Shown here: piece after piece, positions 1 through 64,000 of the stretch
How the letters are laid out: the number at the start of each line of letters is the position of its first letter
How positions within the stretch are numbered: position 1 is the stretch's first letter
From: a phage
Direction: 5' to 3' (one strand)
Assembly (NCBI GenBank): GCA_014161675.1
Contig: GCA_014161675.1_4760.1
Length of the DNA: 64,000 nt
Made by a program: the position numbers and the translations under genes
The notes under the pieces: model-generated
The model's database searches: none
Told to the model about the DNA's origin: nothing
The model's input: only the letters and a program-made list of their open reading frames with translations

Positions 1-1
1 A

Positions 2-1651
2 GATCTATTATGGATTACGCCAGTACAAGATATTACAAGCGCGGCGATCTCCGGTATCGGTCAAAGCCCTACTGGTATTGTTGAAGGTTCAATGGTATTT
101 GGTTTGGCTTTAGATGAACGTTATTTAAACTGCGTTATTCTTGGTACTATTGCCGGACAATATACAGAGAAACCACTCACTACAGAGGGTTTTTGTGACC
201 CTTCTGGTGCATATCCTCGTTATATTGGTAATGATGTTAATATTCTTGCTCGTGGCGGTATTAACCCAGAAACCGGACAAACAACAAAACCTGATAGTGT
301 CTATATTCGAGATGAAAACACTGGAGTTGCAGTAAATCCAGACGACGAGCCATTAGACCAAATTCCGGTTGATGATAATCCTGATTTTACAATAGAAAAA
401 ATGCTGCGGGGCGATGAGGGATATCGCGAGAAATGGTATCTTGATTCAGAAGGATATCCGACAATAGGCATCGGGCATTTGATCATTTATAAGAAAACCA
501 GTGATCTTGGTATTATCAATAATGAACTTTCTAAGCTGGTAGGGCGTGAAGTTACAAACGGAAGACTTACCGCCGAAGAAGTTAGTAAAGTATTTGCTGA
601 CGATATAGAAAAGACTCGTCGTGATATGCGCAAACATCCACGAATTGCACCTGTCTATAATAAATGTAATGCCTCACGTCGTATGGCATTAGAAAATATG
701 GCGTTTCAAATGGGTGTTGGTGGATTGGGTAAATTTAAGAATAGTCTTGCTGCGATGTTAGCGGAAGAATGGAAACAAGCCTATGATGGATTACGTCAAT
801 CGGTATGGGCTAACCAAACTCCAGGACGCTCCAGCCGTGTTTCTAAAATTATTTTAACTGGTAACTTAGAATCATATGGCGTAATTGCTCCAAAGAAAGA
901 GGAATCAATTTCTGATGATCCGCGAGCACGTTTAAGAAATGCCCGTATTGCGGCCTATAAGACGCAGAGAGCAGAAGAAGACCCAGAAGCACCGTTTACC
1001 CCACAAGACACACGAATCATGTTTAAAGAGCCTAAGAGTTCGTATTCTGCAAGGTATCCTTATAACCATGTGTACGAGTCAGAGAGCGGTCATATTATCG
1101 AGATTGATGATACTCCTTCTCATGAGCGATATCATCGTAAACATCCTTCTGGTACATTTGAAGAAACCAGACCGGACGGAACGAGGGTAGAAAAGATTGA
1201 AGGCGATGATTATCTGATCGTTAAACAAGGCCGGAAAGTAAACGTTAAGGGTAATTTGCAAGTTGTTGTTGAAGGTGACGCGCAAGTTTATTATATGGGT
1301 AATGTGATGCAAACCGTTGATGGTAACGTCACGGAATTTATTCGTGGTAATGTTAATCAGACCGTTGAGGGTACAGCTAATATGCATGTTGTAGGTGATG
1401 TTACCGCTCAGCTTGACGCTAATTTAACGGCTAACGTCAAGGGTAATGCTGAATTAATGATCGAGGGTAACACTACCGAAACAATTAAAGGTAACTATGA
1501 TTTAACCGTTGAGGGTAATTTTAATATGACCGTCAATGGCACGAAATCAGATCAGGTTAATGGTGACTGGTCCCGTAATTGTGGTGCAAGCGTTAAAGAT
1601 ATTGCATCTGGTACAGTTAAAATTGATGGTAGCCGTATTGATCTTGGGTGA
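2..1651 (+). CDS. 5: gp5 baseplate hub / tail lysozyme, 5'-truncated at window edge
   Basis: Frame open from nt 2 with no upstream stop; T4-lysozyme-like segment 'MLRGDEGYREKWYLDSEGYPTIGIGHLI'; C-terminal VxGxxxV beta-helix repeats (GNVMQTVDGNVTEFIRGNVNQTVEG...). Confidence 0.8.
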   Translation, partial: DLLWITPVQDITSAAISGIGQSPTGIVEGSMVFGLALDERYLNCVILGTIAGQYTEKPLTTEGFCDPSGAYPRYIGNDVNILARGGINPETGQTTKPDSVYIRDENTGVAVNPDDEPLDQIPVDDNPDFTIEKMLRGDEGYREKWYLDSEGYPTIGIGHLIIYKKTSDLGIINNELSKLVGREVTNGRLTAEEVSKVFADDIEKTRRDMRKHPRIAPVYNKCNASRRMALENMAFQMGVGGLGKFKNSLAAMLAEEWKQAYDGLRQSVWANQTPGRSSRVSKIILTGNLESYGVIAPKKEESISDDPRARLRNARIAAYKTQRAEEDPEAPFTPQDTRIMFKEPKSSYSARYPYNHVYESESGHIIEIDDTPSHERYHRKHPSGTFEETRPDGTRVEKIEGDDYLIVKQGRKVNVKGNLQVVVEGDAQVYYMGNVMQTVDGNVTEFIRGNVNQTVEGTANMHVVGDVTAQLDANLTANVKGNAELMIEGNTTETIKGNYDLTVEGNFNMTVNGTKSDQVNGDWSRNCGASVKDIASGTVKIDGSRIDLG

Positions 1652-1659
1652 GGTAACTA

Positions 1660-2226
1660 ATGGTTGAAATTCTTCCGATGAGTTCAAAATTGGAGGATAT
1701 CAGCGAGCGAGAAATCTTTGAGGTGGTGTTCTCTTATAAAGCAACGCCACCGGATGCAAATACCACATACACGATTAAAGAGTTTAAGATCAGCGAGTAT
1801 CGCCCTAATAAGGGCGTTACCGTTGAAGAAACTAAAATATCTGGTGAGTATCGGGATAGTTTTTCGCTTGGCGCGGATTCTCTTAAATATATAACGAAAG
1901 ATCGAATTAAAAAATCTGCCGGAAGTTTTGATGATTTACCAGATCCAACTACCGCAGATCTATATTATTTTAACGCTCCTACACGTCTACAGGAGGTTTA
2001 TACTTATAAAGTAACCCTAACCTATATCCAATCTGTTTCAGAGTCTTCTGGTGGTTCTGGTGAAGGAAATATTGGTGGTTCCAATAGCCGAGAGGGTGCT
2101 GGTGAAACTAATCCGCCTCCGGTAGTAACCGAGCACACAATAGAGAAAGTTTATACTCAAACCGTTTTTGGAAATTGGGATGTGTGGAGTAAACAGTTAA
2201 GAGATTATGTACATAGGGGTGTTTAA
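1660..2226 (+). CDS. gp5.1-like protein (position-based)
   Basis: ORF directly after gp5, syntenic with T4 5.1; Gly/Ser-rich segment; no motif recognised. Confidence 0.4.
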
Positions 2227-2519
2227 TGGCTGGATTATCCTACGATAAAGCTAAAACTACAGGGCACGGAAACTACCCACCTACGGTAATTAATGCAACT
2301 CAATCTAAGGTATTTGTTGAGGGTATCCCTGTATTAGTCGAAGGAGACCCAATTACACCACATACAAAAACAACAAAGCCTTATGATACACACGGGGGAA
2401 CTACGGTCGCCAGTACCCCGAAAGTATTTGTTACCGGAAAGAAAGCAATTCAAATGGCAGATCGTATTAGCTGTGGCGATACCGTCGCTATGGCATCACC
2501 GAAGGTATTCATAAAATGA
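2226..2519 (+). CDS. 5.4: gp5.4-like PAAR-type spike tip protein
   Basis: 97 aa, same length as T4 gp5.4; start overlaps upstream stop (TAATG); position between 5.1 and gp6. Confidence 0.65.
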
Positions 2520-4420
2520 CAAAGCAAAAGATTACACAAATTCCTGATATTTTTAATGCTGCTACATTCGATGAAATTAAAAGCGCATTAACAGACTGGA
2601 TGAGAAACCAGGAAGAATTTAAAGATTTTGATTTTAATGGTGCTGGTATTAACGTATTGATGGACTTGCTCGCATATAACACTCTGTATATTCAGCAATT
2701 CGCTAACGCCGCGCTATATGAATCTTTTATCAGAACGGCAATTAAGCGTAGTTCAGTTGTTCAAGCCGCGCAAGATTTAGGATATTTGCCAGCAAGTAAA
2801 ACTAGTGCATCGACTACAATTATGTTGCACGTAACACATCCTCGAAATCCGGCAAGTATTCGAATCCCACGAGGAACTAAATTTATTGCAAGTGTGGATC
2901 GCCAGACTTCTTACCCGTTTGTGACTACAGAAGACGTTGTGAGCGTTTTAGGTTCAAATGGTTTATATACGCCTATGCTTAAAGTCGCACAAGGTCGTAT
3001 TGTTCGTACAGAAATGTTATTTGATCCGAAGAAACAAATTCTGATCCGCGATCCTGATATTGACCGCGCTCAGGTTAAGTTGTGGGTAGATGGTGCTGAA
3101 TGGAAAGACTGGACGCGAGAAAGTATTGTTAATGCAACTGGCGCTAGTAATATTTTCTATATGCGTGAAACCGTAGACGGACATACTGAAATTTTCTTTG
3201 GTGAGGGTGAATCAACTTTATCTGCCGCTGGCGGTGCACTGGAAGCAAATTATATTGGTGGACTTAAGCCGTCAACTGGTGCTAATATTGTTATCGAATA
3301 TATCAGCACTAAAGGCGCGGAAGCAAACGGTTCAGTTAATTTCACATACGCGGATACATTGGCATCAATTTCTATTGTTAAAATTATTGAGAATCCGACA
3401 AATGATCGTGATTATGTCGGTGCAGATGGTGGTGGTGATCCTGAATCAATCGAACGTATCCGTGAACTTGCTCCGGTAATGCGTGAATCTCAGCGTCGTT
3501 GTGTGACTGCTTCCGACTATGAGGCTTTTGTGTCTAGCCGTTTTGGTAGTATTGTTCAGGCGGTACAATGTTTCACCGACCGAGAAAAACCGGGTTATGC
3601 TTTTGTTGCTGTTAAGCCTAAATCTGGCTTGCGCTTGACAACCGTTCAAAAAGAAGATATGCGGGATTATCTGGCAAAATATAACCTTGCCCCTATCACG
3701 CCGAGCATCATTGACCCTAACTATCTGTATATTAAACAGAATATTAAAGTTTCCTATTCAATCAACGACTTGTCAGAATCAGAGCAGTGGTTGCGCGGTG
3801 CGGTTATTGATCAGATTGATGCATATTATACCGACGAAGTGGAAATTTTTAACCAGACATTTAGTAAGTCTAAAATGCTTGCTCGTATTGACAAAGCTGA
3901 TGTATCTGTGATAGGTTCTAGTGCAGAAATCGAGATGGTGCGAGAGATCGACAACTTCTATAAAGCACCGATGGCGGGAATCAAGTTTTTAAACCAGTAT
4001 AAGAGCGGAATCAAGTCTAGTTCATTCAACTTCGAAAAGGACGACAAGCAATATCCGATCCATTATGTAAGTACAGAAATGAACAAAGAATCCGGTTTAG
4101 CTAAATTGCTGGTTGGACCTTTCCCTGTTGATTCTACAATCGCTTTACCGCACTATTCCGGCACTGATTTTGATAAAGAGGTTATTGACGGGGCGGACCT
4201 ATACTTTGAGGTTGGAGAGGTTCAGCATTATGACGACCTTATTTCATGGGATCTGGGTAAACTGAATATCAATAGCGATCGCTTTACTGGTTCATATATT
4301 GAGTTGACAGCTAAACCGATTGCTGATAACATCTTTACTAAAGACGGTTCTTTGATCGTGTTTGAAAACGATCTCCGTCCTCAGTACACAACTATTAGTC
4401 TGGAGGCAATTGCTCAATGA
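2516..4420 (+). CDS. 6: gp6 baseplate wedge protein
   Basis: 634 aa (T4 about 660); synteny 5.4-6-7-8; start overlaps upstream stop. Confidence 0.8.
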
Positions 4421-7400
4421 TTAAAGCGCCTAGTGTAACTAGCTTGACAATAGAAAAATTGTCTGCTAATCAGGCGTATATCACATGGGATGACGTAGGC
4501 GAAAACTTCTTTTATTTTGTGGAGTTAGCCGAAACCAGAACACGAGACGGGGAGATCATCCCCGTCGATGAGTTAAGCTGGGTAAACCTGGGATATACTG
4601 CCGACCAAAACTGGTTTGAGGATAAAAACCTTTTTCCAGAATATTATTACAAGTTTCGTGTAGCAGTAGCCGCAGAAGGATTTGAACAAAGTAAATGGGT
4701 TGAAACAGAAGAGTTTCAGACATTTAAAACAAACGCATATAATTTTTCTATGATGCGAGAGTTCAACCTTGCAAACGAGTTTATAAAGGAAAAATTTACA
4801 TACGATAATCGAGAGTATGTCAAGTTTAATACTGACCTGATTCAAGCATCATTAATGAAGGAAGATTTTGTCTTTAGTCCTGAATATGCAAACATGACAA
4901 ATATCTCAAACTACATTGTAGTGGATGAGAACTTTCATGAAATACAGGATCACATAGAAAAAGTTTGTACTGATATAAACCGCACTATGTTAGCGGAAAT
5001 GAACGGTGTTTTGTACCTTTTCGAACGGTTCCAGCCGATCGTGAAAGTGTCAAATGATAAAGGCCAATCATGGAAAGCATACAAGGCTTTTAATGACCGT
5101 GTAGGCAATCCGGTTTCCCGTACATGCGTTTATCAGTCTAAAACCACTACTTACGTTTTAGGATATGACCGAATCTTTTACGGACGACAAGCGAGCGATA
5201 CTCGATGGAGCGCGGACGATGTTCGATTTAGTGATGATACGATCACTTTTGCAAAGGTCGGTGACGAAAACGATTTAGGCTTTGACGTTGAGGTCTTTGG
5301 TGTATTTTCCAGATTAACAGGTGATACCACAAAATACGCCGAAGCTATGGCGTGTAGTGATGACTATTTGTGGGTTGGTGCTAAAGATGTTATTCGCAGG
5401 ATTCGTCTTAAGAATACTCCTGTTGATACCGTACAGGGTTCGCCTACGTTTGGAGAAAAAATATTCGATCCTGATGTTATCCGAGTAACAGGAAATGATA
5501 AAGCTGTCATTCAGAAAATGGATGTGATCGACGGTAAATTGCTTGTATTTGTTACGGGTGAAGTTAAACAGCGTTATCAAGATCCAACTAAACCAGAAAA
5601 CGTTGTTCCGTCAGATGATGCGGGTGTATACTTAATAGGGAGTGATGGTCTGTCTTTTCAGAGAGTATTTGGCAACACTCCGCAGGAAAGGGAATATATT
5701 CAGCATGGGTTCAGTAATATGTCAACCAATGGTGATGAGGTGTTCATAAGCCATTATAATCATCACTTCGAAAGCATTTTACCTGATCCAGAAACTGCCG
5801 AGAAATATGAATTGGGCGAAGCTGTAAAATATTCTCAGGAGCCAACTTATCTAACTGATAAGAAAATACATCAAACTACTTTCAGAGCAAGTTATGATGA
5901 TTTGCGTATTTGGGAGTTAGGACCGCAAGCGTATTATAACGAGGCTGATTATACATGGATGCGTCGAAACGGTGTCCGTGTGTGGATCACAAATGATAAT
6001 CGCCCGTTGGTTGTTTATCCAGAGGTTATCTATACTCAAGAAGTTGATACGTCTGGCATTCTTGACCAAAATAGGGTCAACCGAGAAGTTTATGATAAAG
6101 GGACCGTGACCTGTTATCTTAACAATGTTAAATTTGAAGGATTCAAACAATATGCATCCGGTGTAATGTTCCATAAAAACACAGGAGAGATCATAGGATT
6201 CTATCAATTTAATTATCGTGTTCGTGATCAGGTTGGTGTATATTGGAAACCTACAAATGTAGCATTTGTTGCTGAATTGCAAAATCAGGTTCGAGAGGTT
6301 CCCTGGGTTCCGGTTCACTACGATCGAGAGCAAGATCCAGATTTGCGGCCTTTACTGAATAAGATGACCCCTGATAGCTTTTTACTTGAGAACGAAAATT
6401 TCAGAAAATTCTCTGAATATTATCTGCAATTCTTAAGCGATGGTTCAGGAACATATTATAATAAACTAAAAAATCTGATTAAAAACAAATATCCACGCGA
6501 GAAAGATGCATATGAGTATCTTTGGTCAGAGATGAACAAACGAAACATCTATGCAGATAAAAACAAGCGAGATGCGGTAGTAAGATTCTTTGAATCCCGC
6601 AAATCAGATTTTTATTCCACTAAGGGCGTGGAGGCTTCTTATAAGTTCTTGTTTAAGTTACTTTATAATGAAGATGTGGAAATTGAGGTTGAATCACAAG
6701 CCGGACTAGAGTATGATATTGTTGTTAGTTCAACGAACATTGACGAGGATATCGTAGGTCGCACGATTTATACTCCAACCGGACGGGCTAACGTGACGTA
6801 TCTTGAAAGGGAATATGAAGGTGGTCGCCTACGCTGGCGAGTAACCATTCATAACCTGATCGGGCGGTTCGAAGAAGGTCAAGTGATCAAATCAGAGAAA
6901 ACAGCGTTTGAAGGGATGATCCTTGTTGGTGTACGTGGTAAAGAGTTGTTGAGTAGTTCAATCGACTATATCAACCGCTCACGAAGCCAATACACCATGA
7001 AGATTAAAAGTGCATTGCCAGTTTCGCGCTATGCAAATGATGTAATGCGATTCGTTCATCCTGTCGGCTTTGGGTTTATCGGTGTTACCCTGCTTACAAT
7101 GTTCATTAACAGCGGGTTAAGCATGAAGCACACCGAGACTATAATTCAATCTCTGAAAAATTATAAGTTTGACAGCGGATTGCCTAGCGTGTATCCTGAT
7201 CGGGTGGCAGACCTTGACGTTGACGGAAACATTAAGAAAGACCCGCTTACCGGAAAAGCATTATATTTGACTTCACCTTTAATTGGTGAAGAATTTCCGG
7301 TTCCTCCTGAATATGATCAGGAGAACAGCGAATTGTTCCACGGACTTAAAGCAAGCGAACGAAGATTTGCAATGAGTCCACTGTTTGACCAGTCGGCGGT

Positions 7401-7503
7401 AACATTCTCTATGTTCCGTGAACTTGTAGATAAACGGTTGAAGGATAATATAGGGAATCCACGCGATCCGAAGAATCCGACACAGAGGAAAATTAATGGC
7501 TAA
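4417..7503 (+). CDS. 7: gp7 baseplate wedge protein
   Basis: 1028 aa (T4 about 1032); synteny; translationally coupled to gp6. Confidence 0.8.
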   Translation: MIKAPSVTSLTIEKLSANQAYITWDDVGENFFYFVELAETRTRDGEIIPVDELSWVNLGYTADQNWFEDKNLFPEYYYKFRVAVAAEGFEQSKWVETEEFQTFKTNAYNFSMMREFNLANEFIKEKFTYDNREYVKFNTDLIQASLMKEDFVFSPEYANMTNISNYIVVDENFHEIQDHIEKVCTDINRTMLAEMNGVLYLFERFQPIVKVSNDKGQSWKAYKAFNDRVGNPVSRTCVYQSKTTTYVLGYDRIFYGRQASDTRWSADDVRFSDDTITFAKVGDENDLGFDVEVFGVFSRLTGDTTKYAEAMACSDDYLWVGAKDVIRRIRLKNTPVDTVQGSPTFGEKIFDPDVIRVTGNDKAVIQKMDVIDGKLLVFVTGEVKQRYQDPTKPENVVPSDDAGVYLIGSDGLSFQRVFGNTPQEREYIQHGFSNMSTNGDEVFISHYNHHFESILPDPETAEKYELGEAVKYSQEPTYLTDKKIHQTTFRASYDDLRIWELGPQAYYNEADYTWMRRNGVRVWITNDNRPLVVYPEVIYTQEVDTSGILDQNRVNREVYDKGTVTCYLNNVKFEGFKQYASGVMFHKNTGEIIGFYQFNYRVRDQVGVYWKPTNVAFVAELQNQVREVPWVPVHYDREQDPDLRPLLNKMTPDSFLLENENFRKFSEYYLQFLSDGSGTYYNKLKNLIKNKYPREKDAYEYLWSEMNKRNIYADKNKRDAVVRFFESRKSDFYSTKGVEASYKFLFKLLYNEDVEIEVESQAGLEYDIVVSSTNIDEDIVGRTIYTPTGRANVTYLEREYEGGRLRWRVTIHNLIGRFEEGQVIKSEKTAFEGMILVGVRGKELLSSSIDYINRSRSQYTMKIKSALPVSRYANDVMRFVHPVGFGFIGVTLLTMFINSGLSMKHTETIIQSLKNYKFDSGLPSVYPDRVADLDVDGNIKKDPLTGKALYLTSPLIGEEFPVPPEYDQENSELFHGLKASERRFAMSPLFDQSAVTFSMFRELVDKRLKDNIGNPRDPKNPTQRKING

Positions 7504-8491
7504 TGAAAATAGTGTGATCTATCGCTCAATCATTACTAGTAAATTCAGAACGGAAAAACTTCTGAATTTCTATAATTCTGTAGGCGATGAGGCAAATCAA
7601 ATTACAATTTATGGAACGTTTGGACGTTCGGAGCCGTGGTCAGAAAACGAAAAAGAGGTGGGCTTTGCCCCACCTTATCCGACCGATTCAACGGCTGGTG
7701 TTGTTGACATGTGGACCCATATGATGGGGGCGGTTAAGATTAACAAATCACTTCTTGATGCGGTTATCCCTCGTAAAGATTGGGGTGATACCGGACAGGA
7801 TAACCCGCGCACATTCTTTATCAATGACATTGTTGTTGTCAACTCAGCACCATATAACAGAACTGATGTTGGTAGCGGCTGGATGGTGTATCGCGTAACC
7901 GATGTTCCTGATCGCGGTTACTGCTCGATTTCAAGCATTGACGCTAAAGTAGAGTGTTTGAAGTTGGGCGGAAAGTGGACCCCCACTCATGAATCAATTG
8001 CGCCACCTGTAGGAAAGGGCGATTCTATTGATATGGGTGATGGGTATCGTTGGGAATATCTGTACACAATTCCACCTGATGCGGCGATCAACCGTTGCAC
8101 CAATGAACATATTGTTGTACCGTTCCCCGATGAACTGCGACAAGATCCGGCGCGTTGGGGTTATGACAATGTGATCACCTGGTATAATGACTATAATCTG
8201 CTTTATCGGCTGAAAGTAGTAACTTTGCGTTTTCAGGCTTATATGGACTCTGCGCAATTCCCAACTACCGCGTTAGTGGGTAATACTGGTTTCCGTCAGT
8301 TAAGCATTATCCTTAACCCATTGGAAAAGAAAGCACGCCCTAGCGATCCAGACGTTAAAGCGGTCAAAGATAAGTACCGACCGCAAGACTTAGAGCCACA
8401 CTCAGGCGAAATGATCTACATGGAAAACCGACAACCTATCGTTCGGTCATTAGATCAAACAGAACTTGTTTCTGTATTGTTTGAGTTCTAA
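7496..8491 (+). CDS. 8: gp8 baseplate wedge protein
   Basis: 331 aa (T4 about 334); synteny. Confidence 0.8.
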   Translation: MANENSVIYRSIITSKFRTEKLLNFYNSVGDEANQITIYGTFGRSEPWSENEKEVGFAPPYPTDSTAGVVDMWTHMMGAVKINKSLLDAVIPRKDWGDTGQDNPRTFFINDIVVVNSAPYNRTDVGSGWMVYRVTDVPDRGYCSISSIDAKVECLKLGGKWTPTHESIAPPVGKGDSIDMGDGYRWEYLYTIPPDAAINRCTNEHIVVPFPDELRQDPARWGYDNVITWYNDYNLLYRLKVVTLRFQAYMDSAQFPTTALVGNTGFRQLSIILNPLEKKARPSDPDVKAVKDKYRPQDLEPHSGEMIYMENRQPIVRSLDQTELVSVLFEF

Positions 8492-8502
8492 GTGTATGAT
8501 TT

Positions 8503-8531
8503 AAAAGCCAATTCGAGAGAGTTGGCTTTTT
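8503..8531 (+). terminator. Rho-independent terminator after gp8
   Basis: Hairpin AAAGCCAA-ttcgagagag-TTGGCTTT followed by T-run. Confidence 0.5.
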
Positions 8532-8543
8532 CTATTTTGGGTG

Positions 8544-8571
8544 TTGACAATCTTGTCTGATAAGGTATAAT
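8544..8571 (+). promoter_or_regulatory. sigma70-type (early-like) promoter
   Basis: TTGACA (8544-8549), 16-bp spacer, TATAAT (8566-8571); GGAGGA ribosome-binding site at 8589-8594 before ATG 8601. Confidence 0.55.
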
Positions 8572-8600
8572 GATCACATCTAAACAACGGAGGATAAATT

Positions 8601-8858
8601 ATGGCACGTCGTAAATTTACAGATAATTGTGAAGCAATTCAGGTATCCCCTTGCGGTTGGGATGTGATCGCGAACGGTGAAAAGATCGGAGAGATCATCG
8701 ATCATACTCATTCATCACTAGCCGATTACACCGATGAACTATGGGAGGGTATCAACTTCATGAATGACACTAAACGATTCAAGACTATCGACGAAGCTAT
8801 CTATTTTGTGTATAATCCAACTTTCGGTATGTGGGGTAATAGAAAATGGCACGCGTAA
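8601..8858 (+). CDS. hypothetical protein (cassette gene 1)
   Basis: 85-aa ORF with strong RBS; two Cys near N-terminus; no recognised motif. Confidence 0.5.
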   Translation: MARRKFTDNCEAIQVSPCGWDVIANGEKIGEIIDHTHSSLADYTDELWEGINFMNDTKRFKTIDEAIYFVYNPTFGMWGNRKWHA

Positions 8859-9178
8859 ATATTAAATTGCATTACACAATGAATAAAGCTAAGTTCCCAA
8901 TGCAAAAGCATTACTATGGTCTACGTGCACAAGATCCTAAACTCTATGGTACTCATTGGTTTTGTAAACATGATAACCAATGGCACACATACGAAGAAAT
9001 GCACGAGATGATGAAACAGGGTATTGAATTTAGTTATTCTAATTATGACCATCGTATAACTTGCATTCGAAAATTGAAACGATGGATTCGTAAGAATCCG
9101 CAATTTAAAAACTTTGTGTTCTTTATGTCTCATGTTTATTTGGGGCATAGCGTTACCGTCACAGCAAAGGTTAAATAA
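8846..9178 (+). CDS. hypothetical protein (cassette gene 2)
   Basis: 110-aa ORF; start overlaps upstream stop; His/Cys-rich; no recognised motif. Confidence 0.5.
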   Translation: MARVNIKLHYTMNKAKFPMQKHYYGLRAQDPKLYGTHWFCKHDNQWHTYEEMHEMMKQGIEFSYSNYDHRITCIRKLKRWIRKNPQFKNFVFFMSHVYLGHSVTVTAKVK

Positions 9179-10017
9179 TGGCACGACTTTCTAAACAAGA
9201 ACAAAAATTACACGATCGGGTGATGGAGTTGATTAATTCAGATCGCCCATTGACATATGAAGAAAAAGAATTTTGCTATAATAACTATCATGGCGATGGT
9301 CTAGGCGGTTCAGGTGCATTCTTTACCCCAGAAGGGCTTGCATGGGATTTTACCATCGATGCACATTGCACAGGAAAAGTATTAGATCTTTGTGCTGGGA
9401 TCGGTCGCTTATCTTTTTGTATGTTACATCGTTGTAAGCCAGAAAAGATCGTATGCGTCGAACTCAATCCAGAATTTGCGCGGATTGGCAAGAGACTATT
9501 ACCGGAGGCAGAATGGATCACCAGCGATGTATTCGAATTTGAGTCAAACGAAAAATTCGATGTGGTGATCAGCAATCCACCTTTCGGGAAAATCAATACA
9601 ACCGACACAAAGGATGTATTTGAGTACACTGGCGGTGAGTTTGAATTTAAGGTTATGACATTAGGCCAGAAGTTTGCCGATGTAGGTTATTTTATTGTTC
9701 CTTCTGGTTCCGCTGGTTTTGCTTATTCCGGCAGACCTTATTATGACGGGACCATGAAGTCTAATAAATATCTAAAATGGAGCAAACAAACTGGTTTGGT
9801 GACTTATGCCGGATGTGGGATCGATACATCAATCTATCGCGATGAATGGCATAGTACAAACGTTTTAACAGAAGTGGTTGAGGTTCGGTATTACGAGAAA
9901 GAAGCCGTAGAAGCGCCTAAAACACGTCCTAACGAACAAATAGAAGAAAGTAAGGAGATTACCTTACCGAAACAGGAAAGCGAGTCTGGGACGCTCTCAG
10001 ATTTGTTTGACATTTAA
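9178..10017 (+). CDS. gamma-class amino-methyltransferase (putative DNA N6-adenine MTase)
   Basis: Motif X 'GAFFTPEG', motif I 'VLDLCAGIGRL', motif IV 'VISNPPFG' in order X-I-IV; start overlaps upstream stop (TAATG). Confidence 0.6.
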   Translation: MARLSKQEQKLHDRVMELINSDRPLTYEEKEFCYNNYHGDGLGGSGAFFTPEGLAWDFTIDAHCTGKVLDLCAGIGRLSFCMLHRCKPEKIVCVELNPEFARIGKRLLPEAEWITSDVFEFESNEKFDVVISNPPFGKINTTDTKDVFEYTGGEFEFKVMTLGQKFADVGYFIVPSGSAGFAYSGRPYYDGTMKSNKYLKWSKQTGLVTYAGCGIDTSIYRDEWHSTNVLTEVVEVRYYEKEAVEAPKTRPNEQIEESKEITLPKQESESGTLSDLFDI

Positions 10018-10021
10018 TTAT

Positions 10022-10047
10022 AAGCCGTCCTTGTGGGCGGCTTTTTT
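10022..10047 (+). terminator. Rho-independent terminator after MTase cassette
   Basis: GCCGTCC-ttgt-GGGCGGC hairpin (one G-U wobble as RNA) followed by TTTTTT. Confidence 0.5.
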
Positions 10048-10057
10048 GTATGTATTT

Positions 10058-10065
10058 TATAAATA
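10058..10065 (+). promoter_or_regulatory. T4-type late promoter (TATAAATA) for gp9
   Basis: Exact TATAAATA about 28 nt before gp9 ATG; GAGGAA RBS follows. Confidence 0.45.
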
Positions 10066-10092
10066 ATACATCATAACATGAGGAATTAAACA

Positions 10093-10947
10093 ATGGCACA
10101 AGTTCCAAAGAAAAGAATAGACACAGGTACTGTCGGCAATCCATCGACTGGCGATATCTTATATGATGGCGGTAATAAAATTAACGATAACTTTGATTCA
10201 ATATATGACGCATTTGCTGATCAGAGGTTTAAAGACGTAGACCACGGCGTGGGAAGAATGGTTATTCATGCAACCGGATACTATCAGAAGCATCCACGTC
10301 AAAGCTACGCGGGTTCCGCTGTTGAGATTGGGAGTCTACACGATATCGATACAACTCAAGGCGCACTTATTGCTATTCTACCTAAAGCAAAGGTCGGCGA
10401 GGGTGTTGTATTCATAAATAGTAACGGTAGCCTTTCAACGACGACACCTCTCAATATTCGAACTCAAGCAGGTGATTCTATTAGCGGTTATTCCGGTGAT
10501 GCTACAATAACACAACCATTTTCAAAAGTCACTGTTTGGTGTACTGCCGTTGAAGGTAGTCGCGTAACATGGCGATTGGGTATCGAAAGTATGTTTACCG
10601 ATACAACAACGCCATTAGATAAAACAGTTAACGTAACTGGAGTAGCAACAAACGTTGCTATTGCCGCAAAAACAGAATACGTTTCCATCAAATTATTAAC
10701 TACCGCTAGCAATACATCCGGTTCAAAAATGCGTTCAAGTGAAACGCTACTGATGATTGATTCTAAAGCCGGAAAAGTTTATGCGACGGAATATGCAGTT
10801 TTGCAGAAGACAGAAGATGAACTATACACGGTTCGTTATTTCATCGGTTCCGGCGATAAAGTATATGCAGAGTATAAGGCTACTGGCGAAAATATTCGTT
10901 TAGCAGTTAAAGCCGTAGACACTATTAAAATCGGGGTTGCTACATGA
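10093..10947 (+). CDS. 9: gp9 baseplate wedge / long tail fiber socket protein
   Basis: 284 aa; N-terminal 'GDILYDGGNKINDNFDSIYDAF' and 'IHATGYYQKH' match remembered T4 gp9. Confidence 0.8.
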   Translation: MAQVPKKRIDTGTVGNPSTGDILYDGGNKINDNFDSIYDAFADQRFKDVDHGVGRMVIHATGYYQKHPRQSYAGSAVEIGSLHDIDTTQGALIAILPKAKVGEGVVFINSNGSLSTTTPLNIRTQAGDSISGYSGDATITQPFSKVTVWCTAVEGSRVTWRLGIESMFTDTTTPLDKTVNVTGVATNVAIAAKTEYVSIKLLTTASNTSGSKMRSSETLLMIDSKAGKVYATEYAVLQKTEDELYTVRYFIGSGDKVYAEYKATGENIRLAVKAVDTIKIGVAT

Positions 10948-12746
10948 AACAATTAATTAATATCGGTAACGTTGTTGATGACGGTACAGGTGATTATCTA
11001 AGAAAAGGCGGTCAAAAGATTAATGACAACTTTTCTGAACTTTATACTAAGCTGGGGGATGGTGATATCCCTCATGCATCCGGCGCGTGGAAAACTCACA
11101 CACAACCAGTATTAAAACCAAATTTTGGTGATGCATGGGCGATTAATACAACGAACAACGCTGTTTCTGTTGAATTGCCTAAAGGAAGCGCGAGTGATTA
11201 TAATAAAACAATTAAACTTCGTGATGTTTGGCGCTCATGGGCTGCACATAACGTAACGTTGAAGCCAGCACAAGGTGATACCATTAAGGGATCTCCAATC
11301 GACCGTGAGTTGTATAAAGATTTCATGGATGTTGAATTGGTTTATTGTGCGCCCGGACGTTGGGAATATGTCGAAAATAAACGAGTAGATACTATCACCA
11401 CTTCCGATTTAAGCACAGTCGCTAAGGAAGTTTATATTGCAACCGAAGGACAAACAGACTTCCCTAATGTGTTTGGTTCCAATACTTACAATATTCGAAA
11501 TGTTGAAGTGTATTATCGCGGTAACTTGCTTTATTATGGCAAGGATTTAACCGATGATTCTAACTATGGTTCAATCGGTGAAAACGGTGATATTGTTCCT
11601 CTGGACGGTAAAAGCATTAAATTACGCTTCCCTTGTTCGGCGGGTGATACCATTCAAATCATCACTTATATGGACGGTATCGCATCCTTCCGGTCAAGCT
11701 ATATTACTCATACAATCCGCGTTTATGAAACAGGAATGACCACTTTTGAATCCATCCCTGGTGAAGTTTGGGTCGGTGAACTTGCTAATAAGAAAGAGTT
11801 TACTAATGCTGAATTAGGCGTAAGTAAGCGAGATCTTATTAATCCAAATTCATTTGAATTGCTGATCAACGGCACACAAATGATTAAAGCGGGTGATGCG
11901 GATTTACCTTCCTTTATTTGTGAAGGTGCTGACGGTGAAACGGAAGAAACCTGCGTACTTGCTGGCGGTCAATGGGTGGAATCTGGTGAAGATTATTCAT
12001 TAATGTTTGACGAAAACAGCGTGGTGACTGGTATTAAATTATCTAAAGCACTAGATAACAGAGACACTATCACAATTCGCTGGTTTAATAATGATATCGG
12101 AACATTAATGGAATGGGACGGTGTAGGCGGTATTAAAGAAAAAGCAGATAAAATCTATCTTAATAACGAAGATGAAGTTACTCTGACAAATCGAATTGAA
12201 TATACCGATTTCCAGAATCCAAGCCAAGCAACTAAACGCCCAATGGAAGATTATACAGGTCGTGTGATGGATATATATTCCATCTTTGATATTTTCCATC
12301 CTATAGGCACAATTTATGAAAACGCGCATAACCCAGCTAACCCGGCGACATATATGGGAATTGGTACATGGGTACGTTATGCGGAAGGAGAATTTCTGGC
12401 TGGTTGGTCTTCTGACGCAAGCGATCAAAACTTCGCACTAAACAACAACGATCTTGATACACATGGTCAACCTACACACACCGCAGGTGGTAACGGTGGT
12501 GATGTTGCATACCAGATCAAGAAAAATATGATTCCTGAATTACAGAGCAACGATCGAGTTCTTGTAAAAGATGATAACGGAAATATTATTATCGGTGGTT
12601 GTCAGGTAGACCCTGATGCAGTAGGTCCAGCGTTTACCAAATATCGAGAAGATAATGTTAAGGTTAATCAGGGAAATACCGATCCATCAATGATGGGTAT
12701 TCTTCCTCCATACAGAACTGTCTATCGTTGGCTAAGGGTAGGTTAA
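10944..12746 (+). CDS. 10: gp10 baseplate wedge protein
   Basis: 600 aa; N-terminus 'MKQLINIGNVVDDGTGDYLRKGGQKINDNF' closely matches remembered T4 gp10. Confidence 0.85.
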   Translation: MKQLINIGNVVDDGTGDYLRKGGQKINDNFSELYTKLGDGDIPHASGAWKTHTQPVLKPNFGDAWAINTTNNAVSVELPKGSASDYNKTIKLRDVWRSWAAHNVTLKPAQGDTIKGSPIDRELYKDFMDVELVYCAPGRWEYVENKRVDTITTSDLSTVAKEVYIATEGQTDFPNVFGSNTYNIRNVEVYYRGNLLYYGKDLTDDSNYGSIGENGDIVPLDGKSIKLRFPCSAGDTIQIITYMDGIASFRSSYITHTIRVYETGMTTFESIPGEVWVGELANKKEFTNAELGVSKRDLINPNSFELLINGTQMIKAGDADLPSFICEGADGETEETCVLAGGQWVESGEDYSLMFDENSVVTGIKLSKALDNRDTITIRWFNNDIGTLMEWDGVGGIKEKADKIYLNNEDEVTLTNRIEYTDFQNPSQATKRPMEDYTGRVMDIYSIFDIFHPIGTIYENAHNPANPATYMGIGTWVRYAEGEFLAGWSSDASDQNFALNNNDLDTHGQPTHTAGGNGGDVAYQIKKNMIPELQSNDRVLVKDDNGNIIIGGCQVDPDAVGPAFTKYREDNVKVNQGNTDPSMMGILPPYRTVYRWLRVG

Positions 12747-12747
12747 T

Positions 12748-13392
12748 ATGATTTCTAAAACACGTTCAAAAGCTAGTGTATTTTCCAGCGATGCGGCGTT
12801 TATTTCATACGATCCAGGATCGAAAGATCCTGTTATCGGTGGTTCTCGTCCAATTGGTGGCGTTAATGTCGATCAATCAAGAAAAGGTTCCTATGTAAAC
12901 AACGTTCAATCTGCAATTGATGACCTTTATTCATTGTCAATGATCCGAATTGGTGATGTGTTGGTTACAACCGACTCAACTCCACCACAAGCCGCAGGAC
13001 AGATTGAAACTCTGTCATTTTCTGGTTCTGTTAACAATCAGCATAATCCAGACGCAAACAAAGTATTAATTGATGTTTTGGGTTATCCATTTATTGTTGA
13101 TGTTGGGTCTTCCGGCGTTTCTCTATGTGAGAAAGTAACGGAAAAATTTACCGAACTAATGAATAAAAACATTATGTTCAAAGAAGTAAAAAGAAAAGGA
13201 AGTAGCAACGACCAATTAGAAATTCATTATATCGATTCTCTTGAACACCCACCAACCGATATTAACAAGTACGGAATTACAATCACAGGAAATGTTGATT
13301 CTCCTGCTCGTGTTGGTTATGGTTCATGGTCTCGAATGGGTACAGAAGAGAAATTTGGAACTACCCTATATTATTTCAAACGTATTGCATAA
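12748..13392 (+). CDS. 11: gp11 baseplate wedge / short tail fiber attachment protein
   Basis: 214 aa; C-terminus 'TTLYYFKRIA' resembles T4 gp11; synteny. Confidence 0.8.
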   Translation: MISKTRSKASVFSSDAAFISYDPGSKDPVIGGSRPIGGVNVDQSRKGSYVNNVQSAIDDLYSLSMIRIGDVLVTTDSTPPQAAGQIETLSFSGSVNNQHNPDANKVLIDVLGYPFIVDVGSSGVSLCEKVTEKFTELMNKNIMFKEVKRKGSSNDQLEIHYIDSLEHPPTDINKYGITITGNVDSPARVGYGSWSRMGTEEKFGTTLYYFKRIA

Positions 13393-13403
13393 GGTGATGT
13401 ATA

Positions 13404-14804
13404 ATGGCAAACAATACTATTAACCATGTAAAAGACGATGCTCAATACGTCAAGTTTAACCCTGTAAATGATTGGCCTCAAAGCATTACCAACGTACAAG
13501 CGGCTTTAGCCGCTATTAATGGCTTTGCCGTAAATGGATTACCGGACGCTACGGAAGATACAGCCGGGATCGCTGCAATCGCAACTCAGGAAGAAGTAAA
13601 CGACGGCACTGTAGACAATAAGATCGTGACTCCAAAAACACTAGCTGTTAAAATGTCACGTCCAGATGCTACAAAAGAAGTAAAAGGCATTACCCGATTT
13701 GCCACGATGGAAGAATCGCTGCAAGAGAGCAACGAGAACATGGCAATCGGTCCAGACACACTAAACCATTACTTCACCACTAAAAAGGCGTCAGAGAGCG
13801 TTCAGGGGACTATTAAGATATGTTCTCTTGAGGCGGCAAAGATTGGCAGTGATGACACAATGGCAGTAACACCGAAAAAGATGCACACTGCCATTGCACA
13901 GATTGTGCCGGGATTAATTCCAGATCAAAACACAGCAACCGAAAGCGCACAGGGTTTAGTTCAGTTAGCAACTAATGCGCAGGTTTTACAAGGCCAGATT
14001 CGAGAAGGTTTTGCAATTAGCCCTTATGCATTTGCAAATGCTCGCGCCAATGAGAATCAGGCGGGTACTGTTAAGATCGCCAGCCAGTCACAGATGAATG
14101 CTGGTTCAGATGATACTGTAGTTGTTTCTGCTAAGAAGTTTGCAAGCACTAAGGCAACAACGTCTCAATACGGCATTGTTAAACTACGAGACACCGTAGG
14201 AAGTGAGGCTAACGCTGCACTATCAGCAAATGCTAAGGTTCTTCCTAGCACTGGCGGTACGGTAAGCGGAAACGTCTATAAAGGTTCAAACTCAGACGGC
14301 AACCAGTTTGTTACTAAAAATGAATTAGCGAATCACGCAATGCCAATTGGTGGTATTATCCTTTCTGGATTCAATGCCGATCGAGGTGACTTTCTGATCT
14401 GTAATGGTCGTTCACTGAATAAAAATCAATATCCGCAATTATTTTCTGCGATTGGTTATACCTTTGGTGGTTCAGGTGACAATTTTAATCTTCCTGATAT
14501 GCGCGGTTTAGTTGCTCGTGGTTGCGATCATGGAAGAAACCTTGATCCAGGTCGTCGATTTGGTTCTTATCAAGAAGACGCAATGCAGAGAATTACTGGT
14601 AAATTCCCTGTAGCTGACCGCTGGCGCGGTTGGTATGGTGGCGCATTTACTGCACAGCGCGGTCAATGGAGCACGAACTATAAAAACGGTGGTGGTGATG
14701 ATTGGGGTTCTACTGTTAACTTTGATTCAGGAAGATCCGTAAGAACGGCTAACGAGACTCGCGTCAAGAGTCTGGCATTAAACTATATCATAAGGGTGCG
14801 CTAA
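13404..14804 (+). CDS. 12: gp12 short tail fiber
   Basis: 466 aa; C-terminal 'LPDMRGLVARG' and 'LNYIIRVR' resemble T4 gp12. Confidence 0.8.
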   Translation: MANNTINHVKDDAQYVKFNPVNDWPQSITNVQAALAAINGFAVNGLPDATEDTAGIAAIATQEEVNDGTVDNKIVTPKTLAVKMSRPDATKEVKGITRFATMEESLQESNENMAIGPDTLNHYFTTKKASESVQGTIKICSLEAAKIGSDDTMAVTPKKMHTAIAQIVPGLIPDQNTATESAQGLVQLATNAQVLQGQIREGFAISPYAFANARANENQAGTVKIASQSQMNAGSDDTVVVSAKKFASTKATTSQYGIVKLRDTVGSEANAALSANAKVLPSTGGTVSGNVYKGSNSDGNQFVTKNELANHAMPIGGIILSGFNADRGDFLICNGRSLNKNQYPQLFSAIGYTFGGSGDNFNLPDMRGLVARGCDHGRNLDPGRRFGSYQEDAMQRITGKFPVADRWRGWYGGAFTAQRGQWSTNYKNGGGDDWGSTVNFDSGRSVRTANETRVKSLALNYIIRVR

Positions 14805-16573
14805 TGATTGAACAATTAAACATCCACGAGATCCCACATGTTGACGGTGTACCAAGCGAAGGACAGCACCGTATTAACTGGATCAAGAATGGCGAATGTT
14901 TAAGCGCAGCAACGACACAGACTGGCAATGACGGGACGCTTAACCGCGCCCCGGTTGCAATTCAAGAAAACGTTGCACGCGTAAACGAAAACGCAAAATC
15001 AACCGTCGCTAAAGTTAACGAGGTTGTAACGGCGGTTAACGATATTAAAACAACTTTAGGGGTAATTTCTGACGGAAGTATCATTGATGTGGTTAACCAG
15101 ACTGTCGCAAAAGTTGAATCCGTCGAAGATAACTTAGGAGAAACAGCAAGAACTCTACAAACAACGGTAGACGCTGTATCAGAACTTAACATCAAGATTG
15201 GTGATCGCCCCGCTGCCGATCCTAGCACAAGAACAATCTATGATGACATTTCTTTCATCAAACAAGAAATGGGTTCTTATCCTAACTTTAATATCAATGG
15301 TTCCCCTGATGCTGGCAGTTCCGGTTCTGGCATCAAATACCGAGTTATTCAGAATACCGCAGCATTAAATGACCACGGTCGCCGAATCATTCAGCTTGAA
15401 AACGACTGGCAAGATTCTGACGTCGGCGAGTTAACAAAACAAGTTAACAAAATGCGCAGTGAGATCGGCGACACGTCTCTTGCAACACAAGAAAATGTGT
15501 ATGTTCGTCTCCGCACCAACGCAAGAAACATTGCTAACTTATCAAACGAAGTTCTAGAAGTCAAGAAAGCAATTTTGTTTGATTCAATCCCTGATATCGG
15601 GACTAAAGTCACTACGCTGGGAACTAATTATGAACGTCTAAACAATGATGTTAATGGTGTAGATTCCGGTATTCGTCCTCGTCTTCTGGCTGTCGAGAAT
15701 AAGATCGGAACGCCTCAATCGGCTGGAAGCATTGACTATCGATTAACCAACACAGAGCGAGAATTTTTAGATCTTAAACAGGTTGTTGGTGTAAGCGGTG
15801 CTGACGGTTTGCGCGGTGAAGTTGTTCGACTTTCCAATGAGATTGGCACTGACAGCGATCGACATACTCTAGCCGGACGTATTAAAGTTGTAGAAAACAC
15901 TCAGGGTCGGTTAGAAGCAAGCGTACAGGACATGGAACAGATTGTAGGTGATCGCGAATCAGGTTTGACCGCTGGCGTTATTAAACTATCAAGTGATATC
16001 TATGGCGATGATGGTTCAGAAGATCCATTTACTCAGAAAGGCGTGATTAAAATCGTCAAAGAGCTACAAACATCTAACGGAAACAAAGTAGATGATGTAC
16101 CTGATGACGGTTTCCATTATCTGCGTAAGCGCGGAGAATGGGTGCAAGTTGCATATGCTGCTGGAGCATTTAAAAATACCGCAGATATTACGGTTGAGCT
16201 GGACGAACAGGATGTTTATAAACCGATTCCGCTTAACGACATGGCGGAAGAAGTTAATGCGCGTCAAATGGTGAAAAGTGAATCTGTTATTACCGTTCAG
16301 GACAAAGGTTTATTCCGTTGTGTATTCCGTTGTGATGTACAAGCTCAACATAATGCAACATTCATTGTTGCGATTTTCAAAAATGGACAGATGGTACATG
16401 AAGCGAAAAATGGTCATTACGGAACAGACGAATTGATCAGCTATTCTACCAGTGCTTTCCTAAATATTGAAACGGGAGATCAGATTAACATCCGTATTAA
16501 GGGTGTATCTGCCGAAGCAGTAGCACAGCCAGTACAAATTAAAGAGTTCCTCTTTGGGATTTCTCCGGTATAA
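14804..16573 (+). CDS. wac: fibritin (wac) with C-terminal extension beyond the foldon
   Basis: N-terminus 'HEIPHVDGVPSEGQHRINWIKNGE' matches T4 wac; foldon-like 'DGFHYLRKRGEWVQV' at about 16105-16150; about 140 further residues follow. Confidence 0.8.
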   Translation: MIEQLNIHEIPHVDGVPSEGQHRINWIKNGECLSAATTQTGNDGTLNRAPVAIQENVARVNENAKSTVAKVNEVVTAVNDIKTTLGVISDGSIIDVVNQTVAKVESVEDNLGETARTLQTTVDAVSELNIKIGDRPAADPSTRTIYDDISFIKQEMGSYPNFNINGSPDAGSSGSGIKYRVIQNTAALNDHGRRIIQLENDWQDSDVGELTKQVNKMRSEIGDTSLATQENVYVRLRTNARNIANLSNEVLEVKKAILFDSIPDIGTKVTTLGTNYERLNNDVNGVDSGIRPRLLAVENKIGTPQSAGSIDYRLTNTEREFLDLKQVVGVSGADGLRGEVVRLSNEIGTDSDRHTLAGRIKVVENTQGRLEASVQDMEQIVGDRESGLTAGVIKLSSDIYGDDGSEDPFTQKGVIKIVKELQTSNGNKVDDVPDDGFHYLRKRGEWVQVAYAAGAFKNTADITVELDEQDVYKPIPLNDMAEEVNARQMVKSESVITVQDKGLFRCVFRCDVQAQHNATFIVAIFKNGQMVHEAKNGHYGTDELISYSTSAFLNIETGDQINIRIKGVSAEAVAQPVQIKEFLFGISPV

Positions 16574-16582
16574 GAAATTAAA

Positions 16583-16602
16583 GGGGCGTTAAGCCCCTTT
16601 TT
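16583..16602 (+). terminator. Rho-independent terminator after wac
   Basis: GGGGC-gttaa-GCCCC hairpin plus TTTTT. Confidence 0.55.
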
Positions 16603-16619
16603 CGTTTATAGGTGATATT

Positions 16620-17552
16620 ATGTCAGGATATGTAACCAATAACCCAAGAGAATTAAAAGACGCTATTCTGCGTCGTTTAGGCGCACCAGTAATTAACGTA
16701 GAAGTAACAGAAGACCAGATTTACGATTGTATTCAGAGAGCATTAGAACTCTATGGGGAATATCATTTCGATGGTGTGAATAAAGGATATAAAGTATTTC
16801 GTGTTAGTGCCGAGCAAGCGCAACACGGGGTATTTGATTTAAGCGATTCTGGAGTATTCGCAGTAACTAAAATAATTCGAACAAACGTAGGTAGCGCGGC
16901 TACGATGGATGGTACTGCCGTTTATCCGTGGTTTACTGACTTTCTGTTGGGTTTAGCTGGTGTAAATGGCGGTTTAGGATCTGGCTGTAGTAAATTTTAT
17001 GGTCCAAATGCAATGGGTGGTGATCTAGGATATTTCGAACAGCTTATGAGCTATCGAGCCACTATGCAAAATATGCTCAATCCGCTGCCAGATTATTGGT
17101 ATAACAGCGCAAACGGACAACTTAAGATAACAGGAAACTTCCGAGAAGGTGATCTCATTGTTGTTGAATTATATGTTAAAAGCTATGTAGACGTTCCTGA
17201 TATGATCGGCGCGGTTGCTGGTTATGCTCATGCTGGAGGATGTTCTACCGCTGGAGGGATTAGCGCCGTTTATGATAATCCAACTGCTGGTTTAAGCGGG
17301 ATTGTTGCTGGCATGGGACCGATCAGTGAGAACAAGCAGGGCGCATATAATAACCGTTGGGTTAAAGACATGGCAACCGCTTTCACTAAGGAGGTGTGGG
17401 GGTCTATCATGGCTAAACATCAAGGTCTGCAATTACCCGGCGGTGTCACTGTTGATGGTATCCGAATCATTGAAGAAGCACGCGCCGACATTGAGAAATT
17501 GCGACAAGAACTAGAATTATTAGATCCTCCGTTCGGCATCCTCATGATTTGA
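16620..17552 (+). CDS. 13: gp13 neck protein
   Basis: 310 aa (T4 309); synteny wac-13-14-15. Confidence 0.8.
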
Positions 17553-17588
17553 TTTATTGGGGGAGTATTCCCCCATTTGGAGTAACAT

Positions 17589-18329
17589 ATGTTTAACAAC
17601 ACTCTTTTTGCTCGCCTTGAATCGCAAAAGGATTATGAGAATACACGACAAACAGAGATTCTTAATCCTTATGTGAACTTTCACAAATATACAAATACTC
17701 AGACGTTAGCCGACGTTATGGTCGCCGAAGCTATTCAGATGCGAGGTGTAGAATTATATTACATCCCTCGTGAATTTGTCAAACCAGATATGATCTTTGG
17801 TGAGGATGTTCAAAGCAAATTTACTAAAGCATGGAAATTTGCGGCGTATATTAACTCATTTGATGGGTATGAAGGAGCGGGTAATTTCTTCTCTAGTTTC
17901 GGGTATCAAGCTAATGATGAATTAACTTTTACGGTTAACCCCAACCTATTCAAACATCAAGTAGATGATCAAGAGCCAAAATCAGGTGACTTAATTTATA
18001 TTCCGATGAGTAATGATTTATTTGAAATTAATTACGTTGAGCCATATCAGCCGTTTTTTCAGGCTGGCAAAAATGCCATGCGTAAAATTATTGCAGAGAA
18101 ATTCGTGTATAGCGGTGAGGAATTGCGACCAGAATTACAACGCAATGAGGGAATTAATGTTGATGAGTTTGCGGATCTGGATCTTGCACCGATCACTAAT
18201 CTGGACGGGTTAACAGATATCAACCTAGATCAGTACAAAGAAGATAAGCAATTCAGAAGCGAAGGACAAGATTTTATTGATCCGTTTGATCCTATTAATG
18301 GCAAGGGTTCACCTTTCGCCGATTTTTGA
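17589..18329 (+). CDS. 14: gp14 neck protein
   Basis: 246 aa; synteny. Confidence 0.75.
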
Positions 18330-19189
18330 TAAATACTCATAAACAAGGGGGTCAAATGTTCGGTTGGCACTATAATTCGTCAATTAGACGGTATATTGTA
18401 TTGCTGGGTAATTTATTCTCCGGTGTACAAATTAAAAGGGTGCGTAGCGACGGTGAGCGTTTTATTAAAGTTCCTATCACCTACGCAAAGAAAGAAAAAT
18501 TCATGATGAGTCTGGACAAATATAACAATATCTCAAGTGAGGAAGACGTAGCAAAGGTAGAAACTATTTTACCGCGTATGTGTCTTTCTTTGATTGATAT
18601 GACATACGCCCAGAACTTTAAAACAAATATTGCAAATAAGACAGTACCAAAATATACGGCTGATGGAATCAGGAGCGTAACACAATATAATCCTGTACCA
18701 TATAAGTTTACTTTCGAGTTAGGGATTTATACGCGTAACGAAGATGATATGTTTCAGATAATTGAACAGATTCTTCCTTACTTCCAGCCTCATTTTAACT
18801 GTAAGATTAAAGAACTACACGGTAATGATGTATGGATTGATCGAGATATTCAGGTCACAATTAGTTCTATTACTCCAGATGAACAGGTAGGAGAAGATAA
18901 GTTTTCTCGTCGTCGTCTTGAGTGGACCATTATGTTCGAATTTATCGGGTTTATATATCCTCCAGCTACCGACGTTAAGGGGGAAATTAGAACGATTTAT
19001 CTTGATTTTCATGCCAATTCTCGTGAATTGAATCCTAGCGGTAATTTTGAATCCGTGGATCACGAGGTCGTTAAACGTGACGTCGAGCAAGATGATTGGG
19101 ACGGAACTATCAAAGAATCATATTCTAGTGATATTCCAATACCAGTTGCACCGACCCCACCGGGTCCACGTATTGTAAGAGAATTTTAA
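18326..19189 (+). CDS. 15: gp15 tail sheath stabiliser / tail terminator
   Basis: 287 aa; synteny; start overlaps gp14 stop. Confidence 0.75.
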
Positions 19190-19202
19190 GAGGTAATTTA
19201 TT

Positions 19203-22802
<3,600 letters not shown>

Positions 22803-22836
22803 ATACGATAATGCATAAAAAGATGAGGAAATTCTA

Positions 22837-24840
22837 ATGACTCTATTATCACCGGGTTTCGAAACGAAAGAAACTACTCTCTCCACTACCATTGTGCAAT
22901 CTGCGACTGGTCGCGCGGCACTGGTGGGTAAATTCCAATGGGGTCCAGCTTTCCAAATTGTTCAAGTAACTAATGAAGTTGAATTAGTTAATAAATTTGG
23001 TCAGCCGGATAATAACACCGCAGACTATTTCATTAGCGGGGCTAACTTCCTCCAGTACGGTAATGATCTGCGTGTTGTTCGCGTATTGAATAAAGAAAAA
23101 GCGAAAAACGCAACTGCCCTAGCTGGTAACATCGAGTTTGAAATCACAAACGAAGGTTCAAACTATGAAGTAGGTGATACCATCAAGATTAAACATAACC
23201 GTCAAGATATTGAAACGGCTGGTAAAGTAACTAAAGTTGATGGTGATGGTAAAGTTAAGGGCGTATTTATCCCAACTGGTAAAATTATCGCTCACGCTAA
23301 AGCAATCGGTGTATATCCAGAACTTGATGGCGGTTGGACGGCAGAGTTCACTTCTTCGTCAGGTAACGGTAGTGCGGCGCTGTCAGTGACTAAAATTGTT
23401 ACTGATTCCGGTCTTCTGTTAACGGATCTGGAAACTTCCCGCGCCAATATCACAAATCAAACTTTCTTGACTAAACTCCAGAAGTATGATATGCCAGCGG
23501 TAAGTGCAATCTATGCTGGTGAGATCGGCAACTCTCTGGAAGTTGAAATTCTGGCACGTAGCGCGTTCAGTGGCGCGGTAGCACCTGAATTAACCATGTA
23601 TCCGTTCGGCGGAACTCGTGCCGCAGCACGCAACCTGATTCCATATGCACCGCAGAATGATAATCAATATGCATTTATTGTTCGTCGCGATGGTGTTGTG
23701 GTAGAATCCTATGTACTGTCTACTCTGAAAGGGGATAAAGACGTATACGGCAATTCTATCTACATGGACGACTTCTTTGCTCGTGGTTCTAGCCAGTACA
23801 TCTATGCAACCGCTCAAGGATGGGTAGATGGTTTCAGTGGTATTATCTCTCTTGCTGGTGGTGTTTCTGCTAACGAAGCAACGACTGCTGGTGTTGGTGC
23901 TGATCCGTTCATCGGTGCGATGATGCAAGGTTGGGATCTGTTTGCTGAACGAGAATCTATTCACGTAAACCTGTTGATCGCTGGTGCATGTGCTGGCGAA
24001 GGCGATGCGTTCTCTACCGTACAGAAACATGCTGTTTCCATCGGTGATGAGCGTCAGGATTGCTTAGTAATGGTTTCTCCGCCGCGTAGCACTGTTGTTA
24101 ATATTCCGGTGACTACCGCAATTGATAACCTGATTGCATGGCGCGAAGGTTCAGGAAACTATAATGAAAACAACATGAACATTAATACCACTTACGCTGT
24201 TATTGATGGTAACTACAAATATCAGTATGACAAATACAACGACGTAAACCGTTGGGTTCCGTTGGCTGCTGATATTGCTGGTCTGTGCGCTCGTACTGAT
24301 GCTGTATCCCAGCCGTGGATGAGTCCGGCAGGTTATAACCGTGGTCAGATCATGAACGTGGTTAAACTGGCAATTGAGCCTCGCAAAGCGCACCGCGATC
24401 GTCTGTATCAGGCCGCAATTAACCCGGTGATCGGTGCTGGTGGTGAAGGGTTTATCTTGATGGGTGATAAAACCGCTACGACTGTTCCTAGCCCGTTTGA
24501 CCGCATTAACGTTCGTCGTCTGTTTAACATGCTGAAAAAGAATATCGGCGATTCAAGCAAATACAAACTGTTTGAAAACAATGATAACTTTACTCGCGCT
24601 TCCTTCCGTATGGAGGTTTCGCAATATCTCAGCACGATTCGCTCTCTGGGTGGAATTTATGACTTCCGAGTACAATGCGACACCACGAATAACACGCCGG
24701 ATGTAATTGATCGTAACGAATTTGTTGCTAGTATGTTCATCAAACCAGCAAAATCGATCAACTATATCATGCTCAATTTCACTGCTGTTGCAACTGGTTC
24801 TGATTTTGACGAAATTATCGGTCCAGCTAACCAGGCATAA
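22837..24840 (+). CDS. 18: gp18 tail sheath protein
   Basis: 667 aa (T4 659); synteny; N-terminus resembles T4 gp18. Confidence 0.9.
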   Translation: MTLLSPGFETKETTLSTTIVQSATGRAALVGKFQWGPAFQIVQVTNEVELVNKFGQPDNNTADYFISGANFLQYGNDLRVVRVLNKEKAKNATALAGNIEFEITNEGSNYEVGDTIKIKHNRQDIETAGKVTKVDGDGKVKGVFIPTGKIIAHAKAIGVYPELDGGWTAEFTSSSGNGSAALSVTKIVTDSGLLLTDLETSRANITNQTFLTKLQKYDMPAVSAIYAGEIGNSLEVEILARSAFSGAVAPELTMYPFGGTRAAARNLIPYAPQNDNQYAFIVRRDGVVVESYVLSTLKGDKDVYGNSIYMDDFFARGSSQYIYATAQGWVDGFSGIISLAGGVSANEATTAGVGADPFIGAMMQGWDLFAERESIHVNLLIAGACAGEGDAFSTVQKHAVSIGDERQDCLVMVSPPRSTVVNIPVTTAIDNLIAWREGSGNYNENNMNINTTYAVIDGNYKYQYDKYNDVNRWVPLAADIAGLCARTDAVSQPWMSPAGYNRGQIMNVVKLAIEPRKAHRDRLYQAAINPVIGAGGEGFILMGDKTATTVPSPFDRINVRRLFNMLKKNIGDSSKYKLFENNDNFTRASFRMEVSQYLSTIRSLGGIYDFRVQCDTTNNTPDVIDRNEFVASMFIKPAKSINYIMLNFTAVATGSDFDEIIGPANQA

Positions 24841-24913
24841 TCAGTAAATTAGCATAGATTAAAAGTTAAATCAAGCGGGGAGAAAATCCCCGCTCTATTA
24901 AGGAATATCAATT

Positions 24914-25408
24914 ATGGCACTCGATTTGAATGATATTACACGCGGTTTCGAGTCTGGCGATTTTGCTCGTCCTAACCTGTTTGAAGTTGAGATCCCGTAT
25001 CTGGGGCAAAACTTTAAGCTGATGTGTAAGGCTGCGACTGTCCCGGCTGCTACCGTAGAAAAAATTGCTATAGGCTATCAAAACCGTAAAATTAACATCG
25101 CTGGCGACCGTGTATACGACGACTGGACCATCACTGTATTCAACGATGACGCACACAAGATCCGTGATGCTATCGTTGCATGGAGCGATCAGACACACGG
25201 CACTGGTTCGGCGATCACGGGTGCAACTCCTGCACAATATAAGAAACAAGCTATTGTTCGTCAACTTAACCGTAACACCGAATCAACTAGCGAAAAAACA
25301 TTGTACGGTATTTTCCCGACCAACGTTGGTGAAGTAACCCTCGATTGGGAACAAAACAACGAAGTTGAAACGTTTGAAGTTACTTTTGCTATCGATTGGG
25401 TAGAATAA
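24914..25408 (+). CDS. 19: gp19 tail tube protein
   Basis: 164 aa (T4 163); C-terminus 'ETFEVTFAIDWVE'. Confidence 0.85.
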   Translation: MALDLNDITRGFESGDFARPNLFEVEIPYLGQNFKLMCKAATVPAATVEKIAIGYQNRKINIAGDRVYDDWTITVFNDDAHKIRDAIVAWSDQTHGTGSAITGATPAQYKKQAIVRQLNRNTESTSEKTLYGIFPTNVGEVTLDWEQNNEVETFEVTFAIDWVE

Positions 25409-25466
25409 ATATATTATCATGCGGGGAGAAGTTCCCCGCCTAATTTCTCCCAATTCGAGGTGAATA

Positions 25467-27032
25467 ATGTTTAGTAGATTAAAAATGCTTGCGCGTTGGG
25501 CTGATTTTGACAACGACAAATACGAAGAACAAATTAAAGATAAAGCAGAGTCTATCGCCGCACCTAAAAACAATGATGGTGCTACGGAAGTAGAAATTAA
25601 CGATAATTCACCTGCTAGCTCGTGGAACTCTCTTACCCAGCAATTTTACAGCACCGACCAGAAAATCAGCACAACTAAGCAATTAGTTAACACATATCGC
25701 GGTTTGATGAATAACCATGAAGTCGAAAACGCTGTACAAAATATCGTTAACGATGCGATTGTATTTGAAGAAGGTCATGAAGTTGTTTCATTAAATCTTG
25801 AGGCGACTGGCTTTAGTGAATCTGTAAAAGAGCGCATTCATGAAGAATTTAAAGATCTTTTAAACACTATCCAGTTTGATAAGCGTGGTCAGGATATGTT
25901 CCGTCGCTGGTATGTCGATTCTCGTATTTTCTTCCATAAAATCATCGGCAAAAATCCAAAAGATGGTATCGTAGAATTACGCCAGCTTGACCCACGAAAT
26001 CTTGAATATGTTCGCGAGATCATTACAGAAGACACACCGGAAGGTAAAATTTATAAAGCAACGAAAGAATATTTCATTTACACTGTAGGCAATAGCTCTT
26101 ATTGCGCGGGTGGTCAAGTATTCTCTCCCAATAGTCGCGTTAAAATCCCGCGTAGTGCTATTACATACGCTCACAGCGGCTTGATGGATTGCGATGATAA
26201 ATATATCATTGGTTATTTGCATCGGGCTGTTAAGCCAGCAAACCAGCTTAAATTGTTGGAAGACGCAATGGTCGTTTATCGTATCACGCGTGCACCGGAA
26301 CGCCGAGTGTTCTTTATTGATACCGGAAACATGAACAACCGCAAGGCTGCACAGCACATGAACTCAGTGGCACAGTCTTTTAAAAACCGCGTTGTTTATG
26401 ATGCATCGACTGGTAAACTTAAAAACCAGCAAGCAAATCTATCAATGACAGAGGACTACTGGTTACAGCGTCGAGATGGTAAAGCAATCACCGACGTTAC
26501 TACTTTACCCGGTGCATCCGGTATGAGTGATATCGATGATATTCGCTACTTTAACCGTAAATTGTATGAAGCGTTGCGTGTACCATTGTCACGCAGTAAT
26601 CTCTCCGATGCTAATATGGTGATCGGTGGTGACGGTTCAGAAATTACTCGCGATGAGTTGGAATTTTCGAAATTCATTAGAACTCTGCAATCACAGTTTT
26701 CGGAAGTATTGCGCGATCCTCTGAAATATAATCTGATTCTCAAAAATGTAATTACGGAAGACGATTGGGATCGTGAAATAAATAATATCAAGGTGGTTTT
26801 CCATCGGGACTCTTATTATACAGAAGTTAAAGACGCGGAAATTTTAGAACGTCGAATCGGTCTAATCGAACGTATTACACCTTACATTGGTAAATATTTC
26901 TCTAACCAGACAGTGATGCGTGACATTCTGAAATATACCGATGACCAGATGGACACCGAGAAGAAACAGATCGAAGAAGAAGCGAACGATCCGCGCTTTA
27001 AACAAACTCCCGATGAAATAGAGGATTTTTAA
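25467..27032 (+). CDS. 20: gp20 portal vertex protein
   Basis: 521 aa (T4 524); synteny. Confidence 0.85.
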   Translation: MFSRLKMLARWADFDNDKYEEQIKDKAESIAAPKNNDGATEVEINDNSPASSWNSLTQQFYSTDQKISTTKQLVNTYRGLMNNHEVENAVQNIVNDAIVFEEGHEVVSLNLEATGFSESVKERIHEEFKDLLNTIQFDKRGQDMFRRWYVDSRIFFHKIIGKNPKDGIVELRQLDPRNLEYVREIITEDTPEGKIYKATKEYFIYTVGNSSYCAGGQVFSPNSRVKIPRSAITYAHSGLMDCDDKYIIGYLHRAVKPANQLKLLEDAMVVYRITRAPERRVFFIDTGNMNNRKAAQHMNSVAQSFKNRVVYDASTGKLKNQQANLSMTEDYWLQRRDGKAITDVTTLPGASGMSDIDDIRYFNRKLYEALRVPLSRSNLSDANMVIGGDGSEITRDELEFSKFIRTLQSQFSEVLRDPLKYNLILKNVITEDDWDREINNIKVVFHRDSYYTEVKDAEILERRIGLIERITPYIGKYFSNQTVMRDILKYTDDQMDTEKKQIEEEANDPRFKQTPDEIEDF

Positions 27033-27272
27033 ATGAAACAATTTATCGAAGCAATTAAAACTCGCGATCTAACGCTGATCGAAAAAGAATTTGATAAGAT
27101 CATGGAGGCTAAAAAAGCCCAGATCATCGAATCCCAGCGTGTCGAAATCGCATCCAGTATCATGATCGAAGGTGAAGAAGAAAAAGACCGCGATGATGAA
27201 GATATGGAAGATGAGGACGACGAAGACGAAGAACACAAAGACGATAAAAAAGACAAAGAAGACGACGAATAA
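27033..27272 (+). CDS. 67: gp67 prohead core protein
   Basis: 79 aa with highly acidic C-terminus; position between portal and gp68. Confidence 0.6.
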   Translation: MKQFIEAIKTRDLTLIEKEFDKIMEAKKAQIIESQRVEIASSIMIEGEEEKDRDDEDMEDEDDEDEEHKDDKKDKEDDE

Positions 27273-27284
27273 TAGGAAGCCAAC

Positions 27285-27692
27285 ATGATTAAAGATTTTA
27301 CTCCTAAAGCTGACTTAGAAACTTTTCTGCCGGAAGCACAGGAAAAATTGGACATGTTGGCTATGTTTGAGTCAGAAGAACTATTGAAAATCGTTGAAGG
27401 TATCTCCGAGGATGAGCCGGAACTGGCGGTAGCAATGCTGTCTATCATCGACGGAATTACTGTAAATGAAGCAATGGTTAAACATGTAAACGCACGCGGG
27501 GAAGTTGCACGTAAGAAAGATCGCAAAACCCGTGAGCGCAATGCTTACATGACTACTGGCCTAAGCAAAGCTAAACGCCGTCAAATTGCCCGTCGTGCTG
27601 CAAAAACCAAACGTGCAAATCCATCTATCGAACGTCATGCGGAACGTAAGCGCAAAAAAGCAATGCGTAAACGTAAGGCGTTAGGATTATAA
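27285..27692 (+). CDS. 68: gp68 prohead core protein
   Basis: 135 aa with basic C-terminus; synteny. Confidence 0.6.
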   Translation: MIKDFTPKADLETFLPEAQEKLDMLAMFESEELLKIVEGISEDEPELAVAMLSIIDGITVNEAMVKHVNARGEVARKKDRKTRERNAYMTTGLSKAKRRQIARRAAKTKRANPSIERHAERKRKKAMRKRKALGL

Positions 27693-27703
27693 CAGGAAAC
27701 AAC

Positions 27704-28399
27704 ATGGAAAAGAACGAATTACTGATCGAACAATGGGGCGTTCCTTGTGCTCGCGGTAGTTCGTCATTGCTTGAATCATTTGATGATAAGGCTACAGGAA
27801 ATCTCTATATTCAAGGGATTTTCCTGCAAGCCGAAACAGTAAACCGCAATAAACGCTGGTATCCTCGCAGTGTTCTAGAAAATGCGGTTACTAAATACAT
27901 ACATGAACAAGTTGAGACACATCAAGCTCTAGGCGAACTTAATCACCCAGCAAGAGCAATGCCAGATCCATCTAATGCTTGCATCATAATTGAAAAATTA
28001 TGGTGGGAAGGTAATAACGTGATGGGTAAAGCCCGTGTTATTGAAGGGGATAAAGGCGCAGGTGATAAACTTGCTGCACTGATTCGCGCTGGCTGGATTC
28101 CTGGCGTTTCCTCCCGTGGGTTGGGTCGGTTGAAAGACTCTGGTCGCGGATACAATATTGTACAGGAAGGTTTTGTGTTGACGGTTGGTGTTGATGTTGT
28201 ATGGGGTCCGAGCGCACCAGATGCGTGGGTAACTCCTGTGGTTGAGTCAACGGATAGCGATTCTAGCGCGTCAGACGCACCAGAAAGCGATAAAACCGAA
28301 AAAGTGACTAACCCTACAGCCTCACAACAAAACATCGTAGAATCGAATAATAGCGCGTTTATGGCGCTCGCAGAAGCGTTATCTAAACGCTATAAATAA
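27704..28399 (+). CDS. 21: gp21 prohead core protease
   Basis: 231 aa (T4 212); synteny 68-21-22-23. Confidence 0.8.
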   Translation: MEKNELLIEQWGVPCARGSSSLLESFDDKATGNLYIQGIFLQAETVNRNKRWYPRSVLENAVTKYIHEQVETHQALGELNHPARAMPDPSNACIIIEKLWWEGNNVMGKARVIEGDKGAGDKLAALIRAGWIPGVSSRGLGRLKDSGRGYNIVQEGFVLTVGVDVVWGPSAPDAWVTPVVESTDSDSSASDAPESDKTEKVTNPTASQQNIVESNNSAFMALAEALSKRYK

Positions 28400-28430
28400 T
28401 AACGTCGTTATCAACAAGAAGGTTATAACC

Positions 28431-29225
28431 ATGCTTAAAGAAATGCTGCTCGAAGAAGCAAAACAGATCACCGTAGACGTTGCTCTCGATGACCTGTTTG
28501 AATCCGTCGAACTGTCGCCGGAAGTAAAAGAAAATTTTGGTACTATCTACGCTCAGGCGGTAAAAGCTAATGCTGTTGCTCTGGCAGAAAGCCACATTGA
28601 AAAAATCGCCGCTAAAGCCGATGAACTGGTAGAATCAAAGGTCGAAGAAGCACGCACCGAGATTGAAACCAAACTGTACGAAGATGCAGATAAATTCCTG
28701 AATCACTTAGGCGCTAAATGGCTGGCAGAAAATAAAGAAGCCGTCACCCGTAATATTAAAGCGGATCTGTGCGAATCCCTGATTGGTTCTCTGAAAGATG
28801 TTTTCGTTACTCACAATGTTGTAGTACCGGAAGAATCTGTAGACGTTGTTGCTGAACTTGACGAAGCACTCAAAGAAGAAAAAGAAAAAACCTCTGAACT
28901 CTTTGATGCCAAACTGCAACTTGAAAGCGAAATTCGTGGCATGAAGCGCGAACAAGCGATCAATGAAAGCACTCGTGATCTTTCCGATACTCAGAAAGAA
29001 AAAGTAACCGCGCTGATTGAAGGTCTGGAATATAGCGAAACTTTCGATAAGAAATTAACTGCAATTGTCGAAATGGTTGCTAAGAAAGAAGACAAACCAG
29101 CGAAGATTGAAGAATCACTAAATACTGATGCCGACAAGCTGAATGTTATTGCAGAAGCTGTCGAAGAATCAGAGAAAAAAGCAACTGTAGATTCCGGCGT
29201 ATCTCGCTACCTGAATTTCATCTAA
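28431..29225 (+). CDS. 22: gp22 prohead core scaffold protein
   Basis: 264 aa, acidic and helical; synteny. Confidence 0.7.
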   Translation: MLKEMLLEEAKQITVDVALDDLFESVELSPEVKENFGTIYAQAVKANAVALAESHIEKIAAKADELVESKVEEARTEIETKLYEDADKFLNHLGAKWLAENKEAVTRNIKADLCESLIGSLKDVFVTHNVVVPEESVDVVAELDEALKEEKEKTSELFDAKLQLESEIRGMKREQAINESTRDLSDTQKEKVTALIEGLEYSETFDKKLTAIVEMVAKKEDKPAKIEESLNTDADKLNVIAEAVEESEKKATVDSGVSRYLNFI

Positions 29226-29242
29226 TGCAATTCAAATCTACT

Positions 29243-29250
29243 AATAAATA
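29243..29250 (+). promoter_or_regulatory. Possible late promoter variant (AATAAATA) for gp23
   Basis: 'ctAATAAATActtt' about 35 nt before gp23 ATG; one mismatch to TATAAATA. Confidence 0.3.
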
Positions 29251-29283
29251 CTTTAGGTTAACAACAAACAAGGTTTAAAGAAC

Positions 29284-30870
29284 ATGAAAACTACCAAAGA
29301 ACTGATGGAAAAATGGTCCCCGCTGCTGGAGAACGAAAAACTGCCGGAAATCGCAACTGCGTCTAAGCAGAAACTGGTTGCTAAAATTCTGGAATCTCAG
29401 GAAGCGGATTTTGCTGTAGACCCGATCTATAAGGATGAAAAAGTTGTTGAAGCATTCGGTGGCTTTATCGCAGAAGCCGAAGTTGCTGGCGACCACGGTT
29501 ATGACGCATCTCAGATCGCGGCTGGTCAGACCACTGGTGCAATCACTAACGTAGGTCCGGCTGTTATCGGTATGGTTCGCCGTGCTATTCCTAACCTGAT
29601 CGCATTTGATATTTGTGGCGTTCAGCCGATGAGCACTCCGACTAGCCAGATCTTTGCAATCCGTTCTGTATACGGTGGCGATCCGCTGAAATCCGGTGCT
29701 CGCGAAGCATTCCATCCGATGTATGCACCTGATGCGTTCCATAGCTCTCTTGCTGCTAAAGAGGCAACTGTAGGTTCACCAACTGGTACTGCATTCGCTA
29801 AACTAACTCTCAATAATCAGATTGAAGCAGGTGATATTGTACACCACACCTTCGCAGAAACTGGTATTGCATATCTGCAAAACGTTACCTCAGATGCAGT
29901 AACCCCAGCCAAAGCTGGCAGCGAGTCAGAAGATGAAGTTGTCATGAAGCTGATGGAAGAAGGTAAACTGGCTGAAATCGCTTTCGGTATGGCTACTTCC
30001 ATTGCCGAAATTCAGGAAGGCTTTAACGGTTCCAGCAATAACCCGTGGGCTGAAATGTCAATGCGTATTGACAAACAGGTTGTTGAAGCGAAATCTCGCC
30101 AACTGAAAGCTCGTTATTCTATCGAAGTTGCGCAGGATCTGCGTGCTGTACACGGTATGGATGCTGACGCCGAACTGAATGCTATCCTGGCTAACGAAGT
30201 TCTGCTTGAAATCAACCGCGAAATCGTTGATGTGATCAACTTTACCGCTCAGGTTGGTAAGACTGGTATGACTCAGACCGTTGGTTCTAAAGCTGGTGTA
30301 TTTGACCTGCAAGACCCGATCGATACTCGCGGTGCTCGTTGGGCTGGTGAATCCTTCAAATCTCTGATCTACCAGATCGACAAAGAAGCTGCTGAAATCG
30401 CTCGTCAGACTGGTCGCGGTGCTGGTAACTTTGTTATCGCTTCCCGTAACGTTGTAAACATTCTGGCTTCTGCTGATCAGGGTATCAGTCTTGCTATGCA
30501 GGGTGCTGCAAAAGGTCTGAATACCGACACCACTAAAGCTGTTTTCGCTGGTGTTCTGGCTGGTAAGTACAAAGTATTCATCGACCAGTATGCTCGTCAG
30601 GACTACTTCACCGTAGGTTACAAAGGCGACAACGAAATGGATGCTGGTATCTACTATGCTCCGTATGTTGCTCTGACTCCGCTGCGTGCAACTGATCCGC
30701 AGTCTTTCCACCCGGTTCTGGGCTTCAAGACTCGCTACGGCATCGGTATTAACCCGTTTGCAGACAGCAAATCCCAGGCACCGTCCGCTCGCATCACCTC
30801 CGGTATGTTGAGCAAAGACAGCGTAGGTAAAAACGCATACTTCCGTCGTGTATGGGTTAAAGGTTGCTAA
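29284..30870 (+). CDS. 23: gp23 major capsid protein
   Basis: 528 aa; long collinear matches to T4 gp23 ('MVRRAIPNLIAFDICGVQPM', 'IDKQVVEAKSRQLKA', 'GIYYAPYVALTPLR', 'KNAYFRRVWVKG'). Confidence 0.95.
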   Translation: MKTTKELMEKWSPLLENEKLPEIATASKQKLVAKILESQEADFAVDPIYKDEKVVEAFGGFIAEAEVAGDHGYDASQIAAGQTTGAITNVGPAVIGMVRRAIPNLIAFDICGVQPMSTPTSQIFAIRSVYGGDPLKSGAREAFHPMYAPDAFHSSLAAKEATVGSPTGTAFAKLTLNNQIEAGDIVHHTFAETGIAYLQNVTSDAVTPAKAGSESEDEVVMKLMEEGKLAEIAFGMATSIAEIQEGFNGSSNNPWAEMSMRIDKQVVEAKSRQLKARYSIEVAQDLRAVHGMDADAELNAILANEVLLEINREIVDVINFTAQVGKTGMTQTVGSKAGVFDLQDPIDTRGARWAGESFKSLIYQIDKEAAEIARQTGRGAGNFVIASRNVVNILASADQGISLAMQGAAKGLNTDTTKAVFAGVLAGKYKVFIDQYARQDYFTVGYKGDNEMDAGIYYAPYVALTPLRATDPQSFHPVLGFKTRYGIGINPFADSKSQAPSARITSGMLSKDSVGKNAYFRRVWVKGC

Positions 30871-30952
30871 TATAAGCCATTCCTGAAAACTCCTGTCGGG
30901 TGCAATGCCCGACTTATCATAAACCTTATGACAGTGTAAAGTGTTAATTCCA

Positions 30953-30983
30953 AAGGGAAGACTCGAAAGGGTCTTCCCTTTTT
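30953..30983 (+). terminator. Strong Rho-independent terminator after gp23
   Basis: 10-bp stem AAGGGAAGAC/GTCTTCCCTT with 8-nt loop, then TTT; a weaker hairpin precedes it at about 30895-30913. Confidence 0.6.
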
Positions 30984-30999
30984 GCGTATTATAACCCGT

Positions 31000-31007
31000 T
31001 ATAAATA
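31000..31007 (+). promoter_or_regulatory. T4-type late promoter motif (TATAAATA)
   Basis: Exact TATAAATA just after the gp23 terminator; target unclear. Confidence 0.35.
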
Positions 31008-31369
31008 AGGTTGCAAGCCTATATTCTATTGGGAGCGAAAATAGATACACACAACAAAGACAGGAAGATGCAGAACATCGGTGGGTTGCGATCCTAAATC
31101 CGGTGGCTATGATATGTGATTGATTTTGATGCTGGATTTATTAAAACACAACAAACAATTCCACCAATTTTCGTAGTAACTGCATGGCAAAGGGACCAAT
31201 GAATGAAATGAGCGTTCATGTTGATATTGGGTCGGATCTATTTGATAGATATACAAGATCTGGTGTATGCCGACCTTGTTATGACATTCCATTGTGACGC
31301 TAGCGGTAATTTTTGGTTTTGGTACGCTGTTCCCCGAATTAACCCAAAATTCTCCATAAGGAGGAATGC

Positions 31370-31522
31370 ATGAGTAAGAAAGAAAACAGCTATGTTATGA
31401 CTCGTAAGGAATACAACGAATTGATGTTAGCATTAGCTTATGCAATTATTCGTTCTGATCATGCAATTAATCTGGTAAACAAAGTTAACCGTAGCGTTGA
31501 TAATGTTTCTAGGAAGAAGTAA
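31370..31522 (+). CDS. small hypothetical protein (50 aa)
   Basis: AAGGAGG at 31358-31364, 5-nt spacer, ATG 31370; below the ORF-track length cutoff. Confidence 0.4.
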   Translation: MSKKENSYVMTRKEYNELMLALAYAIIRSDHAINLVNKVNRSVDNVSRKK

Positions 31523-31561
31523 GTTTATTTTTGGAATCCTTTGGATTCCTTTTTCTTTTTG

Positions 31562-31569
31562 TATAAATA
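31562..31569 (+). promoter_or_regulatory. T4-type late promoter (TATAAATA) for gp24
   Basis: Exact TATAAATA about 38 nt before the gp24 ATG at 31607. Confidence 0.5.
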
Positions 31570-31606
31570 TGATATATCCATTAAGGCAAATACAGGATTC
31601 ATAAAC

Positions 31607-32848
31607 ATGACTCATATTTTTACTGAACTGTTGCGGGAATCTACTTCCTCAGTAGCTAACCAGACAGCGCGACCGCAACTATTATCATTAACTCGCGCGG
31701 TAAACAACCTGATTTTCTCTGATCTGGTAGCAATCCAGCCAACGGATCAACCAGTATCTGCATTGTACGGCCTACGTTATCTTAATCGTGATGGTCAGAT
31801 GACTTTCCGAACTGCTGCGACCTACGGTGGCGCGGCTGGTGATCGCACAGAGATTGAAGAGTTTTCAAAAGAAAAATCTTATGACGAAGGCGCACTGTTC
31901 AAATCAGACGATGTTGTATACGAAGTTGTGACCGCTGGTACAGTCGGTGAAGATGCCGAAACTCCAGAAGCTGCAATCTTTAAAGGCGTAATGACAAACA
32001 AAATTCGTTTCTATAGCGATTGTGCATCGGTAGAATACTTTGAAGATAAAAACACCGAAATTTCGTCTACCTCTATGCAGTTTGACAAGTGGCAAGTTAA
32101 TGTAGGTTCTCGTAAACTGAAAACCTCGTTCACGACCGAATTGATGCAGGATCTTGAGGCAAGCCAAATCAACTCTGAAAACTCTGTAATTGATCTTCTG
32201 GCTACTGTTGCTTCCGAAGAGATCAACAAAGATATTATTCAGAAGTTGATCACTGTATCATCTCGCTATAAAATTAAAGGGATCACCCCTGATGGCGTAC
32301 TTTCTCTCGTTAGCGTTCAGGATGCACCAACACAAGCGCGTGAACTTTACCGCTATGCTTGCGAAATGAGCAATCAAATGTTGCGGACTTCCTCCTTTGC
32401 TGGTACATACGTTTTGGCGTCTTCTCGCGTGGTTGGCCTCCTGCAATCTACCGGATGGATGGAAGAAACCGACAATGCTCTAAGCGAAGGTCGTCTACGT
32501 TGCGGTCTGGAAGTGTACGCAGACACGACGACACCTTTCGATTATATGCTCGTTGGTTGTAAGCACATGATCGGTGATATGGAGAGTGTAGGTTCTCTGT
32601 TCTACTCCCCATATACAGAAGCCGACGGCGCTGGCGCGTATAAGAGCGTAATTGACCCTAATAGCTTCCAGCATCATGTAGCTATTATGAATCGTTATTC
32701 ACTATCTGTCAACCCATACACATCAAAAGTTGATCAGGAAGAACACCAGGTCATCAAGGGTGACGATTGGGGTAAAATGGCTGGACGTTCAGAAATGTCC
32801 TACATTTTAGGAATCGAACTGCCACCGCTTGAGATTGACAACGCTTAA
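31607..32848 (+). CDS. 24: gp24 head vertex protein
   Basis: N-terminus 'MTHIFTELLRESTSS...' aligns with T4 gp24; ORF-track start 31541 is TTG, ATG 31607 preferred. Confidence 0.85.
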   Translation: MTHIFTELLRESTSSVANQTARPQLLSLTRAVNNLIFSDLVAIQPTDQPVSALYGLRYLNRDGQMTFRTAATYGGAAGDRTEIEEFSKEKSYDEGALFKSDDVVYEVVTAGTVGEDAETPEAAIFKGVMTNKIRFYSDCASVEYFEDKNTEISSTSMQFDKWQVNVGSRKLKTSFTTELMQDLEASQINSENSVIDLLATVASEEINKDIIQKLITVSSRYKIKGITPDGVLSLVSVQDAPTQARELYRYACEMSNQMLRTSSFAGTYVLASSRVVGLLQSTGWMEETDNALSEGRLRCGLEVYADTTTPFDYMLVGCKHMIGDMESVGSLFYSPYTEADGAGAYKSVIDPNSFQHHVAIMNRYSLSVNPYTSKVDQEEHQVIKGDDWGKMAGRSEMSYILGIELPPLEIDNA

Positions 32849-33436
32849 CTAAATATCTAACCAAGACAAGTCAGATCCGCCCAAGATTTTTTCGACGGCG
32901 GATCTATTTTCTTGATGATATAAGTTAAAACATGGTATCCCATGTCTACGGGCAACATAAACAGCAATTCGAGTTCCTCCCGAAACGATTCCATTAACTT
33001 CTTTCGCCCAAAATAACACACAATCTACAGGATCATCAAGTGTCTCACCTAAAACTTGAGCAACATTTCTAGAAAACAGATTTTGCATGTATAACGGTAT
33101 AGAACGAGGATTATCATAAACTTGTTCTAATTCATCCATCGCCAGATTTTTTTGTTCTAAGGTTTGCCATGCAATCACATCATGACCGTTATGCTTGTGG
33201 TCATAAAACTTCCAATTTGGAATGAAAATTTTTCTATAATCTGGATCGTAATATTTCATGAAAGCATTGTCCATACCGTAAGCCCCTCCAGAATGCGCTA
33301 CAACGCGATTTTCTGACAATACCCTCCCAATGGTACTAGCCATTATCAAAATGTCGCTAGGCGCTTTTCTAGAGCCTATTAAAGCACATCTACGAAGTGG
33401 TTTTACTCCAAATAGATCTTGTAACTGGTCAAACAT
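32849..33436 (-). CDS. Rossmann-like protein, possible SLOG/DprA(Smf)-like fold
   Basis: 'CALIGSRKAP...VVAHSGGAYGMDNAF' and 'SGGTRIAVYVARRHGIP' resemble DprA/SLOG motifs; GGAGGA RBS. Confidence 0.35.
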   Translation of the reverse strand: MFDQLQDLFGVKPLRRCALIGSRKAPSDILIMASTIGRVLSENRVVAHSGGAYGMDNAFMKYYDPDYRKIFIPNWKFYDHKHNGHDVIAWQTLEQKNLAMDELEQVYDNPRSIPLYMQNLFSRNVAQVLGETLDDPVDCVLFWAKEVNGIVSGGTRIAVYVARRHGIPCFNLYHQENRSAVEKILGGSDLSWLDI

Positions 33437-33588
33437 AATATTTCCTCCATAGAAAGCAATATCATACTACAAGTTAATAACAAATACAAGTATCCGCGTA
33501 GCGGAAGCGAGCACAGCGAGCAATAAAACACTTCCAGTAATTGATTAATAAATGTTCGAAACAAATTTTTATTATTCTATAAGATAAG

Positions 33589-33614
33589 TCTTCGTTTTGA
33601 TCATAATTTAATCA
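33589..33614. repeat. Direct repeat copy 1 (26 bp)
   Basis: tcttcgttttgatcataatttaatca; identical copy at 33738-33763. Confidence 0.7.
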
Positions 33615-33737
33615 TACATGTAAAAACTACACAAAAGGATATCGCTTCGCGAACTCCTACGGAGTATAACATTTGTGTTACAATATGTAGTGATTAATAA
33701 TTAACCAAAGATACATTTTCTATGTTCTAAAGATCTT

Positions 33738-33763
33738 TCTTCGTTTTGATCATAATTTAATCA
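33738..33763. repeat. Direct repeat copy 2 (26 bp)
   Basis: Identical to 33589-33614; flanking 'aagat' and 'acatgtaaa' also shared. Confidence 0.7.
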
Positions 33764-33818
33764 AACAGTATTAATATTGTGCACATGTAAACTAAAATTA
33801 TGTCAATAATAGATACAA

Positions 33819-33843
33819 AAAAGCCGCCCCGAAGGACGGCTAA
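33819..33843 (-). terminator. Rho-independent terminator (minus strand)
   Basis: On the minus strand GCCGTCC-ttcg-GGGCGGC plus T-run; on the plus strand the stem has a C-A mismatch. Confidence 0.45.
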
Positions 33844-33849
33844 TGTTAA

Positions 33850-34287
33850 TTATTTGTTGATAACGATCTGATTTCGGCGAATGGTAACATTACTCTTAGA
33901 GATGATCAGATCATCCGGCACTACGTTAGTTTTGTATGGTTGGAAGCGAACAAGCATCTGATTGCGTTTAGACCCTTCCTTAATCTTGATTTCCATCTGG
34001 ATATTGTTGCCTACGTGAGCAACCGCAATTTCACCTTTATTCTCATAGACCCACTTGCTGGTAACGTCTCCAGCAAAAGCCTTAATAACTTGCAATGCTT
34101 CGTCGTATGCGGTAGAGCTGTGAACTTTCAGAAGGCCAGCCGTAGCAAGACGGGAGCAGGTGATCGCCGGAGATTGCCAAACATCAACATTAATTTGCTC
34201 AATCAGAGTAACACCGCCCTGATCAACTGCTTTGAATGCTTCGAACATTGCCTTTTTCATTGCTACGTGGTTTTTACGGAATTTCAT
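33850..34287 (-). CDS. hypothetical protein
   Basis: 145-aa ORF with GAGGTGA RBS; no motif recognised. Confidence 0.5.
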   Translation of the reverse strand: MKFRKNHVAMKKAMFEAFKAVDQGGVTLIEQINVDVWQSPAITCSRLATAGLLKVHSSTAYDEALQVIKAFAGDVTSKWVYENKGEIAVAHVGNNIQMEIKIKEGSKRNQMLVRFQPYKTNVVPDDLIISKSNVTIRRNQIVINK

Positions 34288-34333
34288 AATTATTCACCTC
34301 TATTGATTAGTTATTCAGAATATTAATTACAAA

Positions 34334-34609
34334 TCAGGACATTGCCCGTTTGAATGCGTCCATTATAACAGTGTTATTTGGCATGTCAACACGTTTTTGA
34401 ACTTTATTTTTAAATTTTTTGTTGATGTGGTGTTTACGATAAACAACCTTTTCACGATTGGCGTAAGACTCTCGTGCATCTTTTACCATCAACCATGCCT
34501 TAGCCGCATCTTGTCCGCTGATCCCGCCAATCTTCTTAGCAATATCAACAAAATTAAGACCGTGGTCTTCGCGTAGCATGTAAACCATTAACGCTGTTTT
34601 CTTGTCCAT
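34334..34609 (-). CDS. hypothetical protein, possible helix-turn-helix
   Basis: 91 aa; 'LNFVDIAKKIGGISGQDAAKAW' is HTH-like; basic C-terminus. Confidence 0.4.
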   Translation of the reverse strand: MDKKTALMVYMLREDHGLNFVDIAKKIGGISGQDAAKAWLMVKDARESYANREKVVYRKHHINKKFKNKVQKRVDMPNNTVIMDAFKRAMS

Positions 34610-34806
34610 TACTTCGCCTCATTGACGATTAACAGGATAGTGATCAGTACCGGAAACTGGATCATGACAGTACCAAAAAACCGGATAAACGCATTTTCTG
34701 ACTTCCACACATGACATGCGACTAGCTGATAGACCATTGTTGCAACCAAAGCCAGAAAATACATCTCGATTGGTGCTTCTTTGATCAATCGTACAATCTC
34801 ATTCAT
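34609..34806 (-). CDS. small membrane protein
   Basis: 65 aa with two hydrophobic stretches; GAGGTGA RBS. Confidence 0.45.
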   Translation of the reverse strand: MNEIVRLIKEAPIEMYFLALVATMVYQLVACHVWKSENAFIRFFGTVMIQFPVLITILLIVNEAK

Positions 34807-34960
34807 ACTTCACCTCATACATTCATAAACACAACAACGAATAGGACAGTAACAGTTATTAAAGCCATTTTCAACCCCATATTCATAATATTTTCCTCAT
34901 AAGGTAACGCCCTGTTGATGTGTGCCATTATAAGCCACTAAATCACACTGTCAAGCACTA

Positions 34961-34990
34961 AAAACAAAAAAGCCACCCCGAAGGATGGCT
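34961..34990 (-). terminator. Rho-independent terminator after hoc (minus strand)
   Basis: Minus strand GCCATCC-ttcg-GGGTGGC plus U-run. Confidence 0.45.
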
Positions 34991-35001
34991 GATAGATTTC
35001 A

Positions 35002-36216
35002 TTAAGCAGGATGCGTTTCACGAATGCGTAGAACTCGATCTAACGTCTCTCGGTCCAGTTTATGTAACTCTTTGGACTGATACATGAAACCATTGCGAGA
35101 TTCCATGCAAGTGCAATCACTATATTTTTCTTCCGCTGCCGCGATTGTCTCCAGATCTTTGGCGTACTTGCTGGTTGAATAAACTTCTCGGTTACGCCAC
35201 TCTAACCCAGCCTCATTGAATTTAACAATCTCGTCAAATACCCACCATCCAATGTAGATAAATGAAGTTTTGCGCCACGGGATCGGGTGTACGTAACGAA
35301 ACATTTTAACAACTTCCATTGAACATTTTCTACTTGTACTTGTTGCAACTTCTACTGTTTCATCTTCGATCTGTTGATATAGTTTAGCAACACACCAGAA
35401 TTTGGCTGTGTCATCGTAAGTAGCACTCTCTTTGAACAGATGACCGTCTGGAGTGATAGAAAATCCTTCCAGTGCTTCGCCAACCTCACTACCGATCAGA
35501 GTCGGTGACGGTTGCCCTTCGCGCTGCAAATACCAGTTATGTTTGATCGTCAATTCAGGCATACCGCTAGAATCGCCTACAATGTTCTCTGACACAACAT
35601 AATTAAGTAAGATCTCATTACCTAGTGCCACGGTCTTTGATTCCACCACATCCTGATCTACGTTCATTGTTGCCAGCATGATTTTAGTCGATGCGCTAGC
35701 GGCTGAATCTTCCGACTCACCCCACACTTTTACAGTATACACGCCGTTTTTATCTGCTGTAAATTCTTGGATCGTAATATCCTTTTTTGTGTCTATAACG
35801 TCATCGCCCTTACTCCAACTATAATGTAGTTCATAGTTGTCTGATGGAGTCTTCCCACCCGAAAATTTTACTGTTGCATGTAATTCTACGTTTGTTTGTG
35901 ATGATACGTAGAAATGCTGCGGTTCGGTGATATTTACGATTAATTCAGCTTCTTCCATGAGGAAAACTTCAGATTCTACTGATGTCATCGTATCGGTATC
36001 CTGTACCGTTACTTTATAGCTACCCGCATTTTCACTTGTTGCGTCTGCTACAGTTAGCGTAGCTGTGCTATTTTCATGCGGTTGGTCGTCTTTTGTCCAT
36101 GTATATGTCAAATTGCTGGGTAATGGTTCGTCACCCGCTACAGTCGCCGTTAAGGTGAAACCATCTCCAGCAAGAAAACATCTTTTGTCAGATTTAATTG
36201 ATACTGTGAAAGTCAT
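35002..36216 (-). CDS. hoc: Hoc highly immunogenic outer capsid protein
   Basis: 'MTFTVSI' start; Ig-like repeats ('LTYTWTKDDQ', 'YSWSKGDD'); C-terminal 'YVHPIPWRKTSFIYIGWWVFDEI' and 'ESRNGF' match T4 Hoc. Confidence 0.8.
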   Translation of the reverse strand: MTFTVSIKSDKRCFLAGDGFTLTATVAGDEPLPSNLTYTWTKDDQPHENSTATLTVADATSENAGSYKVTVQDTDTMTSVESEVFLMEEAELIVNITEPQHFYVSSQTNVELHATVKFSGGKTPSDNYELHYSWSKGDDVIDTKKDITIQEFTADKNGVYTVKVWGESEDSAASASTKIMLATMNVDQDVVESKTVALGNEILLNYVVSENIVGDSSGMPELTIKHNWYLQREGQPSPTLIGSEVGEALEGFSITPDGHLFKESATYDDTAKFWCVAKLYQQIEDETVEVATSTSRKCSMEVVKMFRYVHPIPWRKTSFIYIGWWVFDEIVKFNEAGLEWRNREVYSTSKYAKDLETIAAAEEKYSDCTCMESRNGFMYQSKELHKLDRETLDRVLRIRETHPA

Positions 36217-36385
36217 ATAAAGCCACTCCCATAGAAAATCCGAATTTAATTAATTGAAATAGTTGATTGCCATCAACCAGATAACCATTGCGAGATTCCA
36301 ATACATGAGTATTAGAATAGTGATGCAACGAGGCCGAAATAGTATCGATCTCGTCTGGGTATTTGTTCTGTTTGATGTAATACAT
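36194..36385 (-). CDS. small ORF resembling the Hoc C-terminal tail (possible fragment)
   Basis: 63 aa; 'KYPDEID...ESRNGYLVDGNQ' parallels T4 Hoc 'DYPEVDVQESRNGYIIHK'; overlaps hoc start by 23 nt. Confidence 0.3.
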   Translation of the reverse strand: MYYIKQNKYPDEIDTISASLHHYSNTHVLESRNGYLVDGNQLFQLIKFGFSMGVALYDFHSIN

Positions 36386-36481
36386 TGATTTTGTTAGACA
36401 TGTAGTATCCTCTTTTTAATTGCATAACGGAACTACAATTAAAATTATAACAAATATTTCACAACTTTTATCACCCAAAAA

Positions 36482-37207
36482 TTACTTGAGTGTGTGGAAT
36501 TGGCTGTGTTTAGTCTCTCGCACCTTGACAGACCCATCGCGTTTGATATAATAGATCAGTGACTTGAGGGTGTCGTGTACATACGCGTGCGGGAAACGCT
36601 CTGGATACTTCTTCCAATCTGGAGTATTAACGATCCAGTCGAAAATCCACCACGGGCAGGAGTAGTAACCACGACCGCCACCGATCAAGCAAATGGTCGG
36701 ACGGAAGCCAGTAAGATCGCAAAATGAATCAGTGTCATGTGCTGGGGAACGATGCTCTGCTTCGTTAGAGAAAATGTTGGCTACCGGAGATTCCACTTTA
36801 ACTTCCGGTGCTTCTTCAACATCTGACTTAACTTCTTCGACCACTGGTTCAACTGCCGGAGATTCTTCTTTTGTTTCTTCAATGACGATCTCAGGTTCTT
36901 TCATTGCTTCAACCAGAGACGGATCAACTTCGTCGAATACCACTTTATCATCTGCGGTGTCTGCTGCCAGAATAAGATCGTTAATACTGGTTCCTTCTGC
37001 CGGAGTTTCTTCTTCCATTTCGGAAGCCAGTTTAGTTAATTCTGTTTCTACGAACTCGATCATGTTCTCTAGCGAGAGCGTCTTTTTGACCTTTATATCA
37101 AATTGTTTTGCGTAGTCCGCTAATTCTGTTTTAGCGGCTTTCTGTGATTCTTTGTCGTCGGACGCCGCAATAGCGCGGAGTTCTTCGAAATATTCTTTAT
37201 CAAACAT
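36482..37207 (-). CDS. inh: Inh-like protein with Hoc-type C-terminal domain
   Basis: Acidic middle region; C-terminal 'CPWWIFDWIVNTPDWKKYPE' parallels Hoc 'GWWVFDEI'; sits at the T4 inh position next to hoc. Confidence 0.45.
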   Translation of the reverse strand: MFDKEYFEELRAIAASDDKESQKAAKTELADYAKQFDIKVKKTLSLENMIEFVETELTKLASEMEEETPAEGTSINDLILAADTADDKVVFDEVDPSLVEAMKEPEIVIEETKEESPAVEPVVEEVKSDVEEAPEVKVESPVANIFSNEAEHRSPAHDTDSFCDLTGFRPTICLIGGGRGYYSCPWWIFDWIVNTPDWKKYPERFPHAYVHDTLKSLIYYIKRDGSVKVRETKHSQFHTLK

Positions 37208-37234
37208 GTTATTCTCCTGATTGGGGGGTGTTTG

Positions 37235-37242
37235 TATAAATA
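37235..37242 (+). promoter_or_regulatory. T4-type late promoter (TATAAATA) for uvsW
   Basis: Exact TATAAATA about 37 nt before uvsW ATG 37279. Confidence 0.5.
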
Positions 37243-37278
37243 TTTGTATACTGTATTTATTGAGTGAGGCTATTCGCT

Positions 37279-38781
37279 ATGCAAGATATTAAAATTCACT
37301 TTCTGAACTACTCCCATGTTCAAATTGAATGTAGCGATTCAATTTTATTAGAAATGCGAGATTATTTTAGTTTTGAAGTCGAGGGAGCGCGGTTTCAAAA
37401 AAGATTTAAGTATGGTGGATGGGATGGGCGTATTCGTCTTTTAGATTACAACGGAAAGCTGCCAATCGGCCTAACTAAAACCGTGGGAATCTTCGCTAAA
37501 AATATGGGCTATAGCGTATGGGTAGATCCTCGCTTATTCGAAAAAGAACAAGTTACAGAAGAAGAAATTACAAAATGGTGTAATGACTTAGAATTATATT
37601 CCGGTGCTAACAGGATCACCCCGCATTGGTATCAATCAAAGGCCGTCTTTGAAGGTATTCATCATAAACGCCGTATGTTAGTTTTGCCTACGTCCGCTGG
37701 TAAATCTGCGATTGCTTGTATGTTGTCTCGTTGGTACTTAGAGAACTACGAAGGGAAAGTGTTGATCATCGTTCCTACCACGTCGCTAGTGCTGCAAATG
37801 CGTGATGACTTTGTTGATTATCGCCAGTTTCCTTATGAAGCAATTCATACTATCATGAGCGGTACTAGTAAACACGTAGGTGATCGCCTGATCGTTGTTA
37901 GTACGTGGCAATCTGCATGTAAACAACCTCGTGAGTGGTTCCAACAATTCGGGATGGTTATTGTTGACGAATGTCATAAAGCCACTGCTAAAAACCTGCT
38001 AAACATCGTTACTGATATGGATCATTGCCAATTTAAGATCGGCATGACTGGTTCCCCTCGTGACGGGAAAGCTAACATGATGCAGTATGTCGGGCTTTTC
38101 GGTGATATTTCTAAGATCGTGAGTATTGACCGCCTGATGGAAGAAGGCCAGGTGACAAAACTGAAAATTAACTGTCTTTTCCTTCGTTATACCGATGAGG
38201 AATGTAGCGCGGTTAAGGGGCGAGAATATGCGGAAGAGATCAAGTATATTACGTCTAACCCACGACGAAATAAGTTTGCTTGTAATTTGGCGCTAAAACT
38301 CGCTAAGAAGGGCGAAAACGTATTCCTGATGTTCCGCAATACTAAGCACGGAAAACTTATGTATGACGCGTTACAGAAGGTACACGACAAGGTTTATTAT
38401 ATTGACGGTGGAGTTAAGACAGAAGAACGTGATGAATTTAAGAAAATGGCGGAGGGTGACACCGGGATCATTTGTGTTGCGTCTTATGGTGTGTTCTCTA
38501 CTGGTGTTTCAATTAAGAATTTGCACCATGTTATTTTCGGTCATCCAGTGAAGGAATCAACTATCGTTCGTCAGAGTATCGGTCGTGCATTGCGCAAACA
38601 TGGTTCTAAGGATATTGCAACGGTCTGGGATCTTATAGATCATCTGGCGGTGAAGACAAAGAGCAAGAATGCTAAGAAACAGTTTAGTCACCTTAATTAT
38701 GCTCTTAAACATGCCCTTGAAAGAATAAAAATTTACAACACCGACCGATTTGAATATGTCACGAAAACCATCGAGATTTAA
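37279..38781 (+). CDS. uvsW: UvsW DNA/RNA helicase
   Basis: Collinear with T4 UvsW ('WDGRIRLLDYN', 'LPTSAGKS', 'IIVPTT', 'DECH', 'TIGRALRKHGSKDIATVWDLID'); ORF-track start 37264 is GTG. Confidence 0.85.
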   Translation: MQDIKIHFLNYSHVQIECSDSILLEMRDYFSFEVEGARFQKRFKYGGWDGRIRLLDYNGKLPIGLTKTVGIFAKNMGYSVWVDPRLFEKEQVTEEEITKWCNDLELYSGANRITPHWYQSKAVFEGIHHKRRMLVLPTSAGKSAIACMLSRWYLENYEGKVLIIVPTTSLVLQMRDDFVDYRQFPYEAIHTIMSGTSKHVGDRLIVVSTWQSACKQPREWFQQFGMVIVDECHKATAKNLLNIVTDMDHCQFKIGMTGSPRDGKANMMQYVGLFGDISKIVSIDRLMEEGQVTKLKINCLFLRYTDEECSAVKGREYAEEIKYITSNPRRNKFACNLALKLAKKGENVFLMFRNTKHGKLMYDALQKVHDKVYYIDGGVKTEERDEFKKMAEGDTGIICVASYGVFSTGVSIKNLHHVIFGHPVKESTIVRQSIGRALRKHGSKDIATVWDLIDHLAVKTKSKNAKKQFSHLNYALKHALERIKIYNTDRFEYVTKTIEI

Positions 38782-38810
38782 TAAATAGGGGCTTTAATGC
38801 CCCTTTATTC
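38782..38810 (+). terminator. Hairpin after uvsW
   Basis: AGGGGC-tttaat-GCCCCT followed by TTTATT. Confidence 0.4.
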
Positions 38811-38824
38811 TACGGAGATTAAAA

Positions 38825-39061
38825 ATGATTAGCTTTAAACGTTTTTTGGTTGAGGCCGCTATTGACGGTTTCATGCGTAAGATTTATTCTTGTAATACTA
38901 TCGAGGGATTAAATGAACTTGAGGCATATTATGAGAAGCGCAAGAAAGAAACAGAATTGAAACCTGCTGATGATATTTCGATCCGTGATGCCATCGCTGG
39001 ACGCCGTAAGCAACTGGAAGCGGACAACGAGCCGGAAGAGGAGCCGGAAGAGGATTTTTAA
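38825..39061 (+). CDS. uvsW.1: UvsW.1-like small protein
   Basis: 78 aa directly after uvsW (T4 uvsW.1 similar size); acidic C-terminus. Confidence 0.5.
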   Translation: MISFKRFLVEAAIDGFMRKIYSCNTIEGLNELEAYYEKRKKETELKPADDISIRDAIAGRRKQLEADNEPEEEPEEDF

Positions 39062-39068
39062 GATATAA

Positions 39069-39092
39069 AAAAGCCCCATCATTGATGGGGCA
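39069..39092. terminator. Bidirectional terminator hairpin
   Basis: AAAAAGCCCCATCA-ttga-TGGGGCAAAA between convergent uvsW.1 and the uvsY cluster. Confidence 0.5.
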
Positions 39093-39124
39093 AAATAAAC
39101 CAATTAAAATCGGTTATCAACAAA

Positions 39125-39301
39125 TTACATTAACAGCATTGTTTGCTCTACGAGTTGTTCTTGTTCTTCGCCGTTCGCATCTTCACTAATCGAACGTTCT
39201 GTTACTAGCTGTAAGCAGTAGCCAGTGTGAACAACGCCGTTTTCTGTCTGGACGGATAACGCATCCTCGACAGGTTGTTTACAACAAATACAGATTTTCA
39301 T
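39125..39301 (-). CDS. small Cys-containing protein (58 aa)
   Basis: AGGAGG RBS then ATG at 39301; 'MKICICCKQ...'; below the ORF-track cutoff; downstream of uvsY. Confidence 0.35.
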   Translation of the reverse strand: MKICICCKQPVEDALSVQTENGVVHTGYCLQLVTERSISEDANGEEQEQLVEQTMLLM

Positions 39302-39322
39302 AAAAATTCCTCCTGCATGTAT

Positions 39323-39730
39323 TTAGCGACCAGATTCCAGCATACGCAATTCTATAGCATTCTTGATCGCAAAGCCACGAGATTTAACGATATCAAGTGC
39401 GCGACCAGCAAAATCCATTACCATCTGGTAATATGCAATTTTCGTATCAAGCGGTAAGATCTCGTCGTCTGCTGCCATGACAACTTTCAATTCTGATTTC
39501 TCATATTCAGCACGACACCAGTCATCACTACGGTTAGTGTAAAAATCAAGACGATTTTTCATAGCCTTTTTCTTTTTAGCCTCAAGAGCAATCGTCTCTC
39601 TTTTCGCCTCGCTGTAAATCCTTAACCACTTTGAGTATACTACCGGATTATTCAGCGCCTCCCATTGCAACTTAGTCGCATCGATCTTCATGTCAGCTTC
39701 TAATTGTTCTTTCAAATCGTTTAGGTCCAT
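39323..39730 (-). CDS. uvsY: UvsY recombination mediator
   Basis: 135 aa; 'YSKWL', 'YEKSELK', 'IVKSRGFAIKNAIELR' match T4 UvsY. Confidence 0.8.
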   Translation of the reverse strand: MDLNDLKEQLEADMKIDATKLQWEALNNPVVYSKWLRIYSEAKRETIALEAKKKKAMKNRLDFYTNRSDDWCRAEYEKSELKVVMAADDEILPLDTKIAYYQMVMDFAGRALDIVKSRGFAIKNAIELRMLESGR

Positions 39731-39777
39731 AATATCCCCTTATTCACACTAAGACCTATATCATATCACACACAAAA

Positions 39778-40164
39778 TCACTTTGCAAGTCTTATGCGTA
39801 GTTGTTCAAGATCATCTGGGTTATCTATTACTGAAAAGTAGATTGATACTATGATTGAGTTATCGTCGTACTGCGGAGTTACTTCTACTGTCAGGTTTCG
39901 GACCCGTGGTTCATAGTTTCGGATCGCCTCATTGATGTTTTTTGATAAGGTATCCACCGTCAGTGGGTTCATGTTCTCAAACAAAGATTTATTGAGATCG
40001 CATCCAAACAGTGGATCAAATGGACGAGATCCCTTGCGAGTAGTCACGATCAGTAGAATAGAATCCTTAACCGCTTTAATCCCTATGTTCTTTTTAACGT
40101 CGTTATTCCACGATCTGGATATATTGAGATCCAAATCAGTATACATCTGATTAATAGTTGCCAT
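39778..40164 (-). CDS. 25: gp25 baseplate wedge protein
   Basis: 'TTRKGSRPFDPLFGCDL', 'IRNYEPR', 'FSVIDNPDDLEQ' match T4 gp25; ATG at 40164 preferred over TTG at 40176. Confidence 0.8.
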   Translation of the reverse strand: MATINQMYTDLDLNISRSWNNDVKKNIGIKAVKDSILLIVTTRKGSRPFDPLFGCDLNKSLFENMNPLTVDTLSKNINEAIRNYEPRVRNLTVEVTPQYDDNSIIVSIYFSVIDNPDDLEQLRIRLAK

Positions 40165-40172
40165 GTTATACC

Positions 40173-40802
40173 TCAAAGAATTTTAAGGAAACTGGATAGA
40201 CCTGATAATGAATATACACCAGATTCCCCGCATTCGCACTTGATCGGTACTGCCAGCGTGATTTGATTTCTTGTTAGCTCGTCGATCACTTCTTCCACTT
40301 TATCCGTGGTAAGCATATCCAGCACGCGGTCAAAGTCCTGTGCGTTCAGGTCGTCTATATTGAATTGCTGATCGCCGATCACGATATATTCGATACATGC
40401 AATTACCATCTGCATAATATCAACATCTTCTGTAAACTTAGGTTGACGAAACTTGATTTTTACTTGTCCTAAGTCTAGAATATATGGTTCAACTTCTGGT
40501 ATCTGTGTGCGTGAAACATCAAGAGAGTATACTTTCTCTTTATTGCATACACCACACACCCAAGTAGCATCAATTTTCATCTTATTGAGGCTGTGACACC
40601 ATAAGAGAAGAAAAATATATTCTGCTTCGCATTTCTCTAGCTCTAATGCATTGATCCCCGTACATTCATGTATGATCTCTATAACAACCTCTGACAGCTT
40701 GCCAGTCTCTTTTGCTGCTACCAGTTTTTGAAATTCGCCGAAGGTGAAAGCACGGGCGTGTATCAACTTTTCGCCTAATTGGATCTTGAAAAAGTATTGC
40801 AT
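40173..40802 (-). CDS. 26: gp26 baseplate hub protein
   Basis: 209 aa (T4 208); 'MQYFF' start; synteny. Confidence 0.7.
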   Translation of the reverse strand: MQYFFKIQLGEKLIHARAFTFGEFQKLVAAKETGKLSEVVIEIIHECTGINALELEKCEAEYIFLLLWCHSLNKMKIDATWVCGVCNKEKVYSLDVSRTQIPEVEPYILDLGQVKIKFRQPKFTEDVDIMQMVIACIEYIVIGDQQFNIDDLNAQDFDRVLDMLTTDKVEEVIDELTRNQITLAVPIKCECGESGVYSLSGLSSFLKIL

Positions 40803-40872
40803 AATAAAACACCCTTTATAAACACATAGAATTATTTAGTATTTTATAAATACCCGAAAGGGGGATTATACC

Positions 40873-41643
40873 ATGAATATTATCCGAATAAAACTACCGG
40901 AAGGTGTGCAGAGATTTAAACCATTCACGGTAAAAGATTATAGAGATTTCCTTCTGGTGTCAACTGAAATTAAGATGAATCCAGAAGAAGAACAAACGAT
41001 TCTTGATGAGCTATTAGAAGAAATATATCCAGACGTAGATCCGGCATTTCGTGAATATATTTTCCTGAATGTCTTTACTAGTTCAATTGGTAAAACTAAG
41101 ATACCGCTTTGTTTTACTTGCCCGACTTGCAACAAAGAAAGAAGAATGTTGCTTAACTTACAGGTTGAAGCACTAAAACCAATCGTTCTAGAGGCCGCAG
41201 GGCTTAAAATAACTTTCCGGTATGTTAAACCATCAACCGACTATGCAAAAACGTTTCTGGATGCGATAGAGCGTGTATCTGATGGTATTAATGACTATCT
41301 ATGGACTGAATTGCCGGAAGAAGTTAGAGAACAGGTTATCGATTCAATCTCATTTTCTGAATTTGAAGAAGTTGTTAAGCAGATGCACACAATCAAGATC
41401 GAACAAAAGATATCTTGTTGTGAGAGTCATGACCTGAAATACATAGGTCTTCTTCCATTATTCAAATTGTTGTTGAATCCAGATGAGTTATTCATCTTTT
41501 ATCGAATAAACCATCTATTGGCAAAATCAAATTATTCTATCAGTGATCTTATGGACATGTTACCCGTCGAGAGAAACATTGCACTGACACTGGTCGAGAA
41601 AGACGTAAAAGAGGCAAACAATGCAAAGAACGGGGTTTCCTAA
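40873..41643 (+). CDS. 51: gp51 baseplate hub assembly protein
   Basis: 256 aa (T4 249); synteny 26-51-27. Confidence 0.65.
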   Translation: MNIIRIKLPEGVQRFKPFTVKDYRDFLLVSTEIKMNPEEEQTILDELLEEIYPDVDPAFREYIFLNVFTSSIGKTKIPLCFTCPTCNKERRMLLNLQVEALKPIVLEAAGLKITFRYVKPSTDYAKTFLDAIERVSDGINDYLWTELPEEVREQVIDSISFSEFEEVVKQMHTIKIEQKISCCESHDLKYIGLLPLFKLLLNPDELFIFYRINHLLAKSNYSISDLMDMLPVERNIALTLVEKDVKEANNAKNGVS

Positions 41644-42730
41644 TGTCTCAATAAAACTTTATCAGGATTATGAGGCATTTCTAAATCATCGCTTTATAGA
41701 ATTGGGTGCTACCTTTGTTACAATGACTCTGCGTGATTCGATTCGTGGGGTGAACGAAGGATTGTTGCAATTCTATGATAATAAGGCGATGCATACAAAA
41801 TTAAACGGGAGAGAGATCATTCAGATTTCGCTATCCACTGCTAATACAGATGAAGTGTTTAACCGAATCTATGGGATCTCTCATAGTAATGTAACAATTG
41901 ACCAAAAATCCGACAACATTTTAACATTCCAGTTAAAGAGCTATCACGAATCATTAAACCTTAAATTTTCTCGCTCATTGACAAATAACGCGGTTAATAA
42001 CGTAACTAGCATGATTGATGCCATCTATAAGGAAGTTCCTTTATGGAAACCTACTATAAAGGGTGATAACGTTGTTATTCCTCGTTGTCCGTGGGTTAGT
42101 ACCATAAATGACTATATGGATTTTGTGAGGGCATACGGGCAAAGCGTAGAAACCGAGTCTTTCGTGTATTGCTGGGAAGATTTTGATGGTATAACGATCG
42201 CTGGACACGATACAATATTAAAAAATGAGCCAATACCAGCTATAATCTGTGAGCCTAGACTCATGGGGCAGTTTATTGATATGTCGCCTAATCTGATGGT
42301 TTTTAATTTCGAGTGGCAGACTAAGAGCAATGCTAAAGTTAAAAATTCATTTAGCAATGTGACATACACAACTATTGATTTTGTTACTAAGCAGTATAAT
42401 AAAATTATTGTTGGTAATGGGGATAACATTGCACACTTTGCTCATGGTGGCGCTTATGGCGATTTAACTTATAAGAATGCGTTTTTGGAAGGTTCTAAAC
42501 TTGCCACAATAGAACAATATGATTCATATGCTACCGCCGTGTGTCACGGTAATTTTTCGTTGCGCCCCGGTATGGTTATTCGATTCTTTGATGAGAAGCA
42601 ACAAGCACGCAATGATTTTATTGTTGACGAAGTTGTGCATGAAATTAGCCGAGAGCAATCATTAACTCACCTGTATATGATCGGTAACAGCGAAGAATTG
42701 CAGGAAGTCAAATTTGAAGGTAAGATATAA
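41621..42730 (+). CDS. 27: gp27 baseplate hub protein
   Basis: 369 aa (T4 391); synteny. Confidence 0.7.
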   Translation: MQRTGFPNVSIKLYQDYEAFLNHRFIELGATFVTMTLRDSIRGVNEGLLQFYDNKAMHTKLNGREIIQISLSTANTDEVFNRIYGISHSNVTIDQKSDNILTFQLKSYHESLNLKFSRSLTNNAVNNVTSMIDAIYKEVPLWKPTIKGDNVVIPRCPWVSTINDYMDFVRAYGQSVETESFVYCWEDFDGITIAGHDTILKNEPIPAIICEPRLMGQFIDMSPNLMVFNFEWQTKSNAKVKNSFSNVTYTTIDFVTKQYNKIIVGNGDNIAHFAHGGAYGDLTYKNAFLEGSKLATIEQYDSYATAVCHGNFSLRPGMVIRFFDEKQQARNDFIVDEVVHEISREQSLTHLYMIGNSEELQEVKFEGKI

Positions 42731-43248
42731 TGACAGAAACTAAACCTATGTTAAAATTTGTTGTTCCTGTAAAAAAATTAGAGATAAACGGGAAACATAT
42801 CAAGATCCCAAAAATGGGGATTAAGCAACATCGATTATTAAAAGATGTTCGTAGCTGTGATGAAACATTAAAGATTCTTCTTGATTCAATCTGTCCTGGG
42901 TTAAACGCTGCCGAGTCTGAATTGGTTATGCTTAACCTTTGTGCGTTTAATGGTAAGTGTCTGGAAGAAAAAGATGGTCTTAAGCTGTCTGATGTGTATA
43001 TTTGTACAGAGACTGAATTTACTTTAAATGGTAAAGTCTTTAAATTTAAAAATCCAATGTATACTTCTGACCCCATTATCGATGACGCTGATTTCTTGAG
43101 TCATCATTATCACGATCCTAGTGTAGACTTCCATGATTTCCCAGCTTTTATTATGGATTGGGCTACAGGATTAAGAAAAACTATTGCACTGGATACACCG
43201 GAAGGTACTATCTATGGTGGAATTAACATATTGGATCGCCTATCATGA
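42730..43248 (+). CDS. 28: gp28 baseplate hub distal subunit
   Basis: 172 aa (T4 177); synteny. Confidence 0.65.
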   Translation: MTETKPMLKFVVPVKKLEINGKHIKIPKMGIKQHRLLKDVRSCDETLKILLDSICPGLNAAESELVMLNLCAFNGKCLEEKDGLKLSDVYICTETEFTLNGKVFKFKNPMYTSDPIIDDADFLSHHYHDPSVDFHDFPAFIMDWATGLRKTIALDTPEGTIYGGINILDRLS

Positions 43249-44978
43249 ATGACGCATTAACATCATTTCGCGGGATGCGCAAGGAAGCGGAAGAAACCCC
43301 GATTGATAAACTTAACAAATTAGATAAACTTGATTCTATTGATAATTTGCAAGCCGCTACCGAATTGGTGGCGGAGACAGTAGAACAAAAATCTAATGAA
43401 GTTGTTGGTGCGGTAGAGGATAACACCGCAGCCAATGAATTGACGGCAGAAAATACACAATCTACCGCTGGCAATACCCAAAAAACTTATGAAGAATTGC
43501 AAAAACTCAATAATTTCTCTTCTCAGATGAATGAGAAATTACGTGGTTTTGGTGTTATGATGGAACGTAGATTTGGTGTTGTCAGTAAAATGGCTAGCGG
43601 TATTGGTGCGATTGAAGAAGCACTGAAAAAACCGGAACAACCGCAAACAATGCCATCACCTCAGCCAGTTTTGCCTACTGTACCGGAACAGCCTAATAAT
43701 GACAACTATCAAGGTCTTCCAAAGAAAAAACCAGATGTTGAGGAACGGAAGAAAAAGAACGCCGCAGATAAGCGCAATGCGGATTCTATGGAAAATCTTC
43801 TTAAAGTTGTTCGTGGAGGATTTAAAGAAACCATAGGTATCTCTAATAAGGTCTTAGGGATGTTATTTAAGATCACCTTGACCGCTATGGCAGAAGCCGC
43901 AAAATGGGGCGCTATTTTGATGGGTATTGTTTTTGCCATTGATACCCTTATGATTCATTTCAGATATTGGAGTGATTTATTCGAAACAAAATTTGATGAA
44001 TTTATGGATAAGGCCGGAGAATGGGCTGGACCAATTAGCGATATCTTAACCACGATTCGTCAAGTTCGAGATTATTGGTCTAAAGGCGAATATGGAGAAT
44101 TAATTAAATCTCTTGTTATGGGTATTGGTGATGCATTCTATAAAACCTTTATCCAACTTGATCGAATTATCACTACTGGTATTGCTAAAATTCTTCGCAT
44201 GATCCCCGGTATGGGTGATTATGCCGATAAGTTAGAATACGGTGCTTTAAAGTCTGCTGTTGCTAAAGGCTATAAGCCAAATGAAAGAGAACTCGAATTA
44301 ATGGATAAGGTCGAGTCTGAACACGAAGAAGACAAATATGGAGAGCGCACAGGATGGACAGGAAAAGCCCGTGATATTGGCGAAGCTATTGGGGATTCTA
44401 TTAAGGATAAAGTTAACGAAGGTCTTGTTAGTCTGGGCTGGAGAGATCAAAAGGATGTTGACGCAGAGAAACGACAAGAAGAATTAAAACGCGGGGAATA
44501 CAAGTCTGTTTCTGCTGAACAACGATCTGCTAGTCGTAAACTTAAAATTAAAAGCGAGGGAGCGATCAATAATATTAATGAAGTTATGGAGAATTTGAGC
44601 GGTGACTATGACAAAGAAAGAATGGAAGAGTTGAAAAAGGATATTGATGTTTACCGTGAGCAAGTTCAAGATCCTACATTAGTTGAAAGTGATCGTTCTC
44701 AGTTAGAGCGTCTTATTGAAAAATTTGATGAGATGTATGCTGATAAAACTAAGGGTGTGGTTCCAACCAAACCTGTTCCTGCAACTGAAACGGAAACAGC
44801 AAAACAAGCGGAACGTACTGAACAAATGCAGAAACAAGCTGCAATCCAGCAACAAACGACAAATCAGACCTCAAACGTAAATAATACACAAATTGTAACA
44901 AACAATAGAACTATTAAACAGGGTGCACCAACAACTAGAATTGATGCCCCCGGTACAATTAATATGGGGAACTTTTAA
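43245..44978 (+). CDS. 29: gp29 tail length tape measure / baseplate hub protein
   Basis: 577 aa (T4 590); helical and charged; synteny. Confidence 0.7.
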   Translation: MNDALTSFRGMRKEAEETPIDKLNKLDKLDSIDNLQAATELVAETVEQKSNEVVGAVEDNTAANELTAENTQSTAGNTQKTYEELQKLNNFSSQMNEKLRGFGVMMERRFGVVSKMASGIGAIEEALKKPEQPQTMPSPQPVLPTVPEQPNNDNYQGLPKKKPDVEERKKKNAADKRNADSMENLLKVVRGGFKETIGISNKVLGMLFKITLTAMAEAAKWGAILMGIVFAIDTLMIHFRYWSDLFETKFDEFMDKAGEWAGPISDILTTIRQVRDYWSKGEYGELIKSLVMGIGDAFYKTFIQLDRIITTGIAKILRMIPGMGDYADKLEYGALKSAVAKGYKPNERELELMDKVESEHEEDKYGERTGWTGKARDIGEAIGDSIKDKVNEGLVSLGWRDQKDVDAEKRQEELKRGEYKSVSAEQRSASRKLKIKSEGAINNINEVMENLSGDYDKERMEELKKDIDVYREQVQDPTLVESDRSQLERLIEKFDEMYADKTKGVVPTKPVPATETETAKQAERTEQMQKQAAIQQQTTNQTSNVNNTQIVTNNRTIKQGAPTTRIDAPGTINMGNF

Positions 44979-46036
44979 TGAAAATTAGTGTTATCAATGA
45001 TGCCGTTGATAGCTTTAAAGCGGGGGTTAAAACCTCCGCTGGTTTTACCTCAAAAAATAAAGGGAAAACATTAACCGCTCAATTCCCCGCTGAACGTGCT
45101 AGCGGTAATGATGCTAGCGGTTATTATATCAACGACTTATATAATAATGGTCTGTTATTCACTGCATACGATTATACATCTCGTACTACTGGATCGTTGC
45201 GTGATTTCAGGAAAAAGAAAAATGTTGCTAGCGGTTTTGGCGGTAGCGTTAATATCGCTGGTTTTGATTTAAATTTGGGTGGGAGAAATGCTGCATTTGA
45301 CCGAGAGGCAATTGCTAATATTCTTCTTCCTCGTAGTCAATCTGACGTTGACGCTGCCAGCCATAAGTTTAATGATGTTGGTGAATCTGTTATTTCTCGC
45401 GGCGGTGGTACTTTAGGCGGTGCTCTTTCTAATATGGCATCTACTGCCGTTTTTGGTGGTATCGAAAGTATTACTGGTGGATACCTTGCCGATCACGGTG
45501 AACAGATTTATAATACTGCGCGAAGCATGTATGCGGGTGCTGACGCACGAACGAAAAACTACGTATGGCATCTAACCCCACGTAGTATTGAAGACCTTCG
45601 CAATATTCTGATCATATACGAAACGTTTTTAGAATTGTCTTATGGTTCTAGTGGTATTTCCAGCACCGCAAAAGAATTAAAAGCGGAAGTTGATGCGTGG
45701 TATAAAAATACACTATTGAGAAAATCCACTCCAGAGGAAGCGAAGAGAAATGATACTCTGTTTGAAGGGATCACCGATTTTCTATCAAACGTAATTACTG
45801 TATCTAACCCGACAATATGGATGATCTCTAACTTCGGCAAGCGTACATCGTTTGAAGGGCGTAGCGATGCATTTGGTCCCGCTCAGATCTCAAGTGTGCG
45901 TCTGGACAAGTCGCCTGATGGTAAGTTTAATGGCCTTGCTATTTCTCCTAACTTGCCGAGTACCTTTGTTCTGGAAGTAACATTTAGAGAGATCTTGACA
46001 CTTTCCCGTGGTACTATATTTGGGAGTGCGGCATAA
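44978..46036 (+). CDS. 48: gp48 baseplate-tail tube junction protein
   Basis: 352 aa (T4 364); synteny. Confidence 0.7.
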   Translation: MKISVINDAVDSFKAGVKTSAGFTSKNKGKTLTAQFPAERASGNDASGYYINDLYNNGLLFTAYDYTSRTTGSLRDFRKKKNVASGFGGSVNIAGFDLNLGGRNAAFDREAIANILLPRSQSDVDAASHKFNDVGESVISRGGGTLGGALSNMASTAVFGGIESITGGYLADHGEQIYNTARSMYAGADARTKNYVWHLTPRSIEDLRNILIIYETFLELSYGSSGISSTAKELKAEVDAWYKNTLLRKSTPEEAKRNDTLFEGITDFLSNVITVSNPTIWMISNFGKRTSFEGRSDAFGPAQISSVRLDKSPDGKFNGLAISPNLPSTFVLEVTFREILTLSRGTIFGSAA

Positions 46037-46968
46037 TGTTTGATTTAAATGACTTTAACGAACAAGCCGCTAACCTTGACTTTCAGCGATCTAACTTATT
46101 CAGCGTGGCATTTGCCACCACTCCAAGTAATAAGACACAAGCGATCCTAGAAAGTATGGGTGGTGCGGTATATGATATTATACCAAATGCATTAAATGAC
46201 TATTTCGGGATTACTCGTGGTGATTATACTGACGCATTAACAAATCTTGCTGTACAGGGTGTTAGGCGTGCTGTTGATTCATCTGGTGTCAAAAAGTATC
46301 TTTTAGGTGCAATGTCATCCCGCGTAGTTCAATCTCTTCTGGGGCAATTTGATGTTGGTACGTATGCTCTTGACTGGTTCAATATGGCATATAAGACAAG
46401 CGGTCTTCTGGTGTATGCTGTTAAGGTTCCAGAAAACAGATTGAATTATGAAATGGACCGTAACCACAATGCGCCAAACATTCGAATTACCGGACGTGAT
46501 TTTGATCCGCTTGTATTGAGCTTTAGAATGGACTCTAGCGCATCAAACTATAGAGCAATGCAGGATTGGGTTAACTCAGTAGAAGACCCCGTTACAGGGC
46601 TTCGTGCGCTTCCTGTTGACGTTGAAGCAGATATTCAGGTCAACTTACATAACCGAATGGGAGTTCCTCACACGATCATGATGTTTAATGGTTGTGTTCC
46701 TGTTGGTGTGAGTGCACCGGAATTAAACTATGAAAACAACAACGAAATCACAACATTCGATGTTACTTTCGCATATCGTTCTATGCAAACTGGTGCTGTA
46801 GGAGAGCAAGCCGCGCGAGAATGGATTGAGGATAAGGCAATAAACGCAATAACAAACACTTTCGGCAATAATTTACTTGATAGTGGGTTATCTGCTGCTG
46901 GTAATGCTTTATCGCGTCTAAATGGCGTTGGTGGGCGTGTGGTGAATACTGTCACTAACTGGTTCTGA
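46036..46968 (+). CDS. 54: gp54 baseplate tail-tube initiator
   Basis: 310 aa; C-terminal 'EITTFDVTFAYRS' resembles the tail-tube-like end of gp19. Confidence 0.75.
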   Translation: MFDLNDFNEQAANLDFQRSNLFSVAFATTPSNKTQAILESMGGAVYDIIPNALNDYFGITRGDYTDALTNLAVQGVRRAVDSSGVKKYLLGAMSSRVVQSLLGQFDVGTYALDWFNMAYKTSGLLVYAVKVPENRLNYEMDRNHNAPNIRITGRDFDPLVLSFRMDSSASNYRAMQDWVNSVEDPVTGLRALPVDVEADIQVNLHNRMGVPHTIMMFNGCVPVGVSAPELNYENNNEITTFDVTFAYRSMQTGAVGEQAAREWIEDKAINAITNTFGNNLLDSGLSAAGNALSRLNGVGGRVVNTVTNWF

Positions 46969-46977
46969 TAAGCGAAA

Positions 46978-47001
46978 GGCGGGGATTATCCCCGCCTTTT
47001 T
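46978..47001. terminator. Terminator hairpin after gp54 (also ends the minus-strand lipoprotein gene)
   Basis: GGCGGGG-attat-CCCCGCC followed by TTTTT. Confidence 0.55.
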
Positions 47002-47485
47002 ATTTTGCTAAATCATTGCAATATTTTAGTGCCTTAGTTTGAAATTCTGCGCTGTTAAGTTCTTCATAACGGTCATAATCACCGTTTAATGCTGCCTTTC
47101 TTGCTTCTTGCTCTATCTGCATGTCAGACATGATAATACAGCGATCCCGTGCTTTCATCTTCTCAAGTTGTATAGACTCTTCTTTCTGCTTGCGCAATTC
47201 TTCTTGACGCTTCTTTTCTTCTTGTGCTTTCTCTTCCCGCGCTTCTTTGATTGCATCCTTGAACATCTGCGTTTGTGGTTCTAAACCAACTTTAACGCGA
47301 TCCACGTCTCGACGTTCCATTTTAGAAATAAAGCACGATTCGATCTGATCATCACTTGCATATGCTGCTTTACATTCACGAAGCAAGAAAACCGGATCTG
47401 ATTTAGCATTCATCATAGCTTCCATGTTGGCACAACCAGTAAGCATGAATGCAGCCGCAAGACCAATCAGTTTAATCATTTTCAT
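47000..47485 (-). CDS. predicted lipoprotein
   Basis: Signal peptide with lipobox 'LTGC'; charged helical region; last gene of the alt operon. Confidence 0.55.
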   Translation of the reverse strand: MKMIKLIGLAAAFMLTGCANMEAMMNAKSDPVFLLRECKAAYASDDQIESCFISKMERRDVDRVKVGLEPQTQMFKDAIKEAREEKAQEEKKRQEELRKQKEESIQLEKMKARDRCIIMSDMQIEQEARKAALNGDYDRYEELNSAEFQTKALKYCNDLAK

Positions 47486-48306
47486 TTAGTCACCTCACCG
47501 AAAATTGTAAATTGTCTACGATTCTCATCACCGAAAGATTCTACTACGTCGTTTACCTTGACGCAAGTCCCGCGCGGTAAAATTACTTCACATTCGCAAG
47601 GATTCCATGCAATTGACCCAACAACAAAACCTTTATGATCTTTTACGTCAATTACCCATGATACATTACAAGAATGTTGCATCTTTCCGGTCATTGATTC
47701 ATATCGATTCTCACAATAAAGGCTAGTGCTGTTTGATAACCATCCTCCAAAGATGATCGGTGTCATGCTGGTAGATACAAAGTTTTTAAAGGTAAACTCC
47801 TTATCTTCAATGATACGCTCTATTGTCTGAATGTCAAGATGTTGACCGCGATAAAGAGTACCGTTTAACTTTTCGGTTTTATCCATGACGCAATCCATCA
47901 AATCGACAATCTCTGATATCTCATCGGTCATGTCTTCTTCCCCTAAGAGAGCACCATTTACCCATTCGTATTGCTCAGACACATAATCACAGATTGCATT
48001 ATATTCTGCTGGGGTTATGTTGTTATGTTTGTAATGTTTGAATACATTATCTCCAAAGTCTTCGGAGTGTACTTCATACATCACATTAATGATTTTCTTG
48101 ACAAATCCATAATCTTGTGTCTCACGCTCAAGGAAGCGGATAACCTTCACATAATCATCAAAGTTAATCTGATCGCTGATCATCTCAGTGATCATGTAAC
48201 CATTAATACCCTCAATGTCATATGTTTCGATGTAATTATCCATACGTTCCATCATTGATTCGCGTGATTCTTCCGAAAGACGAAAATCCTGTAATTTCTT
48301 GAACAT
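47482..48306 (-). CDS. ADP-ribosyltransferase, Alt-like paralog (R-S-E class)
   Basis: 'LYRGQ', 'FVSTS', 'CECEVILPRG' (R, STS, ExE motifs); shares 'IFGGW' with Alt; GGGAGG RBS. Confidence 0.7.
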   Translation of the reverse strand: MFKKLQDFRLSEESRESMMERMDNYIETYDIEGINGYMITEMISDQINFDDYVKVIRFLERETQDYGFVKKIINVMYEVHSEDFGDNVFKHYKHNNITPAEYNAICDYVSEQYEWVNGALLGEEDMTDEISEIVDLMDCVMDKTEKLNGTLYRGQHLDIQTIERIIEDKEFTFKNFVSTSMTPIIFGGWLSNSTSLYCENRYESMTGKMQHSCNVSWVIDVKDHKGFVVGSIAWNPCECEVILPRGTCVKVNDVVESFGDENRRQFTIFGEVTK

Positions 48307-48330
48307 TTTAAACCTCCCATATAACAGAAA

Positions 48331-48362
48331 ACGGGGGCTAGTATAAAACTAGTCCCCGTTTG
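48331..48362 (-). terminator. Hairpin between alt and alt-like gene
   Basis: 14-bp stem AAACGGGGGCTAGT/ACTAGTCCCCGTTT; U-rich tract follows on the minus strand. Confidence 0.45.
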
Positions 48363-48385
48363 AGTCAACCATTATTTCTTAAAAA

Positions 48386-50437
48386 TTACATTTTAAATTT
48401 ATCTGGCATTGCGTCTACAGATACCAGATCAGCGATAAGCTGACGTAGAGTTGCCTTATCTGCTTTCTTACGTTCGGTTTTAGCTTCGCTAATGAAGCTG
48501 GAGAAAGACAGGTCAGAAGCAGGTTTAATAACACCTTCACGGATGAATGCATCACCGTCCGCGATCATCTCGCCAGATTCTTGTAATGCTGCCAGTTCAT
48601 TTTTGTTCATAATATGTGCCTCAATGTAATAAGTTTCTTGTGAATCCGTCGATGCCGTAGCACGAGTTACCGTATCAAAGGATAACACAACACCGCGAGG
48701 AAGTAAAATCTCGCATTCTTTGTAAGCAAATGCTTTGTTACCTACTGGCAATACAGGGATGTTTTCCGCGCCAGCAATGGAGAAAGCAACATTAGCGCCA
48801 CCTTCACCGCGAGAGCCAGCCATAGAGTCAACACCAGCAACGGCACTAGCCACGTTTGCATTCCAGCCGCCAAAAATGTTAGGTGCAAGGGAAGTGCTCA
48901 CATAGTTTTTAAAGTAAAACGCTTTTTGCTTACGTGCAGTTTCCCACATTTGCGACCGGAAGTCCATACCACGATACAGAATAGTACCCGGATCAAGTTT
49001 AACGCCATAGTTGGAGAAGGCATTATCCAGTGCATCGCACATCTTGACCAATTCTTCTGGATCTGCGATGCCTTCAAACTCTTCCAGCTTACGGTCGGTT
49101 AGGAAGTTGTTCATATTGATGTATGCTGCATCGGCATATTCGCTCAACACAAAACCTTCCGCGCCTGGCAGATCAAGATCAATATCTGCCATCATTTCAC
49201 CCATGTTGCTAGCAATTGCTTCAAACATACCGGAGGCAACATTACGTAGGGCATCGGTTTTAATCTGGGTGATATGACTACGCAGCATTTCAGCTTTTAC
49301 ATCTGCTGGCATAGACTGGTCTACTCGATCCATTGCCAGGGCGGTGATCTTGTTTTCGAATACTTCCTCGCTCATGATTTCTTTTAAGCGTTTGACCGAG
49401 GCTGCGATAACTTCCGCAGACAATGGATCATATTGATCCTGAACTTTTACCAGTTCGCTTACTGCGTATTTTGCATCGGCTTCGCTTTCAAAAATAGTAC
49501 GCATGAAACCATAGCGAGTGATAATATCACTTGTCCAGTCATTCAGAGAACGAGCGGTTGAACGTTCTAAGGCTTGACGGTCAATCAGAGTATTAAACTG
49601 TTTCTTAGGTTCTGCTTCGGTGATATCTTCTTCCGGTTTAAGATTAATTTTTTCTGGATGATTCACATAGTCGCTGTTATAGGTCGCTTGAGTTTTCAGC
49701 ATTTCTTCTTTAGTCAAACGAGATTTAGCCGCTACGCGTTGTTCTGCTTCCGCGTTTCGTTCTTCTTCTGACACAAGACTAGCCGCATATGCCTCATCTT
49801 TAGTCAGAGATTCACCAGTAGCCTTAGATACCCAGCGATCACCTAAATCACTTTCTACTTTAGTGAACAAGGATTCATCAAGTTTAATCCCTTTAATCTT
49901 ATCAATCGCCATCCCGCGACGCTTGACAACAACTAAAGCGATCTTTTTGCTGGTCATTACTTCCTGCTGGAATACTTCAAACTTCGGTGTACGACGCACC
50001 AAACGCTCTATAACGCGCTTAACCAGTTCGGTCTTACCTTTCATGCGGGATACGTTAAAACGGAACATAACAGCGTCTAATTGCGCTTTACGGGCTGTTT
50101 CCATAACCACATCAAAAGCACTTGACATAACTGCAATCGGGTTATCGCCTAGACCATTTTTAAGCTGTACAATACGACCGCTTTTGTTCATTTCGCACAG
50201 TACAACATGTGCGGTCTTGTCACCCATACGAATGATTTTAGGTGTTTTGTTGGTGAAGTTACAAAGACGGACAATCACATCTTTATCGCGTGTCTGTACT
50301 GCAAAAAGCTGTTTAGGATTCTGCTTAGGCTTTAAGCACTGTACCGGAGCAATCCTGCCAAAGTTTTCTTCCTCTTCCGTCAACAGCCATTTCTCGAAAG
50401 ATTCAATCATTAGATCGTCGATTTCTAAGTTAAACAT
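48386..50437 (-). CDS. alt: Alt ADP-ribosyltransferase
   Basis: 683 aa (T4 Alt 682); 'ILYRGM', 'YVSTS', 'ECEILLPRG'. Confidence 0.8.
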   Translation of the reverse strand: MFNLEIDDLMIESFEKWLLTEEEENFGRIAPVQCLKPKQNPKQLFAVQTRDKDVIVRLCNFTNKTPKIIRMGDKTAHVVLCEMNKSGRIVQLKNGLGDNPIAVMSSAFDVVMETARKAQLDAVMFRFNVSRMKGKTELVKRVIERLVRRTPKFEVFQQEVMTSKKIALVVVKRRGMAIDKIKGIKLDESLFTKVESDLGDRWVSKATGESLTKDEAYAASLVSEEERNAEAEQRVAAKSRLTKEEMLKTQATYNSDYVNHPEKINLKPEEDITEAEPKKQFNTLIDRQALERSTARSLNDWTSDIITRYGFMRTIFESEADAKYAVSELVKVQDQYDPLSAEVIAASVKRLKEIMSEEVFENKITALAMDRVDQSMPADVKAEMLRSHITQIKTDALRNVASGMFEAIASNMGEMMADIDLDLPGAEGFVLSEYADAAYINMNNFLTDRKLEEFEGIADPEELVKMCDALDNAFSNYGVKLDPGTILYRGMDFRSQMWETARKQKAFYFKNYVSTSLAPNIFGGWNANVASAVAGVDSMAGSRGEGGANVAFSIAGAENIPVLPVGNKAFAYKECEILLPRGVVLSFDTVTRATASTDSQETYYIEAHIMNKNELAALQESGEMIADGDAFIREGVIKPASDLSFSSFISEAKTERKKADKATLRQLIADLVSVDAMPDKFKM

Positions 50438-50483
50438 TTTATATCCTCTAGTTGATAACCTATAAACCTATATTTATGAAAAA

Positions 50484-50498
50484 GGGGCTTAACGCCCC
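50484..50498 (-). terminator. Terminator hairpin (minus strand)
   Basis: GGGGC-ttaac-GCCCC; U-run on the minus strand; downstream of ORF 50508-50720. Confidence 0.45.
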
Positions 50499-50507
50499 CC
50501 CCATTTA

Positions 50508-50720
50508 TTATAATGCACCATCGAGCAATTGCTCTAAGGTGTATCCTGAATAGTCTTTTTCAATCAGGGTATATTTTCCTACTCGTTTAATCCAGCCACG
50601 CATTTCAACGTATTCTGCGTAGTTGATGGTGCGCGTTGTTCCATCTTCCAGTAATGCAGTACCGATTTCGTTAATGCGGTCATAAGTTACGTCGGTAATG
50701 ATGATTTCGATGTTAGCCAT
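50508..50720 (-). CDS. hypothetical early protein
   Basis: 70 aa behind promoter/leader unit 1. Confidence 0.5.
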   Translation of the reverse strand: MANIEIIITDVTYDRINEIGTALLEDGTTRTINYAEYVEMRGWIKRVGKYTLIEKDYSGYTLEQLLDGAL

Positions 50721-50756
50721 TTGATACTCCTTAGTAGTTCGTTTCGGTATGGGTGT

Positions 50757-50785
50757 ATTATGATATACACCATCTGTTATGTCAA
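50757..50785 (-). promoter_or_regulatory. Early sigma70-type promoter unit 1
   Basis: Minus strand TTGACA, 17 bp, CATAAT; inverted repeat GGTGTAT/ATACACC spans the -10. Confidence 0.5.
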
Positions 50786-50791
50786 CAACTT

Positions 50792-50971
50792 TTAGAACAT
50801 TTTTGAAATTAATTCTGCTTTGATTTCGCAGAGAACATCTAAAGATTTCTCGTCACCCGCTTTTGCTGCTTCTGCTTGCATTTTTGAAATGGCTTCAATG
50901 TCAGTGCAATTATAAGCCGCTTGAACTTTAGCGATTGCGATGATTGCCGATTCGATGGTTAAGTGTTTCAT
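50792..50971 (-). CDS. small hypothetical early protein (59 aa)
   Basis: Hand-translated 'MKHLTIESAIIAIAKVQAAY...'; behind promoter unit 2; below the ORF-track cutoff. Confidence 0.45.
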   Translation of the reverse strand: MKHLTIESAIIAIAKVQAAYNCTDIEAISKMQAEAAKAGDEKSLDVLCEIKAELISKMF

Positions 50972-51003
50972 GTTTGATTCTCCTTTCGTTTCGGTATGTG
51001 TGT

Positions 51004-51032
51004 AGTATAGGGGATCACCGATCCCCTGTCAA
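51004..51032 (-). promoter_or_regulatory. Early promoter unit 2 with palindromic spacer
   Basis: TTGACA, spacer GGGGATCGGTGATCCCC (17-bp palindrome, two GATC), TATACT. Confidence 0.55.
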
Positions 51033-51040
51033 CAACTTTT

Positions 51041-51559
51041 TTAGTTATTTTTTAATTGCTCATCTTGCAATAGGGCAATCACATGCTGGCGATGTTCTTC
51101 CGATTGAGGCACACCGAAAAAGTTTGTTTTGTAGAAATACTCTAATCGGTCTTCTCGTGTGCTCTCTTCCATCATGATCGCGGGTAGTCCGAGATTTCGG
51201 AAACGTCGCTTTTCTGCTGGCGTAAAATCACTGTAATACAACATAGAATCATCATTACCAGCAATGCTAAACTCATCCTTCATAAAGGAGAATATTGCGT
51301 TTAAACGCTGTTTACCGTCCACGATTTCGATCTCATAGCGAGAGCCATCATCAATCTTAGCCATTGCGATAGCACCAACCGGAAAATCATTAATCAGGTT
51401 TTCGATAAACATACGTTTGTTTTCTGTGTCCCATACTAAAGGACGCTGATAATCTGGGTTCATGTTGATATAGCCATCTTCTAACCACGCCTCATAAACA
51501 GAGATTACAAAGTTTTTAGTATTGGTATAGTAACGGCGTTTAGGTGTTAAACGGTTCAT
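51041..51559 (-). CDS. DUF262 / ParB-like (GmrSD N-domain-like) protein
   Basis: 'YQRPLVWDTENK...IVDGKQRLNAIFSFM' resembles the DUF262 DGQQR region; ATG 51559 with AGGAGA RBS preferred over TTG 51595. Confidence 0.5.
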   Translation of the reverse strand: MNRLTPKRRYYTNTKNFVISVYEAWLEDGYINMNPDYQRPLVWDTENKRMFIENLINDFPVGAIAMAKIDDGSRYEIEIVDGKQRLNAIFSFMKDEFSIAGNDDSMLYYSDFTPAEKRRFRNLGLPAIMMEESTREDRLEYFYKTNFFGVPQSEEHRQHVIALLQDEQLKNN

Positions 51560-51560
51560 G

Positions 51561-51893
51561 TTATAGTCTCCTGAATGGATCATCACGTAAATCAATATCT
51601 TTTAAGAACTCATCCCATGAATGGCGGATATTGTTCTTAATTCTCCAGATAAGAGCAGGGATTGAACGCTCTCCCATCTGGAAGTATGGATCATATGATC
51701 CGTATGCCCAATATGCTACTACAATTCCACAATCAGCGCAATAGTATTCTATTTCACTTGCTGGCGACCAAAGTCCATCAATATGATCGGTGATCTTGCT
51801 TTCGATGTTATGGCTATGACAATCAGGGCAACGGATGCAATGACCTTGTTTATCGTAATTTGACGTTAGCGAATACTTAAACAATCTCATCAT
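51561..51893 (-). CDS. zinc-ribbon protein
   Basis: 110 aa with 'CIRCPDC' and 'CADC' Cys pairs. Confidence 0.5.
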   Translation of the reverse strand: MMRLFKYSLTSNYDKQGHCIRCPDCHSHNIESKITDHIDGLWSPASEIEYYCADCGIVVAYWAYGSYDPYFQMGERSIPALIWRIKNNIRHSWDEFLKDIDLRDDPFRRL

Positions 51894-52606
51894 AGATCCT
51901 TATTTGCTTCAAATACTGCCTTTGCGAATCCTCGCGGGGTAAGTGACCTGATAGTCTTTGTTTTCGTTCCTTTCCCGCCTAGCTTAGAATGCTGTTTACT
52001 GTACCCTTTATTAATCTGCAACGGTTTCTTTTCTGGCATTATAAAGCCTTGTCCGGTCCATAAGCAAGTCTTTTTCGGGTACATATCACGGGCGGCGATA
52101 TACTCAGGAAAAGTAGGATGTTTATCATCTTCCGGCAAATAACCGCCATATTCCCACGGGTGGAACATGTAATCAGGCTTACGCCACATGCTAGAGATAA
52201 CGCTTACAGGATTCTCTATCATGTAGGGAACTCCTAGCCATTCACCCAAATAAGCGGTTATTTTAGCTGCCCTTACATCATGAACTTGAATCAATGGTCC
52301 TTGTTCTCGTTTCTTTCGTTCAAAGTGTGCAGCGCCACTAACAGCTAAATTGGTGCACGGTGGGAATGCAAAGATAATATCCGGTTTCCCCCATTCAAGG
52401 TCCATTGCTCTTTCCAGCCAATTCAAATCAATCCAGGTGTTTACATAGGTAATGTTTGGATGTTCAAATCTGGTATTATACTTTTTGTATGTGCCGTGGT
52501 CGCCATCATCAGCATTAAAGCAGATCACCTTATGACCTGCTTTAGCCCATTCTAGCCCCATTATCCCCGATCCGTCAAAGTTACAGAATATTAATTTTTG
52601 TTTCAT
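51890..52606 (-). CDS. compact C5-cytosine methyltransferase-like protein
   Basis: Motif I 'LIFCNFDGSGIMG', motif IV 'FAFPPCTNLAVSG', motif VI 'MIENPVSV', motif X-like 'IRSLTPRGFAKAV'; only 238 aa. Confidence 0.55.
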   Translation of the reverse strand: MKQKLIFCNFDGSGIMGLEWAKAGHKVICFNADDGDHGTYKKYNTRFEHPNITYVNTWIDLNWLERAMDLEWGKPDIIFAFPPCTNLAVSGAAHFERKKREQGPLIQVHDVRAAKITAYLGEWLGVPYMIENPVSVISSMWRKPDYMFHPWEYGGYLPEDDKHPTFPEYIAARDMYPKKTCLWTGQGFIMPEKKPLQINKGYSKQHSKLGGKGTKTKTIRSLTPRGFAKAVFEANKDL

Positions 52607-52848
52607 ATACGCCCCTTTAATCCAACACAGATTTTAGAAGGTTCTTTGCCGTGCCACATTAAGTAAAGTCCGTTAATGCGGCCTTGTTTTGTATATGATT
52701 CTTTTCTGATCTTCTTATAGTGTCGTGTTTCCTCAACTGATTGTTTAGAATACCAATCATAAAGGAAGAGGCACAAAGGCCAACCATTAGCGGCCTTAAT
52801 GCAGTTATTAAGAAATTCCTTATTGCGTTTAATTAATTTTCTTTTCAC
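52603..52848 (-). CDS. hypothetical protein
   Basis: 81-aa ORF in operon; start overlaps upstream stop. Confidence 0.45.
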   Translation of the reverse strand: MKRKLIKRNKEFLNNCIKAANGWPLCLFLYDWYSKQSVEETRHYKKIRKESYTKQGRINGLYLMWHGKEPSKICVGLKGRI

Positions 52849-53096
52849 GCTGCCCCCATTGGTTTGATAGTAACAGAATCTAAAAGACCTTTGTTAGCCA
52901 GTTCGCGGCAAGTTTTCAGATCCGCAACTTCCCAGCCAGCCGCAATCAGGTTATCAATCAGGCTGTTAGCAACTTCTTCGCTCATGAAAGAGCACTGTTT
53001 GCCGATGGTGTAGCGTACACGCTGTAATTTCAGTTTACGGAAGCCTTTAACGTTCAGGTCTTTAGCGATTTTCTTTGCGGTTTCGATGTTAGCCAT
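52845..53096 (-). CDS. hypothetical protein
   Basis: 83-aa ORF, first gene behind promoter unit 3. Confidence 0.5.
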   Translation of the reverse strand: MANIETAKKIAKDLNVKGFRKLKLQRVRYTIGKQCSFMSEEVANSLIDNLIAAGWEVADLKTCRELANKGLLDSVTIKPMGAA

Positions 53097-53136
53097 TGTT
53101 TGATTCTCCTAAGTGGTATCTCGTCTTGATGGTTGT

Positions 53137-53165
53137 ATTGTAGGGGAGTTATCCTCCCCTGTCAA
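53137..53165 (-). promoter_or_regulatory. Early promoter unit 3 with palindromic spacer
   Basis: TTGACA, spacer GGGGAGGATAACTCCCC (17-bp palindrome), TACAAT. Confidence 0.55.
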
Positions 53166-53179
53166 CACTTTTTATAAAA

Positions 53180-53347
53180 TTATTTGTTAATTTCTGGTGC
53201 GTTGCTAGGATAGTAACCTTCTTTAACTCCGAGGTATTTCGCAACCATCCCTACAATCTTCTGTGCTACTACAATGTCAAATTTCAGATAATCTTCGCCG
53301 TGGGTTTCAATGATATATGCTTCACATGCTGCTTTAGTCTCGAACAT
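53180..53347 (-). CDS. small early protein (55 aa), paralog of 56438-56605
   Basis: 'MFETKAACEAYIIETHGEDYLKFDIVVAQKIVGMVAKYLGVKEGYYPSNAPEINK'; below the ORF-track cutoff. Confidence 0.55.
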   Translation of the reverse strand: MFETKAACEAYIIETHGEDYLKFDIVVAQKIVGMVAKYLGVKEGYYPSNAPEINK

Positions 53348-53380
53348 TTTGATTCTCCTATTTCGTTTCGGTATGTGTGT

Positions 53381-53409
53381 ATTATAGGGGATCTCCTGAT
53401 CCCCGTCAA
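53381..53409 (-). promoter_or_regulatory. Early promoter unit 4
   Basis: TTGACG, palindromic spacer GGGGATCAGGAGATCCC, TATAAT. Confidence 0.5.
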
Positions 53410-53423
53410 CAACTTTTTTAAAA

Positions 53424-53705
53424 TTATTCGTGATTAGTTTCGATGTTGTGCATTTTGCACCAGTTCAGCCAATCACCCAGATCCTGATAGCTAATGCTTT
53501 TATCTGCTGCCATCGTTTTTGTCTTGATACCCATATGTGCGTTATGAGTAAGCATTTTTACAGTGAACTCAATTTTATCACCTTTAGCTTTAACATCAAC
53601 CAGTTTGGTCCACTGGCTACCAGCGCCGCGAATGTTCATACCAACGATGTTTCCGATGTATGCTTCTTTGTTTTTCAGGATTTCGGTTGCTTTGATGAAT
53701 TTCAT
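53424..53705 (-). CDS. hypothetical early protein
   Basis: 93-aa ORF behind promoter unit 5. Confidence 0.5.
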   Translation of the reverse strand: MKFIKATEILKNKEAYIGNIVGMNIRGAGSQWTKLVDVKAKGDKIEFTVKMLTHNAHMGIKTKTMAADKSISYQDLGDWLNWCKMHNIETNHE

Positions 53706-53738
53706 TTTTGATTCTCCAGTTCGTTTCGGTATGTGTGT

Positions 53739-53768
53739 ATTATGCTATGTTCTTACTTTGGTGTCAAC
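53739..53768 (-). promoter_or_regulatory. Early promoter unit 5
   Basis: TTGACA, about 18 bp, CATAAT, conserved leader ACACACATACCGAAACGAACTGGAGAATC. Confidence 0.5.
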
Positions 53769-53775
53769 AACTTTT

Positions 53776-54045
53776 TTAGATATTTTCAGAAATAAATTTT
53801 AAAACTTGACGTAAATGTTTCTCATCTTTGATGGTAGCCGGAAGTTCTTCTTTTACTTCCTGTGCAAGATAGATATTTCCGTTCCAAGTGAAAGATCCGT
53901 CTTCGTTTACGCGATAGCTGAACATCCACTCGCAATCATTTTCGATTTCATATACACACAGAAGGGTGTAATCGTTAAAGCTATTGATTTCAAGGTCGAA
54001 GCCGTGACGTTTTGCAAAGTTGGTAGTGGTTTTAGTCAGTGTCAT
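53776..54045 (-). CDS. hypothetical early protein
   Basis: 89-aa ORF behind promoter unit 6. Confidence 0.5.
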   Translation of the reverse strand: MTLTKTTTNFAKRHGFDLEINSFNDYTLLCVYEIENDCEWMFSYRVNEDGSFTWNGNIYLAQEVKEELPATIKDEKHLRQVLKFISENI

Positions 54046-54085
54046 TGTTTGATTCTCCTAAGTGGTATCTCGTTTCGATGTGTGT

Positions 54086-54114
54086 ATTATGCTATAGGCC
54101 GGATCTGGTGTCAA
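54086..54114 (-). promoter_or_regulatory. Early promoter unit 6
   Basis: TTGACA, 17 bp, CATAAT. Confidence 0.5.
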
Positions 54115-54170
54115 CAACTTTTTTAAAAATTTGGGCAATAAAAAGCCGACACTAAGGTCGGCTAATAAAA

Positions 54171-54479
54171 TCATTTAGACAAATAATCATTCTGTGCAAT
54201 CCGGTCAGCATGTTCCGGCGTTACGTCAATCGCAATCACTTTAACGCGTGCTTTCTTGCGACCTGGGTTTTCTCGTAACCAGTGCTCATGACCGTGAACA
54301 TTTTTATACTGCGATGCTTCTTCGAAGGTACGGATCGGACCTGGGTAATCAGCGTAAAGGATCTCTAGATCTTCGGTGATGTAAAAATATACATCGTAAT
54401 TGCTGTTCTCTAGCTTAAGCAGAGACTTTCGGAACATTGGGAGATTTTCGCGGGTAAATTCAAAGATATTATCTTTCAT
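54171..54479 (-). CDS. HxHW-family small protein (paralog 1)
   Basis: 'FYITEDLEI...HGHEHWL...VIAIDV'; GAGGATAA RBS. Confidence 0.55.
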   Translation of the reverse strand: MKDNIFEFTRENLPMFRKSLLKLENSNYDVYFYITEDLEILYADYPGPIRTFEEASQYKNVHGHEHWLRENPGRKKARVKVIAIDVTPEHADRIAQNDYLSK

Positions 54480-54507
54480 AGTATTATCCTCAATAGTTGG
54501 ATGAAAA

Positions 54508-54524
54508 GGGGGCTTAACGCCCCC
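54508..54524 (-). terminator. Terminator hairpin (minus strand)
   Basis: GGGGGC-ttaac-GCCCCC; same core as hairpins at 16583 and 50484. Confidence 0.4.
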
Positions 54525-54529
54525 ATATA

Positions 54530-54817
54530 TTAAAACAGCCCTTCCTGTACACCGTAGTAGAGTTCGTCACTGATAATTTCATTAATGCGACGGTGTGCAT
54601 ATTCCTGATTTGCGAAGTTGTCAGCAAGTTCTACTTTAGTTTCGCCGTCATGAGTCCATTTAGTGATAACTTTACCATCTGCAAATTTGAAGTTGAACTC
54701 TTTAGCTACTGCATCGCGTACCAGACGTGCGAACTTGTTGTTACGGATTGCATTGTCTGTTTCGTTTGCAGCGTGAGCAAATTTGTTAACTTTCAGAGTG
54801 ATAGTAATGTATGCCAT
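54530..54817 (-). CDS. hypothetical early protein
   Basis: 95-aa ORF behind promoter unit 7. Confidence 0.5.
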   Translation of the reverse strand: MAYITITLKVNKFAHAANETDNAIRNNKFARLVRDAVAKEFNFKFADGKVITKWTHDGETKVELADNFANQEYAHRRINEIISDELYYGVQEGLF

Positions 54818-54863
54818 AATTTGATTCTCCTAGTTAGAAAGTGTATATCGTTTCGATGGGGAT

Positions 54864-54892
54864 ATTATGCTATATCCCCGATCCGGTGTCAA
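54864..54892 (-). promoter_or_regulatory. Early promoter unit 7
   Basis: TTGACA, 17 bp, CATAAT; inverted repeat GGGGATAT/ATATCCCC spans the -10. Confidence 0.5.
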
Positions 54893-54898
54893 CACTTT

Positions 54899-55192
54899 TT
54901 ATAAAATAATTTTTTGATATTTTTCTATGATGTTCGTGTAAGTCACATCAACCGCTAGCACCGTTGCTTCGAATCCACCGTTTAGCCAATGGCTATGATC
55001 ATGATCGTGAAAGAAACCTAGACCAGTACGAAGACCTTCTTTATATTCTGCGCGTACATTCAGTTTGTCGTCGATAAACAGATAAAACCATGAATTTTTA
55101 CTAGGATTGATGATACAACCTTTCAGATTAGGGAGAATATCACGACTAAGAATAAACTTATCACCTACTTTGAACATAATATTAGTCCTCAC
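54899..55192 (-). CDS. HxHW-family small protein (paralog 2)
   Basis: 'FYLFIDDKLNV...HDHDHSHWL...VLAVDV'. Confidence 0.55.
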   Translation of the reverse strand: MRTNIMFKVGDKFILSRDILPNLKGCIINPSKNSWFYLFIDDKLNVRAEYKEGLRTGLGFFHDHDHSHWLNGGFEATVLAVDVTYTNIIEKYQKIIL

Positions 55193-55502
55193 TTATAAGG
55201 TCAAACCAATTGTTTTTCGCATAATGCTTAATGCGTGCTTGATCTGCTTCCGCTGGTGATAGATTCCATGCAACCACTACAACTTCTGACGCATCGTCAT
55301 CCGTTTCTGATACCCAATGATTGTGATTCATACAGTTATTTGCTATCGAGTGAGCAAATGATTTCATCACTGGAGACGTATAATCATAGTAACGGATTTT
55401 CAGATTTTCATCAACGTACAAATAGATCGTATAAGGTTTATATTCAGTAACCAGTAACAGACAGTTACGCAATTCTGGGAAAATATTTTTAGTTAATTTC
55501 AT
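55182..55502 (-). CDS. HxHW-family small protein (paralog 3)
   Basis: 'YLYVDENLKI...NHNHWV...VVVVAWNL'. Confidence 0.5.
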   Translation of the reverse strand: MKLTKNIFPELRNCLLLVTEYKPYTIYLYVDENLKIRYYDYTSPVMKSFAHSIANNCMNHNHWVSETDDDASEVVVVAWNLSPAEADQARIKHYAKNNWFDLISED

Positions 55503-55716
55503 ATTCTAGTTCTCCGTAATACACGGTAATCCATTTTTCTTCATACTTTGTATCTTTCCAACACACAATCCCGTTTACTGTGCAATCTTTGGAATTGACG
55601 AATGATTCATATTGTTCTGCATCTTCCATCATTGCATGAGCGGTCTTTTCATCGAATATATCGCAGATCGCTTTATATGCTCGATAATCTTTAAATTTGC
55701 TCATAATTAAGACCAC
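55489..55716 (-). CDS. small early protein, tandem duplicate A
   Basis: 'MSKFKDYRAYKAI...MMEDAEQ...GIVCWKDTKYEEKWI' paralogous to the adjacent ORF. Confidence 0.5.
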   Translation of the reverse strand: MVLIMSKFKDYRAYKAICDIFDEKTAHAMMEDAEQYESFVNSKDCTVNGIVCWKDTKYEEKWITVYYGELEYEIN

Positions 55717-55922
55717 TCAAGAGTTTTTGAAAACACATCTATCCATTGTTGAGTATATGCGGTTTCTTTCCATGATACAATACCAGTCGAATAATGGTTT
55801 TTGTTTCCAGAAAAGGACGGGCATTTTGAGGCATCTTCCATCATCTTTTCGGCGAACTCTGGTGCGTATACTCGCAGGATCTGTTGATATGCTTTGTATT
55901 CTTTAAATTTGCTCATAATCAT
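55707..55922 (-). CDS. small early protein, tandem duplicate B
   Basis: 'MSKFKEYKAYQQI...MMEDASK...GIVSWKETAYTQQWI'. Confidence 0.5.
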   Translation of the reverse strand: MIMSKFKEYKAYQQILRVYAPEFAEKMMEDASKCPSFSGNKNHYSTGIVSWKETAYTQQWIDVFSKTLEWS

Positions 55923-56181
55923 TCACTACCTTATCAGCTTCTTTTGTTGTTTTTACATCAACTGCGATAACTCGTAAAGGTTCGTCATGGTTCCACCAGT
56001 GGTCATGAATATCAGCTTGTGATTTATCACCAAAGGAATCACGAATATCATTTTTACATTTATAGCTAATGTGACCTTCATAGTCAACATAAAGGTAATT
56101 ATCGAAAATCGGCGTTTTTAAGATCATACCGAAAAATCTTTCTTTGTGTGTCTTATCCAGCGTTGCAGTAATTCGCATCAT
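55903..56181 (-). CDS. HxHW-family small protein (paralog 4)
   Basis: 'YLYVDYEGHI...HDHWW...VIAVDV'. Confidence 0.55.
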   Translation of the reverse strand: MMRITATLDKTHKERFFGMILKTPIFDNYLYVDYEGHISYKCKNDIRDSFGDKSQADIHDHWWNHDEPLRVIAVDVKTTKEADKVVNDYEQI

Positions 56182-56193
56182 AATATATTCCTC

Positions 56194-56373
56194 TTAGAAA
56201 GGGATGGTCATTTCTTGAGCTTGTACGTTCTCGTTAGGATTAAACTTCATCCAGCCGATATTGTCTACCAGCATATGCACATTTTTATCATATCCTACGT
56301 GGGTAGTCAATACTGTATGTGCTTTACCTTCAATGATGAGTTCCATGTACTTCTGAACTTCGATAGCTTTCAT
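56194..56373 (-). CDS. small hypothetical early protein (59 aa)
   Basis: Hand-translated 'MKAIEVQKYMELIIEGKAHTVL...'; behind promoter unit 8. Confidence 0.4.
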   Translation of the reverse strand: MKAIEVQKYMELIIEGKAHTVLTTHVGYDKNVHMLVDNIGWMKFNPNENVQAQEMTIPF

Positions 56374-56405
56374 TTTGATTCTCCGTTTGTTGTCTTGATG
56401 GGAGT

Positions 56406-56434
56406 ATCTTACTACTCCCTTTAATCATTGTCAA
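56406..56434 (-). promoter_or_regulatory. Early promoter unit 8
   Basis: TTGACA, 17-bp spacer with GGAGTA/TACTCC inverted repeat, TAAGAT. Confidence 0.45.
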
Positions 56435-56437
56435 CTA

Positions 56438-56605
56438 TTATTTGTTAATTTCTGGTGCGTTGCTCGGATAGTAACCTTCTTTAACACCCAGATATTTTGC
56501 GACCATTCCGGTGATCTTCTGTGCTACTACGATATCGAATTTCAGGTAATCTTCACCGTGGTTTGCTACAATGTATGCTTCGCATTCTGCTTTAGTCTGG
56601 AACAT
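56438..56605 (-). CDS. small early protein (55 aa), paralog of 53180-53347
   Basis: Internal ATG at 56605 gives 'MFQTKAECEAYIVANHGEDYLKFDIVVAQK...', near-identical to the 53180-53347 product. Confidence 0.55.
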   Translation of the reverse strand: MFQTKAECEAYIVANHGEDYLKFDIVVAQKITGMVAKYLGVKEGYYPSNAPEINK

Positions 56606-56638
56606 TTTTATTCTCCCATATCTCGTTGGTATGTGTGC

Positions 56639-56668
56639 ATTATAGGGGATCACCGATCCCCTGTCAAC
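56639..56668 (-). promoter_or_regulatory. Early promoter unit 9 with palindromic spacer
   Basis: TTGACA, GGGGATCGGTGATCCCC, TATAAT; spacer identical to units 2 and 10. Confidence 0.55.
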
Positions 56669-56672
56669 AACT

Positions 56673-56966
56673 TTATAATGCTTTATATGCGTATTTCATA
56701 AATTTGTCTGCCACTTCATTGGCATGTTCAGATTCTACGCCTGATTCGAGAACAATAGCTAGGTCGGTTTCGTCATTCCCGCCGTACCAATGATTTGATG
56801 TTCGATTTTTTTCAATTGGAAATTGGTCACTTTTATCTGTGCGACAAAATACATCTAAATGCTCGTCGATGTAAAAGATCCAATCTTCATAAAGAATAAC
56901 GGTATTAGCCAGATTTTTATTGCCTTCAACGAAAGGTTCGGCTACAAACAAATTAGTATGTTCCAT
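56673..56966 (-). CDS. HxHW-family small protein (paralog 5, divergent)
   Basis: 'IFYIDEHLDV...SNHWY...LAIVLESG'. Confidence 0.45.
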   Translation of the reverse strand: MEHTNLFVAEPFVEGNKNLANTVILYEDWIFYIDEHLDVFCRTDKSDQFPIEKNRTSNHWYGGNDETDLAIVLESGVESEHANEVADKFMKYAYKAL

Positions 56967-57023
56967 AGTATTTTCCTCAATTTGTGGGAGAGTATTGCCC
57001 CTCCCGATGTCTGTTATATTACA

Positions 57024-57344
57024 TTACACAAAATGGCGTTTCAATGCTTCTTTTGCGGTTCCGCTAAGACTTTCGATCTCGCCTGGCATAACATCAACTG
57101 CCAGAACTTCTACAACATCCTCTGACCCCAACCAGTGAGTATGACCTTTGTAGAACTTGATAACCAGACTACCTTCCTCATCCCATTTAACGCTATCGCT
57201 AGCCCACCACACATCACCGTCGATAAAGTTGATGTAAAGCACACTACGCCACATTGAATTAATTACTTTCAATACTGCGCCTTTCATATCTTCCACGGTG
57301 TGGTCTTCCATTTTGAAGACCTCGCCTACCTGAACTTTTGCCAT
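57024..57344 (-). CDS. HxHW-family small protein (paralog 6)
   Basis: 'LYINFIDGDV...GHTHWL...VLAVDV'. Confidence 0.55.
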   Translation of the reverse strand: MAKVQVGEVFKMEDHTVEDMKGAVLKVINSMWRSVLYINFIDGDVWWASDSVKWDEEGSLVIKFYKGHTHWLGSEDVVEVLAVDVMPGEIESLSGTAKEALKRHFV

Positions 57345-57361
57345 TTAGTCACCTCTCTTTA

Positions 57362-57541
57362 TTACATAACAATCACGCCAGCCGTTGAAAGTTGATGTTT
57401 CAACTGAGCATTTTCTGCTACTGTCAAATCAATGATTTCTTGTGACGCTGCAATCATATAGCCATTGGTGATATTGTTTTGCATCAGTTCAATGGTTTCT
57501 TCGTTGTAGCGGATTTTAGCGATGATTTCGTTGAAGTTCAT
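57362..57541 (-). CDS. small hypothetical early protein (59 aa)
   Basis: Hand-translated 'MNFNEIIAKIRYNEETIELMQNNITNGY...'; behind promoter unit 10. Confidence 0.4.
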   Translation of the reverse strand: MNFNEIIAKIRYNEETIELMQNNITNGYMIAASQEIIDLTVAENAQLKHQLSTAGVIVM

Positions 57542-57575
57542 GTTTGATTCTCCTAGTTCGTTTCGGTATGTGTGT

Positions 57576-57604
57576 AGTATAGGGGATCACCGATCCCCTG
57601 TCAA
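57576..57604 (-). promoter_or_regulatory. Early promoter unit 10 with palindromic spacer
   Basis: TTGACA, GGGGATCGGTGATCCCC, TATACT; conserved leader to AGGAGAATCAAACATG. Confidence 0.55.
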
Positions 57605-57616
57605 CAACTTTTTGAA

Positions 57617-58093
57617 TTATTTTTCTTGATGCTCGCGATCGTACTTTTCGAAATAAAATTCTACTGGCTGGTCGTGGATTGACAGCAAGCCAAAGCGTTT
57701 AGCCGCTCGCAATCCCATATTGCGCTGAATGTACTTCTGGAAGTTCTCGCGTATACACTTACGCCAGGATTCTAAGCCCATGCAGCTTTTATAAAGATTG
57801 CATTGCACACACGCCGGATTCATGTTATCAAGTATATCATGCTCCGGTTTATGCATTCCTACAACCTTATACTTCCACGATCCATCATCATTACGGGCAA
57901 TTCGTCCATTTTCATCATAGACTACCTTTGAGCGTCGCAATACTGGTTTGATGTGGTCTGCGTGCCAGCGATCCCCTAGTTCCTCGCCACAATAGGCACA
58001 ACGTCCACCATATTTCATTTTCAGGATCTGGCGTTGATCTTTCTTTGACAATTTTTTAGGTTTAGGGGCTTTCGCCCCTTCATTATCACACAT
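57617..58093 (-). CDS. HNH endonuclease (putative free-standing homing endonuclease)
   Basis: 'CAYCGEEL...HADHIKP...N...CVQCN' HNH/zinc motif; start overlaps ligase stop. Confidence 0.65.
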   Translation of the reverse strand: MCDNEGAKAPKPKKLSKKDQRQILKMKYGGRCAYCGEELGDRWHADHIKPVLRRSKVVYDENGRIARNDDGSWKYKVVGMHKPEHDILDNMNPACVQCNLYKSCMGLESWRKCIRENFQKYIQRNMGLRAAKRFGLLSIHDQPVEFYFEKYDREHQEK

Positions 58094-59582
58094 CGAATAC
58101 CTCTTTTACTGTATTTGCAGTGGTCTTGTCGTAGCGAATACGTTTGATGATTGGGAGAAATAAAGAGAACTCCGGTTCATCTTCTTTACGTGATTTGCTG
58201 CGGATATACCCGTTGCATGTCATCTCAATGACTTTGCCAACCAGGTTATGACGGTCAGCCCATAACATTTCTCGGTCGAGTTCATTTCGACGAACGAACG
58301 GAATTACACGTTCAGTACCATCATCACCTTTTTCGGTTGTAGTGTCGGTTAATCCCGATCCGGTGTTAGTCATCATTCGTCCGCACGCACTACGGACAGT
58401 AAAACCGCCTACCTTATTGGGGTCTTTACTATGCGGATATACGTCAACAATTTCCGCGTCGAAGTCAATCACTTCTTTAAATTTAACCTGATCTTTACTA
58501 CGGCGATCTTCAAATACACCATGTAAATTTTTAAGGATAATACCTTCTAAGCCCATGTTGACATAACGATGATATACTTCGCGAGCTTCATCGATATTGT
58601 TAACTACAGTATTTTCGATTATCTGAACACGAGGATCGTTAAGTTCTTCAACAATCTGTTTTAGTTCTTCGAATCGATCTTTATATTGCTTCGTTGCTTT
58701 CTCGTTTCCATAATACACATCACGGTCGATAACATCCCAGACAGTGTAAACAATACATTGGGCTTCTTCTTTTGGAATAGTTCCTTTAAGTGATTTGTTG
58801 AGGATACCATTTCCGGTCTGACGATCTGCAACAACGGATTCTTTCACTGCTTCCGCTACTGGCGTTAATGGCATTTCCTCTTCTTCAAATATCCATGACA
58901 GAGTACCATCATAAACGCTCTCAACGAAGTTCTGCGCTGGTGTTTGCGAAAGGGTAGGCATATATACCAATTCGCCATCTAGAACAATTCCACGGCCTCG
59001 TAGACGCTCTAAAACCGCAAACAAATCATCAAGCCCTTGATAGGTATTACCTGAGCGGGTATAGATTGCTAATGTTTCCCCGTCAATATCAGCCATACCA
59101 CGAGCGCCATCGCTTTTAAGTTGTGCATACGCCGGATACTTGATATTAGCAATAGTCTTATCAGAACATGACGATGCAAGGTGGCACGGCTGCTGGGGGA
59201 TCAGTTTCTTCCATACCTTGTTTGCAGTGGTAGCTGAACAGCCGCATTCCAGATCACGATTCAGGACCATCATTGCAACTTTAGCATCATCCTCTGACAA
59301 GCAAGTCAGAGTATCGGTAACTAGCTGTAATGCTGCATTACCAGTTACTTGACGCGTGGCAAGTTTATTTTTAAAGACCTGTAATGCACCGGATAAAGAT
59401 AATACAGACGAATAGCGAGATGGTTTATCGTATTTCTTTACGCCAAACGTAACCTGTTTGCAATATGCCAGATAAAAGCATTCTTTCAGCGTTTCATTGC
59501 TCGCGGATTCTTTCAGAATCTTTTCTTTCAGCGATGTTTTGTCTGTTGCTGCAAGCTGATTAATGATATTAAGAATTGACAT
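58086..59582 (-). CDS. 30: ATP-dependent DNA ligase gp30
   Basis: 'AQLKSDGAR' (KxDG adenylation motif), 'LDGELVY', 'EGIILKN', 'VKFKEVIDFD' collinear with T4 ligase; ATG 59582 preferred over GTG 59588. Confidence 0.85.
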   Translation of the reverse strand: MSILNIINQLAATDKTSLKEKILKESASNETLKECFYLAYCKQVTFGVKKYDKPSRYSSVLSLSGALQVFKNKLATRQVTGNAALQLVTDTLTCLSEDDAKVAMMVLNRDLECGCSATTANKVWKKLIPQQPCHLASSCSDKTIANIKYPAYAQLKSDGARGMADIDGETLAIYTRSGNTYQGLDDLFAVLERLRGRGIVLDGELVYMPTLSQTPAQNFVESVYDGTLSWIFEEEEMPLTPVAEAVKESVVADRQTGNGILNKSLKGTIPKEEAQCIVYTVWDVIDRDVYYGNEKATKQYKDRFEELKQIVEELNDPRVQIIENTVVNNIDEAREVYHRYVNMGLEGIILKNLHGVFEDRRSKDQVKFKEVIDFDAEIVDVYPHSKDPNKVGGFTVRSACGRMMTNTGSGLTDTTTEKGDDGTERVIPFVRRNELDREMLWADRHNLVGKVIEMTCNGYIRSKSRKEDEPEFSLFLPIIKRIRYDKTTANTVKEVFDV

Positions 59583-60048
59583 TTTCACCTCGTTTTGTTA
59601 AACGTTCACGAATATCATTGAGGATACTACAAAATTCCGATTCAGTCAATATAGTCTTTAACGGATCAGTTCCACCTATGCTATGACGTAATTTCTTATT
59701 TCCGGTAGAGAGTAATGCTTTACAAAATTCTGGGTTATTCCGTGCCATCGTAACAAATGCCAGATGTACCAGTCTGTAATAATGCTCACTCATTCGATGA
59801 ATCGGGCGACCCTGAAAATATAACATGTGATTCTCAATCTTTTCAGTTCTTCCGGTTCTTTTTGCTTTGCCACCGTGCATCAAAAAGATTTCTCTTTGTC
59901 TCTGAGGGTTCTTAAATCTTAGCCCCTGTAAAAATCCTTCTGTGCTGTTAATATCGCAACCAAATAGACGGAATGGTCTTTTATTGAAATTACTCAATTC
60001 ACCCGATGGATAAGGTCCACCCGCATAGATATCAATTTCAGAAGTCAT
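59569..60048 (-). CDS. NADAR (YbiA/DUF1768)-like protein
   Basis: 'IYAGGPYPSGELSNFNKRPF...INSTEGFLQGLRF' parallels YbiA 'INFYS..DYGDFSNF...TSEHYFQAQKF'. Confidence 0.55.
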   Translation of the reverse strand: MTSEIDIYAGGPYPSGELSNFNKRPFRLFGCDINSTEGFLQGLRFKNPQRQREIFLMHGGKAKRTGRTEKIENHMLYFQGRPIHRMSEHYYRLVHLAFVTMARNNPEFCKALLSTGNKKLRHSIGGTDPLKTILTESEFCSILNDIRERLTKRGENVNS

Positions 60049-60250
60049 TGAAACTAATCTCGCTAATCAGAGAGAACGGATCATAATCGTCATTAGGAAT
60101 ATCGATAGTAATCGAATGAGGGTTTACCCATACACCAAACTGGTCTTCTTCGGTGAATACTTCGGTATGGATTTCGTGGATGTTTACATTCATAGTTTTC
60201 ATAATAAAATTTCCTTAATAATCAATAACTTACAAAATCATATAGCCAAA

Positions 60251-60276
60251 ATATAGGCGGGATTATTACCCGCCGT
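60251..60276 (-). terminator. Terminator hairpin after gp31 (minus strand)
   Basis: GGCGGG-taataat-CCCGCC; U-rich tract follows on the minus strand. Confidence 0.45.
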
Positions 60277-60285
60277 TTAAAATCA

Positions 60286-60609
60286 TTAACCGTAAACTAC
60301 CACAATATTCTGTTTGTGCGTTACAGTCCATTTCAGGTCGATCTCTTCTTCCTTCTTAACGCCGTTAATAACGTCTGGATGAGGAACTTTATTCATCTTG
60401 CCATGTGGCAGTAAAACAGTTTTACCCAGCAATTCTTTATCTACCGTTTCACCGATATCAATAATCTTACCTACCAGCGGAATCTCGCCCATAGTGCGCT
60501 TTTGCTCAATAATGATCCCCATAGAGCTTTTTACTTCTGTCCCTGCGCTTTCTGCTTTAGCTTCAATGATCACATAGTCACCAAGTGCTTTAGGAGTTTT
60601 AACGGTCAT
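60286..60609 (-). CDS. 31: gp31 co-chaperonin (GroES-like)
   Basis: 107 aa; 'GDYVIIEAKAESAG' and 'NKVPHPDV' resemble T4 gp31; position between ligase and cd. Confidence 0.65.
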   Translation of the reverse strand: MTVKTPKALGDYVIIEAKAESAGTEVKSSMGIIIEQKRTMGEIPLVGKIIDIGETVDKELLGKTVLLPHGKMNKVPHPDVINGVKKEEEIDLKWTVTHKQNIVVVYG

Positions 60610-60650
60610 AATTTTATTACCTCTTCAAATCAATACAGTTTAATGATGAA

Positions 60651-60965
60651 TTATTTATAAATTTCGACGATCTGCGCTGGAGTCAGCCCGTCTACATTAA
60701 TCAGACTATCAAGCCCAAAACTACGGAAACCTTCAACTGCAATTTCATATACTGGCAAAGATGTTTCTGATTCTTTACGCGGTTTTTCAACATTAGGAAC
60801 TAACCACTTTTCGTATGTTTCAAACGGCATCAGTGCCGGATCTCGCGTGGCGATCATCTCGCGGACAGTACCATCTTTCTTAGTAAACTGCAAAGAGTGA
60901 GTACCGACCGAAAACATTTTCTTGAGTGCTTCACGAAGTGCGATATTATCAATTTGTTCGGTCAT
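60651..60965 (-). CDS. hypothetical protein
   Basis: 104 aa from ATG 60965 (ORF-track start 60971 is TTG); no motif recognised. Confidence 0.45.
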   Translation of the reverse strand: MTEQIDNIALREALKKMFSVGTHSLQFTKKDGTVREMIATRDPALMPFETYEKWLVPNVEKPRKESETSLPVYEIAVEGFRSFGLDSLINVDGLTPAQIVEIYK

Positions 60966-61464
60966 TATCAATACCCTTCAAATCAGTCAATAATGCTTTT
61001 GGAATACGCGTGATCGTAATATCTGCATTATTCAGAATATCAGCCCAATCACGCCCACCATTTCGATCATATGTGTCGCAATAGTATAGATGTTTAATTC
61101 CACTGTTTGCAATTGCTTTAGCGCAATCTGGACACGGTGAAGCAGTGCACCACATACTAGCGCCTTCAATCGATACACCGCTACGGGCAGCAAACAAAAT
61201 AGCATTTAATTCAGCGTGGATCTCGTTTTTCTGTGACCATGCACTATGTTCTGGTCGTTTTTCTGGGATCATTTTACCGTCATCATCCAGCCAACCGTTT
61301 TTATGTGCATGACAGCTACAATTTACTTGCCCTGCTGGAGTTCCGTTAAATCCAGTAGAAATGATTCGCCCGTCTTTTTCGATCAGTGCGCCTACCTTCC
61401 ACGAAACACATTTAGAGTTCTTTGCGATCAGATAGGCGATCTGCATGTAAGTTTGTGACAACAT
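60949..61464 (-). CDS. cd: dCMP deaminase
   Basis: Zinc-binding 'HAELNAI' and 'SPCPDCAKAI' (HxE / PCxxC). Confidence 0.8.
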   Translation of the reverse strand: MLSQTYMQIAYLIAKNSKCVSWKVGALIEKDGRIISTGFNGTPAGQVNCSCHAHKNGWLDDDGKMIPEKRPEHSAWSQKNEIHAELNAILFAARSGVSIEGASMWCTASPCPDCAKAIANSGIKHLYYCDTYDRNGGRDWADILNNADITITRIPKALLTDLKGIDNDRTN

Positions 61465-61485
61465 AATATAATCCTCACATATTAA

Positions 61486-61689
61486 TTAACCGTATACGCG
61501 AAAGTATTCTACTGATCCGTCGCTATACTGTTTTACATTGAATGTATTCACACCATGATCATTGCTCATAATGACATACACACTGCGACGCTCATCACTA
61601 AACGGGTTAACTGGTGCTGGTTCAATTTCAACATTAAAACCACGTTTAGCAAGTGCTTCGCCTAATTGCTTGAGTTTATCGGTAAACAT
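61486..61689 (-). CDS. hypothetical protein
   Basis: 67-aa ORF; start overlaps pseT stop. Confidence 0.45.
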   Translation of the reverse strand: MFTDKLKQLGEALAKRGFNVEIEPAPVNPFSDERRSVYVIMSNDHGVNTFNVKQYSDGSVEYFRVYG

Positions 61690-62567
61690 TAAAAGTCTCC
61701 GTAGTTAACCTGAAAACATTCTACACCAATTGATCGGTACATGTCAACCACTTGATCACGGTCATCTACTGCCAACACAACATGATAACGCGGTGCAATT
61801 TCAGAGAAGAAGATCTCTTTCTTCACTTCATGATCAGGACGACGGTCATTAGTTTCACGTTGAAAGTGATCACTAGGTTCAATACCCTGTTCACGCAACC
61901 ATTGCAGAGTATCTTCTTCGCAAACATCCTCACGCCCTGAGCATGTAATGATACGATAACCATTATCACGATACAGTTTAAGCATTTCTATAACTTGCGG
62001 ACGTGGTTTATCTTCTTTGACCTTTGTCCAGTCAAACGGATGACGACCGCCCTTATCCGCTAATGTTCCATCAATATCAAAGATCACTGCCTTCGGCAGC
62101 ATGGTATTCGGTTTGTATACTTCTTGACCCATATATTCCTGCATCAGATAAAATTGGTTACGCAAATGAGAAAGTGGAATTGCTTTCTCGCCGCGATAGA
62201 AATTACGTTTCTTTAGTGTCTCAAATGATTCATTGAACACTTGTTCAGTATACACCGCGTTAAATTCTTTTGCAAGTTCTTTGTAGAATACACGATGTTT
62301 TTCTTTCAGGTTGGTATCAGAGATAATGATACTCAATCCGCGTGATAGAGTCTCACGAGCAATCATTCTCTGAATAGACTCCACCAGCTTTTCTTTTTCC
62401 TTAGTATACTTGTATTTCAAATGTGAGTCAACACCAAACAACATAAGACGAAGATCATCACGATTCACATTACGATAATTACTAAACCGTTTACATGTTT
62501 CCATAGCCCATGTAGTTTTACCGGACCCAGAACAACCAACGGTTAAAATCACTTCACATTTCGGCAT
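61689..62567 (-). CDS. pseT: polynucleotide 5'-kinase / 3'-phosphatase
   Basis: P-loop 'GCSGSGKTTWA', 'ISDTNL', HAD motif 'VIFDIDGTLA', C-terminal 'IGVECFQVNYGDF' collinear with T4 Pnk; ATG 62567 with AAGGAGA RBS preferred. Confidence 0.85.
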   Translation of the reverse strand: MPKCEVILTVGCSGSGKTTWAMETCKRFSNYRNVNRDDLRLMLFGVDSHLKYKYTKEKEKLVESIQRMIARETLSRGLSIIISDTNLKEKHRVFYKELAKEFNAVYTEQVFNESFETLKKRNFYRGEKAIPLSHLRNQFYLMQEYMGQEVYKPNTMLPKAVIFDIDGTLADKGGRHPFDWTKVKEDKPRPQVIEMLKLYRDNGYRIITCSGREDVCEEDTLQWLREQGIEPSDHFQRETNDRRPDHEVKKEIFFSEIAPRYHVVLAVDDRDQVVDMYRSIGVECFQVNYGDF

Positions 62568-63019
62568 TATTTCTCCTTCGGTTTGCACCGTTCCTCATTA
62601 AGTTCTTTGCGATAATAACACATGATCAACTTACTTTCAAGTGTATATCTCTTAATATCAGCCAACCAGACTCTAAATTTTTGGGAGTCCTCCCACGACA
62701 TAGAAACTCTAGGTTTACCGTCTATTGTATCCACTTTCAGGTCAATGTCAACTTTTTCTATTGGTGCTGGTAGTGGTGGATGTAATTTCGGTTCCTGTGA
62801 ATAATGGTCCATTGTACACGAAGAAAGCGCAAATACAATAGGCACAGCGAAGACATGGATTATGGCGGTCTGAAAATTCTTATGTTCTTTCTTAAACATC
62901 CAGTGTATCACGAAAATTGAAAACACCATCAGGATAATAATGCTTGCACCTATCCCCAGATAATCAACCAGATTAAAATTGCTTATCTGCTCTTGCGTAG
63001 GCAATATTTCTATGCTCAT
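62567..63019 (-). CDS. membrane protein
   Basis: 150 aa with two hydrophobic segments. Confidence 0.45.
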   Translation of the reverse strand: MSIEILPTQEQISNFNLVDYLGIGASIIILMVFSIFVIHWMFKKEHKNFQTAIIHVFAVPIVFALSSCTMDHYSQEPKLHPPLPAPIEKVDIDLKVDTIDGKPRVSMSWEDSQKFRVWLADIKRYTLESKLIMCYYRKELNEERCKPKEK

Positions 63020-63339
63020 TTAGTAGCCTCCTTTAATTCTTCGGTAAACTCCTTAAATGAGTCATTAAGCTGTTTCTCTACCAACTTGGGTTTTTGTGTT
63101 ACTACATAGCCTCGTGTAGCGTCTTTCATTGCTTTGTTTTGTTCTTCTGCAAACTTAGTTCTTATTCCGTACATCTCCTTTTGTAGTGAGTCTACGACCT
63201 TCATCTTTTCATCTGTCTTTTTCTTATATTCTGTAAATTCCCGATTCAGTCGATCTACCTCCTTTTTATTTTCCCACCACATATTGCCACCTATCCCCAA
63301 CAACACAGATATGATAACAATGTATATCAGCTTTGACAT
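63016..63339 (-). CDS. small membrane-anchored coiled-coil protein
   Basis: Start at 'MSKLIYIVIIS' (GGGGG RBS); hairpin GCGGGG-ctagt-CCCCGC at about 63348-63372 lies upstream. Confidence 0.4.
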   Translation of the reverse strand: MSKLIYIVIISVLLGIGGNMWWENKKEVDRLNREFTEYKKKTDEKMKVVDSLQKEMYGIRTKFAEEQNKAMKDATRGYVVTQKPKLVEKQLNDSFKEFTEELKEATK

Positions 63340-63383
63340 ATTACCCCCAACGACAAAAGGCGGGGAACTAGCCCCGCTTATTA

Positions 63384-64000
63384 TTACCAATCAATCTTAT
63401 CAGCCGGAATTAGTTTCTTATAATTCCGTAGATAGTAAGTTTTCATTGAAGCCAGAATACGGTCATAATCAAGACCATCAAATGCAATCATCAGACACAT
63501 GAAAATATATGCTTGTGCATCACCATGTTTACGTGATTCGATAGTCGCATTGGATGCATATGTCTTTCTGTCTTCTCCCGCGTGTGCGTTATAAAATTCT
63601 GTTGCTGTCGTGAAGGCATTGCGAAGAATAGACCTGAATGCTTCCTCGAATAGCTCGATTCGTTCCAGTGCTTCCGGTTCGCCTTCATATGCAGCACGCA
63701 AATCATCGGTTTCACTTTCTACGACATAGTAGATCAGGTTATTAGGAAACATCGATGTGTTTTTAATGTTATGCACACCAATATACCATTCACTCTTCAC
63801 CTTGAACATTTGACCGTCTTTAGTGCGTGCAACAATTCCTTCGATACCTTCTGCGGTCCGAACTTCATCAAGAATATTGCTAAAACGCGCTGAATCAACC
63901 TGTAACGCATTTACCAGATGAGGACGTAGGATTGCGTCCGCAAATAGCATTTGATGCGGTACGTACTCTCCTGTGACGTTATGGCGTACATTCAGAAGTG
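63384..64000 (-). CDS. rnlA: RNA ligase 1, C-terminal part, truncated at window edge
   Basis: 'EGIVARTKDGQMFKVKSEWY', 'GEDRKTYA', 'YLRNYKKLIP' match T4 Rnl1 C-terminal region; N-terminus lies beyond nt 64000. Confidence 0.65.
   Translation of the reverse strand, partial: LLNVRHNVTGEYVPHQMLFADAILRPHLVNALQVDSARFSNILDEVRTAEGIEGIVARTKDGQMFKVKSEWYIGVHNIKNTSMFPNNLIYYVVESETDDLRAAYEGEPEALERIELFEEAFRSILRNAFTTATEFYNAHAGEDRKTYASNATIESRKHGDAQAYIFMCLMIAFDGLDYDRILASMKTYYLRNYKKLIPADKIDW

Follow-up and report, generated by a model that had tools for sequence, protein, structure and literature searches.

Binding of ssDNA by the DprA protein of H. pylori is defined by two motifs, 'G-S/T/A-R' and 'F/L/Y-x-x-R-N/D' (Wang et al. 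2014; PMC3950713), and the substitutions R52E and R143E lower its affinity 170-315-fold (PMC3950713). A counter-defence or nucleotide-signalling role for viral SLOG domains is a published prediction (PMC9503650). A preprint (bioRxiv 10.1101/2025.06.06.658234) lists the phage SLOG protein ORF83, which is different from the family treated here, as an anti-Avs3 factor. AMP binding is predicted for ORF83, and the ligase ORF55 is also listed as an anti-Avs3 factor. The present family itself has been treated in comparative-genomics papers, and over 1,300 phage genomes already carry annotations for it, under labels that vary between records from 'hypothetical' to 'DprA-like recombination mediator', 'YspA SLOG' and even 'RNA ligase'; some Krischvirus records already name the orthologue 'DprA-like DNA recombination-mediator protein'. 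SLOG or DprA proteins go unmentioned in the NARP3 paper and in a Migulavirinae immune-evasion paper. As for the genomic context, the T4 annotation reads 24, rnlB, 24.2, 24.3, hoc, inh, just as a sequence-only reading of the locus described below had placed rnlB, 24.2 and 24.3 in this interval. In RB49-type phages, variable ORFs are flanked by PeSL (promoter-early stem-loop) elements, which consist of a stem-loop and an early promoter (PMC2839356).

The DNA analysed here, a window of 64,000 nucleotides, comes from a T4-like coliphage (Krischvirus, RB49 type). The ORF coordinates agree with the earlier observation of four minus-strand genes between gp24 and hoc (Table 1), and since all of them have PHROG or Pfam profile matches they are genuine genes and not chance ORFs. 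The gp24-hoc locus is 97-99% identical across about 57 Krischvirus genomes, and the SLOG gene converges on gp24, the two stop codons being 0 nt apart. The 65-aa protein is hydrophobic (GRAVY 0.96), with probably two membrane helices, and the stop of its gene overlaps the start of the 91-aa gene. The 91-aa protein is basic (pI 10) and shares the DUF2774 domain and 38% identity (BLASTP E 6e-12) with T4 gp24.3; it is possibly a small HTH protein, because T4 24.3 weakly matches GerE/HTH_38. Annotation of this gene as 127 or 91 aa among Krischviruses was discarded as a difference, one base change opening an upstream in-frame start while the gene content stays the same. The 145-aa protein, also basic (pI 9.7) and at best weakly winged-helix-like in fold, is confined to a Krischvirus-like clade, in which its gene invariably lies between the DUF2774 and SLOG genes.

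Table 1. Genes and putative expression signals at the gp24-hoc locus (positions in the window)
Feature	Position	Strand	Basis or remark
gp24 (capsid-vertex gene)	~31607-32848	+	left flank
SLOG gene	32849..33436	-	195 aa; ORF list, phrog_768 profile match
AT-rich non-coding spacer	33437..33849	-	413 nt; position held by rnlB in relatives
GGAGG, SLOG gene	33448-33444	-	7 nt before ATG, read from sequence
Sigma70-like promoter TTGTAT-17-TATGAT, SLOG gene	33489-33461	-	by-eye reading, outside scan output
Hairpin TCCGCTACGCGGA, SLOG gene	33505-33493	-	hairpin list; L008, L086 and L087 keep it, with compensatory changes
Terminator-like stem-loop AGCCGTCCTTCGGGGCGGCT and T-run	33816..33841	-	after 145-aa gene; followed by TTGACA
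145-aa gene	33850..34287	-	ORF list, phrog_15652 E 7e-102
91-aa gene	34334..34609	-	Pfam DUF2774, 101 bits (cut-off 29.2)
Perfect sigma70 consensus promoter TTGACA-16-TATAAT with TG	34362..34389	-	within 3' end of 91-aa gene, towards 145-aa gene
65-aa gene	34609..34806	-	phrog_16558 E 9e-44
Perfect promoter TTGACA-16-TATAAT	34954-34927	-	downstream of post-hoc stem-loop
Terminator-like stem-loop	34990-34971	-	after hoc; followed by promoter
hoc	35002-36216	-	right flank

The sequence-only reading had called the 195-aa protein SLOG/DprA-like, an assignment borne out by the match of its predicted structure to solved SLOG members, by a four-motif pocket and by a full-length match to phrog_768 (E 1.4e-60, 205 bits, residues 15-187 on profile positions 4-181 of 191). 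The motifs on which it had drawn (ALIGSRKAPSD, HSGGAYGMDNAF and VSGGTRIAVYVA) are all present in the translation. The predicted model is a three-layer Rossmannoid with a parallel sheet, as in the solved members, with DprA as the closest fold, and it holds the SLOG-type glycine-rich ligand loops and the GG(x)T loop before a helix. Size and motifs are those of PHROG 768, with no structural difference, the name of this PHROG being itself a predicted function. Compared with bacterial DprA/Smf (PF02481; 3maj, 4ljk/4ljr, 3uqz), the match stays under both the Pfam threshold (22.3 bits, gathering cut-off 29.6, residues 15-60 only) and that of TIGRFAM (TIGR00732, 14.4 bits against 191), and the sequence alignment covers only the N-terminal third of the protein; the profile match to LOG has an E-value of 0.14. 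The bacterial proteins have SAM and C-terminal winged-helix domains, neither of which was found by domain profiles or in the predicted model of the single-domain 195-aa protein, whereas the latter has an additional insertion of about 40 residues (73-114), modelled with lower confidence, and is carried by a lytic phage that uses UvsX/UvsY. The isoelectric point, mildly acidic here (6.3) against a family median of 8.5, proved uninformative as a discriminator. DprA proper also homodimerises, has a RecA-interaction surface and binds ssDNA. On the predicted model, the 195-aa protein is a Rossmann (SLOG) domain of the DprA clade in minimal, stand-alone form, and its gene, conserved in Krischvirus, is an ordinary accessory gene encoding an ordinary member of a known family.

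Both this fold and the conservation of the pocket motifs are established by the analysis. The four motifs, G21-S22-R23, S49-G-G-A-x-G-x-D56, L120-x-x-R123-N124-x-x-Q127 and G153-G154-T155, all lie where a strand ends or a helix begins in the predicted model, and among 134 family sequences G21, G50, G54, G153, G154 and T155 show no or almost no variation. Both of the H. pylori ssDNA-binding motifs recur here, the first as G21 (134/134), S22 (119/134) and R23 (132/134), and the second as L120-F-S-R123-N124 within helix 115-129 (L120 in 109, R123 in 134 and N124 in 129 of the 134 sequences). The SLOG fold, the R-N dyad and the glycine-rich-loop Thr are common to the LOG phosphoribohydrolases and to ORF83. 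However, where LOG has the catalytic Glu of PGGxGTxxE, no conserved acid occurs in the nine residues after G153-G154-T155 in the 134 sequences; since position T+2 is T, I, Q or V in 134/134 and A158 is nearly invariant (128/134), equivalents of the LOG glutamate and of D114 of ORF83 are missing. ORF83 was also rejected as a family member, its R-to-T spacing of 23 residues, taken from the published residue numbers, falling outside the 27-39 of the family. The conserved residues match the nucleic-acid pocket of DprA rather than a LOG-type hydrolase site.

Our comparison of the interval with those of other phages led to a different view of its history from the accessory swap first proposed, in which the SLOG gene would stand instead of rnlB. 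This description is misleading, since relatives carry the SLOG gene directly downstream of rnlB at the same locus. The genes gp24, 24.3 (DUF2774), hoc, inh and uvsW follow in T4 in the same order and orientation as here; rnlB and 24.2 are both missing here, and the SLOG, 145-aa and 65-aa genes are without counterpart in the T4 interval. As 24.3 is retained in the form of its 91-aa DUF2774 homologue, part of the T4 gene set is kept. Rnl2 was found neither in the 64-kb window nor in the complete Krischvirus genome OZ035795, and searches for an rnlB remnant in the 413-nt spacer or the 145-aa gene, by tblastn (22 Rnl2 queries, E up to 10) and by blastn against rnlB DNA, gave only chance-level matches.

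In many other T4-like phages (Moonvirus, Jiaodavirus, Karamvirus and Slopekvirus) the rnlB-SLOG pair occupies the gp24 locus, and the stop codon of the first gene often overlaps the start codon of the second. The pair is present in annotated genomes of Moonvirus, Jiaodavirus and an Erwinia phage, and in Slopekvirus both genes are also found together at a different locus. Among 80 IMG/VR loci, rnlB lies directly upstream of the SLOG gene on the same strand in 23, and in 13 of these the genes overlap by 1-22 nt. Such phages (for example Citrobacter phage Merlin, Klebsiella Jiaodavirus/Slopekvirus, Erwinia phage COW86c) share with ours the order inh - hoc - DUF2774 - ... - SLOG - gp24, with gp24 convergent, and their SLOG proteins are orthologous to the 195-aa protein (38-46% identity), but Rnl2 stands immediately upstream of SLOG where we find the clade-specific 145-aa gene, a terminator and the 413-nt spacer. 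In the tree, the Krischvirus SLOG proteins are sister to a clade whose members are all Rnl2-linked. The arrangement described here is old, because it is common to relatives with SLOG proteins only 49-57% identical. Synteny and the loss of Rnl2 are established, and the comparison indicates that T4 has kept rnlB only and the Krischvirus lineage the SLOG gene only; as relatives have SLOG directly downstream of rnlB at this place, T4 and this phage represent two different reductions of the pair. Linkage to Rnl2 is limited to one T4-like clade and thus reflects few independent events. It is this pairing, and not the SLOG family already known, that constitutes a new synteny lead.

The transcription signals of the locus are established at the level of consensus matches. 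Those upstream of the SLOG gene (33444..33505) resemble a PeSL element in combining a stem-loop with an early promoter, and a sigma70-type promoter of its own appears to drive early expression of the gene. The stem-loop at 33816-33841 recurs at 34965-34990 (86% identity over 35 nt); a perfect promoter comes after the second copy, and after the first there is only TTGACA. Their layout is PeSL-like, and the stem-loop and promoter at 34927..34990 may form a cassette boundary of this kind that opens an early transcription unit. Within the 413-nt spacer, an element of 27-38 nt occurs twice (33581-33618 and 33730-33767), alongside blocks conserved in divergent relatives. An RNA gene in this spacer was considered and rejected, the search yielding no tRNA and only Rfam matches far below the gathering score, on terminators.

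The family was detected by tblastn in 1,341 of about 50,700 phage records, and an exhaustive profile search recovered 4,315 clusters at 50% identity. Other members of the family adjoin PrimPol, AAA_24 (Sak4-like) and DUF669 SSB genes, or PhoH; on sphingomonad genome contigs the SLOG locus also has SSB and DUF1173, and further members reside on plasmids of sphingomonads and Variovorax, with 12 of 24 typed as conjugative. Others are fused to RecJ, NADAR and Macro. NADAR has been shown experimentally to be a DNA ADP-ribosyl-glycohydrolase (PMC11825919), and Iyer et al. read the fusions with NADAR, Macro and DUF4326 as evidence for processing of soluble ADP-ribose derivatives. In the phage under study, the DNA ligase gene and a NADAR gene of the gp30.3/AdfN type overlap.

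For the ligand, the partner relationship and the repair or counter-defence role of the 195-aa protein, we infer the following. By likeness to the equivalent pocket of DprA, the four-motif pocket would most likely accept a nucleotide or base of a single-stranded nucleic acid, and the protein could be a helper with weak catalytic activity or none, whose task would be to recognise or protect nucleic acid that is single-stranded or damaged and to pass it on to enzymes of repair or recombination. Its ancestral partner in T4-like phages would be RNA ligase 2, the gene of which overlaps the SLOG gene; with rnlB lost and SLOG kept in the Krischvirus lineage, the protein would act here alone or with other partners. 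We put this forward tentatively, at somewhat less than even chances. We read the neighbours and fusions (Rnl2, PrimPol-Sak4-SSB, RecJ, NADAR, Macro) as better suited to a helper of repair or counter-defence that binds single-stranded nucleic acid or nucleotides than to an enzyme degrading signals. Weighing against the helper proposal are the DprA score below the Pfam cut-off, the alignment of only the N-terminal third, the missing SAM and winged-helix domains, the pI of 6.3, the absence of Rnl2 here and its linkage in only one T4-like clade, as well as the soluble-ADP-ribose reading of Iyer et al. and the AMP binding predicted for ORF83.

The published view of viral SLOG domains, like the sequence-only reading, suggests instead small-molecule counter-defence, the pocket binding or cleaving AMP, ADP-ribose derivatives or cADPR-type signals and so blunting NAD/ADPr or nucleotide-signalling defences. 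We consider this somewhat less likely than the helper, given the missing acid after GGT, the coincidence of the conserved residues with DNA-contacting motifs of DprA, the predominance of nucleic-acid enzymes among the neighbours, the action of NADAR on DNA-linked ADP-ribose and the position of ORF83, by its motif spacing, outside the family. The ThsA-type sensor of Thoeris is a SIR2/TM-fused SLOG paired with a TIR gene, an architecture that the 195-aa protein does not have.

A more elaborate reading joins SLOG and a nick-sealing ligase in a previously unrecognised two-part phage module for repair or counter-defence. The listing of both ORF55 and ORF83 among the anti-Avs3 factors and the overlap of the NADAR and DNA ligase genes here would fit it. 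In single-stranded nucleic acid, SLOG would detect a nucleotide that is flipped out, broken or ADP-ribosylated and bring in a catalytic partner, which in most T4-like phages would be Rnl2, through translational coupling, and in other cases a fused NADAR, Macro or RecJ domain, to undo damage by host nuclease or ADP-ribosyltransferase defences; we regard this as rather improbable. Still less probable is a strict DprA-type recombination mediator loading UvsX or RecA onto SSB-coated ssDNA. The closest fold, the matching motifs, the Sak4-like AAA_24 and SSB neighbours of some members and the suggestion that jumbo-phage DprA/Smf is an additional ssDNA binder (Iyer et al. 2021) favour such a mediator, but T4-like phages already have UvsY as their mediator (T4 annotation), and the linkage seen here is with an RNA ligase gene instead of genes for recombination. 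Finally, the protein is very unlikely to be an orphan mimic of ShosA/PsyrA, the antitoxins of ShosTA/PsyrTA, that neutralises ShosT/PsyrT-type phosphoribosyltransferase toxins in infection, since the PADLOC matches (E 4e-5 and 3.5e-4) span only ~45 residues, in the Rossmann motif common to the N-termini, and do not surpass those to DprA, the stability and function of ShosA depend on its SAM domain, dimer interface and RecA contact while the 195-aa protein is without SAM domain, alpha14 helix or adjacent PRTase toxin gene, and 1,341 phage records are far more than expected for one TA target.

The helper proposal, with Rnl2 as ancestral partner, concerns a family that is very common in phages, occurs also on plasmids and has Rnl2 as a coupled partner in many T4-like phages. 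The translational coupling of Rnl2 and SLOG may offer a handle on the physiological role of T4 RNA ligase 2, and their pairing a handle on what phage SLOG domains bind.

The four minus-strand ORFs between gp24 and hoc lie exactly where the sequence-only reading had placed them, and chance ORFs are excluded by a strong match of each predicted protein to a phage family. Gene order around the locus (gp23 and gp24 on the plus strand, these four genes, hoc and inh on the minus strand, uvsW on the plus strand) agrees with the T4 backbone, whose corresponding interval holds rnlB, 24.2 and 24.3, as that reading had also said in accordance with the T4 annotation. Its view that this T4 set had been replaced held only in part: none of the four proteins resembles Rnl2 or gp24.2, but the 91-aa protein is a homologue of T4 gp24.3 that it had missed (38% identity, E 6e-12; both DUF2774). 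The DUF2774 gene encodes a small, basic protein, with weak HTH matches in its T4 homologue, and the 65-aa protein, at a GRAVY of 0.96, is hydrophobic. About 57 genomes of Krischvirus, the RB49-type 'pseudo-T-even' coliphages, share the 4.8 kb surrounding the locus at 97-99% identity. Two divergent Krischvirus-like contigs each carry two large Ig-domain hoc-like genes of ~850 aa and ~410-450 aa (L086, 1642-5619; L087, 1818-5638), and the window has one hoc gene of 404 aa.

Features of the SLOG locus and of the other window positions discussed (promoters and stem-loops are consensus matches on sequence)
Feature	Position	Strand	Basis or remark
Stem-loop with T-run, distant copy	10023-10048	+	AGCCNNCCTTCGGGGNGGCTTTTTTG
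SLOG protein, 195 aa	32849-33436	-	phrog_768, E 1e-60
Non-coding AT-rich spacer, 413 nt	33437-33849		upstream of SLOG gene
SLOG gene's own hairpin	33505-33493	-	sequence read
Spacer element, first copy	33589-33615	-	TTGATTAAATTATGATCAAAACGAAGA
Spacer element, second copy	33738-33764	-	TTGATTAAATTATGATCAAAACGAAGA
Near-copy of post-hoc stem-loop, then TTGACA	33816-33841	-	after 145-aa gene; stem-loop at 33841-33822
145-aa protein	33850-34287	-	phrog_15652, E 7e-102
91-aa protein	34334-34609	-	DUF2774, 101 bits
Second perfect promoter, within 91-aa gene end	34389-34362	-	consensus match; then 145-aa gene
65-aa protein	34609-34806	-	phrog_16558, E 9e-44
Tiny hydrophobic ORF (MNMGLKMALITVTVLFVVVFMNV)	~34814-34885	-	between post-hoc promoter and 65-aa gene
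Perfect TTGACA-16-TATAAT promoter	34954-34927	-	consensus match, after post-hoc stem-loop
Stem-loop with T-run after hoc	34965-34990	-	stem-loop at 34990-34971
ATP-dependent DNA ligase	58086-59588	-	
159-aa gp30.3-family protein	59569-60048	-	Pfam Phage_30_3, E 6.5e-38; NADAR-related

The proposal of a SLOG/DprA-like fold was right, and DprA is the closest SLOG branch. An AlphaFold2 model built with seven homologues reached pLDDT 84.8 and pTM 0.84, with lower confidence confined to an insertion around residues 73-114, and Foldseek ranked DprA first. A single-sequence scan with Pfam DprA gave 22.3 bits, below the threshold of 29.6; a profile of 134 family members matched DprA chains at E 9e-6, LOG at 0.14 and the Moco carrier protein at 0.46, and 94 of the 134 members individually matched the DprA model. 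The protein, a single bare domain, scores below the thresholds curated for the DprA family. The gene belongs to an already known, widely annotated family, phrog_768, for which an exhaustive HMM search recovered 4,315 cluster representatives (E up to 1e-3); most of these proteins have a single domain and ~180 aa.

The motifs quoted in the sequence-only reading are present in the protein, and an alignment of 134 of these 4,315 representatives revealed four motifs of invariant or nearly invariant positions: I/V-G21-S22-R23-x-x-P26; S49-G50-G-A52-x-G54-x-D56; L120-x-x-R123-N124-x-x-Q127-x-x-G130; and G153-G154-T155-x-x-A158, plus N171. All four map in the model to strand C-termini or helix N-termini, the customary ligand face of Rossmann folds. 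No counterpart of the catalytic glutamate of LOG (PGGxGTxxE) was found in the alignment, where G-G-T is followed by R/A, T/I/Q, A, V, x, L and A, and never by an acid. In the H. pylori DprA-ssDNA complex, 'G-S/T/A-R' and 'F/L/Y-x-x-R-N/D' build a pocket that takes one inserted ssDNA base, and the changes R52E and R143E reduce affinity 170-315-fold (Wang et al., PMC3950713). Both motifs are present in the 195-aa protein.

Comparison with related phages did not sustain the idea that the SLOG gene had been swapped in for rnlB. No Rnl2 was found with 22 diverse queries in the 64-kb window or in one complete Krischvirus genome, and no rnlB remnant appeared at its expected place, occupied by a terminator, the spacer and the 145-aa gene. 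Many relatives carry both genes as a pair, and the swap gives way to an orphaned partner of rnlB. A same-strand Rnl2 homologue lies upstream of the SLOG gene in 23 of 80 related IMG/VR loci, with a stop/start overlap of 1-22 nt in 13 of these 23 (for instance Rnl2 5000-6001 and SLOG 5980-6543 in locus L024). Where SLOG abuts gp24 in T4-like loci, Rnl2 is upstream in all save three Krischvirus-type loci; the annotated genomes of Klebsiella Jiaodavirus LAL003 and of Erwinia phage COW86c have the genes in the order inh - hoc - DUF2774 - x - x - RNA ligase 2 - SLOG - gp24. With the Citrobacter phage Merlin protein as tblastn query (358 records), the SLOG ORF overlapped an 'RNA ligase' annotation in 23 of 24 sampled rows (identity at least 56%). 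The pair has relocated jointly away from gp24 in Slopekvirus, where a nicotinamide phosphoribosyltransferase (NAMPT) gene lies ~1.3 kb downstream of it (Klebsiella Slopekvirus locus L004, 2446-7334; also L010-L017), and an HNH endonuclease gene separates its members in some Slopekvirus-type genomes.

In a neighbour-joining tree, read for topology only, the Krischvirus SLOGs are sister to a clade in which every member is Rnl2-linked. The Krischvirus-type arrangement is old in its lineage, since metagenomic relatives whose SLOG is 49-57% identical already have the order DUF2774 - 142/151-aa protein - spacer - SLOG - gp24. T4 has rnlB only, 29 bp from gene 24, whereas Krischvirus has SLOG and no Rnl2, and the two therefore look like complementary reductions of one rnlB-SLOG pair. 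In the Krischvirus phage Skers (MW748999.1, 1348-1935) the SLOG orthologue is annotated 'putative RNA ligase'; no ligase similarity was found for it, and the label probably stems from the neighbouring or overlapping rnlB of other phages. Within the literature library searched, no paper named both 'RNA ligase 2' and DprA. The Rnl2-SLOG coupling, along with the motif-level match to the nucleic-acid pocket of DprA, makes up the modest value added here.

The locus appears to be divided into cassettes. The 65-aa gene stop overlaps the 91-aa gene start, both genes lying downstream of the post-hoc promoter; in some records the tiny ORF is a longer 37-aa version starting within the -10 element. The GC-rich stem-loop occurs three times in the window, and two copies bound cassettes of the locus. 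These repeats, like the stem-loop and promoter layout of the locus, are consistent with the PeSLs, stem-loops with an early promoter that Arbiol et al. described in RB49 and phi1 and suggested as a means of shuffling ORF cassettes; the authors also noted variability close to hoc (PMC2839356). Upstream of the SLOG gene, a promoter-like TTGTAT-17-TATGAT site and a putative GGAGG ribosome-binding site are kept in relatives down to 49% protein identity, the hairpin with compensatory changes. Spacer blocks, including a small hairpin (TTCGCGAAGCGA), are kept at 49-86% SLOG identity; Rfam and tRNA searches of the spacer gave no match, and no further copy of its paired element was found in the 64 kb. 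Candidate roles for the spacer are those of an operator pair, a long leader and a small RNA.

Beyond T4-like phages, members lie directly upstream of genes for a PrimPol/DUF3987 primase-helicase, an AAA_24 (Sak4-type) protein and a DUF669 SSB, and in rV5-like phages right after PhoH, inside ribonucleotide-reductase and CCA-enzyme clusters. Bacterial members are mainly sphingomonad, with DUF1173 and SSB genes adjoining (genome contigs L094-L138), and a plasmid search placed members on 24 plasmids, for the most part from Novosphingobium and Variovorax, with 12 of the 24 typed as conjugative; this setting suggests a role during single-strand DNA entry. SLOG is fused to a macro domain on plasmids of Sphingosinicella (H119) and Erythrobacter (H122). 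The best 150 matches include fusions to NADAR, DUF4326 and RecJ. Among those to NADAR, three are ~325 aa long and two are polyvalent proteins of ~1,480 aa that contain two more SLOG domains.

Elsewhere in the window, the gp30.3-family gene, whose family includes the anti-DarTG1 factor AdfN, overlaps the DNA ligase gene start by 20 nt. In this respect 'NADAR-then-ligase' resembles the overlapping 'Rnl2-then-SLOG' genes of relatives, and NADAR-SLOG fusions occur elsewhere.

We tentatively prefer to see the protein as a DprA-type domain whose pocket holds on to a nucleotide within single-stranded nucleic acid, as a helper to repair or recombination enzymes. The main rival, in line with the original suggestion of a nucleotide-signalling or counter-defence context, is that a soluble nucleotide signal is bound or hydrolysed; it seems to us somewhat less likely. 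Iyer et al. reported the same fusions; their prediction for viral SLOG domains, which they stress are uncharacterised, is that these sense or process soluble ADP-ribose derivatives (PMC9503650); for the NADAR and Macro fusions, a nucleic-acid reading is at least as natural as a small-molecule one, and the same group has proposed jumbo-phage DprA/Smf as an additional ssDNA binder (PMC7824862). A partial precedent for the soluble signal is ORF83, a phage protein annotated Smf/DprA and named anti-Avs3 factor, with AMP binding predicted via R89, N90, T112 and D114 (bioRxiv 10.1101/2025.06.06.658234). By the published residue numbers alone, its R-to-T spacing is 23 as against 27-39 in the SLOG family and it has an acid which the family lacks, so ORF83 is a cousin and not a member. 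Counter-defence is plausible, although the conserved residues do not favour it as the best-supported reading. Mimicry of the ShosA/PsyrA antitoxin is a weak possibility, as PADLOC matches are confined to the common N-terminal motif and the SAM domain on which ShosA depends is absent; a recombination mediator in the strict sense is a fourth option.

Under the preferred helper role, the pocket would hold one nucleotide of single-stranded nucleic acid while the protein assists repair or recombination enzymes. Its ancestral enzyme partner would be Rnl2, and in the phage of the window it would operate without it.

Follow-up and report, generated by a model that had tools for sequence, protein, structure and literature searches.

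Why does a T4-like coliphage keep the same 26 nucleotides twice in a spacer of 413 nt between two genes? The question is raised by a stretch of 64,000 nt (64 kb; the window) from a Krischvirus, the RB49/Phi1/JSE group, in which the spacer, equivalent to RB49 97435-97847, separates ORF165 from the DprA-like ORF164 (Table 1). The first-pass annotation had described a degenerate tandem duplication in an AT-rich, non-coding region upstream, in the minus-strand sense, of a SLOG-like gene, and had suggested a duplicated promoter, an operator or a recombination site.

Features of the spacer and its flanks

The 26-mer, tcttcgttttgatcataatttaatca on the plus strand and TGATTAAATTATGATCAAAACGAAGA on the minus strand, is found exactly as annotated at 33589-33614 and 33738-33763, 149 nt from start to start. 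The wider search that had been proposed returned only these two copies within the 64-kb window, without a third at up to three mismatches; 100 shuffles gave 0 matches. The AAGAT flank is repeated in register with the 26-mer and extends the repeat to 38 nt at 89% identity. The other annotated flank, ACATGTAAA, is indeed repeated (33617-33625 and 33784-33792), but because of an indel its copies are 18 nt out of register. The spacer is AT-rich (30.0% GC vs 40.7% for the window) and lies directly upstream of ORF164, the SLOG-like gene. Its non-coding nature was borne out: it holds no ORF conserved beyond near-identical relatives, the window contains no tRNA, and the Rfam 15 covariance models (E up to 10) gave no relevant match in the window spacer or in the L068, L007 or prophage regions. 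A hidden small protein was rejected, as the mini-ORFs (MIKTK...) are frame-shifted between lineages, lack a Shine-Dalgarno sequence and are not conserved.

Each 26-mer is the left arm of a dyad-symmetric unit of about 85 nt. Covariance model R1 detects two such copies and nothing else in the window, which makes "degenerate tandem duplication" an accurate description. The first-pass annotation had not noticed that the repeat forms one half of a longer palindromic element, that this element is ancient and that conserved mini-hairpins follow it.

The predicted model of ORF165 (pLDDT 80.8) resembles only uncharacterised T4-type "24.3" proteins and has no fold match in the PDB. ORF164 matches phrog_768 (E 1.4e-60), and its match to PF02481 is weak; searches with the neighbouring genes gave no annotation. 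The terminator T1 (8-bp stem, UUCG loop, T-run; -14.3 kcal/mol) is present in all lineages, carries a terminator annotation in several database records and corresponds to a terminator described in RB49 at 97821-97838 (Nolan 2006). As a GC-rich hairpin with an immediate U-run it is a full intrinsic terminator. T2 is a marginal one (5-bp stem with tail TACTTGTATT), with better tails in L068 and L007, and the module-1 hairpins do not qualify. T1 belongs to a dispersed hairpin family, with similar copies at about 10020-10067 and 34949-34993; matches at "about 5 places per genome" in distant BLAST searches were copies of this hairpin only.

Table 1. Features of the spacer and of the genes on either side, in window coordinates
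Feature	Position	Strand	Description
ORF165	33850-34287	-	145 aa, uncharacterised; immediately upstream of the spacer in every syntenic case
Spacer	33437-33849		413 nt, between ORF165 and the DprA-like ORF164
T1	33822-33841	-	Intrinsic terminator of ORF165: AGCCGTCCTTCGGGGCGGCT then T6
Linker	33770-33821	-	T1 to unit 1; hypervariable, 20/52 columns vary among 15 Krischvirus sequences
Orphan TTGACA in linker	33808-33803	-	TTAACA in most relatives
Unit 1	33685-33769	-	Dyad of about 85 nt; R1 81.7 bits, E 6.5e-13
Unit 1 left arm	33763-33738	-	26-mer, second copy of the first-pass annotation
Unit 1 promoter-like boxes	ATGATC 33753-33748; TAGAAC 33729-33724	-	18-nt promoter spacer; from promoter table
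Unit 1 right arm	33707-33691	-	Near-palindrome TGGTTAATTATTAATCA; from palindrome search
Module 1	33642-33665	-	Two adjacent GC mini-hairpins with GNA triloops, sense strand
Module 1, hairpin a	33665-33653	-	ACTCC-GTA-GGAGT
Module 1, hairpin b	33652-33642	-	TCGC-GAA-GCGA, contains GCGAAGC
Unit 2	33536-33620	-	Dyad; R1 75.4 bits, E 1.2e-11
Unit 2 left arm	33614-33589	-	26-mer, first copy of the first-pass annotation; two variable columns in the genus
Unit 2 promoter-like boxes	ATGATC 33604-33599; TAGAAT 33579-33574	-	19-nt promoter spacer; 6.2 bits
Unit 2 right arm	33551-33542	-	Decayed, TTATTAATCA
Module 2	33493-33521	-	Direct repeat and T2 hairpin
Module 2, direct repeat	33521-33507	-	GCTCGC-TGT-GCTCGC
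T2 hairpin	33505-33493	-	TCCGC-TAC-GCGGA; T-rich tail, terminator-like
P3	33461-33489	-	Predicted proximal sigma-70 promoter of the DprA-like gene, TTGTAT-17-TATGAT
ORF164	32849-33436	-	DprA-like/SLOG-like, 195 aa, downstream of the spacer; Shine-Dalgarno GGAGG 33448-33444

Structure, conservation and evolution of the units

The units share one layout, in which two arms enclose an AT-rich centre with a TATAAT-like box and small GC hairpins with GNA triloops follow. All of them fold into the same two-helix hairpin, with an outer and an inner stem; in the window phage these hairpins are weak (-12 kcal/mol, z -1.0 and -1.7). The arms covary: 81% of the cells are paired vs 28-45% in slid controls, nine pairs have changed on both sides, and none of 500 shuffles reached the covariation score. 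On the sense strand G.U wobbles exceed A.C mismatches by 17 to 9 (15 to 4 without L007), an excess carried by few independent columns. A 17-bp palindrome, TGATTAAT-N-ATTAATCA, is perfect in L068 and near-perfect in the window phage, whereas in L076 the dyad is shifted and hugs the -10 box. The -10-like box, ATCT(C/T)TATA.., is conserved within an otherwise free hairpin loop.

The hairpin modules are strictly kept within the genus, where 0/24 columns of module 1 and 0/29 of module 2 vary. Between lineages the module-1 stems vary by compensatory change (ACTCC/GGAGT, AATCC/GGATT, ATGCC/GGCAT) with retention of the GNA/GNNA loops, which are on the sense strand in all five lineages compared. T2 has a perfect stem in every lineage, each time with a different sequence, and the orientation of its loop is inconsistent between them. 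As RNA the module-1 hairpins are weak, near 0 kcal/mol, and lack a U-tail. C(GNA)G hairpins with stems of at least 4 bp are concentrated here, 3 of the 10 in the window lying inside the 413-nt spacer (P about 4e-5); the bare mini-hairpin 7-mers occur in the window at about chance frequency.

The repeat is also present in related genomes. The location carries two or three tandem units in eight lineages, in which the identity of the flanking proteins falls to 49-58%, and every one of 59 Krischvirus genomes, like all the divergent relatives, keeps at least two. The number of units differs between lineages, from 2 to 3, and none of the 59 Krischvirus genomes has lost one, despite direct repeats of 26-104 nt lying 140-235 nt apart in highly recombinogenic genomes. 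Paralogous units within a genome are 66-86% identical and orthologous units 45-64%; left arms show 100% identity inside the window, as they do inside L068, and 76% between the two. Since paralogues are more alike than orthologues, the units evolve in concert, and the copies therefore exchange sequence. The segment that has been homogenised in L007 is another part of the unit. The concerted evolution lends the suggestion of a recombination site indirect support, but the retention of every unit does not. Beyond its pairing, the arm sequence itself is conserved across lineages with flanking proteins only 57% identical. Within the genus, variable columns are not significantly scarcer in the 26-mers than elsewhere in the spacer (4/52 vs 48/361 columns, p = 0.37); the 26-mer of unit 1 has two variable columns, both changed in phages G2248 and PHB13, in which GATC is removed.

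Neither the element nor the spacer is found at the homologous locus of T4, and no plasmid homologue carries the element. R1, the 26-mer and both palindromes match only this locus in the 64-kb window, and a dispersed repeat or regulon was rejected on that account. A single GTDB match covers the left arm only, without a unit, and IMG/VR scans with the two module motifs gave mostly single matches in other contigs, which are presumed to be chance. One copy of the unit was found in an unrelated E. coli prophage. It sits in a gene-free region of 1.27 kb beside about eight iterons (AGTGTAGGTTT), an origin-like setting; the prophage and the window have no protein in common, and the neighbouring prophage genes, one of which encodes an adjacent 333-aa protein, have no Pfam or PHROG function. 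The units are a real, selectively kept non-coding feature that is old, conserved and promoter-like, with a putative function.

Promoter-like layout and the PeSL cassettes

A comparison of 17 units from the eight lineages and the prophage showed a positional homology of promoter elements. In the alignment the 26-mer covers an A/T tract, a hexamer at the -35 position (ATGATC) and 10 nt at the start of the promoter spacer, and the arrangement of A/T tract (TTGATTAAA), hexamer, 17-19 nt and a TAtAaT box is common to all 17. In nearly all of them TTGATTAAAT(T/A) precedes the hexamer, which is the A/T-rich upstream feature of the PeSL type (see below). By their scores the units of divergent relatives are decent predicted sigma-70 promoters: those of L076 include TTGAAC-17-TATAAT (13.3 bits) and ATGATC-17-TATAAT (9.5 bits), and unit 1 scores 10.0 bits in L067 and 9.5 bits in L068. 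Those of the window phage are weak (ATGATC-18-TAGAAC, 2.1 bits; ATGATC-19-TAGAAT, 6.2 bits) compared with its early promoters, which score 13-17 bits; the TAGAAC of unit 1 lacks the critical T at -7, and in most units the hexamer matches TTGACA at 3/6 positions. In the published RB49-specific HMM predictions the spacer has neither an early nor a late promoter. The suggestion of a duplicated promoter is partly supported, by the sigma-70 layout and by the scores in divergent relatives, but not by the scores in the window phage nor by the RB49 predictions. P3 is predicted at 8.6 bits, and each of the six lineages scanned has a predicted promoter in the corresponding place (8.6-12.3 bits).

In L007 one candidate (TTGACA-17-TGTAAT) is placed differently and others lie on the reverse strand, so that AT-richness accounts for part of the promoter-like matches. 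Predicted reverse-strand promoters (9.7-13.2 bits in L007, L067 and unit 1 of L068) are absent in the window phage and the prophage, and are therefore not a conserved feature. T4 late promoters (TATAAATA) and MotA-type middle promoters were rejected: neither was matched by eye, the published spacer predictions contain no late promoter, and RB49 lacks MotA (PMC1524935). The TTGACA of the linker was likewise dismissed, its sole pairing being TTGACA-19-CACAAT (10.2 bits) with a G/A polymorphism in the hexamer. Nothing relevant on the RB49 transcriptome or its transcription starts was present among the top literature-search matches.

The closest known system is that of the PeSL (promoter-early stem-loop) cassettes of RB49/Phi1 and other T4-like phages (Arbiol et al. 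2010, PMC2839356; Comeau et al. 2014, PMC4122927), whose commonest layouts include a stem-loop overlapping the -10 box (PMC2839356). The family comprises about 50 dispersed copies, mostly immediately upstream of an ORFan, between which recombination gives rise to indels or mini-circles, and its authors link hoc to PeSLs (PMC2839356; PMC4122927). The units occur in the same phage group, combine a sigma-70-type promoter-like sequence and an A/T-rich upstream tract with dyad arms that enclose the -10-like box, and lie in an intergenic position in a plastic block near hoc, with repeats able to serve as recombination substrates. T2 and P3, directly upstream of ORF164, are a straightforward PeSL: T2 immediately precedes the -35 box of P3, which overlaps the T-tail, so that the two form a cassette of this type. 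The units differ from PeSLs in standing outside the dispersed family (in the 64-kb window R1 matches only this locus, and only the T1 hairpin is dispersed), in stems that are AT-rich and not GGGG/CCCC, and in the absence of an ORF after them and the presence of GNA mini-hairpins. They also lack a consensus promoter in the window phage (2.1 and 6.2 bits), whereas relatives have one (9.5-13.3 bits) and P3 a modest one (8.6 bits), and their age and breadth of conservation far exceed what a shuffling cassette needs.

Possible functions of the units

Our tentative preference is to regard the spacer as two tandem, ancient and locus-specific PeSL-like promoter/stem-loop cassettes, giving short non-coding transcripts that end at hairpins ahead of P3. 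The left arm would supply the A/T-rich upstream tract, the hexamer and half of the promoter spacer, the AT-rich centre the -10 box, and the right arm would complete the stem-loop around that box. Host sigma-70 RNA polymerase may then initiate, though weakly, at both units in the gene-sense (minus-strand) direction, and transcripts of about 80-95 nt would run through the right arm to the GC mini-hairpins, that of unit 1 ending at module 1 and that of unit 2 at the T2 hairpin with its T-tail, after which the conserved P3 would start the DprA-like mRNA. Identity of the 26-mers would be kept by gene conversion between the tandem copies, and constraint on an arm contacted by polymerase or another factor probably adds to it. 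Transcription starts in the window phage and the role of such RNAs we infer from sequence.

Several observations argue for cassettes: the one promoter layout in 17 units, with good sigma-70 matches in L076, L067 and L068; the -10-like box kept in what would be a free loop; the covariation that maintains the stem around it; the retention of at least two units everywhere despite direct repeats; the concerted evolution of the copies; and the absence of a conserved ORF, tRNA or Rfam family. The T2 hairpin, with its T-rich tail and compensatory changes in every lineage, lies just before P3, and as T1 already ends the upstream gene, a terminator at T2 makes sense only if transcription arises inside the spacer. 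Against cassettes stand the poor matches of the window units and their 3/6 hexamers, the RB49 predictions, the candidates elsewhere in L007, the weak module-1 hairpins without U-tail, the variability of the 26-mers in the genus, the position outside the dispersed PeSL family without an ORF directly downstream, and the lack of transcript data among the top literature matches.

A structured RNA is another reading. The units would then be long hairpins in the gene-sense transcript (7-bp outer stem, internal loop, 7-14-bp inner stem, AT-rich loop, with an arm read by an RNA-binding factor), acting as RNase III or other processing or stability signals, or as bodies of small regulatory RNAs. The hairpin common to all units, their covarying arms and the sense-strand G.U excess are consistent with this, and the combined helix of about 21-25 bp with an internal loop falls in the range known from RNase III substrates, the T7 R sites among them. 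Like T7-type RNase III hairpins, the units are repeated and intergenic, with lower stem, internal loop and upper stem spanning about two helical turns. They differ from these in a large, AT-rich loop whose conserved TATAAT-like box an RNA loop would not need, and in being confined to one locus and weak in the window phage. Little transcription from upstream should pass T1, a strong terminator, and reach the units, and a convincing promoter upstream of unit 1 was not found. The dyad of L076 fits a DNA or promoter element better, an Rfam match is absent and the G.U excess rests on few columns; we regard a structured RNA as possible but rather unlikely. Quite unlikely, in our view, is that the Krischvirus units are decaying, non-functional remains of an ancestral cassette, with the identical 26-mers as a recent gene-conversion patch. 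Such decay would account for promoter boxes and right arms that are degraded relative to L076, L068 and L067, for 26-mers no less variable than the remaining spacer, for two phages with substitutions in both copies and for the different homogenised segment in L007. It sits poorly with direct repeats that should readily be deleted in a recombinogenic phage and yet are lost in 0/59 genomes, with two or three units kept in eight lineages, with hairpin modules that are invariant in the genus and change in a compensatory way between lineages, and with the compactness of T4-type genomes, in which a useless spacer of 413 nt would be unusual.

An AT-rich centre between inverted repeats, tandem, gene-free and positionally conserved, also recalls a replication or priming element, either an origin of the T4 oriF/oriG kind (promoter, AT-rich unwinding, R-loop) or a single-strand initiation signal, with the GNA mini-hairpins forming on the displaced sense strand and stabilising an open complex or R-loop. 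The T4 origins oriF(uvsY) and oriG(34) consist of a promoter and a downstream DNA-unwinding element and are primed by an R-loop. The spacer shares with them a promoter-like element, an easily unwound AT-rich segment in a non-coding or leader position and the same neighbourhood (the hoc-uvsW-uvsY block); however, oriF is 5.7 kb away at uvsY, T4 lacks the spacer, and here the features are static ones of sequence. RB49-type phages lack MotA and middle promoters (PMC1524935), which T4 origins use, so that their origins must be built differently. "Mini-hairpin DNA" motifs (GCGNAGC, CCGAAGG; also CCGNAGG) are reported from the G4/St-1/alpha3 origins, RSF1010 ssiA and N4 early promoters (Kimoto & Hirao 2026, PMC13037366), and by sequence ACTCC-GTA-GGAGT and TCGC-GAA-GCGA (33665-33642) belong to them. 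The motifs after each unit are identical (GCGAAGC, CCGTAGG/CCGAAGG), with C-G-closed GNA triloops, clustered and on one strand in five lineages; this consistency at near 0 kcal/mol as RNA, the enrichment of C(GNA)G hairpins and the prophage copy beside iterons point the same way. The known cases differ in acting on single-stranded DNA genomes or as extruded hairpins, with dedicated primases or the N4 virion polymerase. We know of no such primase or polymerase, nor of a single-stranded stage, at the spacer locus, and the mini-hairpins could equally be RNA 3'-end structures. The phage spacer has neither DnaA boxes nor iterons, no plasmid has the element, the T2 loop is inconsistently oriented and the bare 7-mers are at chance frequency; the support is circumstantial throughout, and we consider this candidate origin unlikely. 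Least probable of all is an operator array, in which the quasi-palindromic arms (TGATTAAATTATGATCA, TGGTTAATTATTAATCA) would bind a dimeric phage or host protein that gates transcription of the spacer and co-evolves with them in each lineage. The covarying dyad and its 17-bp palindrome agree with the operator of the first-pass annotation, as do an arm sequence conserved where flanking proteins are only 57% identical, a left arm that is 100% identical between paralogues and yet lineage-specific, and sites that bracket -35 to +20 of the putative promoter. A cognate protein was not found among the neighbouring genes, which lack annotation, nor is any protein common to window and prophage, and as the arm motifs occur nowhere else in the window there is no regulon. 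DUF2774 (T4 24.2) was rejected as regulator, for T4 has it without the element, and so was ORF165, whose confident model has no DNA- or RNA-binding fold and whose relatives are uncharacterised phage proteins.

It is also conceivable, if improbable, that the tandem dyads and sense-strand GNA mini-hairpins represent a hitherto unrecognised class of phage non-coding element, either an origin or priming (R-loop) module of MotA-less T4-like phages or a pair of genes for small regulatory RNAs. The element would be of sufficient age for transfer to have brought about its sharing with a temperate E. coli prophage, in which it lies beside an iteron array. Krischvirus (RB49-type) phages are in wide use as candidates for therapy, and PeSL cassettes serve as a textbook case of gene shuffling in T4-like genomes. 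The units present the contrasting case of a promoter/stem-loop element that is fixed at one place in two or three tandem copies, kept for very long, homogenised by gene conversion and shared with a prophage. If they fire, unannotated short transcripts would precede the DprA-like gene; should they be origin-like, the MotA-less T4 relatives would have their first candidate for an origin. Annotators gain a concrete model, usable in searches, of the 413-nt "empty" region that every Krischvirus genome carries.

The spacer and its flanking genes

A megablast search with 32800-34400 matched 59 phage records, every one a Krischvirus (RB49, Phi1, JSE, GEC-3S and relatives), at identities of 95-99.6%. 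In the 413-nt spacer between ORF165 and ORF164, public records annotate a terminator and no other feature. The first-pass annotation had described this region as AT-rich and non-coding, and this was borne out by a GC content of 30% (40.7% for the window) and by ORF comparison, tRNA and Rfam searches, which gave no conserved ORF, tRNA or Rfam family. The 26-mer repeat that it had reported has exactly two copies, 33589-33614 and 33738-33763, with a spacing of 149 nt; no third copy was found in the window at up to three mismatches, and none arose in 100 shuffles. The AAGAT flank accompanies both copies in register, while the other proposed flank, ACATGTAAA, is indeed duplicated but shifted out of register by an 18-nt indel.

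ORF164 lies tail-to-tail with the head-vertex gene 24. In T4 the 24.2 gene abuts rnlB with a gap of 9 nt and there is no counterpart of the repeated unit, so that in the Krischvirus lineage the block ORF165-spacer-ORF164 replaces rnlB. Compared with window 32849-34806, T4 (NC_000866, 108636-110085) carries rnlB (RNA ligase 2) in place of ORF165, the DprA-like gene and the spacer between them, and in the T4-like phages COW86c and CF1 a DprA-like gene and RNA ligase 2 stand side by side; the slot downstream of gene 24 is plastic. ORF165 resembles solely uncharacterised "24.3"-type proteins of T4-like phages (Cronus, CF1, CC31), and its family is restricted to this clade. Its AlphaFold model is confident (pLDDT 80.8), with a helical N-terminal and a beta C-terminal half, and found no match in a PDB fold search. 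Directly upstream of ORF165, within the DUF2774 gene at its 3' end, a perfect consensus promoter (34389-34362, minus strand; TTGACA-16-TATAAT with extended TG, 16.7 bits) is among the strongest sigma-70 matches of the window. In UPWr_E1 (PP418985.1, 1-329 of its locus) and P0002 (1242-1913 of its locus, L067) ORF164 is called with 239 and 223 aa, reaching into the spacer; this extension is probably an annotation artefact, since it is unconserved and runs across the P3 promoter and the T2 hairpin.

Features of the spacer, the related prophage region, and the divergent relatives with protein identity to the window
Feature	Position	Strand	Description
ORF165	33850-34287	-	145 aa, annotated without function; upstream side of spacer
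Unit 1	33685-33769	-	covariance model R1, 81.7 bits
Module 1	33665-33642	-	two adjacent GC mini-hairpins after unit 1, ACTCC-GTA-GGAGT and TCGC-GAA-GCGA
Unit 2	33536-33620	-	covariance model R1, 75.4 bits
Module 2	33521-33493	-	after unit 2: GCTCGC-TGT-GCTCGC and hairpin TCCGC-TAC-GCGGA (T2), T-rich tail
P3	33489-33461	-	sigma-70 TTGTAT-17-TATGAT; -35 box overlapped by T-rich tail of T2
ORF164	32849-33436	-	195 aa, DprA-like/SLOG-like; phrog_768 E 1.4e-60, weak PF02481
Prophage region	L071 3885-5151		E. coli H2, NZ_CP028733.1 2553383-2554649; one unit copy
L066 / L077			ORF164 ~92% (L066), ORF165 89% (L077)
L007			ORF164 86%
L067			ORF164 70%
L068, L069, L070			ORF164 57-58%
L076			ORF165 58%, ORF164 49%

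A tandem dyad unit and its evolution

Since the near relatives are too alike to be informative, divergent relatives were recovered by similarity of the flanking proteins (see the table). All of them keep the order hoc, small ORF, DUF2774, ORF165, gene-free spacer, ORF164 and, on the opposite strand, gene 24; their spacers measure 326-574 nt and contain two tandem units, or three in L067. On alignment the 26-mer proves to form an arm of an element that is both larger and ancient. The L068 unit is a plain large inverted repeat, in which a left arm homologous to the 26-mer (TGATTAAAATATGATCAAACGTCAT) and a right arm ending in a perfect 17-bp palindrome (ATGACGTTTGATTAATAATTAATCA) enclose an AT-rich centre of ~30 nt with TATAAT boxes. 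All units share a fold in which a 7-bp outer stem leads through an internal loop into an inner stem, closed by a large AT-rich loop, although those of the window fold weakly (-12 kcal/mol). With 13 units aligned, 81% of the cells were paired versus 28-45% with slid partners, nine pairs had changed on both sides, and the covariation score was reached by none of 500 shuffles. R1, a covariance model built from the aligned units, recovered both window units and those expected in the relatives, and matched nowhere else in the window or in the relatives' loci. Two candidate binders of the arm were rejected: DUF2774 is present in T4, where the element is absent, and ORF165 has no nucleic-acid-binding fold in its predicted structure.

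In every lineage, units resemble their neighbours in the same genome (66-86%) more closely than their positional orthologues in other lineages (45-64%). For the left arm, the paralogues agree at 25 of 25 positions, both in the window and in L068, versus 76% identity between these two lineages; in L007 the centre and right arm have been homogenised instead. The 26-mers are thus identical by concerted evolution, the tandem copies converting one another, possibly under added pressure to co-evolve with the factor that recognises the arm. The 26-mers do vary within Krischvirus, with 4 of 52 variable columns versus 48 of 361 in the rest of the spacer, a difference that is not significant (p = 0.37). 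G2248 and PHB13, the sole Krischvirus genomes with changes (window positions 33753 and 33749 in copy 1, 33600 in copy 2), are substituted in both copies, each time destroying the GATC Dam site (to GACC and GAAC); this double loss could reflect parallel selection or conversion. Among 15 near-identical genomes the linker between terminator and unit 1 (33770-33821) is a hotspot, with 38% variable columns versus 12.6% for the spacer, a replaced segment in G2248 and a TTGACA/TTAACA polymorphism.

A homologous unit was also found in E. coli, where a 43-nt unit-1 probe matched 53 of 5426 complete genomes at ~90% identity. The site lies in a siphovirus-type prophage near hicAB/yncJ, in a gene-free region of 1.27 kb. 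This copy scores 73 bits with R1, has a left arm 92% identical to that of the window and an intact TAGAAT in its centre, and is followed by about six GC hairpins, four with GNA triloops, and then by about eight iterons AGTGTAGGTTT (L071 4465-4590). The region further contains the palindrome TTGATTAATTATTAATC (4994-5010) and two exact repeats of CAAAAATTTTGATAG, 149 nt apart; altogether it resembles the origin or control region of a prophage yet to be characterised, and no function is assigned to the neighbouring genes. In the phage collection the segment is common to Krischvirus records only (76 nt at 82%), and a plasmid search for the element gave nothing. As the window shares no protein with 45 kb of the prophage, any joint reader would have to come from the host, most obviously RNA polymerase. 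The left-arm pattern was met in one species-representative bacterial genome only, the metagenome-assembled genome "Deltaproteobacteria bacterium tcs-42" (LLYT01000065.1; TTGATTAAATCAGGATCAAAACGAAGATCTTGAG at L074 6758-6784), intergenic beside a trpB-like gene amid REP-like palindromes; R1 detected no dyad unit there, and the match may be chance or a fragment.

Hairpin modules and promoter signals

The modules that follow the units show the strongest conservation in the spacer, with 0 of 53 variable columns among 15 Krischvirus sequences. Between lineages their stems change in a compensatory way and still pair perfectly, both in module 1 (ACTCC/GGAGT, AATCC/GGATT, ATGCC/GGCAT) and in T2 (TCCGC/GCGGA, TCGGC/GCCGA, TCCCGC/GCGGGA, ATACGC/GCGTAT, TTGCAGC/GCTGCAA). 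On the sense strand the module-1 loops are kept as GNA or GNNA, and four of five lineages have an invariant GCGAAGC, though this motif has ~0 kcal/mol as RNA. Kimoto and Hirao describe GCGNAGC and CCGAAGG as "mini-hairpin DNA" motifs, which have exceptional stability as DNA and are reported at the G4/St-1/alpha3 origins, RSF1010 ssiA and N4 early promoters (PMC13037366). The spacer holds 3 of the 10 C(GNA)G hairpins of the window (stem of at least 4 bp, both strands; P about 4e-5). At the position homologous to P3, a promoter is predicted in each of the six lineages scanned (8.6-12.3 bits).

Phi1 and RB49 carry about 50 dispersed cassettes called PeSLs (promoter-early stem-loops), in which a consensus sigma-70 early promoter and an A/T-rich upstream tract are coupled with a stem-loop, most often between the boxes or sharing bases with the -10 box; they have been demonstrated to act as promoters and terminators and to take part in recombination (PMC2839356, PMC4122927). 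T2 and P3 together make an ordinary PeSL ahead of ORF164. The hairpin of T1, the ORF165 terminator (AAAAAAGCCGCCCCGAAGGACGGCT, plus strand, cf. 33815-33849), is one of a small dispersed family, with copies 82-92% similar at ~10020-10067 and ~34949-34993; these are probably the PeSL stem-loops of GGGG/CCCC type known from the literature. In L007 ~150 nt extra (~2285-2432) separate the proximal promoter from the ORF164 start codon and hold a long hairpin, GATACCCTAAAA...TTTTAGAGGGTAT, without an Rfam match; the extra stretch may be a structured 5' leader that Krischvirus lacks.

Lined up on their conserved core, all 17 units show a common order of elements, in which an TTGATTAAA-type tract precedes a hexamer at the -35 position and, after a spacer of 17-19 nt, a TAtAaT box, and the ATCT(C/T)TATA box is conserved despite its position in the dyad "loop". 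Good candidate promoters reach 13.3 and 9.5 bits in L076 (TTGAAC-17-TATAAT, ATGATC-17-TATAAT), whose inverted repeat directly hugs the -10 box, and 10.0 and 9.5 bits in the first units of L067 (TTCATC-17-TATAAT) and L068. An alternative candidate, TTGACA-17-TGTAAT, is present in L007, and reverse-strand candidates, which are not conserved, in several lineages. In the window, units 1 and 2 score 2.1 (ATGATC-18-TAGAAC) and 6.2 bits (ATGATC-19-TAGAAT); real early promoters of this phage score 13-17 bits, and for the spacer the RB49-specific lists of Nolan et al. name T1 and neither an early nor a late promoter (PMC1524935, supplement). The earlier suggestion of a duplicated promoter was therefore right about the kind of element and its ancestry, but not demonstrably about present-day activity in this phage.

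Possible function of the cassettes

Our preferred, still tentative, reading is that the spacer contains two tandem PeSL-like promoter/stem-loop cassettes, weak in this phage and stronger in relatives. Each would initiate short non-coding transcripts on the gene-sense strand, ending at the conserved hairpins upstream of P3. The analysis shows the anatomy and age of the units, their covariation and concerted evolution, the homology of promoter positions and the conservation of hairpins and P3, from which initiation in this phage, the ends of the transcripts and any part played by these RNAs are inferred. The best indirect sign of transcription from within the spacer is that the conserved, terminator-like T2 stands between the strong terminator T1 and P3. 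That the unit instead acts as a sense-strand RNA hairpin is favoured by an excess of G.U over A.C pairs (17 versus 9), but we consider it unlikely. A role as an origin or priming element exploiting DNA mini-hairpins is somewhat more doubtful; its appeal is that RB49-type phages are without the MotA system used by T4 origins and that iterons lie beside the prophage copy, but the case is wholly circumstantial.

Units are present in all divergent relatives, and none has been lost in 59 Krischvirus genomes. Since phages of this family recombine with less than 50 bp of homology (PMC2839356), this argues for retention by selection; a decaying relic seems improbable. The operator array, which the first-pass annotation had also envisaged, we hold to be the least probable reading, as no binder was found.

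PeSLs as such are already known, and in contrast to them the unit is without two defining features, the consensus promoter and the dispersed family beside ORFans. It has features not described for PeSLs, and what is new here is a unit fixed at one locus, retained in tandem over deep divergence, with GNA mini-hairpin modules and a prophage homologue. It represents a solid, conserved and so far unannotated non-coding element, of putative function, in therapy-relevant phages.

Follow-up and report, generated by a model that had tools for sequence, protein, structure and literature searches.

A short open reading frame between inh and hoc of a Krischvirus is the stub of a second hoc gene

In the Krischvirus (an RB49-like, T4-type phage) from which the window derives (the whole stretch of 64,000 nucleotides that was analysed), the 63-codon open reading frame between inh and hoc, here ORF63, belongs to what is left, as a pseudogene, of a second Hoc gene, hoc2. 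ORF63 is an out-of-frame leftover of hoc2, and its origin is therefore ordinary gene decay. Very probably, hoc2 was reduced to this remnant by two successive deletions, the remnant is translated little if at all, and the C-terminus of Inh is a separate, ancient homologue of the C-terminal domain (CTD) of Hoc.

A second hoc gene in related phages

[quoted passage not shown] 2023, PMC10385173; PDB 8T1X, 8T9R, 5VF3) is the nearest known domain to the motif that the preliminary description reported three times within 2.2 kb, in Hoc, in Inh and in ORF63. The strings quoted there are all present in the translations at the places given, and the motif does occur in the three proteins, yet in full in two of them and as a half-domain fragment in the third. 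For the window's Hoc, residues 1-304 correspond to the crystal structure of RB49 Hoc (3SHS), and there is a further match (E 1e-11) between residues 296-381 and the Hoc chain of T4 in 5VF3/8T1X; this Hoc, like the hoc2 products of the relatives, carries the full domain (YVHPIPWR..GWWV.DEI..W..ESRNG).

The resemblance of ORF63 to Hoc, also part of the preliminary description, was well above chance in pairwise comparison, with 14 of 39 residues identical (36%; BLASTP E 2e-8) between ORF63 residues 7-45 and Hoc residues 349-387. The PHROG Hoc families match ORF63 too, as does a Hoc CTD HMM built from 134 sequences (E 8e-14), the latter at HMM positions 48-87 of 91 only, that is, over the second half of the domain. 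ORF63 keeps the last ~37 domain residues, including ESRNG; it lacks strands 1-2 and helix 1 and is therefore not a domain. It does not align end to end with the complete capsid-binding domain, which comprises ~75-85 aa in four strands and a three-helix bundle. By alignment, it is without counterparts of T4 Hoc Y293, H295, R300, W309, W310 and D313, most of which are gp23 contacts (PMC10385173), and of the contact motifs it keeps only ESRNG. Outside Krischvirus, ORF63 matched nothing but Hoc C-termini; a protein word-index search, which returned two proteins for ORF63 and one for the Hoc CTD, was uninformative. An example peptide of the ORF63 frame is YPDEIDTISASLHHYSNTHVLESR.

In six related phages (JK32, G2248 and others), an intact hoc2 of 846 aa lies exactly between inh and hoc, the syntenic arrangement being found in JK32, G2248 and the loci L003 and L021. 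A viral-contig scan gave two loci, one of which, L003, has the intact gene, and BLAST located full-length hoc2 also in SSG23, SFHK24, Brandy and UPWr_E1. The coding sequences of JK32 and G2248 start with MSDKINILHQT and end with KYPDEIETIAASLHHYSNTHVLESRNGYLVDGTQLF before the stop codon, and that of L003 begins with the nucleotides ATGTCTAACAAAATCAATGTATTACATCAAACAGAA (MSNKINVLHQTE). The product consists of many Ig-like domains followed by a Hoc-type capsid-binding domain, and the intact lineages are 63-71% identical at the protein level. As counted by record, six carry an intact hoc2, 41 match from ORF63 residue 1 and 12 match from residue 6 or 7. Six of the 41 were read, all being of the window type; two of the 12 (Phi1 and ECD7) were read, both being of the Phi1 type, and the ten others have the same match pattern.

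Both ends of hoc2 are found in the window (Table 1). By blastn, window 36470..36370 aligns with JK32 10..111 and window 36372..36100 with JK32 2502..2786, the 3′ remnant also matching L003; ~2.39 kb of JK32 hoc2 between the two aligned blocks is missing from the window. The retained parts amount to 32-36 nt of the 5′ end and ~119 nt of the 3′ end, in frames differing by one, with the junction inside a CAGAA repeat (36366-36370). The hoc2 Shine-Dalgarno sequence (AAGAGGA, 36408-36414) and ATG (36399-36401) are still in place, as is the Shine-Dalgarno sequence of hoc (GGGAG). The former hoc2 stop codon is now CAA (36254-36256), and ORF63 overlaps hoc by 23 nt. The terminator hairpin GCCGACCTTCGGGTCGGCTTTT of JK32 and L003 has shrunk to TTCGGATTTT in the hoc2-hoc spacer of the window; a hoc2-hoc terminator is annotated in G2248. 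With an intact syntenic homologue, both gene ends around the junction and a broken frame, the region is a pseudogene of hoc2.

Table 1. Features of the inh-hoc region, in coordinates of the window
Feature	Position	Strand	Basis or remark
hoc	35002..36216	-	phrog_1149, E 1.5e-79
ORF63 (63-aa ORF; RB49 ORF168.2; phrog_32100)	36194..36385	-	between inh and hoc
Former spacer between hoc2 and hoc	36217..36253	-	comparison with JK32 and L003
hoc2 3′ remnant: last 36 codons (KYPDEID...VDGNQLF) and former stop codon	36254..36365	-	blastn, alignments, translations
29-codon frame from the hoc2 start: MSNKINVLHQTE + QIPRRDRYYFGLVASLF, then stop	36312..36401	-	frame that ribosomes would be expected to use
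hoc2 5′ remnant: Shine-Dalgarno, ATG, first 12 codons (MSNKINVLHQTE)	36366..36414	-	blastn and multiple alignment
inh, 241 aa (Phage_Inh_N + Phage_Inh_C)	36482..37207	-	phrog_1051, E 1e-76; PF26097/PF26098
C-terminal ~65-75 residues of Inh, homology to the Hoc capsid-binding domain indicated by profiles	about 36485-36706	-	hhalign and HMM

Proposed decay of hoc2 and coding status of ORF63

The multiple alignment shows both the CAGAA repeats and an intermediate, in Phi1 and ECD7, which is consistent with loss in two steps. The Krischvirus ancestor would have had the order inh - hoc2 - hoc. On the branch that gave rise to RB49, Phi1 and the window, a single large internal deletion would have removed about 2.3 kb of hoc2 and left ~34 codons of the N-terminal end fused out of frame to the final ~37, a state still present in Phi1 and ECD7. 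A further deletion, of 75 bp and bounded by direct CAGAA repeats, would then have generated the RB49/window state, in which 12 N-terminal codons are left. This second deletion would have taken out two stop codons and placed an ATG, arisen out of frame in hoc2 codons 6-7, in the reading frame of the former C-terminal codons. In addition, a mutation turned the TAA stop of hoc2 into CAA, and the hoc2-hoc terminator hairpin was lost. The 63 codons of ORF63 are thus accidental, as the joint outcome of the 75-bp deletion, the ATG brought into frame and the TAA to CAA change.

ORF63 is probably translated little or not at all. No Shine-Dalgarno sequence precedes its ATG, which is situated 16 nt inside the frame starting at the hoc2 ATG, and the latter has a strong one. 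Ribosomes at this kept site would produce a 29-residue nonsense peptide, the QIPRRDRYYFGLVASLF part of which is an out-of-frame reading of the hoc2 3′ end; Phi1 ORF168.1 is the same frame plus 25 codons. A promoter search found no TATAAATA on the minus strand near the stub, nor did the region upstream of the hoc2 start contain a sigma-70 site with correct spacing. The start codon and ribosome-binding site of ORF63 are not conserved among relatives; in Phi1 and ECD7, whose sequences were read by eye, the C-terminal frame lacks an ATG and is interrupted upstream by TAA and TAG. Over these 37 codons, pairs of intact hoc2 genes differ by 20-21 synonymous and 0 nonsynonymous substitutions, whereas 3 synonymous and 4 nonsynonymous differences separate the window from the nearest intact hoc2, and 0 synonymous and at least three distinct nonsynonymous ones were found among the remnants (Fisher p = 0.002 to 6e-5, from small counts). 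Purifying selection on ORF63 was not detected, and its substitutions, small in number, look unconstrained. The frame is open in all window-type copies read (the window, TB34, RB49 and loci L022-L024), which says little either way because these genomes are 95-100% identical.

It is very unlikely that ORF63 is a functional mini capsid-binding protein, as the preliminary description had allowed, or a Hoc-modulating one that, for example, competes for or primes the gp23 hexamer centre. The open frame would be in line with such a role, as would the retained ESRNG loop, whose counterpart in T4 Hoc is in contact with each of the six gp23 subunits (PMC10385173), and the existence in other phages of stand-alone Hoc-CTD proteins of 70-95 aa (P0134, P0192, P0208, P0222, and that of Klebsiella phage ALF_ER54 with 91 aa). 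Nearly all of these natural mini-proteins, however, comprise the whole domain including the WW half, with P0208 lacking strand 1 only, whereas ORF63 is missing the first half-domain and has out-of-frame junk for its first seven residues. Without strands 1-2 and helix 1, its product, if made, would probably be unable to fold or bind the capsid; the missing Shine-Dalgarno sequence, the absence of the ORF from the Phi1-type relatives examined and the relaxed constraint likewise count against it. A +1 frameshift, by which the strong ribosome-binding site would yield a product of ~50 aa with MSNKINVLHQTE from the hoc2 start followed by the C-terminal half-domain, has hardly any likelihood. Every lineage keeps the Shine-Dalgarno/ATG at 36414-36399, relative to which the C-terminal frame is indeed +1, but such retention is expected for a young deletion. 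Moreover, no obvious slippery or shifty site was seen on reading the sequence by eye, the hoc2 5′ frame continues for 17 codons to its own stop, and the frameshift product would still lack half of the domain, under relaxed constraint.

The cause proposed in the preliminary description, namely that hoc and inh of the window genome had recently exchanged domains or recombined, is already contradicted, and the chance that it accounts for the three motif copies is minimal. The two genes are adjacent and have a WW(I/V)FD.IV string in common; yet ORF63 comes from the 3′ end of a further, third gene, deleted internally, of which both ends are present, it has no similarity to Inh (E 7.2), and the C-terminal domain of Inh is much closer to that of other Inh proteins than to Hoc (see below). 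ORF63 had rightly been suspected of being a detached tail or remnant, but of hoc2 and not of hoc/inh recombination. The YYIK string said to tie it to Inh is common to both by chance, because MYYIKQN is an out-of-frame reading of the hoc2 5′ end (codons I-N-V-L-H-Q-T-E); in the Inh-Hoc alignments, the KYPD/KYPE match is also out of register.

The C-terminus of Inh as a Hoc-type domain

Profile comparisons indicate genuine homology between the C-terminus of Inh and the capsid-binding domain of Hoc, through an ancient shared domain and not a recent exchange. The claimed similarity of Inh and Hoc is borderline in pairwise comparison, where it is confined to WWIFDWIV/WWVFDEIV (E 0.054), but significant at the profile level: hhalign matched the Inh C-terminus to the Hoc CTD over about 60 columns at 94.8% (E 5e-8, score 43.9), and at 96.9% (E 1.6e-10) with a deeper Hoc alignment. 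For 300 column shuffles used as control, scores averaged 11.4 (sd 2.7, maximum 21.5), and 0 of 300 reached half the real score. Furthermore, the Hoc CTD HMM matched the C-termini of 11 of the 11 Inh proteins tested. The register differs from that assumed earlier, since it is Inh V.(V/I)RETRNS, VKVRETKHS in the window, and not Inh YYIKRDG that stands against Hoc VDVQESRNG; in place of the ETRNS of the other Inh proteins, the one in the window carries ETKHS. The start of the WW helix, DWK and the E-(S/T)-R-N loop all fall within the aligned columns. The WW residues and this loop, which are gp23 contacts in Hoc, are conserved in Inh.

The Inh C-terminal domain was found in all 12 T4-like phages sampled. 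That of the window has 39-56% identity with its counterparts in the other Inh proteins, against only ~15-25% with the Hoc CTD, so the Inh/Hoc split would predate the sampled phages. Unlike Hoc, Inh_C is assigned to a separate Pfam family, PF26098 (Pfam names taken from precomputed hits), and lacks the HP.P.R motif; and whereas Hoc is an outer decoration fibre, Inh is annotated as prohead-protease inhibitor and minor head protein. The homology was neither mentioned in searchable papers nor reflected in the Pfam hits; the literature searched held no statement on Inh or on an Inh-Hoc relationship, the T4 RefSeq notes are silent, and a PDB sequence search gave nothing for Inh. The relatives listed by an Inh protein search were all at least 88% identical, too little diversity for structure prediction.

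Judged from the conserved contact residues, Inh_C would anchor Inh to gp23 capsomers. It is possible, and proposed here tentatively, that Phage_Inh_C is a diverged Hoc-type gp23-capsomer-binding module tethering the T4-family prohead-protease inhibitor to the shell. Contact would be made as in Hoc, at the capsomer axis, through the E-(S/T)-R-N loop and the beginning of the WW helix, and Inh might occupy or mark prohead capsomer centres before Hoc binding is possible.

Gain and loss of Hoc genes

Two Hoc-like genes are on record for Serratia phage Muldoon and Enterobacter phage PG7 (PMC10385173). Likewise, JK32-type Krischviruses encode an adjacent long (846 aa) and short (408 aa) Hoc, each ending in a capsid-binding domain, a pair for which no describing paper was found; in the window, by contrast, the long copy has been deleted to a stub. 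A dispensable hoc is also broken up in the T2 record PV958097 and in Mosigvirus OLB35, yet there the sole hoc lies in several fragments, whereas the window lost a paralogue by clean internal deletion and its other hoc is intact. In RB49 and phi1, ORF168.2 was described as a newly added ORF and ORFan168.1 as a phage-specific ORFan of unassigned function, near the variable hoc (Arbiol et al. 2010, PMC2839356). The former is ORF63 of the window and the latter the Phi1 reading of the hoc2 5′ frame, on the same DNA; here, in contrast to that description, both are two readings of one decayed hoc2.

RB49 ORF168.2, phi1 ORFan168.1 and phrog_32100 thus represent one decayed gene and are not to be treated as phage-specific orphan genes. 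The locus provides a clean stepwise example of paralogue gain and loss in the dispensable, variable hoc region. In some Krischviruses there are two Hoc fibres that differ greatly in length, and both must share the single binding position per capsomer centre. The homology of Inh_C to the Hoc CTD would add to the cases in which the capsid anchor of Hoc is known to have been reused, a matter of interest for display on T4 and for vector engineering. It also yields a concrete proposal, open to test, for the way in which Inh, a protein that has received little study, may attach to the T4 head.

A remnant of a second hoc gene between inh and hoc

Over the 2.5 kb around the 63-aa open reading frame (ORF63), the window shares 97-99% identity with RB49-like Krischvirus coliphages such as vB_Eco_SAP, TB34 and kvi. 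Gene identities were backed by PHROG and precomputed Pfam matches: Hoc matched phrog_1149 (E=1.5e-79), Inh, the prohead-protease inhibitor, matched phrog_1051 (E=1e-76) and carries PF26097 (Phage_Inh_N) plus PF26098 (Phage_Inh_C), and ORF63, annotated in RB49 as hypothetical ORF168.2, matched phrog_32100 (E=1e-47). The closest record to the window is vB_Eco_TB34, where inh (L001 3184-3908) and uvsW (L001 3979-5480) are annotated as two CDSs each, versus one ORF each in the window; the splits are probably sequencing or assembly frameshifts.

Among 50,697 phage records searched by tblastn, ORF63 was matched in 59, all of them Krischvirus, and beyond this genus only the C-termini of Hoc proteins were hit. 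In six records (JK32, Brandy, SSG23, SFHK24, G2248 and UPWr_E1) the match forms the 3' end of a large gene, annotated in JK32 and G2248 as an 846-aa 'head outer capsid protein' and located between inh and the ordinary hoc. The product of this gene (hoc2) starts with MSDKINILHQT and ends with RYVHPIPWRRTSFQYQGYWVLDEI...KYPDEIETIAASLHHYSNTHVLESRNGYLVDGTQLF before the stop. A tblastn search with hoc2 found it at full length in exactly these six records, and it is also present on an IMG/VR contig (L003) and a Logan contig (L021). Its protein is only 63-71% identical across the three lineages compared yet intact in all, so that hoc2 is an old, functional gene wherever it is carried.

Features of the inh-hoc region in the window
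Feature	Position	Strand	Remark
AATAAATA	37260-37253	minus	ahead of inh
T4-type late-promoter motif TATAAATA	37235-37242	plus	22 nt upstream of uvsW ORF
uvsW		plus	upstream of inh-ORF63-hoc
inh	37207..36482	minus	241 aa
Sigma-70 consensus promoter (TTGACA, 16 nt, TG-TATAAT; 12/12)	36525-36552	plus	antisense in inh 3' end
Strong Shine-Dalgarno AAGAGGA	36414-36408	minus	kept hoc2 5' end
hoc2 ATG	36401	minus	followed by MSNKINVLHQTE, the hoc2 N-terminus
ORF63	36385..36194	minus	63 aa
hoc	36216..35002	minus	404 aa
Terminator hairpin	34990-34971	minus	directly past hoc stop
Sigma-70 promoter (perfect 12/12)	34954-34927	minus	after terminator hairpin

Two-step deletion and relaxed constraint

Two blocks of the window align with the JK32 locus: 36470..36370 with positions 10..111 (the inh-hoc2 spacer plus the first 32 nt of hoc2), and 36372..36100 with positions 2502..2786 (the final 119 nt of hoc2, the spacer after it and the beginning of hoc). 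The ~2.39 kb between these blocks is missing from the window. The frame from the hoc2 ATG, past MSNKINVLHQTE, reads QIPRRDRYYFGLVASLF to a stop, which is the hoc2 3' end in the wrong frame. The ORF63 ATG arises across hoc2 codons 6-7 (AAT GTA), and the first residues of ORF63, MYYIKQN, are hoc2 I-N-V-L-H-Q-T-E read out of frame, while from K8 on the old C-terminal frame is followed. Because TAA, the hoc2 stop, is now CAA, the ORF63 frame stays open across what was the spacer and ends 23 nt inside hoc; the terminator hairpin found between hoc2 and hoc in JK32, L003 and G2248 is deleted.

Phi1 and ECD7 keep 34 N-terminal hoc2 codons, MSNKINVLHQTEDPVYGSVGHPLLLKIVVSTADF (annotated as phi1 ORFan168.1), joined to the 3' remnant at the same point as in the window, and compared with them the window and RB49 have lost a further 75 bp, bounded by CAGAA direct repeats. 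As read from the sequences, TAA and TAG stand ahead of the Phi1-type C-terminal frame, which contains no ATG; ORF63 exists only because the second deletion took out these stops. Among the 59 records, the match starts at ORF63 residue 1 in 41 (six read, all window-type) and at residue 6 or 7 in 12 (two read, Phi1 and ECD7), and six are intact. ORF63 is therefore, on these alignments, the stub of a second hoc lost in two steps: a large deletion joined the 34 N-terminal codons to the 3' end of hoc2, and a 75-bp deletion at the CAGAA repeats would then have opened ORF63.

Over the 37 codons common to remnants and intact hoc2, intact copies differ by 20-21 synonymous and no nonsynonymous substitutions, whereas three synonymous and four nonsynonymous ones (including the stop loss) separate the window from the nearest intact hoc2, and remnants differ from one another by nonsynonymous changes only (G>D, T>I, Q>K). 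The counts are small (Fisher P=0.002 to 6e-5), but the contrast clearly points one way.

The preliminary description had offered ORF63 as either a recombination remnant or a mini capsid-binding protein; the former stands, as a deletion stub, while the latter is very improbable. The Hoc C-terminal capsid-binding domain (CTD) is indeed modular: in a HMMER scan of 1.84 billion representatives, the window Hoc CTD matched 121 clusters, where it is mostly C-terminal, sometimes N-terminal and in a few proteins of 70-95 aa stands alone. However, nearly all stand-alone proteins have the whole domain (one, P0208, lacks strand 1 only), whereas ORF63 spans only positions 48-87 of the 91 in the Hoc CTD HMM and, aligned to T4 Hoc, has no counterpart of strands 1-2 or of the beginning of helix 1. 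This missing part is the site of the counterparts of T4 Hoc Y293, H295, R300, Y304, W306, W309 and W310, which contact the capsid protein gp23*, and of D313, a brace for the ESRNG loop (PMC10385173). A ribosome-binding site is absent from ORF63 as well, its ATG sitting 16 nt within another frame that has a strong one. A function is unlikely on this evidence, and the deletion stub is almost certainly non-functional.

In the hoc2 remnant, the 18 nt encoding ESRNG (36283-36300) are 100% identical to their counterpart in the resident hoc of related loci; the corresponding hoc region of the window lies near 35100. The identity gives further recombination or deletion a short stretch to act on.

Regulatory signals and hoc variation elsewhere

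The antisense promoter in inh is directed towards uvsW, and its 28 nt are identical across all Krischvirus loci covering that part of inh; this conservation may be a mere coding effect, since the promoter overlaps the conserved Inh codons YYIKRDGSVK. The motif TATAAATA fits late transcription of uvsW. The hairpin plus promoter past hoc (34927-34990) resembles the promoter-early stem-loop cassettes tied to hoc by Arbiol et al. 2010, and a similar promoter lies at the equivalent position in all related loci. Klebsiella phage ALF_ER54 (L011 6335-7154) carries two tandem small Hoc-type genes, encoding 177 aa (one Ig-like domain plus CTD) and 91 aa (the capsid-binding domain essentially alone), ~1 kb downstream of inh with two unrelated genes intervening. 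In T-even phages, hoc is annotated in three fragments in T2 record PV958097 (L008 4362-5351) and in two in Mosigvirus OLB35 (L019 4292-5422), which are independent cases of hoc decay.

The Inh C-terminus as a homologue of the Hoc capsid-binding domain

All strings quoted in the preliminary description were found in the window translations, and its central observation is a genuine sequence similarity with an ordinary explanation. The proposed three-fold repeat is only partly visible pairwise: ORF63 residues 7-45 match Hoc 349-387 (36% identity, E=2e-8), Inh and Hoc are borderline (E=0.054; WWIFDWIV/WWVFDEIV the only common string), and pairwise comparison of ORF63 with Inh gave no significant similarity. 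The proposed pairings of Inh YYIKRDG with ORF63 YYIK, and of KYPE with KYPD, are non-homologous because the Inh-Hoc profile alignment sets another register; the YYIK link is a frame artefact.

Profiles reach further. For 12 T4-like phages (of Escherichia, Acinetobacter, Salmonella, Klebsiella, Aeromonas, Serratia, Edwardsiella and Cronobacter), the last 80 Inh residues were aligned by hhalign with 13 Hoc CTDs at a probability of 94.8% (E=5e-8; score 43.9; 59 columns), against a mean of 11.4 (s.d. 2.7; maximum 21.5) in 300 column shuffles and 10.3 for the reversed profile; a 134-sequence Hoc CTD alignment gave 96.9% (E=1.6e-10; score 55.2). The register pairs GY.T.PWWIYDWI...PDWK...TL.SL...V.IRETRNSSF of Inh with AYIW.GWWVMDEI...KDWK...TLAKM...VDVQESRNGYI of Hoc, and 11 of 11 Inh proteins match the Hoc CTD HMM C-terminally at 18-25 bits. 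AF2 models of Inh are of low confidence (pLDDT 52.8 and 59.5); the predicted order of secondary-structure elements, E-E-H-h-H-E-E, agrees with the published description of the Hoc CTD, and fold searches returned no Hoc chain. In the alignment, the Inh counterpart of ESRNG, a loop of Hoc that contacts gp23, reads ETKHS in Krischvirus (residues 231-235; window 36503-36517), versus E(T/S)RNS in 11 of 11 other T4-like phages sampled.

In its C-terminal part, the window Inh shares 39-56% identity with other Inh proteins and ~15-25% with the Hoc CTD, and a recent inh-hoc exchange is ruled out on this basis. The homology of the Inh C-terminus with the Hoc capsid-binding domain is well supported by these profiles and is ancient; apparently unremarked before, it is a by-product worth keeping.

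Follow-up and report, generated by a model that had tools for sequence, protein, structure and literature searches.

The alt gene of this Krischvirus (an RB49-like T4-type coliphage) is, to judge from the signals around it, bracketed by a terminator and a late-promoter-like box, CATAAATA, upstream and by a composite element downstream. The locus would consequently comprise, most likely, two transcription units, one late and containing alt, the other early and encoding a short ADP-ribosyltransferase (ART) together with a lipoprotein. The original prediction had placed the three genes in one operon. This is not supported, since the hairpin it noticed after alt appears to be one half of a composite of a terminator and an early sigma-70 promoter. 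The full account, in which Alt is made late and packaged while a PeSL drives early synthesis of the short ART and the lipoprotein, seems to us fairly probable.

The window analysed here, a stretch of 64,000 nucleotides, is 99% identical to GenBank phages. Between positions 46900 and 50600, DNA identity ranges over 98.6-99.1% among the records listed and does not fall below 95% in any of the 59 Krischvirus records. RB49 (NC_005066) and the 58 other records carry the same genes, RB49p184, RB49p183 and RB49p182, and nothing substantive differs. Alt, the hairpin, the short ART and the lipoprotein, all on the minus strand, were found where they had been predicted. The gene order alt, short ART, lipobox protein and gp54 (the last on the opposite strand) is kept in the diverged lineages L009/L010, L011 and L013, and L014/L015 carries alt then the short ART, where its contig ends. 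Comparison of the window with L009 gives 47-57% identity for the coding DNA that flanks the composite element.

In RefSeq, the entry for RB49p183 reads ADP-ribosyltransferase, "similar to C-terminal part of T4 Alt". Nolan et al. 2006 recognized the gene as a paralog of alt and placed a predicted early promoter in the gap between the two (PMC1524935, Additional file 3). The product of p182 already bears a (putative) lipoprotein label in the W115 and KFS-EC records. The paralogy, the early promoter, the genes and the type of element have thus been described previously, and current concepts are unchanged.

The element between alt and the short ART gene

The gap downstream of alt is occupied by what is, from its architecture, a PeSL-type terminator/early-promoter composite (48307..48385, minus strand), and its activity is predicted on the same basis. 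It runs from an A/T-rich stretch, TTTTTAAGAAATAATGG, through a -35 box, a stem-loop over the -10 box and a T-run to an SD. The hairpin (48361..48329, minus strand), which is the one originally placed at 48331-48362, reads AAACGGGG-A-CTAGT / ACTAG-C-CCCCGTTT, then TTTTCTGTT. Superimposed on it, and absent from the earlier account, is a sigma-70-type promoter on the same strand, TTGACT / 17 nt / TATACT (-35 at 48368..48363, -10 at 48345..48340), which agrees with the consensus at 10 of 12 positions. The SD, GGGAGG (48318..48313, minus strand), lies downstream of the stem-loop and T-run.

By folding energy alone the hairpin looks modestly unusual: its delta-G is -18.2 kcal/mol when folded alone, and a 91-nt folding gives -21.7 with z = -1.9, 8 of 200 shuffles folding as well. 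A simple consensus scan did not list it among terminators. The convincing evidence is near-identity in diverged relatives. TTGAC[AT]-17-TATACT and the hairpin are conserved nearly base for base in four lineages whose short enzymes are only 41-48% identical. Among the relatives, L009, L013 and L014/L015 have the element. The C-run of the window hairpin has one more C than those of RB49 and G37-3. A terminator is annotated in this gap in the TB34 record, and an early promoter, Pe:112388, has been predicted there in RB49 (PMC1524935).

The same layout is found in the PeSL cassettes of RB49 and phi1 (Arbiol et al. 2010; Comeau et al. 2014). In these, as here, an A/T-rich stretch precedes a near-consensus sigma-70 promoter (17-nt spacer) whose -10 box is overlapped by a G-run/C-run stem-loop; SD and ATG follow, and the whole fills the gap between two genes. 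PeSLs and their 'overlapping the -10 box' subclass were defined by Arbiol et al. 2010 (PMC2839356); measured promoter and terminator activity concerns only PeSL193/192, 206/205 and 211/210 (PMC2839356). Between 50.7 and 57.6 kb the minus strand has about ten further strong sigma-70 matches, and in most of these a G-run/C-run stem-loop lies over the promoter. Associated with gene shuffling, the PeSLs of the hyperplastic region have in common a repeated consensus with extended conserved flanks. The alt / short-ART element is without such flanks and, instead of being shuffled, appears to be held at one position, fixed in four of the five diverged lineages examined.

We suppose that the stem-loop and T-run stop or attenuate alt transcripts. 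The attenuator originally proposed thus stands in part: a terminator or attenuator role agrees with other PeSL stem-loops (PMC2839356), but the hairpin would not be a simple attenuator, overlapping as it does a promoter whose -10 box falls in its loop and 3' arm. From the geometry, transcripts of this promoter would start at about 48332-48334, within the 3' arm, so that the hairpin could not form in them and they would not be terminated there. Read-through from alt, i.e. true attenuation, may occur. The early promoter would drive the short ART and the lipoprotein as a translationally coupled pair, the start of the second gene overlapping the stop of the first (ATGA), up to a bidirectional terminator shared with gp54.

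A single operon read from a promoter upstream of alt, with a hairpin that only attenuates or stabilises and promoter-like hexamers that are incidental, was the model first put forward and now appears improbable. It agrees with genes lying on the same strand with short gaps, and with a promoter consensus scan not enriched over shuffles (15 sites against 12.5 +/- 3.2). The early-promoter HMM score of the gap is also low, 9.3 against 33-39 for neighbouring PeSLs (PMC1524935), and L011 has a gap of 26 nt without hairpin or -10 box, where co-transcription of alt and the short ART is possible. The model is difficult to reconcile, however, with a promoter and hairpin conserved in four lineages while the flanking genes are about 50% different. 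PeSLs whose promoter activity has been measured are built in the same way (PMC2839356), and the A/T-rich upstream stretch and SD follow the PeSL pattern, which also argues for the two-unit organization.

Alt and its upstream signals

The alt gene (48386..50437, minus strand), ortholog of RB49p184, encodes a full-length Alt-type ADP-ribosyltransferase of 683 aa, recognized by its T4 Alt, Pfam and PHROG matches. It is 27% identical to the 682-aa T4 Alt over the full length (E 6e-61), scores 37.3 bits against Pfam ADPrib_exo_Tox (PF03496; cut-off 23.4) and matches phrog_802 'Alt-like' over phrog positions 2-674 (E 2e-179). Its homologs carry both PF26846 (Tevenvirinae_ADPRT) and PF03496, and the ORF fits the full-length T4-type architecture of about 680 aa, with an N-terminal region, a catalytic domain and a C-terminal tail.

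Upstream, an intrinsic-terminator-like hairpin, GGGGC-GTTAA-GCCCC inside a run of 8 G and followed by TTTTT, can be read at 50479..50502 (minus strand). It would end transcription of the early ORF that precedes it (50720..50508) and shield alt from upstream early transcription. TransTerm placed a terminator, 'alt<--RB49ORF185c', at RB49 114488-114504 (PMC1524935, Additional file 6), the TB34 record annotates one upstream of alt, and a hairpin with T-run lies at the equivalent place in T4 and L009. The late-promoter-like box CATAAATA (50471..50478, minus strand), 33 nt upstream of the alt ATG, is a 7/8 match to the T4 late box TATAAATA, which T4 has at the equivalent position, directly after its hairpin; L009 has AATAAATA there. 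We suppose that alt is transcribed late from this box, at the position of the T4 late promoter.

T4 Alt, a packaged and injected arginine mono-ADP-ribosyltransferase, is encoded at the same position beside gene 54 and behind the same hairpin and late-box arrangement. By transcriptome and proteome, T4 alt is late, and ModA and ModB are early (PMC9697503). Given the terminator and late-type box upstream of alt, and by orthology, the Alt of the window thus most likely follows the T4 course of late synthesis, packaging into the head and injection. Downstream of alt the two phages differ. In T4 the next genes are alt.-1 and alt.-2, each an N-terminal alt fragment, and alt.-3, without intervening terminator or promoter, whereas the window has a catalytic-half paralog and a lipoprotein behind a PeSL. 

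Against a late alt unit, the window box differs from the canonical late box, and Nolan et al. predicted no late promoter upstream of alt (PMC1524935). Among T4 late promoters the commonest deviation is at position -13 (PMC2988020).

A short paralog of the Alt catalytic half

The short Alt-derived enzyme (274 aa; 47482..48306, minus strand), ortholog of RB49p183, scores 59.3 bits against Pfam PF03496 ADPrib_exo_Tox (E 4e-16; cut-off 23.4). It displays the motifs LYR153G, S178-T179-S180 and E238-C-E240, and its 'PIIFGGW' matches 'PNIFGGW' of Alt. Across an alignment of 50 sequences no change is seen at R153, S178, T179, E238 or E240, and conservation of S180 is at least 90%. With E-x-E in place of Q-x-E, the enzyme is predicted to be specific for arginine, as is established from C3 versus the iota and VIP2 enzymes, and its arginine-type R-S-E active site would be intact. 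An AF2 model (pLDDT 87.8, pTM 0.85) confidently predicts a C3/Vis-like fold. Foldseek returned 118 PDB matches at E <= 0.001, the best 50 of the 118 being all ART toxins, with Vis, C3bot, CDTa, iota Ia and Certhrax at the top (E ~1e-10). C3, Vis, iota-Ia and CDTa toxins share the fold (TM ~0.6 on target) and the catalytic motifs at 13-20% sequence identity; unlike them, the short ART carries an additional helical region of about 95 aa at its N-terminus and lacks a partner for secretion or translocation.

With respect to Alt, the short enzyme spans only positions 330-602 of the 674 of phrog_802. PF26846 is absent from it, as is the C-terminal tail that P0007, P0008 and every Alt retain; without this tail and the N-terminal ~330 aa of Alt, classification as a full-length T4-type Alt was rejected. 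Identity to the window Alt is 29% over the catalytic region, BLAST aligning only 109 aa at 37%. The idea of two R-S-E paralogs followed by a lipobox protein is thus borne out by Pfam ADPrib_exo_Tox, motifs and lipobox, and the second paralog proved, as expected, both intact in its catalytic residues (R153, S-T-S, E-x-E) and strongly diverged. Short ARTs are 46-90% identical among themselves and at most 38% to any full-length Alt, while their cognate Alts are 47-53% identical among themselves and 28-31% to the short form. Since the short forms resemble each other more than any full-length Alt, these alignments indicate an old, maintained paralog of the Alt catalytic half. Its ORF is intact and at least 97% identical, mostly 100%, in 59 phages.

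T4 ModA and ModB are of a similar size class (200-274 aa) with an R-S-E active site, and like them the short ART is predicted to be early, made de novo and not packaged. Lacking the Alt N-terminal half, it is probably synthesized after infection, in the manner of ModA and ModB, and not brought in with the virion. Homology to ModA/ModB was rejected: BLASTP against them gave nothing better than E = 3.7, and the enzyme descends from the Alt catalytic domain. The Mod-like gene of RB49 is a separate ORF, RB49p014, ModB-like and next to srd, and T4 ModA found no tblastn match in RB49 at E <= 0.01. Because RB49 has this single Mod-like gene and no ModA match, the short ART is the third ADP-ribosyltransferase of these phages. 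T4 and RB49 thus have three each: Alt, ModA and ModB in T4, and here a packaged Alt, a ModB-like enzyme and an Alt-derived short form, of two origins. If the early-unit model is true, the third ART is supplied differently in different T4-type lineages, and the short form becomes a cheap target for asking which host proteins need early modification. The different target from Alt that had been suggested would be plausible; RNA polymerase alpha or another host protein would be our guess.

The lipoprotein and the early pair

The lipobox protein (161 aa; 47000..47485, minus strand), ortholog of RB49p182, begins with MKMIKLIGLAAAFMLTG followed by the cysteine of a lipobox, L-T-G-C18, that is canonical on direct reading of the sequence; Ala occupies +2. 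The N-terminus has a basic n-region, a hydrophobic h-region and an [LVI][ASTVI][GAS]C lipobox within the first ~35 residues, as bacterial lipoprotein signals do. Residues 1-11 and 13-19 are invariant in nine aligned alleles, including alleles ~30% identical in the mature part, and the lipoboxes of relatives are LLTGC (L009), FLTGC (L011) and LFGC (L013). The protein is probably exported and lipid-anchored, Ala at +2 would direct it to the outer membrane under the E. coli +2 rule, and it would act at the envelope. Its mature part contains four conserved Cys and is modelled as all-helical.

This mature part corresponds to an allelic cassette (47030..47440, minus strand), present as a ~30%-identical version in six Krischvirus records. 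Aligned with phage G37-3, the DNA is 14-54% identical within the cassette and 96-100% identical to either side of it. The family is tiny, and searches found no informative sequence or fold relatives. The match to phrog_1119 (Cor; E 0.006) is confined to residues 1-45 and the fold search was uninformative, and a Cor/Llp-type assignment by likeness of the mature domain was rejected. The envelope-directed role first proposed is plausible. The cassette-like replacement suggests an envelope specificity function, e.g. superinfection exclusion, which is the weakest step.

Other readings of the pair differ in probability. That a tandem duplication of alt left the 274-aa ORF behind as a decaying relic, comparable to T4 alt.-1/alt.-2 and devoid of enzymatic function, is very unlikely. 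T4 does have degenerate N-terminal alt fragments at the same position and 44RR has been reported with a full-length second alt (PMC1524935), but the present ORF is intact across the 59 phages, has a confident predicted fold and its own conserved promoter and SD, and keeps R, S-T and E-x-E invariant in lineages where identity has fallen to 41-48%. It is also unlikely, though somewhat less so, that the short ART is a virion protein too, made by late read-through and packaged, e.g. via interaction with Alt, with two ARTs injected. Its gene directly follows a late gene; yet the short ART gene has a sigma-70 promoter, and the protein is without the N-terminal Tevenvirinae_ADPRT region and C-terminal tail found in all full-length Alts. 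A lipoprotein serving not in exclusion but in lysis, envelope remodelling or protection against a host or competitor envelope-acting system deserves more credit, while still being doubtful. The restriction of its Cor/Llp likeness to the signal peptide and the uninformative fold search are consistent with such a role, but the spanin genes of RB49 are already elsewhere (pseT.2, pseT.3), replacement of the cassette behind a fixed signal peptide is better explained by a specificity determinant than by housekeeping lysis, and predicted early expression suits an exclusion gene.

Taken jointly, the short ART and the lipoprotein could, quite tentatively, be read as an early module for host takeover, conserved in and specific to Krischvirus-like phages. 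In these phages without modA and the MotA/AsiA middle mode, the ART would take the role of ModA or act on a new host target, and the lipoprotein would be an allele-specific superinfection-exclusion determinant in the outer membrane. If so, the fixed composite would show how temporal separation is kept between a late packaged enzyme and an early paralog 79 nt apart. Cassette replacement also marks the lipoprotein as a candidate specificity factor, of relevance to phage-cocktail design since Krischvirus phages are in therapeutic use.

The terminator between gp54 (plus strand) and the lipoprotein gene (minus strand) lies at 46974..47000, has a 12-bp stem with 7 G-C pairs and is predicted to be bidirectional. 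It was recorded by TransTerm as '54-><-RB49ORF182c' (PMC1524935), and a terminator is annotated at this boundary in the TB34 and G37-3 records.

A probable alt transcription unit and a separate gene pair

Over its whole length, the interval 46900-50600 shares at least 95% identity with 59 GenBank Krischvirus phages, including RB49, phi1, JSE and GEC-3S, and identity reaches 98.6-99.1% for the 30 records listed among them. Its three minus-strand ORFs are orthologs of RB49p184 (alt, 50437..48386, 683 aa), RB49p183 (a short ADP-ribosyltransferase, ART, 48306..47482, 274 aa) and RB49p182 (a lipoprotein, 47485..47000, 161 aa), and adjoin the plus-strand baseplate genes 29, 48 and 54. ORFs, profiles and folding confirm here the four features of the original prediction, namely Alt, a hairpin, the 274-aa ART and a lipobox protein. 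With profile matches for Alt and the short ART and a textbook lipobox, the notion of two ART paralogs accompanied by a lipoprotein is borne out. Their assignment to one operon is most likely wrong: a conserved terminator/promoter of the promoter-early stem-loop (PeSL) type most likely splits the locus into a late alt unit and a separate early pair, short ART and lipoprotein. Since the genes, their paralogy, the promoter prediction and the class of element are all in the public record, the finding itself is already known. What our analysis adds is modest: the three-gene order and the composite element are deeply conserved, the short ARTs form an old, monophyletic lineage, the ART complement consists of Alt, a ModB-like and an Alt-derived enzyme, and the lipoprotein gene contains a cassette.

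The 683-aa ORF is a full-length Alt, 27% identical to T4 Alt over 695 aligned columns (E 6e-61) and matching phrog_802 end to end; a PDB sequence search with it found nothing. Upstream, a terminator-like hairpin followed by TTTTT (50502..50479, minus strand) closes the preceding early ORF. Directly after it, 33 nt before the alt ATG, lies a late-promoter-like CATAAATA (50478..50471, minus strand). The same hairpin/late-box layout precedes T4 alt, but there the box is the canonical late TATAAATA; L009, a diverged metagenomic relative, carries AATAAATA at the corresponding site. Among listed T4 late promoters, position -13 deviates most often (PMC2988020). The alt leader is also alike in T4 (CTAGAGAGGATAT) and in the window (CTAGAGGATAT), and the terminator upstream of alt is kept in five of six T4-type genomes (Nolan et al. 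2006, PMC1524935). In T4, alt is late by transcriptomics and proteomics, ModA and ModB being early (PMC9697503). We infer that alt is probably a separate, late transcription unit here too, its late promoter remaining putative because Nolan et al. listed none upstream of RB49 alt (PMC1524935). A literature search found no published data on Krischvirus virion proteomics. The G-run of the upstream terminator (8 G versus 4 C) appears slippage-prone, as does the C-run of the hairpin downstream of alt. A 200-aa GTG-started ORF antisense to alt (49863-50465, plus strand) matches no Pfam family and is almost certainly spurious.

A proposed terminator/promoter composite downstream of alt

The hairpin in the gap between alt and the short ART (48361..48329, minus strand; delta-G -18.2 kcal/mol) is followed by TTTTCTGTT. 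Superimposed on it is a sigma-70 promoter match overlooked in the original prediction, with TTGACT (48368..48363), a 17-nt spacer and TATACT (48345..48340), all on the minus strand; an A/T-rich stretch precedes it, and the short-ART Shine-Dalgarno sequence GGGAGG (48318..48313, minus strand) and ATG follow. This architecture is the same as that of the PeSL cassettes of RB49 and phi1, in which a strong sigma-70 promoter is paired with a G-run/C-run stem-loop that mostly lies between the two boxes or overlaps the -10 box, and for other copies of which promoter and terminator activities have been measured (Arbiol et al. 2010, PMC2839356). Judged by its sequence, the hairpin is thus most likely part of a PeSL-type terminator/promoter composite, where the original prediction had considered an attenuator. 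Nolan et al. predicted an early promoter, Pe:112388, in exactly this RB49 gap, though its score is low, 9.3 versus 33-39 for its neighbours (PMC1524935), and the TB34 record annotates a terminator there. An Rfam search (E <= 0.1) across 46800-50700 gave no match. From the geometry, a transcript coming from alt would carry the whole hairpin and the T-run, and one initiated about 7 nt past TATACT would start within the 3' arm, so that the hairpin could not form.

Conservation provides the strongest evidence for the proposed composite. Five diverged relatives were obtained from metagenomes, whose short ARTs are 41-48% and Alts 42-48% identical to those of the window (42% for the truncated Alt of L011); gp48 and gp54 of L009 and L011 reach 70-81%. 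In L009/L010, L011 and L013, alt is again followed by the short ART and the lipobox protein, with gp54 next on the other strand; in L014/L015 the short ART likewise follows alt, and there the contig stops. The gaps of L009, L013 and L014 contain TTGACA-17-TATACT with ACGGGG-(2 nt)-CAG TTTTATA CTG-T-CCCCGTTTTCT, almost base for base as in the window (four distinct, nearly identical sequences), while flanking coding DNA is only 47-57% identical between the window and L009. L011 departs from this pattern, its gap of 26 nt containing neither hairpin nor -10 box.

Within the hairpin, the C-run of the 3' arm (48334-48338, minus strand) has 5 C in the window versus 4 in RB49 and phage G37-3, the extra C replacing an A.C mismatch by a one-base bulge. 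The tetranucleotide GGAG is present in the short-ART Shine-Dalgarno sequence, as in those (GGAGAA) of many PeSL-driven ORFs. In T4, the RegB endoribonuclease cleaves early mRNAs at GGAG. As RB49 encodes regB, one idea is that RegB may shut off early messages bearing such Shine-Dalgarno sequences.

The minus strand at 50.7-57.6 kb holds some ten more strong sigma-70 matches, most with a G-run/C-run stem-loop. The surrounding 50700-57700 (minus strand) is a dense run of near-identical PeSL cassettes (AAAAAGTTGTTGACAGGGGATCGGTGATCCCCTATACT...ACACATACCGAAACGA...GGAGAATCAAA-ATG) ahead of small ORFs, with promoters for example at 51032, 53165, 56667 and 57604, and represents what has been described in RB49 and phi1 as the hyperplastic region. 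It encodes a 184-aa protein (51041-51595, minus strand) consisting solely of a GmrSD_N domain (DUF262, ParB-like; Pfam E 5e-20), just downstream of an ORF (51890-52606) annotated as a DNA methyltransferase in RB49 and without a Pfam match in the window. Such an N-terminal half of a modification-dependent restriction enzyme, standing alone in a phage, could act as an anti-defence decoy or a nuclease.

Origin of the short ADP-ribosyltransferase

The short ART matches Pfam ADPrib_exo_Tox with 59.3 bits (cut-off 23.4). Across 50 aligned sequences, comprising short forms and full-length Alts, R153, S178, T179, E238 and E240 are invariant, and S180 and P183, the first residue of 'PxIFGGW', nearly so. 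Its AlphaFold2 model (pLDDT 87.8, pTM 0.85) matches the solved R-S-E toxins Vis, C3bot, CDTa, iota Ia and Certhrax with E of about 1e-10. A PDB sequence search yielded only marginal matches (E 0.07-0.55) to Vis, SpvB (deposited as '65 kDa virulence protein') and Tre1, a T6SS ART effector (deposited as 'PAAR repeat-containing protein'). NCBIfam and PADLOC searches with Alt, the short ART and the lipoprotein returned nothing meaningful.

The short ART covers positions 330-602 of the Alt profile, which has 674 positions. It is devoid of PF26846, the N-terminal Tevenvirinae_ADPRT region found by precomputed Pfam hits on nearly all Alt homologs of about 620-716 aa, and, in the alignment, of the conserved Alt C-terminal tail. 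A recent tandem duplication of the neighbouring alt would leave the short ART closest to its own Alt; it is no closer to this Alt than to that of T4, which BLAST even ranks better (E 9e-23 versus 1e-16), and we reject this origin. In the catalytic region, short forms are 46-90% identical among themselves and at most 38% identical to any Alt, and their cognate Alts are 47-53% identical among themselves and 28-31% to the short form. These identities argue for a monophyletic, old lineage distinct from any recent copy of the adjacent alt. The family comprises seven clusters (271-288 aa) among 5.8 billion proteins and, among GenBank phages, occurs solely in the 59 Krischvirus records, where identity is 97% or more.

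The short ART has no similarity to T4 ModA or ModB. The ModB-like gene of RB49 is a different one (RB49p014), and ModA has no match in this phage; with Alt and the short ART, these phages thus have three ARTs. T4 also has three, but the third of RB49-type phages is Alt-derived. Between alt and gene 54, T4 carries instead alt.-1, alt.-2 and alt.-3, the first two (T4 123065-123450) being small-ORF copies of Alt residues 1-117 (56-62% identical). Krischvirus thus keeps a copy of the Alt catalytic half at 47482-48306, where T4 keeps N-terminal copies, and the two may be distinct remnants of one tandem duplication of alt in an ancestor. Nolan et al. had classed RB49ORF183c, 44RRORF188c and T4 alt.-1/alt.-2 together as paralogous alt duplications, and reported a second, full-length alt in 44RR (PMC1524935). 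They also placed their best-scoring RB49 late promoter, Pl:112065 (score 15.9), inside ORF183c (PMC1524935). No TATAAATA-like box occurs in its sequence CTTTGGAGATAATGTATTCAAACATTACAAACATAACAACATA (RB49 112023-112065, minus strand, about 48016-48058 in the window), so that the prediction is probably either a false positive or misplaced in its coordinates. In L016, a more distant T4-like metagenomic contig, Alt is apparently split (2366-4386) into two abutting ORFs adjoining DNA ligase, the first of 356 aa without Pfam match, the second of 316 aa and bearing the ART domain plus the C-terminal tail of Alt, another route to separating the two halves of Alt.

A lipoprotein with an exchangeable mature domain

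The start of the 161-aa ORF overlaps the short-ART stop codon (ATGA), and its N-terminus, MKMIKLIGLAAAFMLTG-C18, is a textbook lipobox. It has no Pfam, NCBIfam or PADLOC assignment, and its only notable PHROG match is its own family, to which no function is assigned there. T4 alt.-3 was considered as a relative and rejected, having no similarity. The model is confident (pLDDT 88.7) and all-helical with one 62-residue helix, and a structural-neighbour search with it gave nothing informative. Arbiol et al. hinted that ORF182 is tied to islands, plasmids or integrons (PMC2839356). This hint was not reproduced, as tblastn of the lipoprotein in 72,556 plasmids gave no match, nor did blastn of the DNA spanning short ART and lipoprotein (47000-48400) in 5,426 E. 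coli genomes, and an exhaustive HMM search over 1.84 billion representatives retrieved only 11 proteins.

Across nine aligned alleles, C38, C51, C116 and C156 are invariant, as are nearly all of the first 19 residues, comprising signal peptide and lipobox. Together with Ala at +2, these four cysteines suggest that the protein is exported, anchored in the outer membrane and disulfide-bonded. An alternative allele, about 30% identical, occupies the same locus in six of 57 Krischvirus records. Compared with G37-3, the DNA is 96-100% identical on both flanks and drops to 14-54% only within about 47440-47030 (minus strand), the mature part of the gene. The mature domain is swapped by clean cassette replacement, a pattern that would fit a specificity determinant, for example a candidate exclusion factor.
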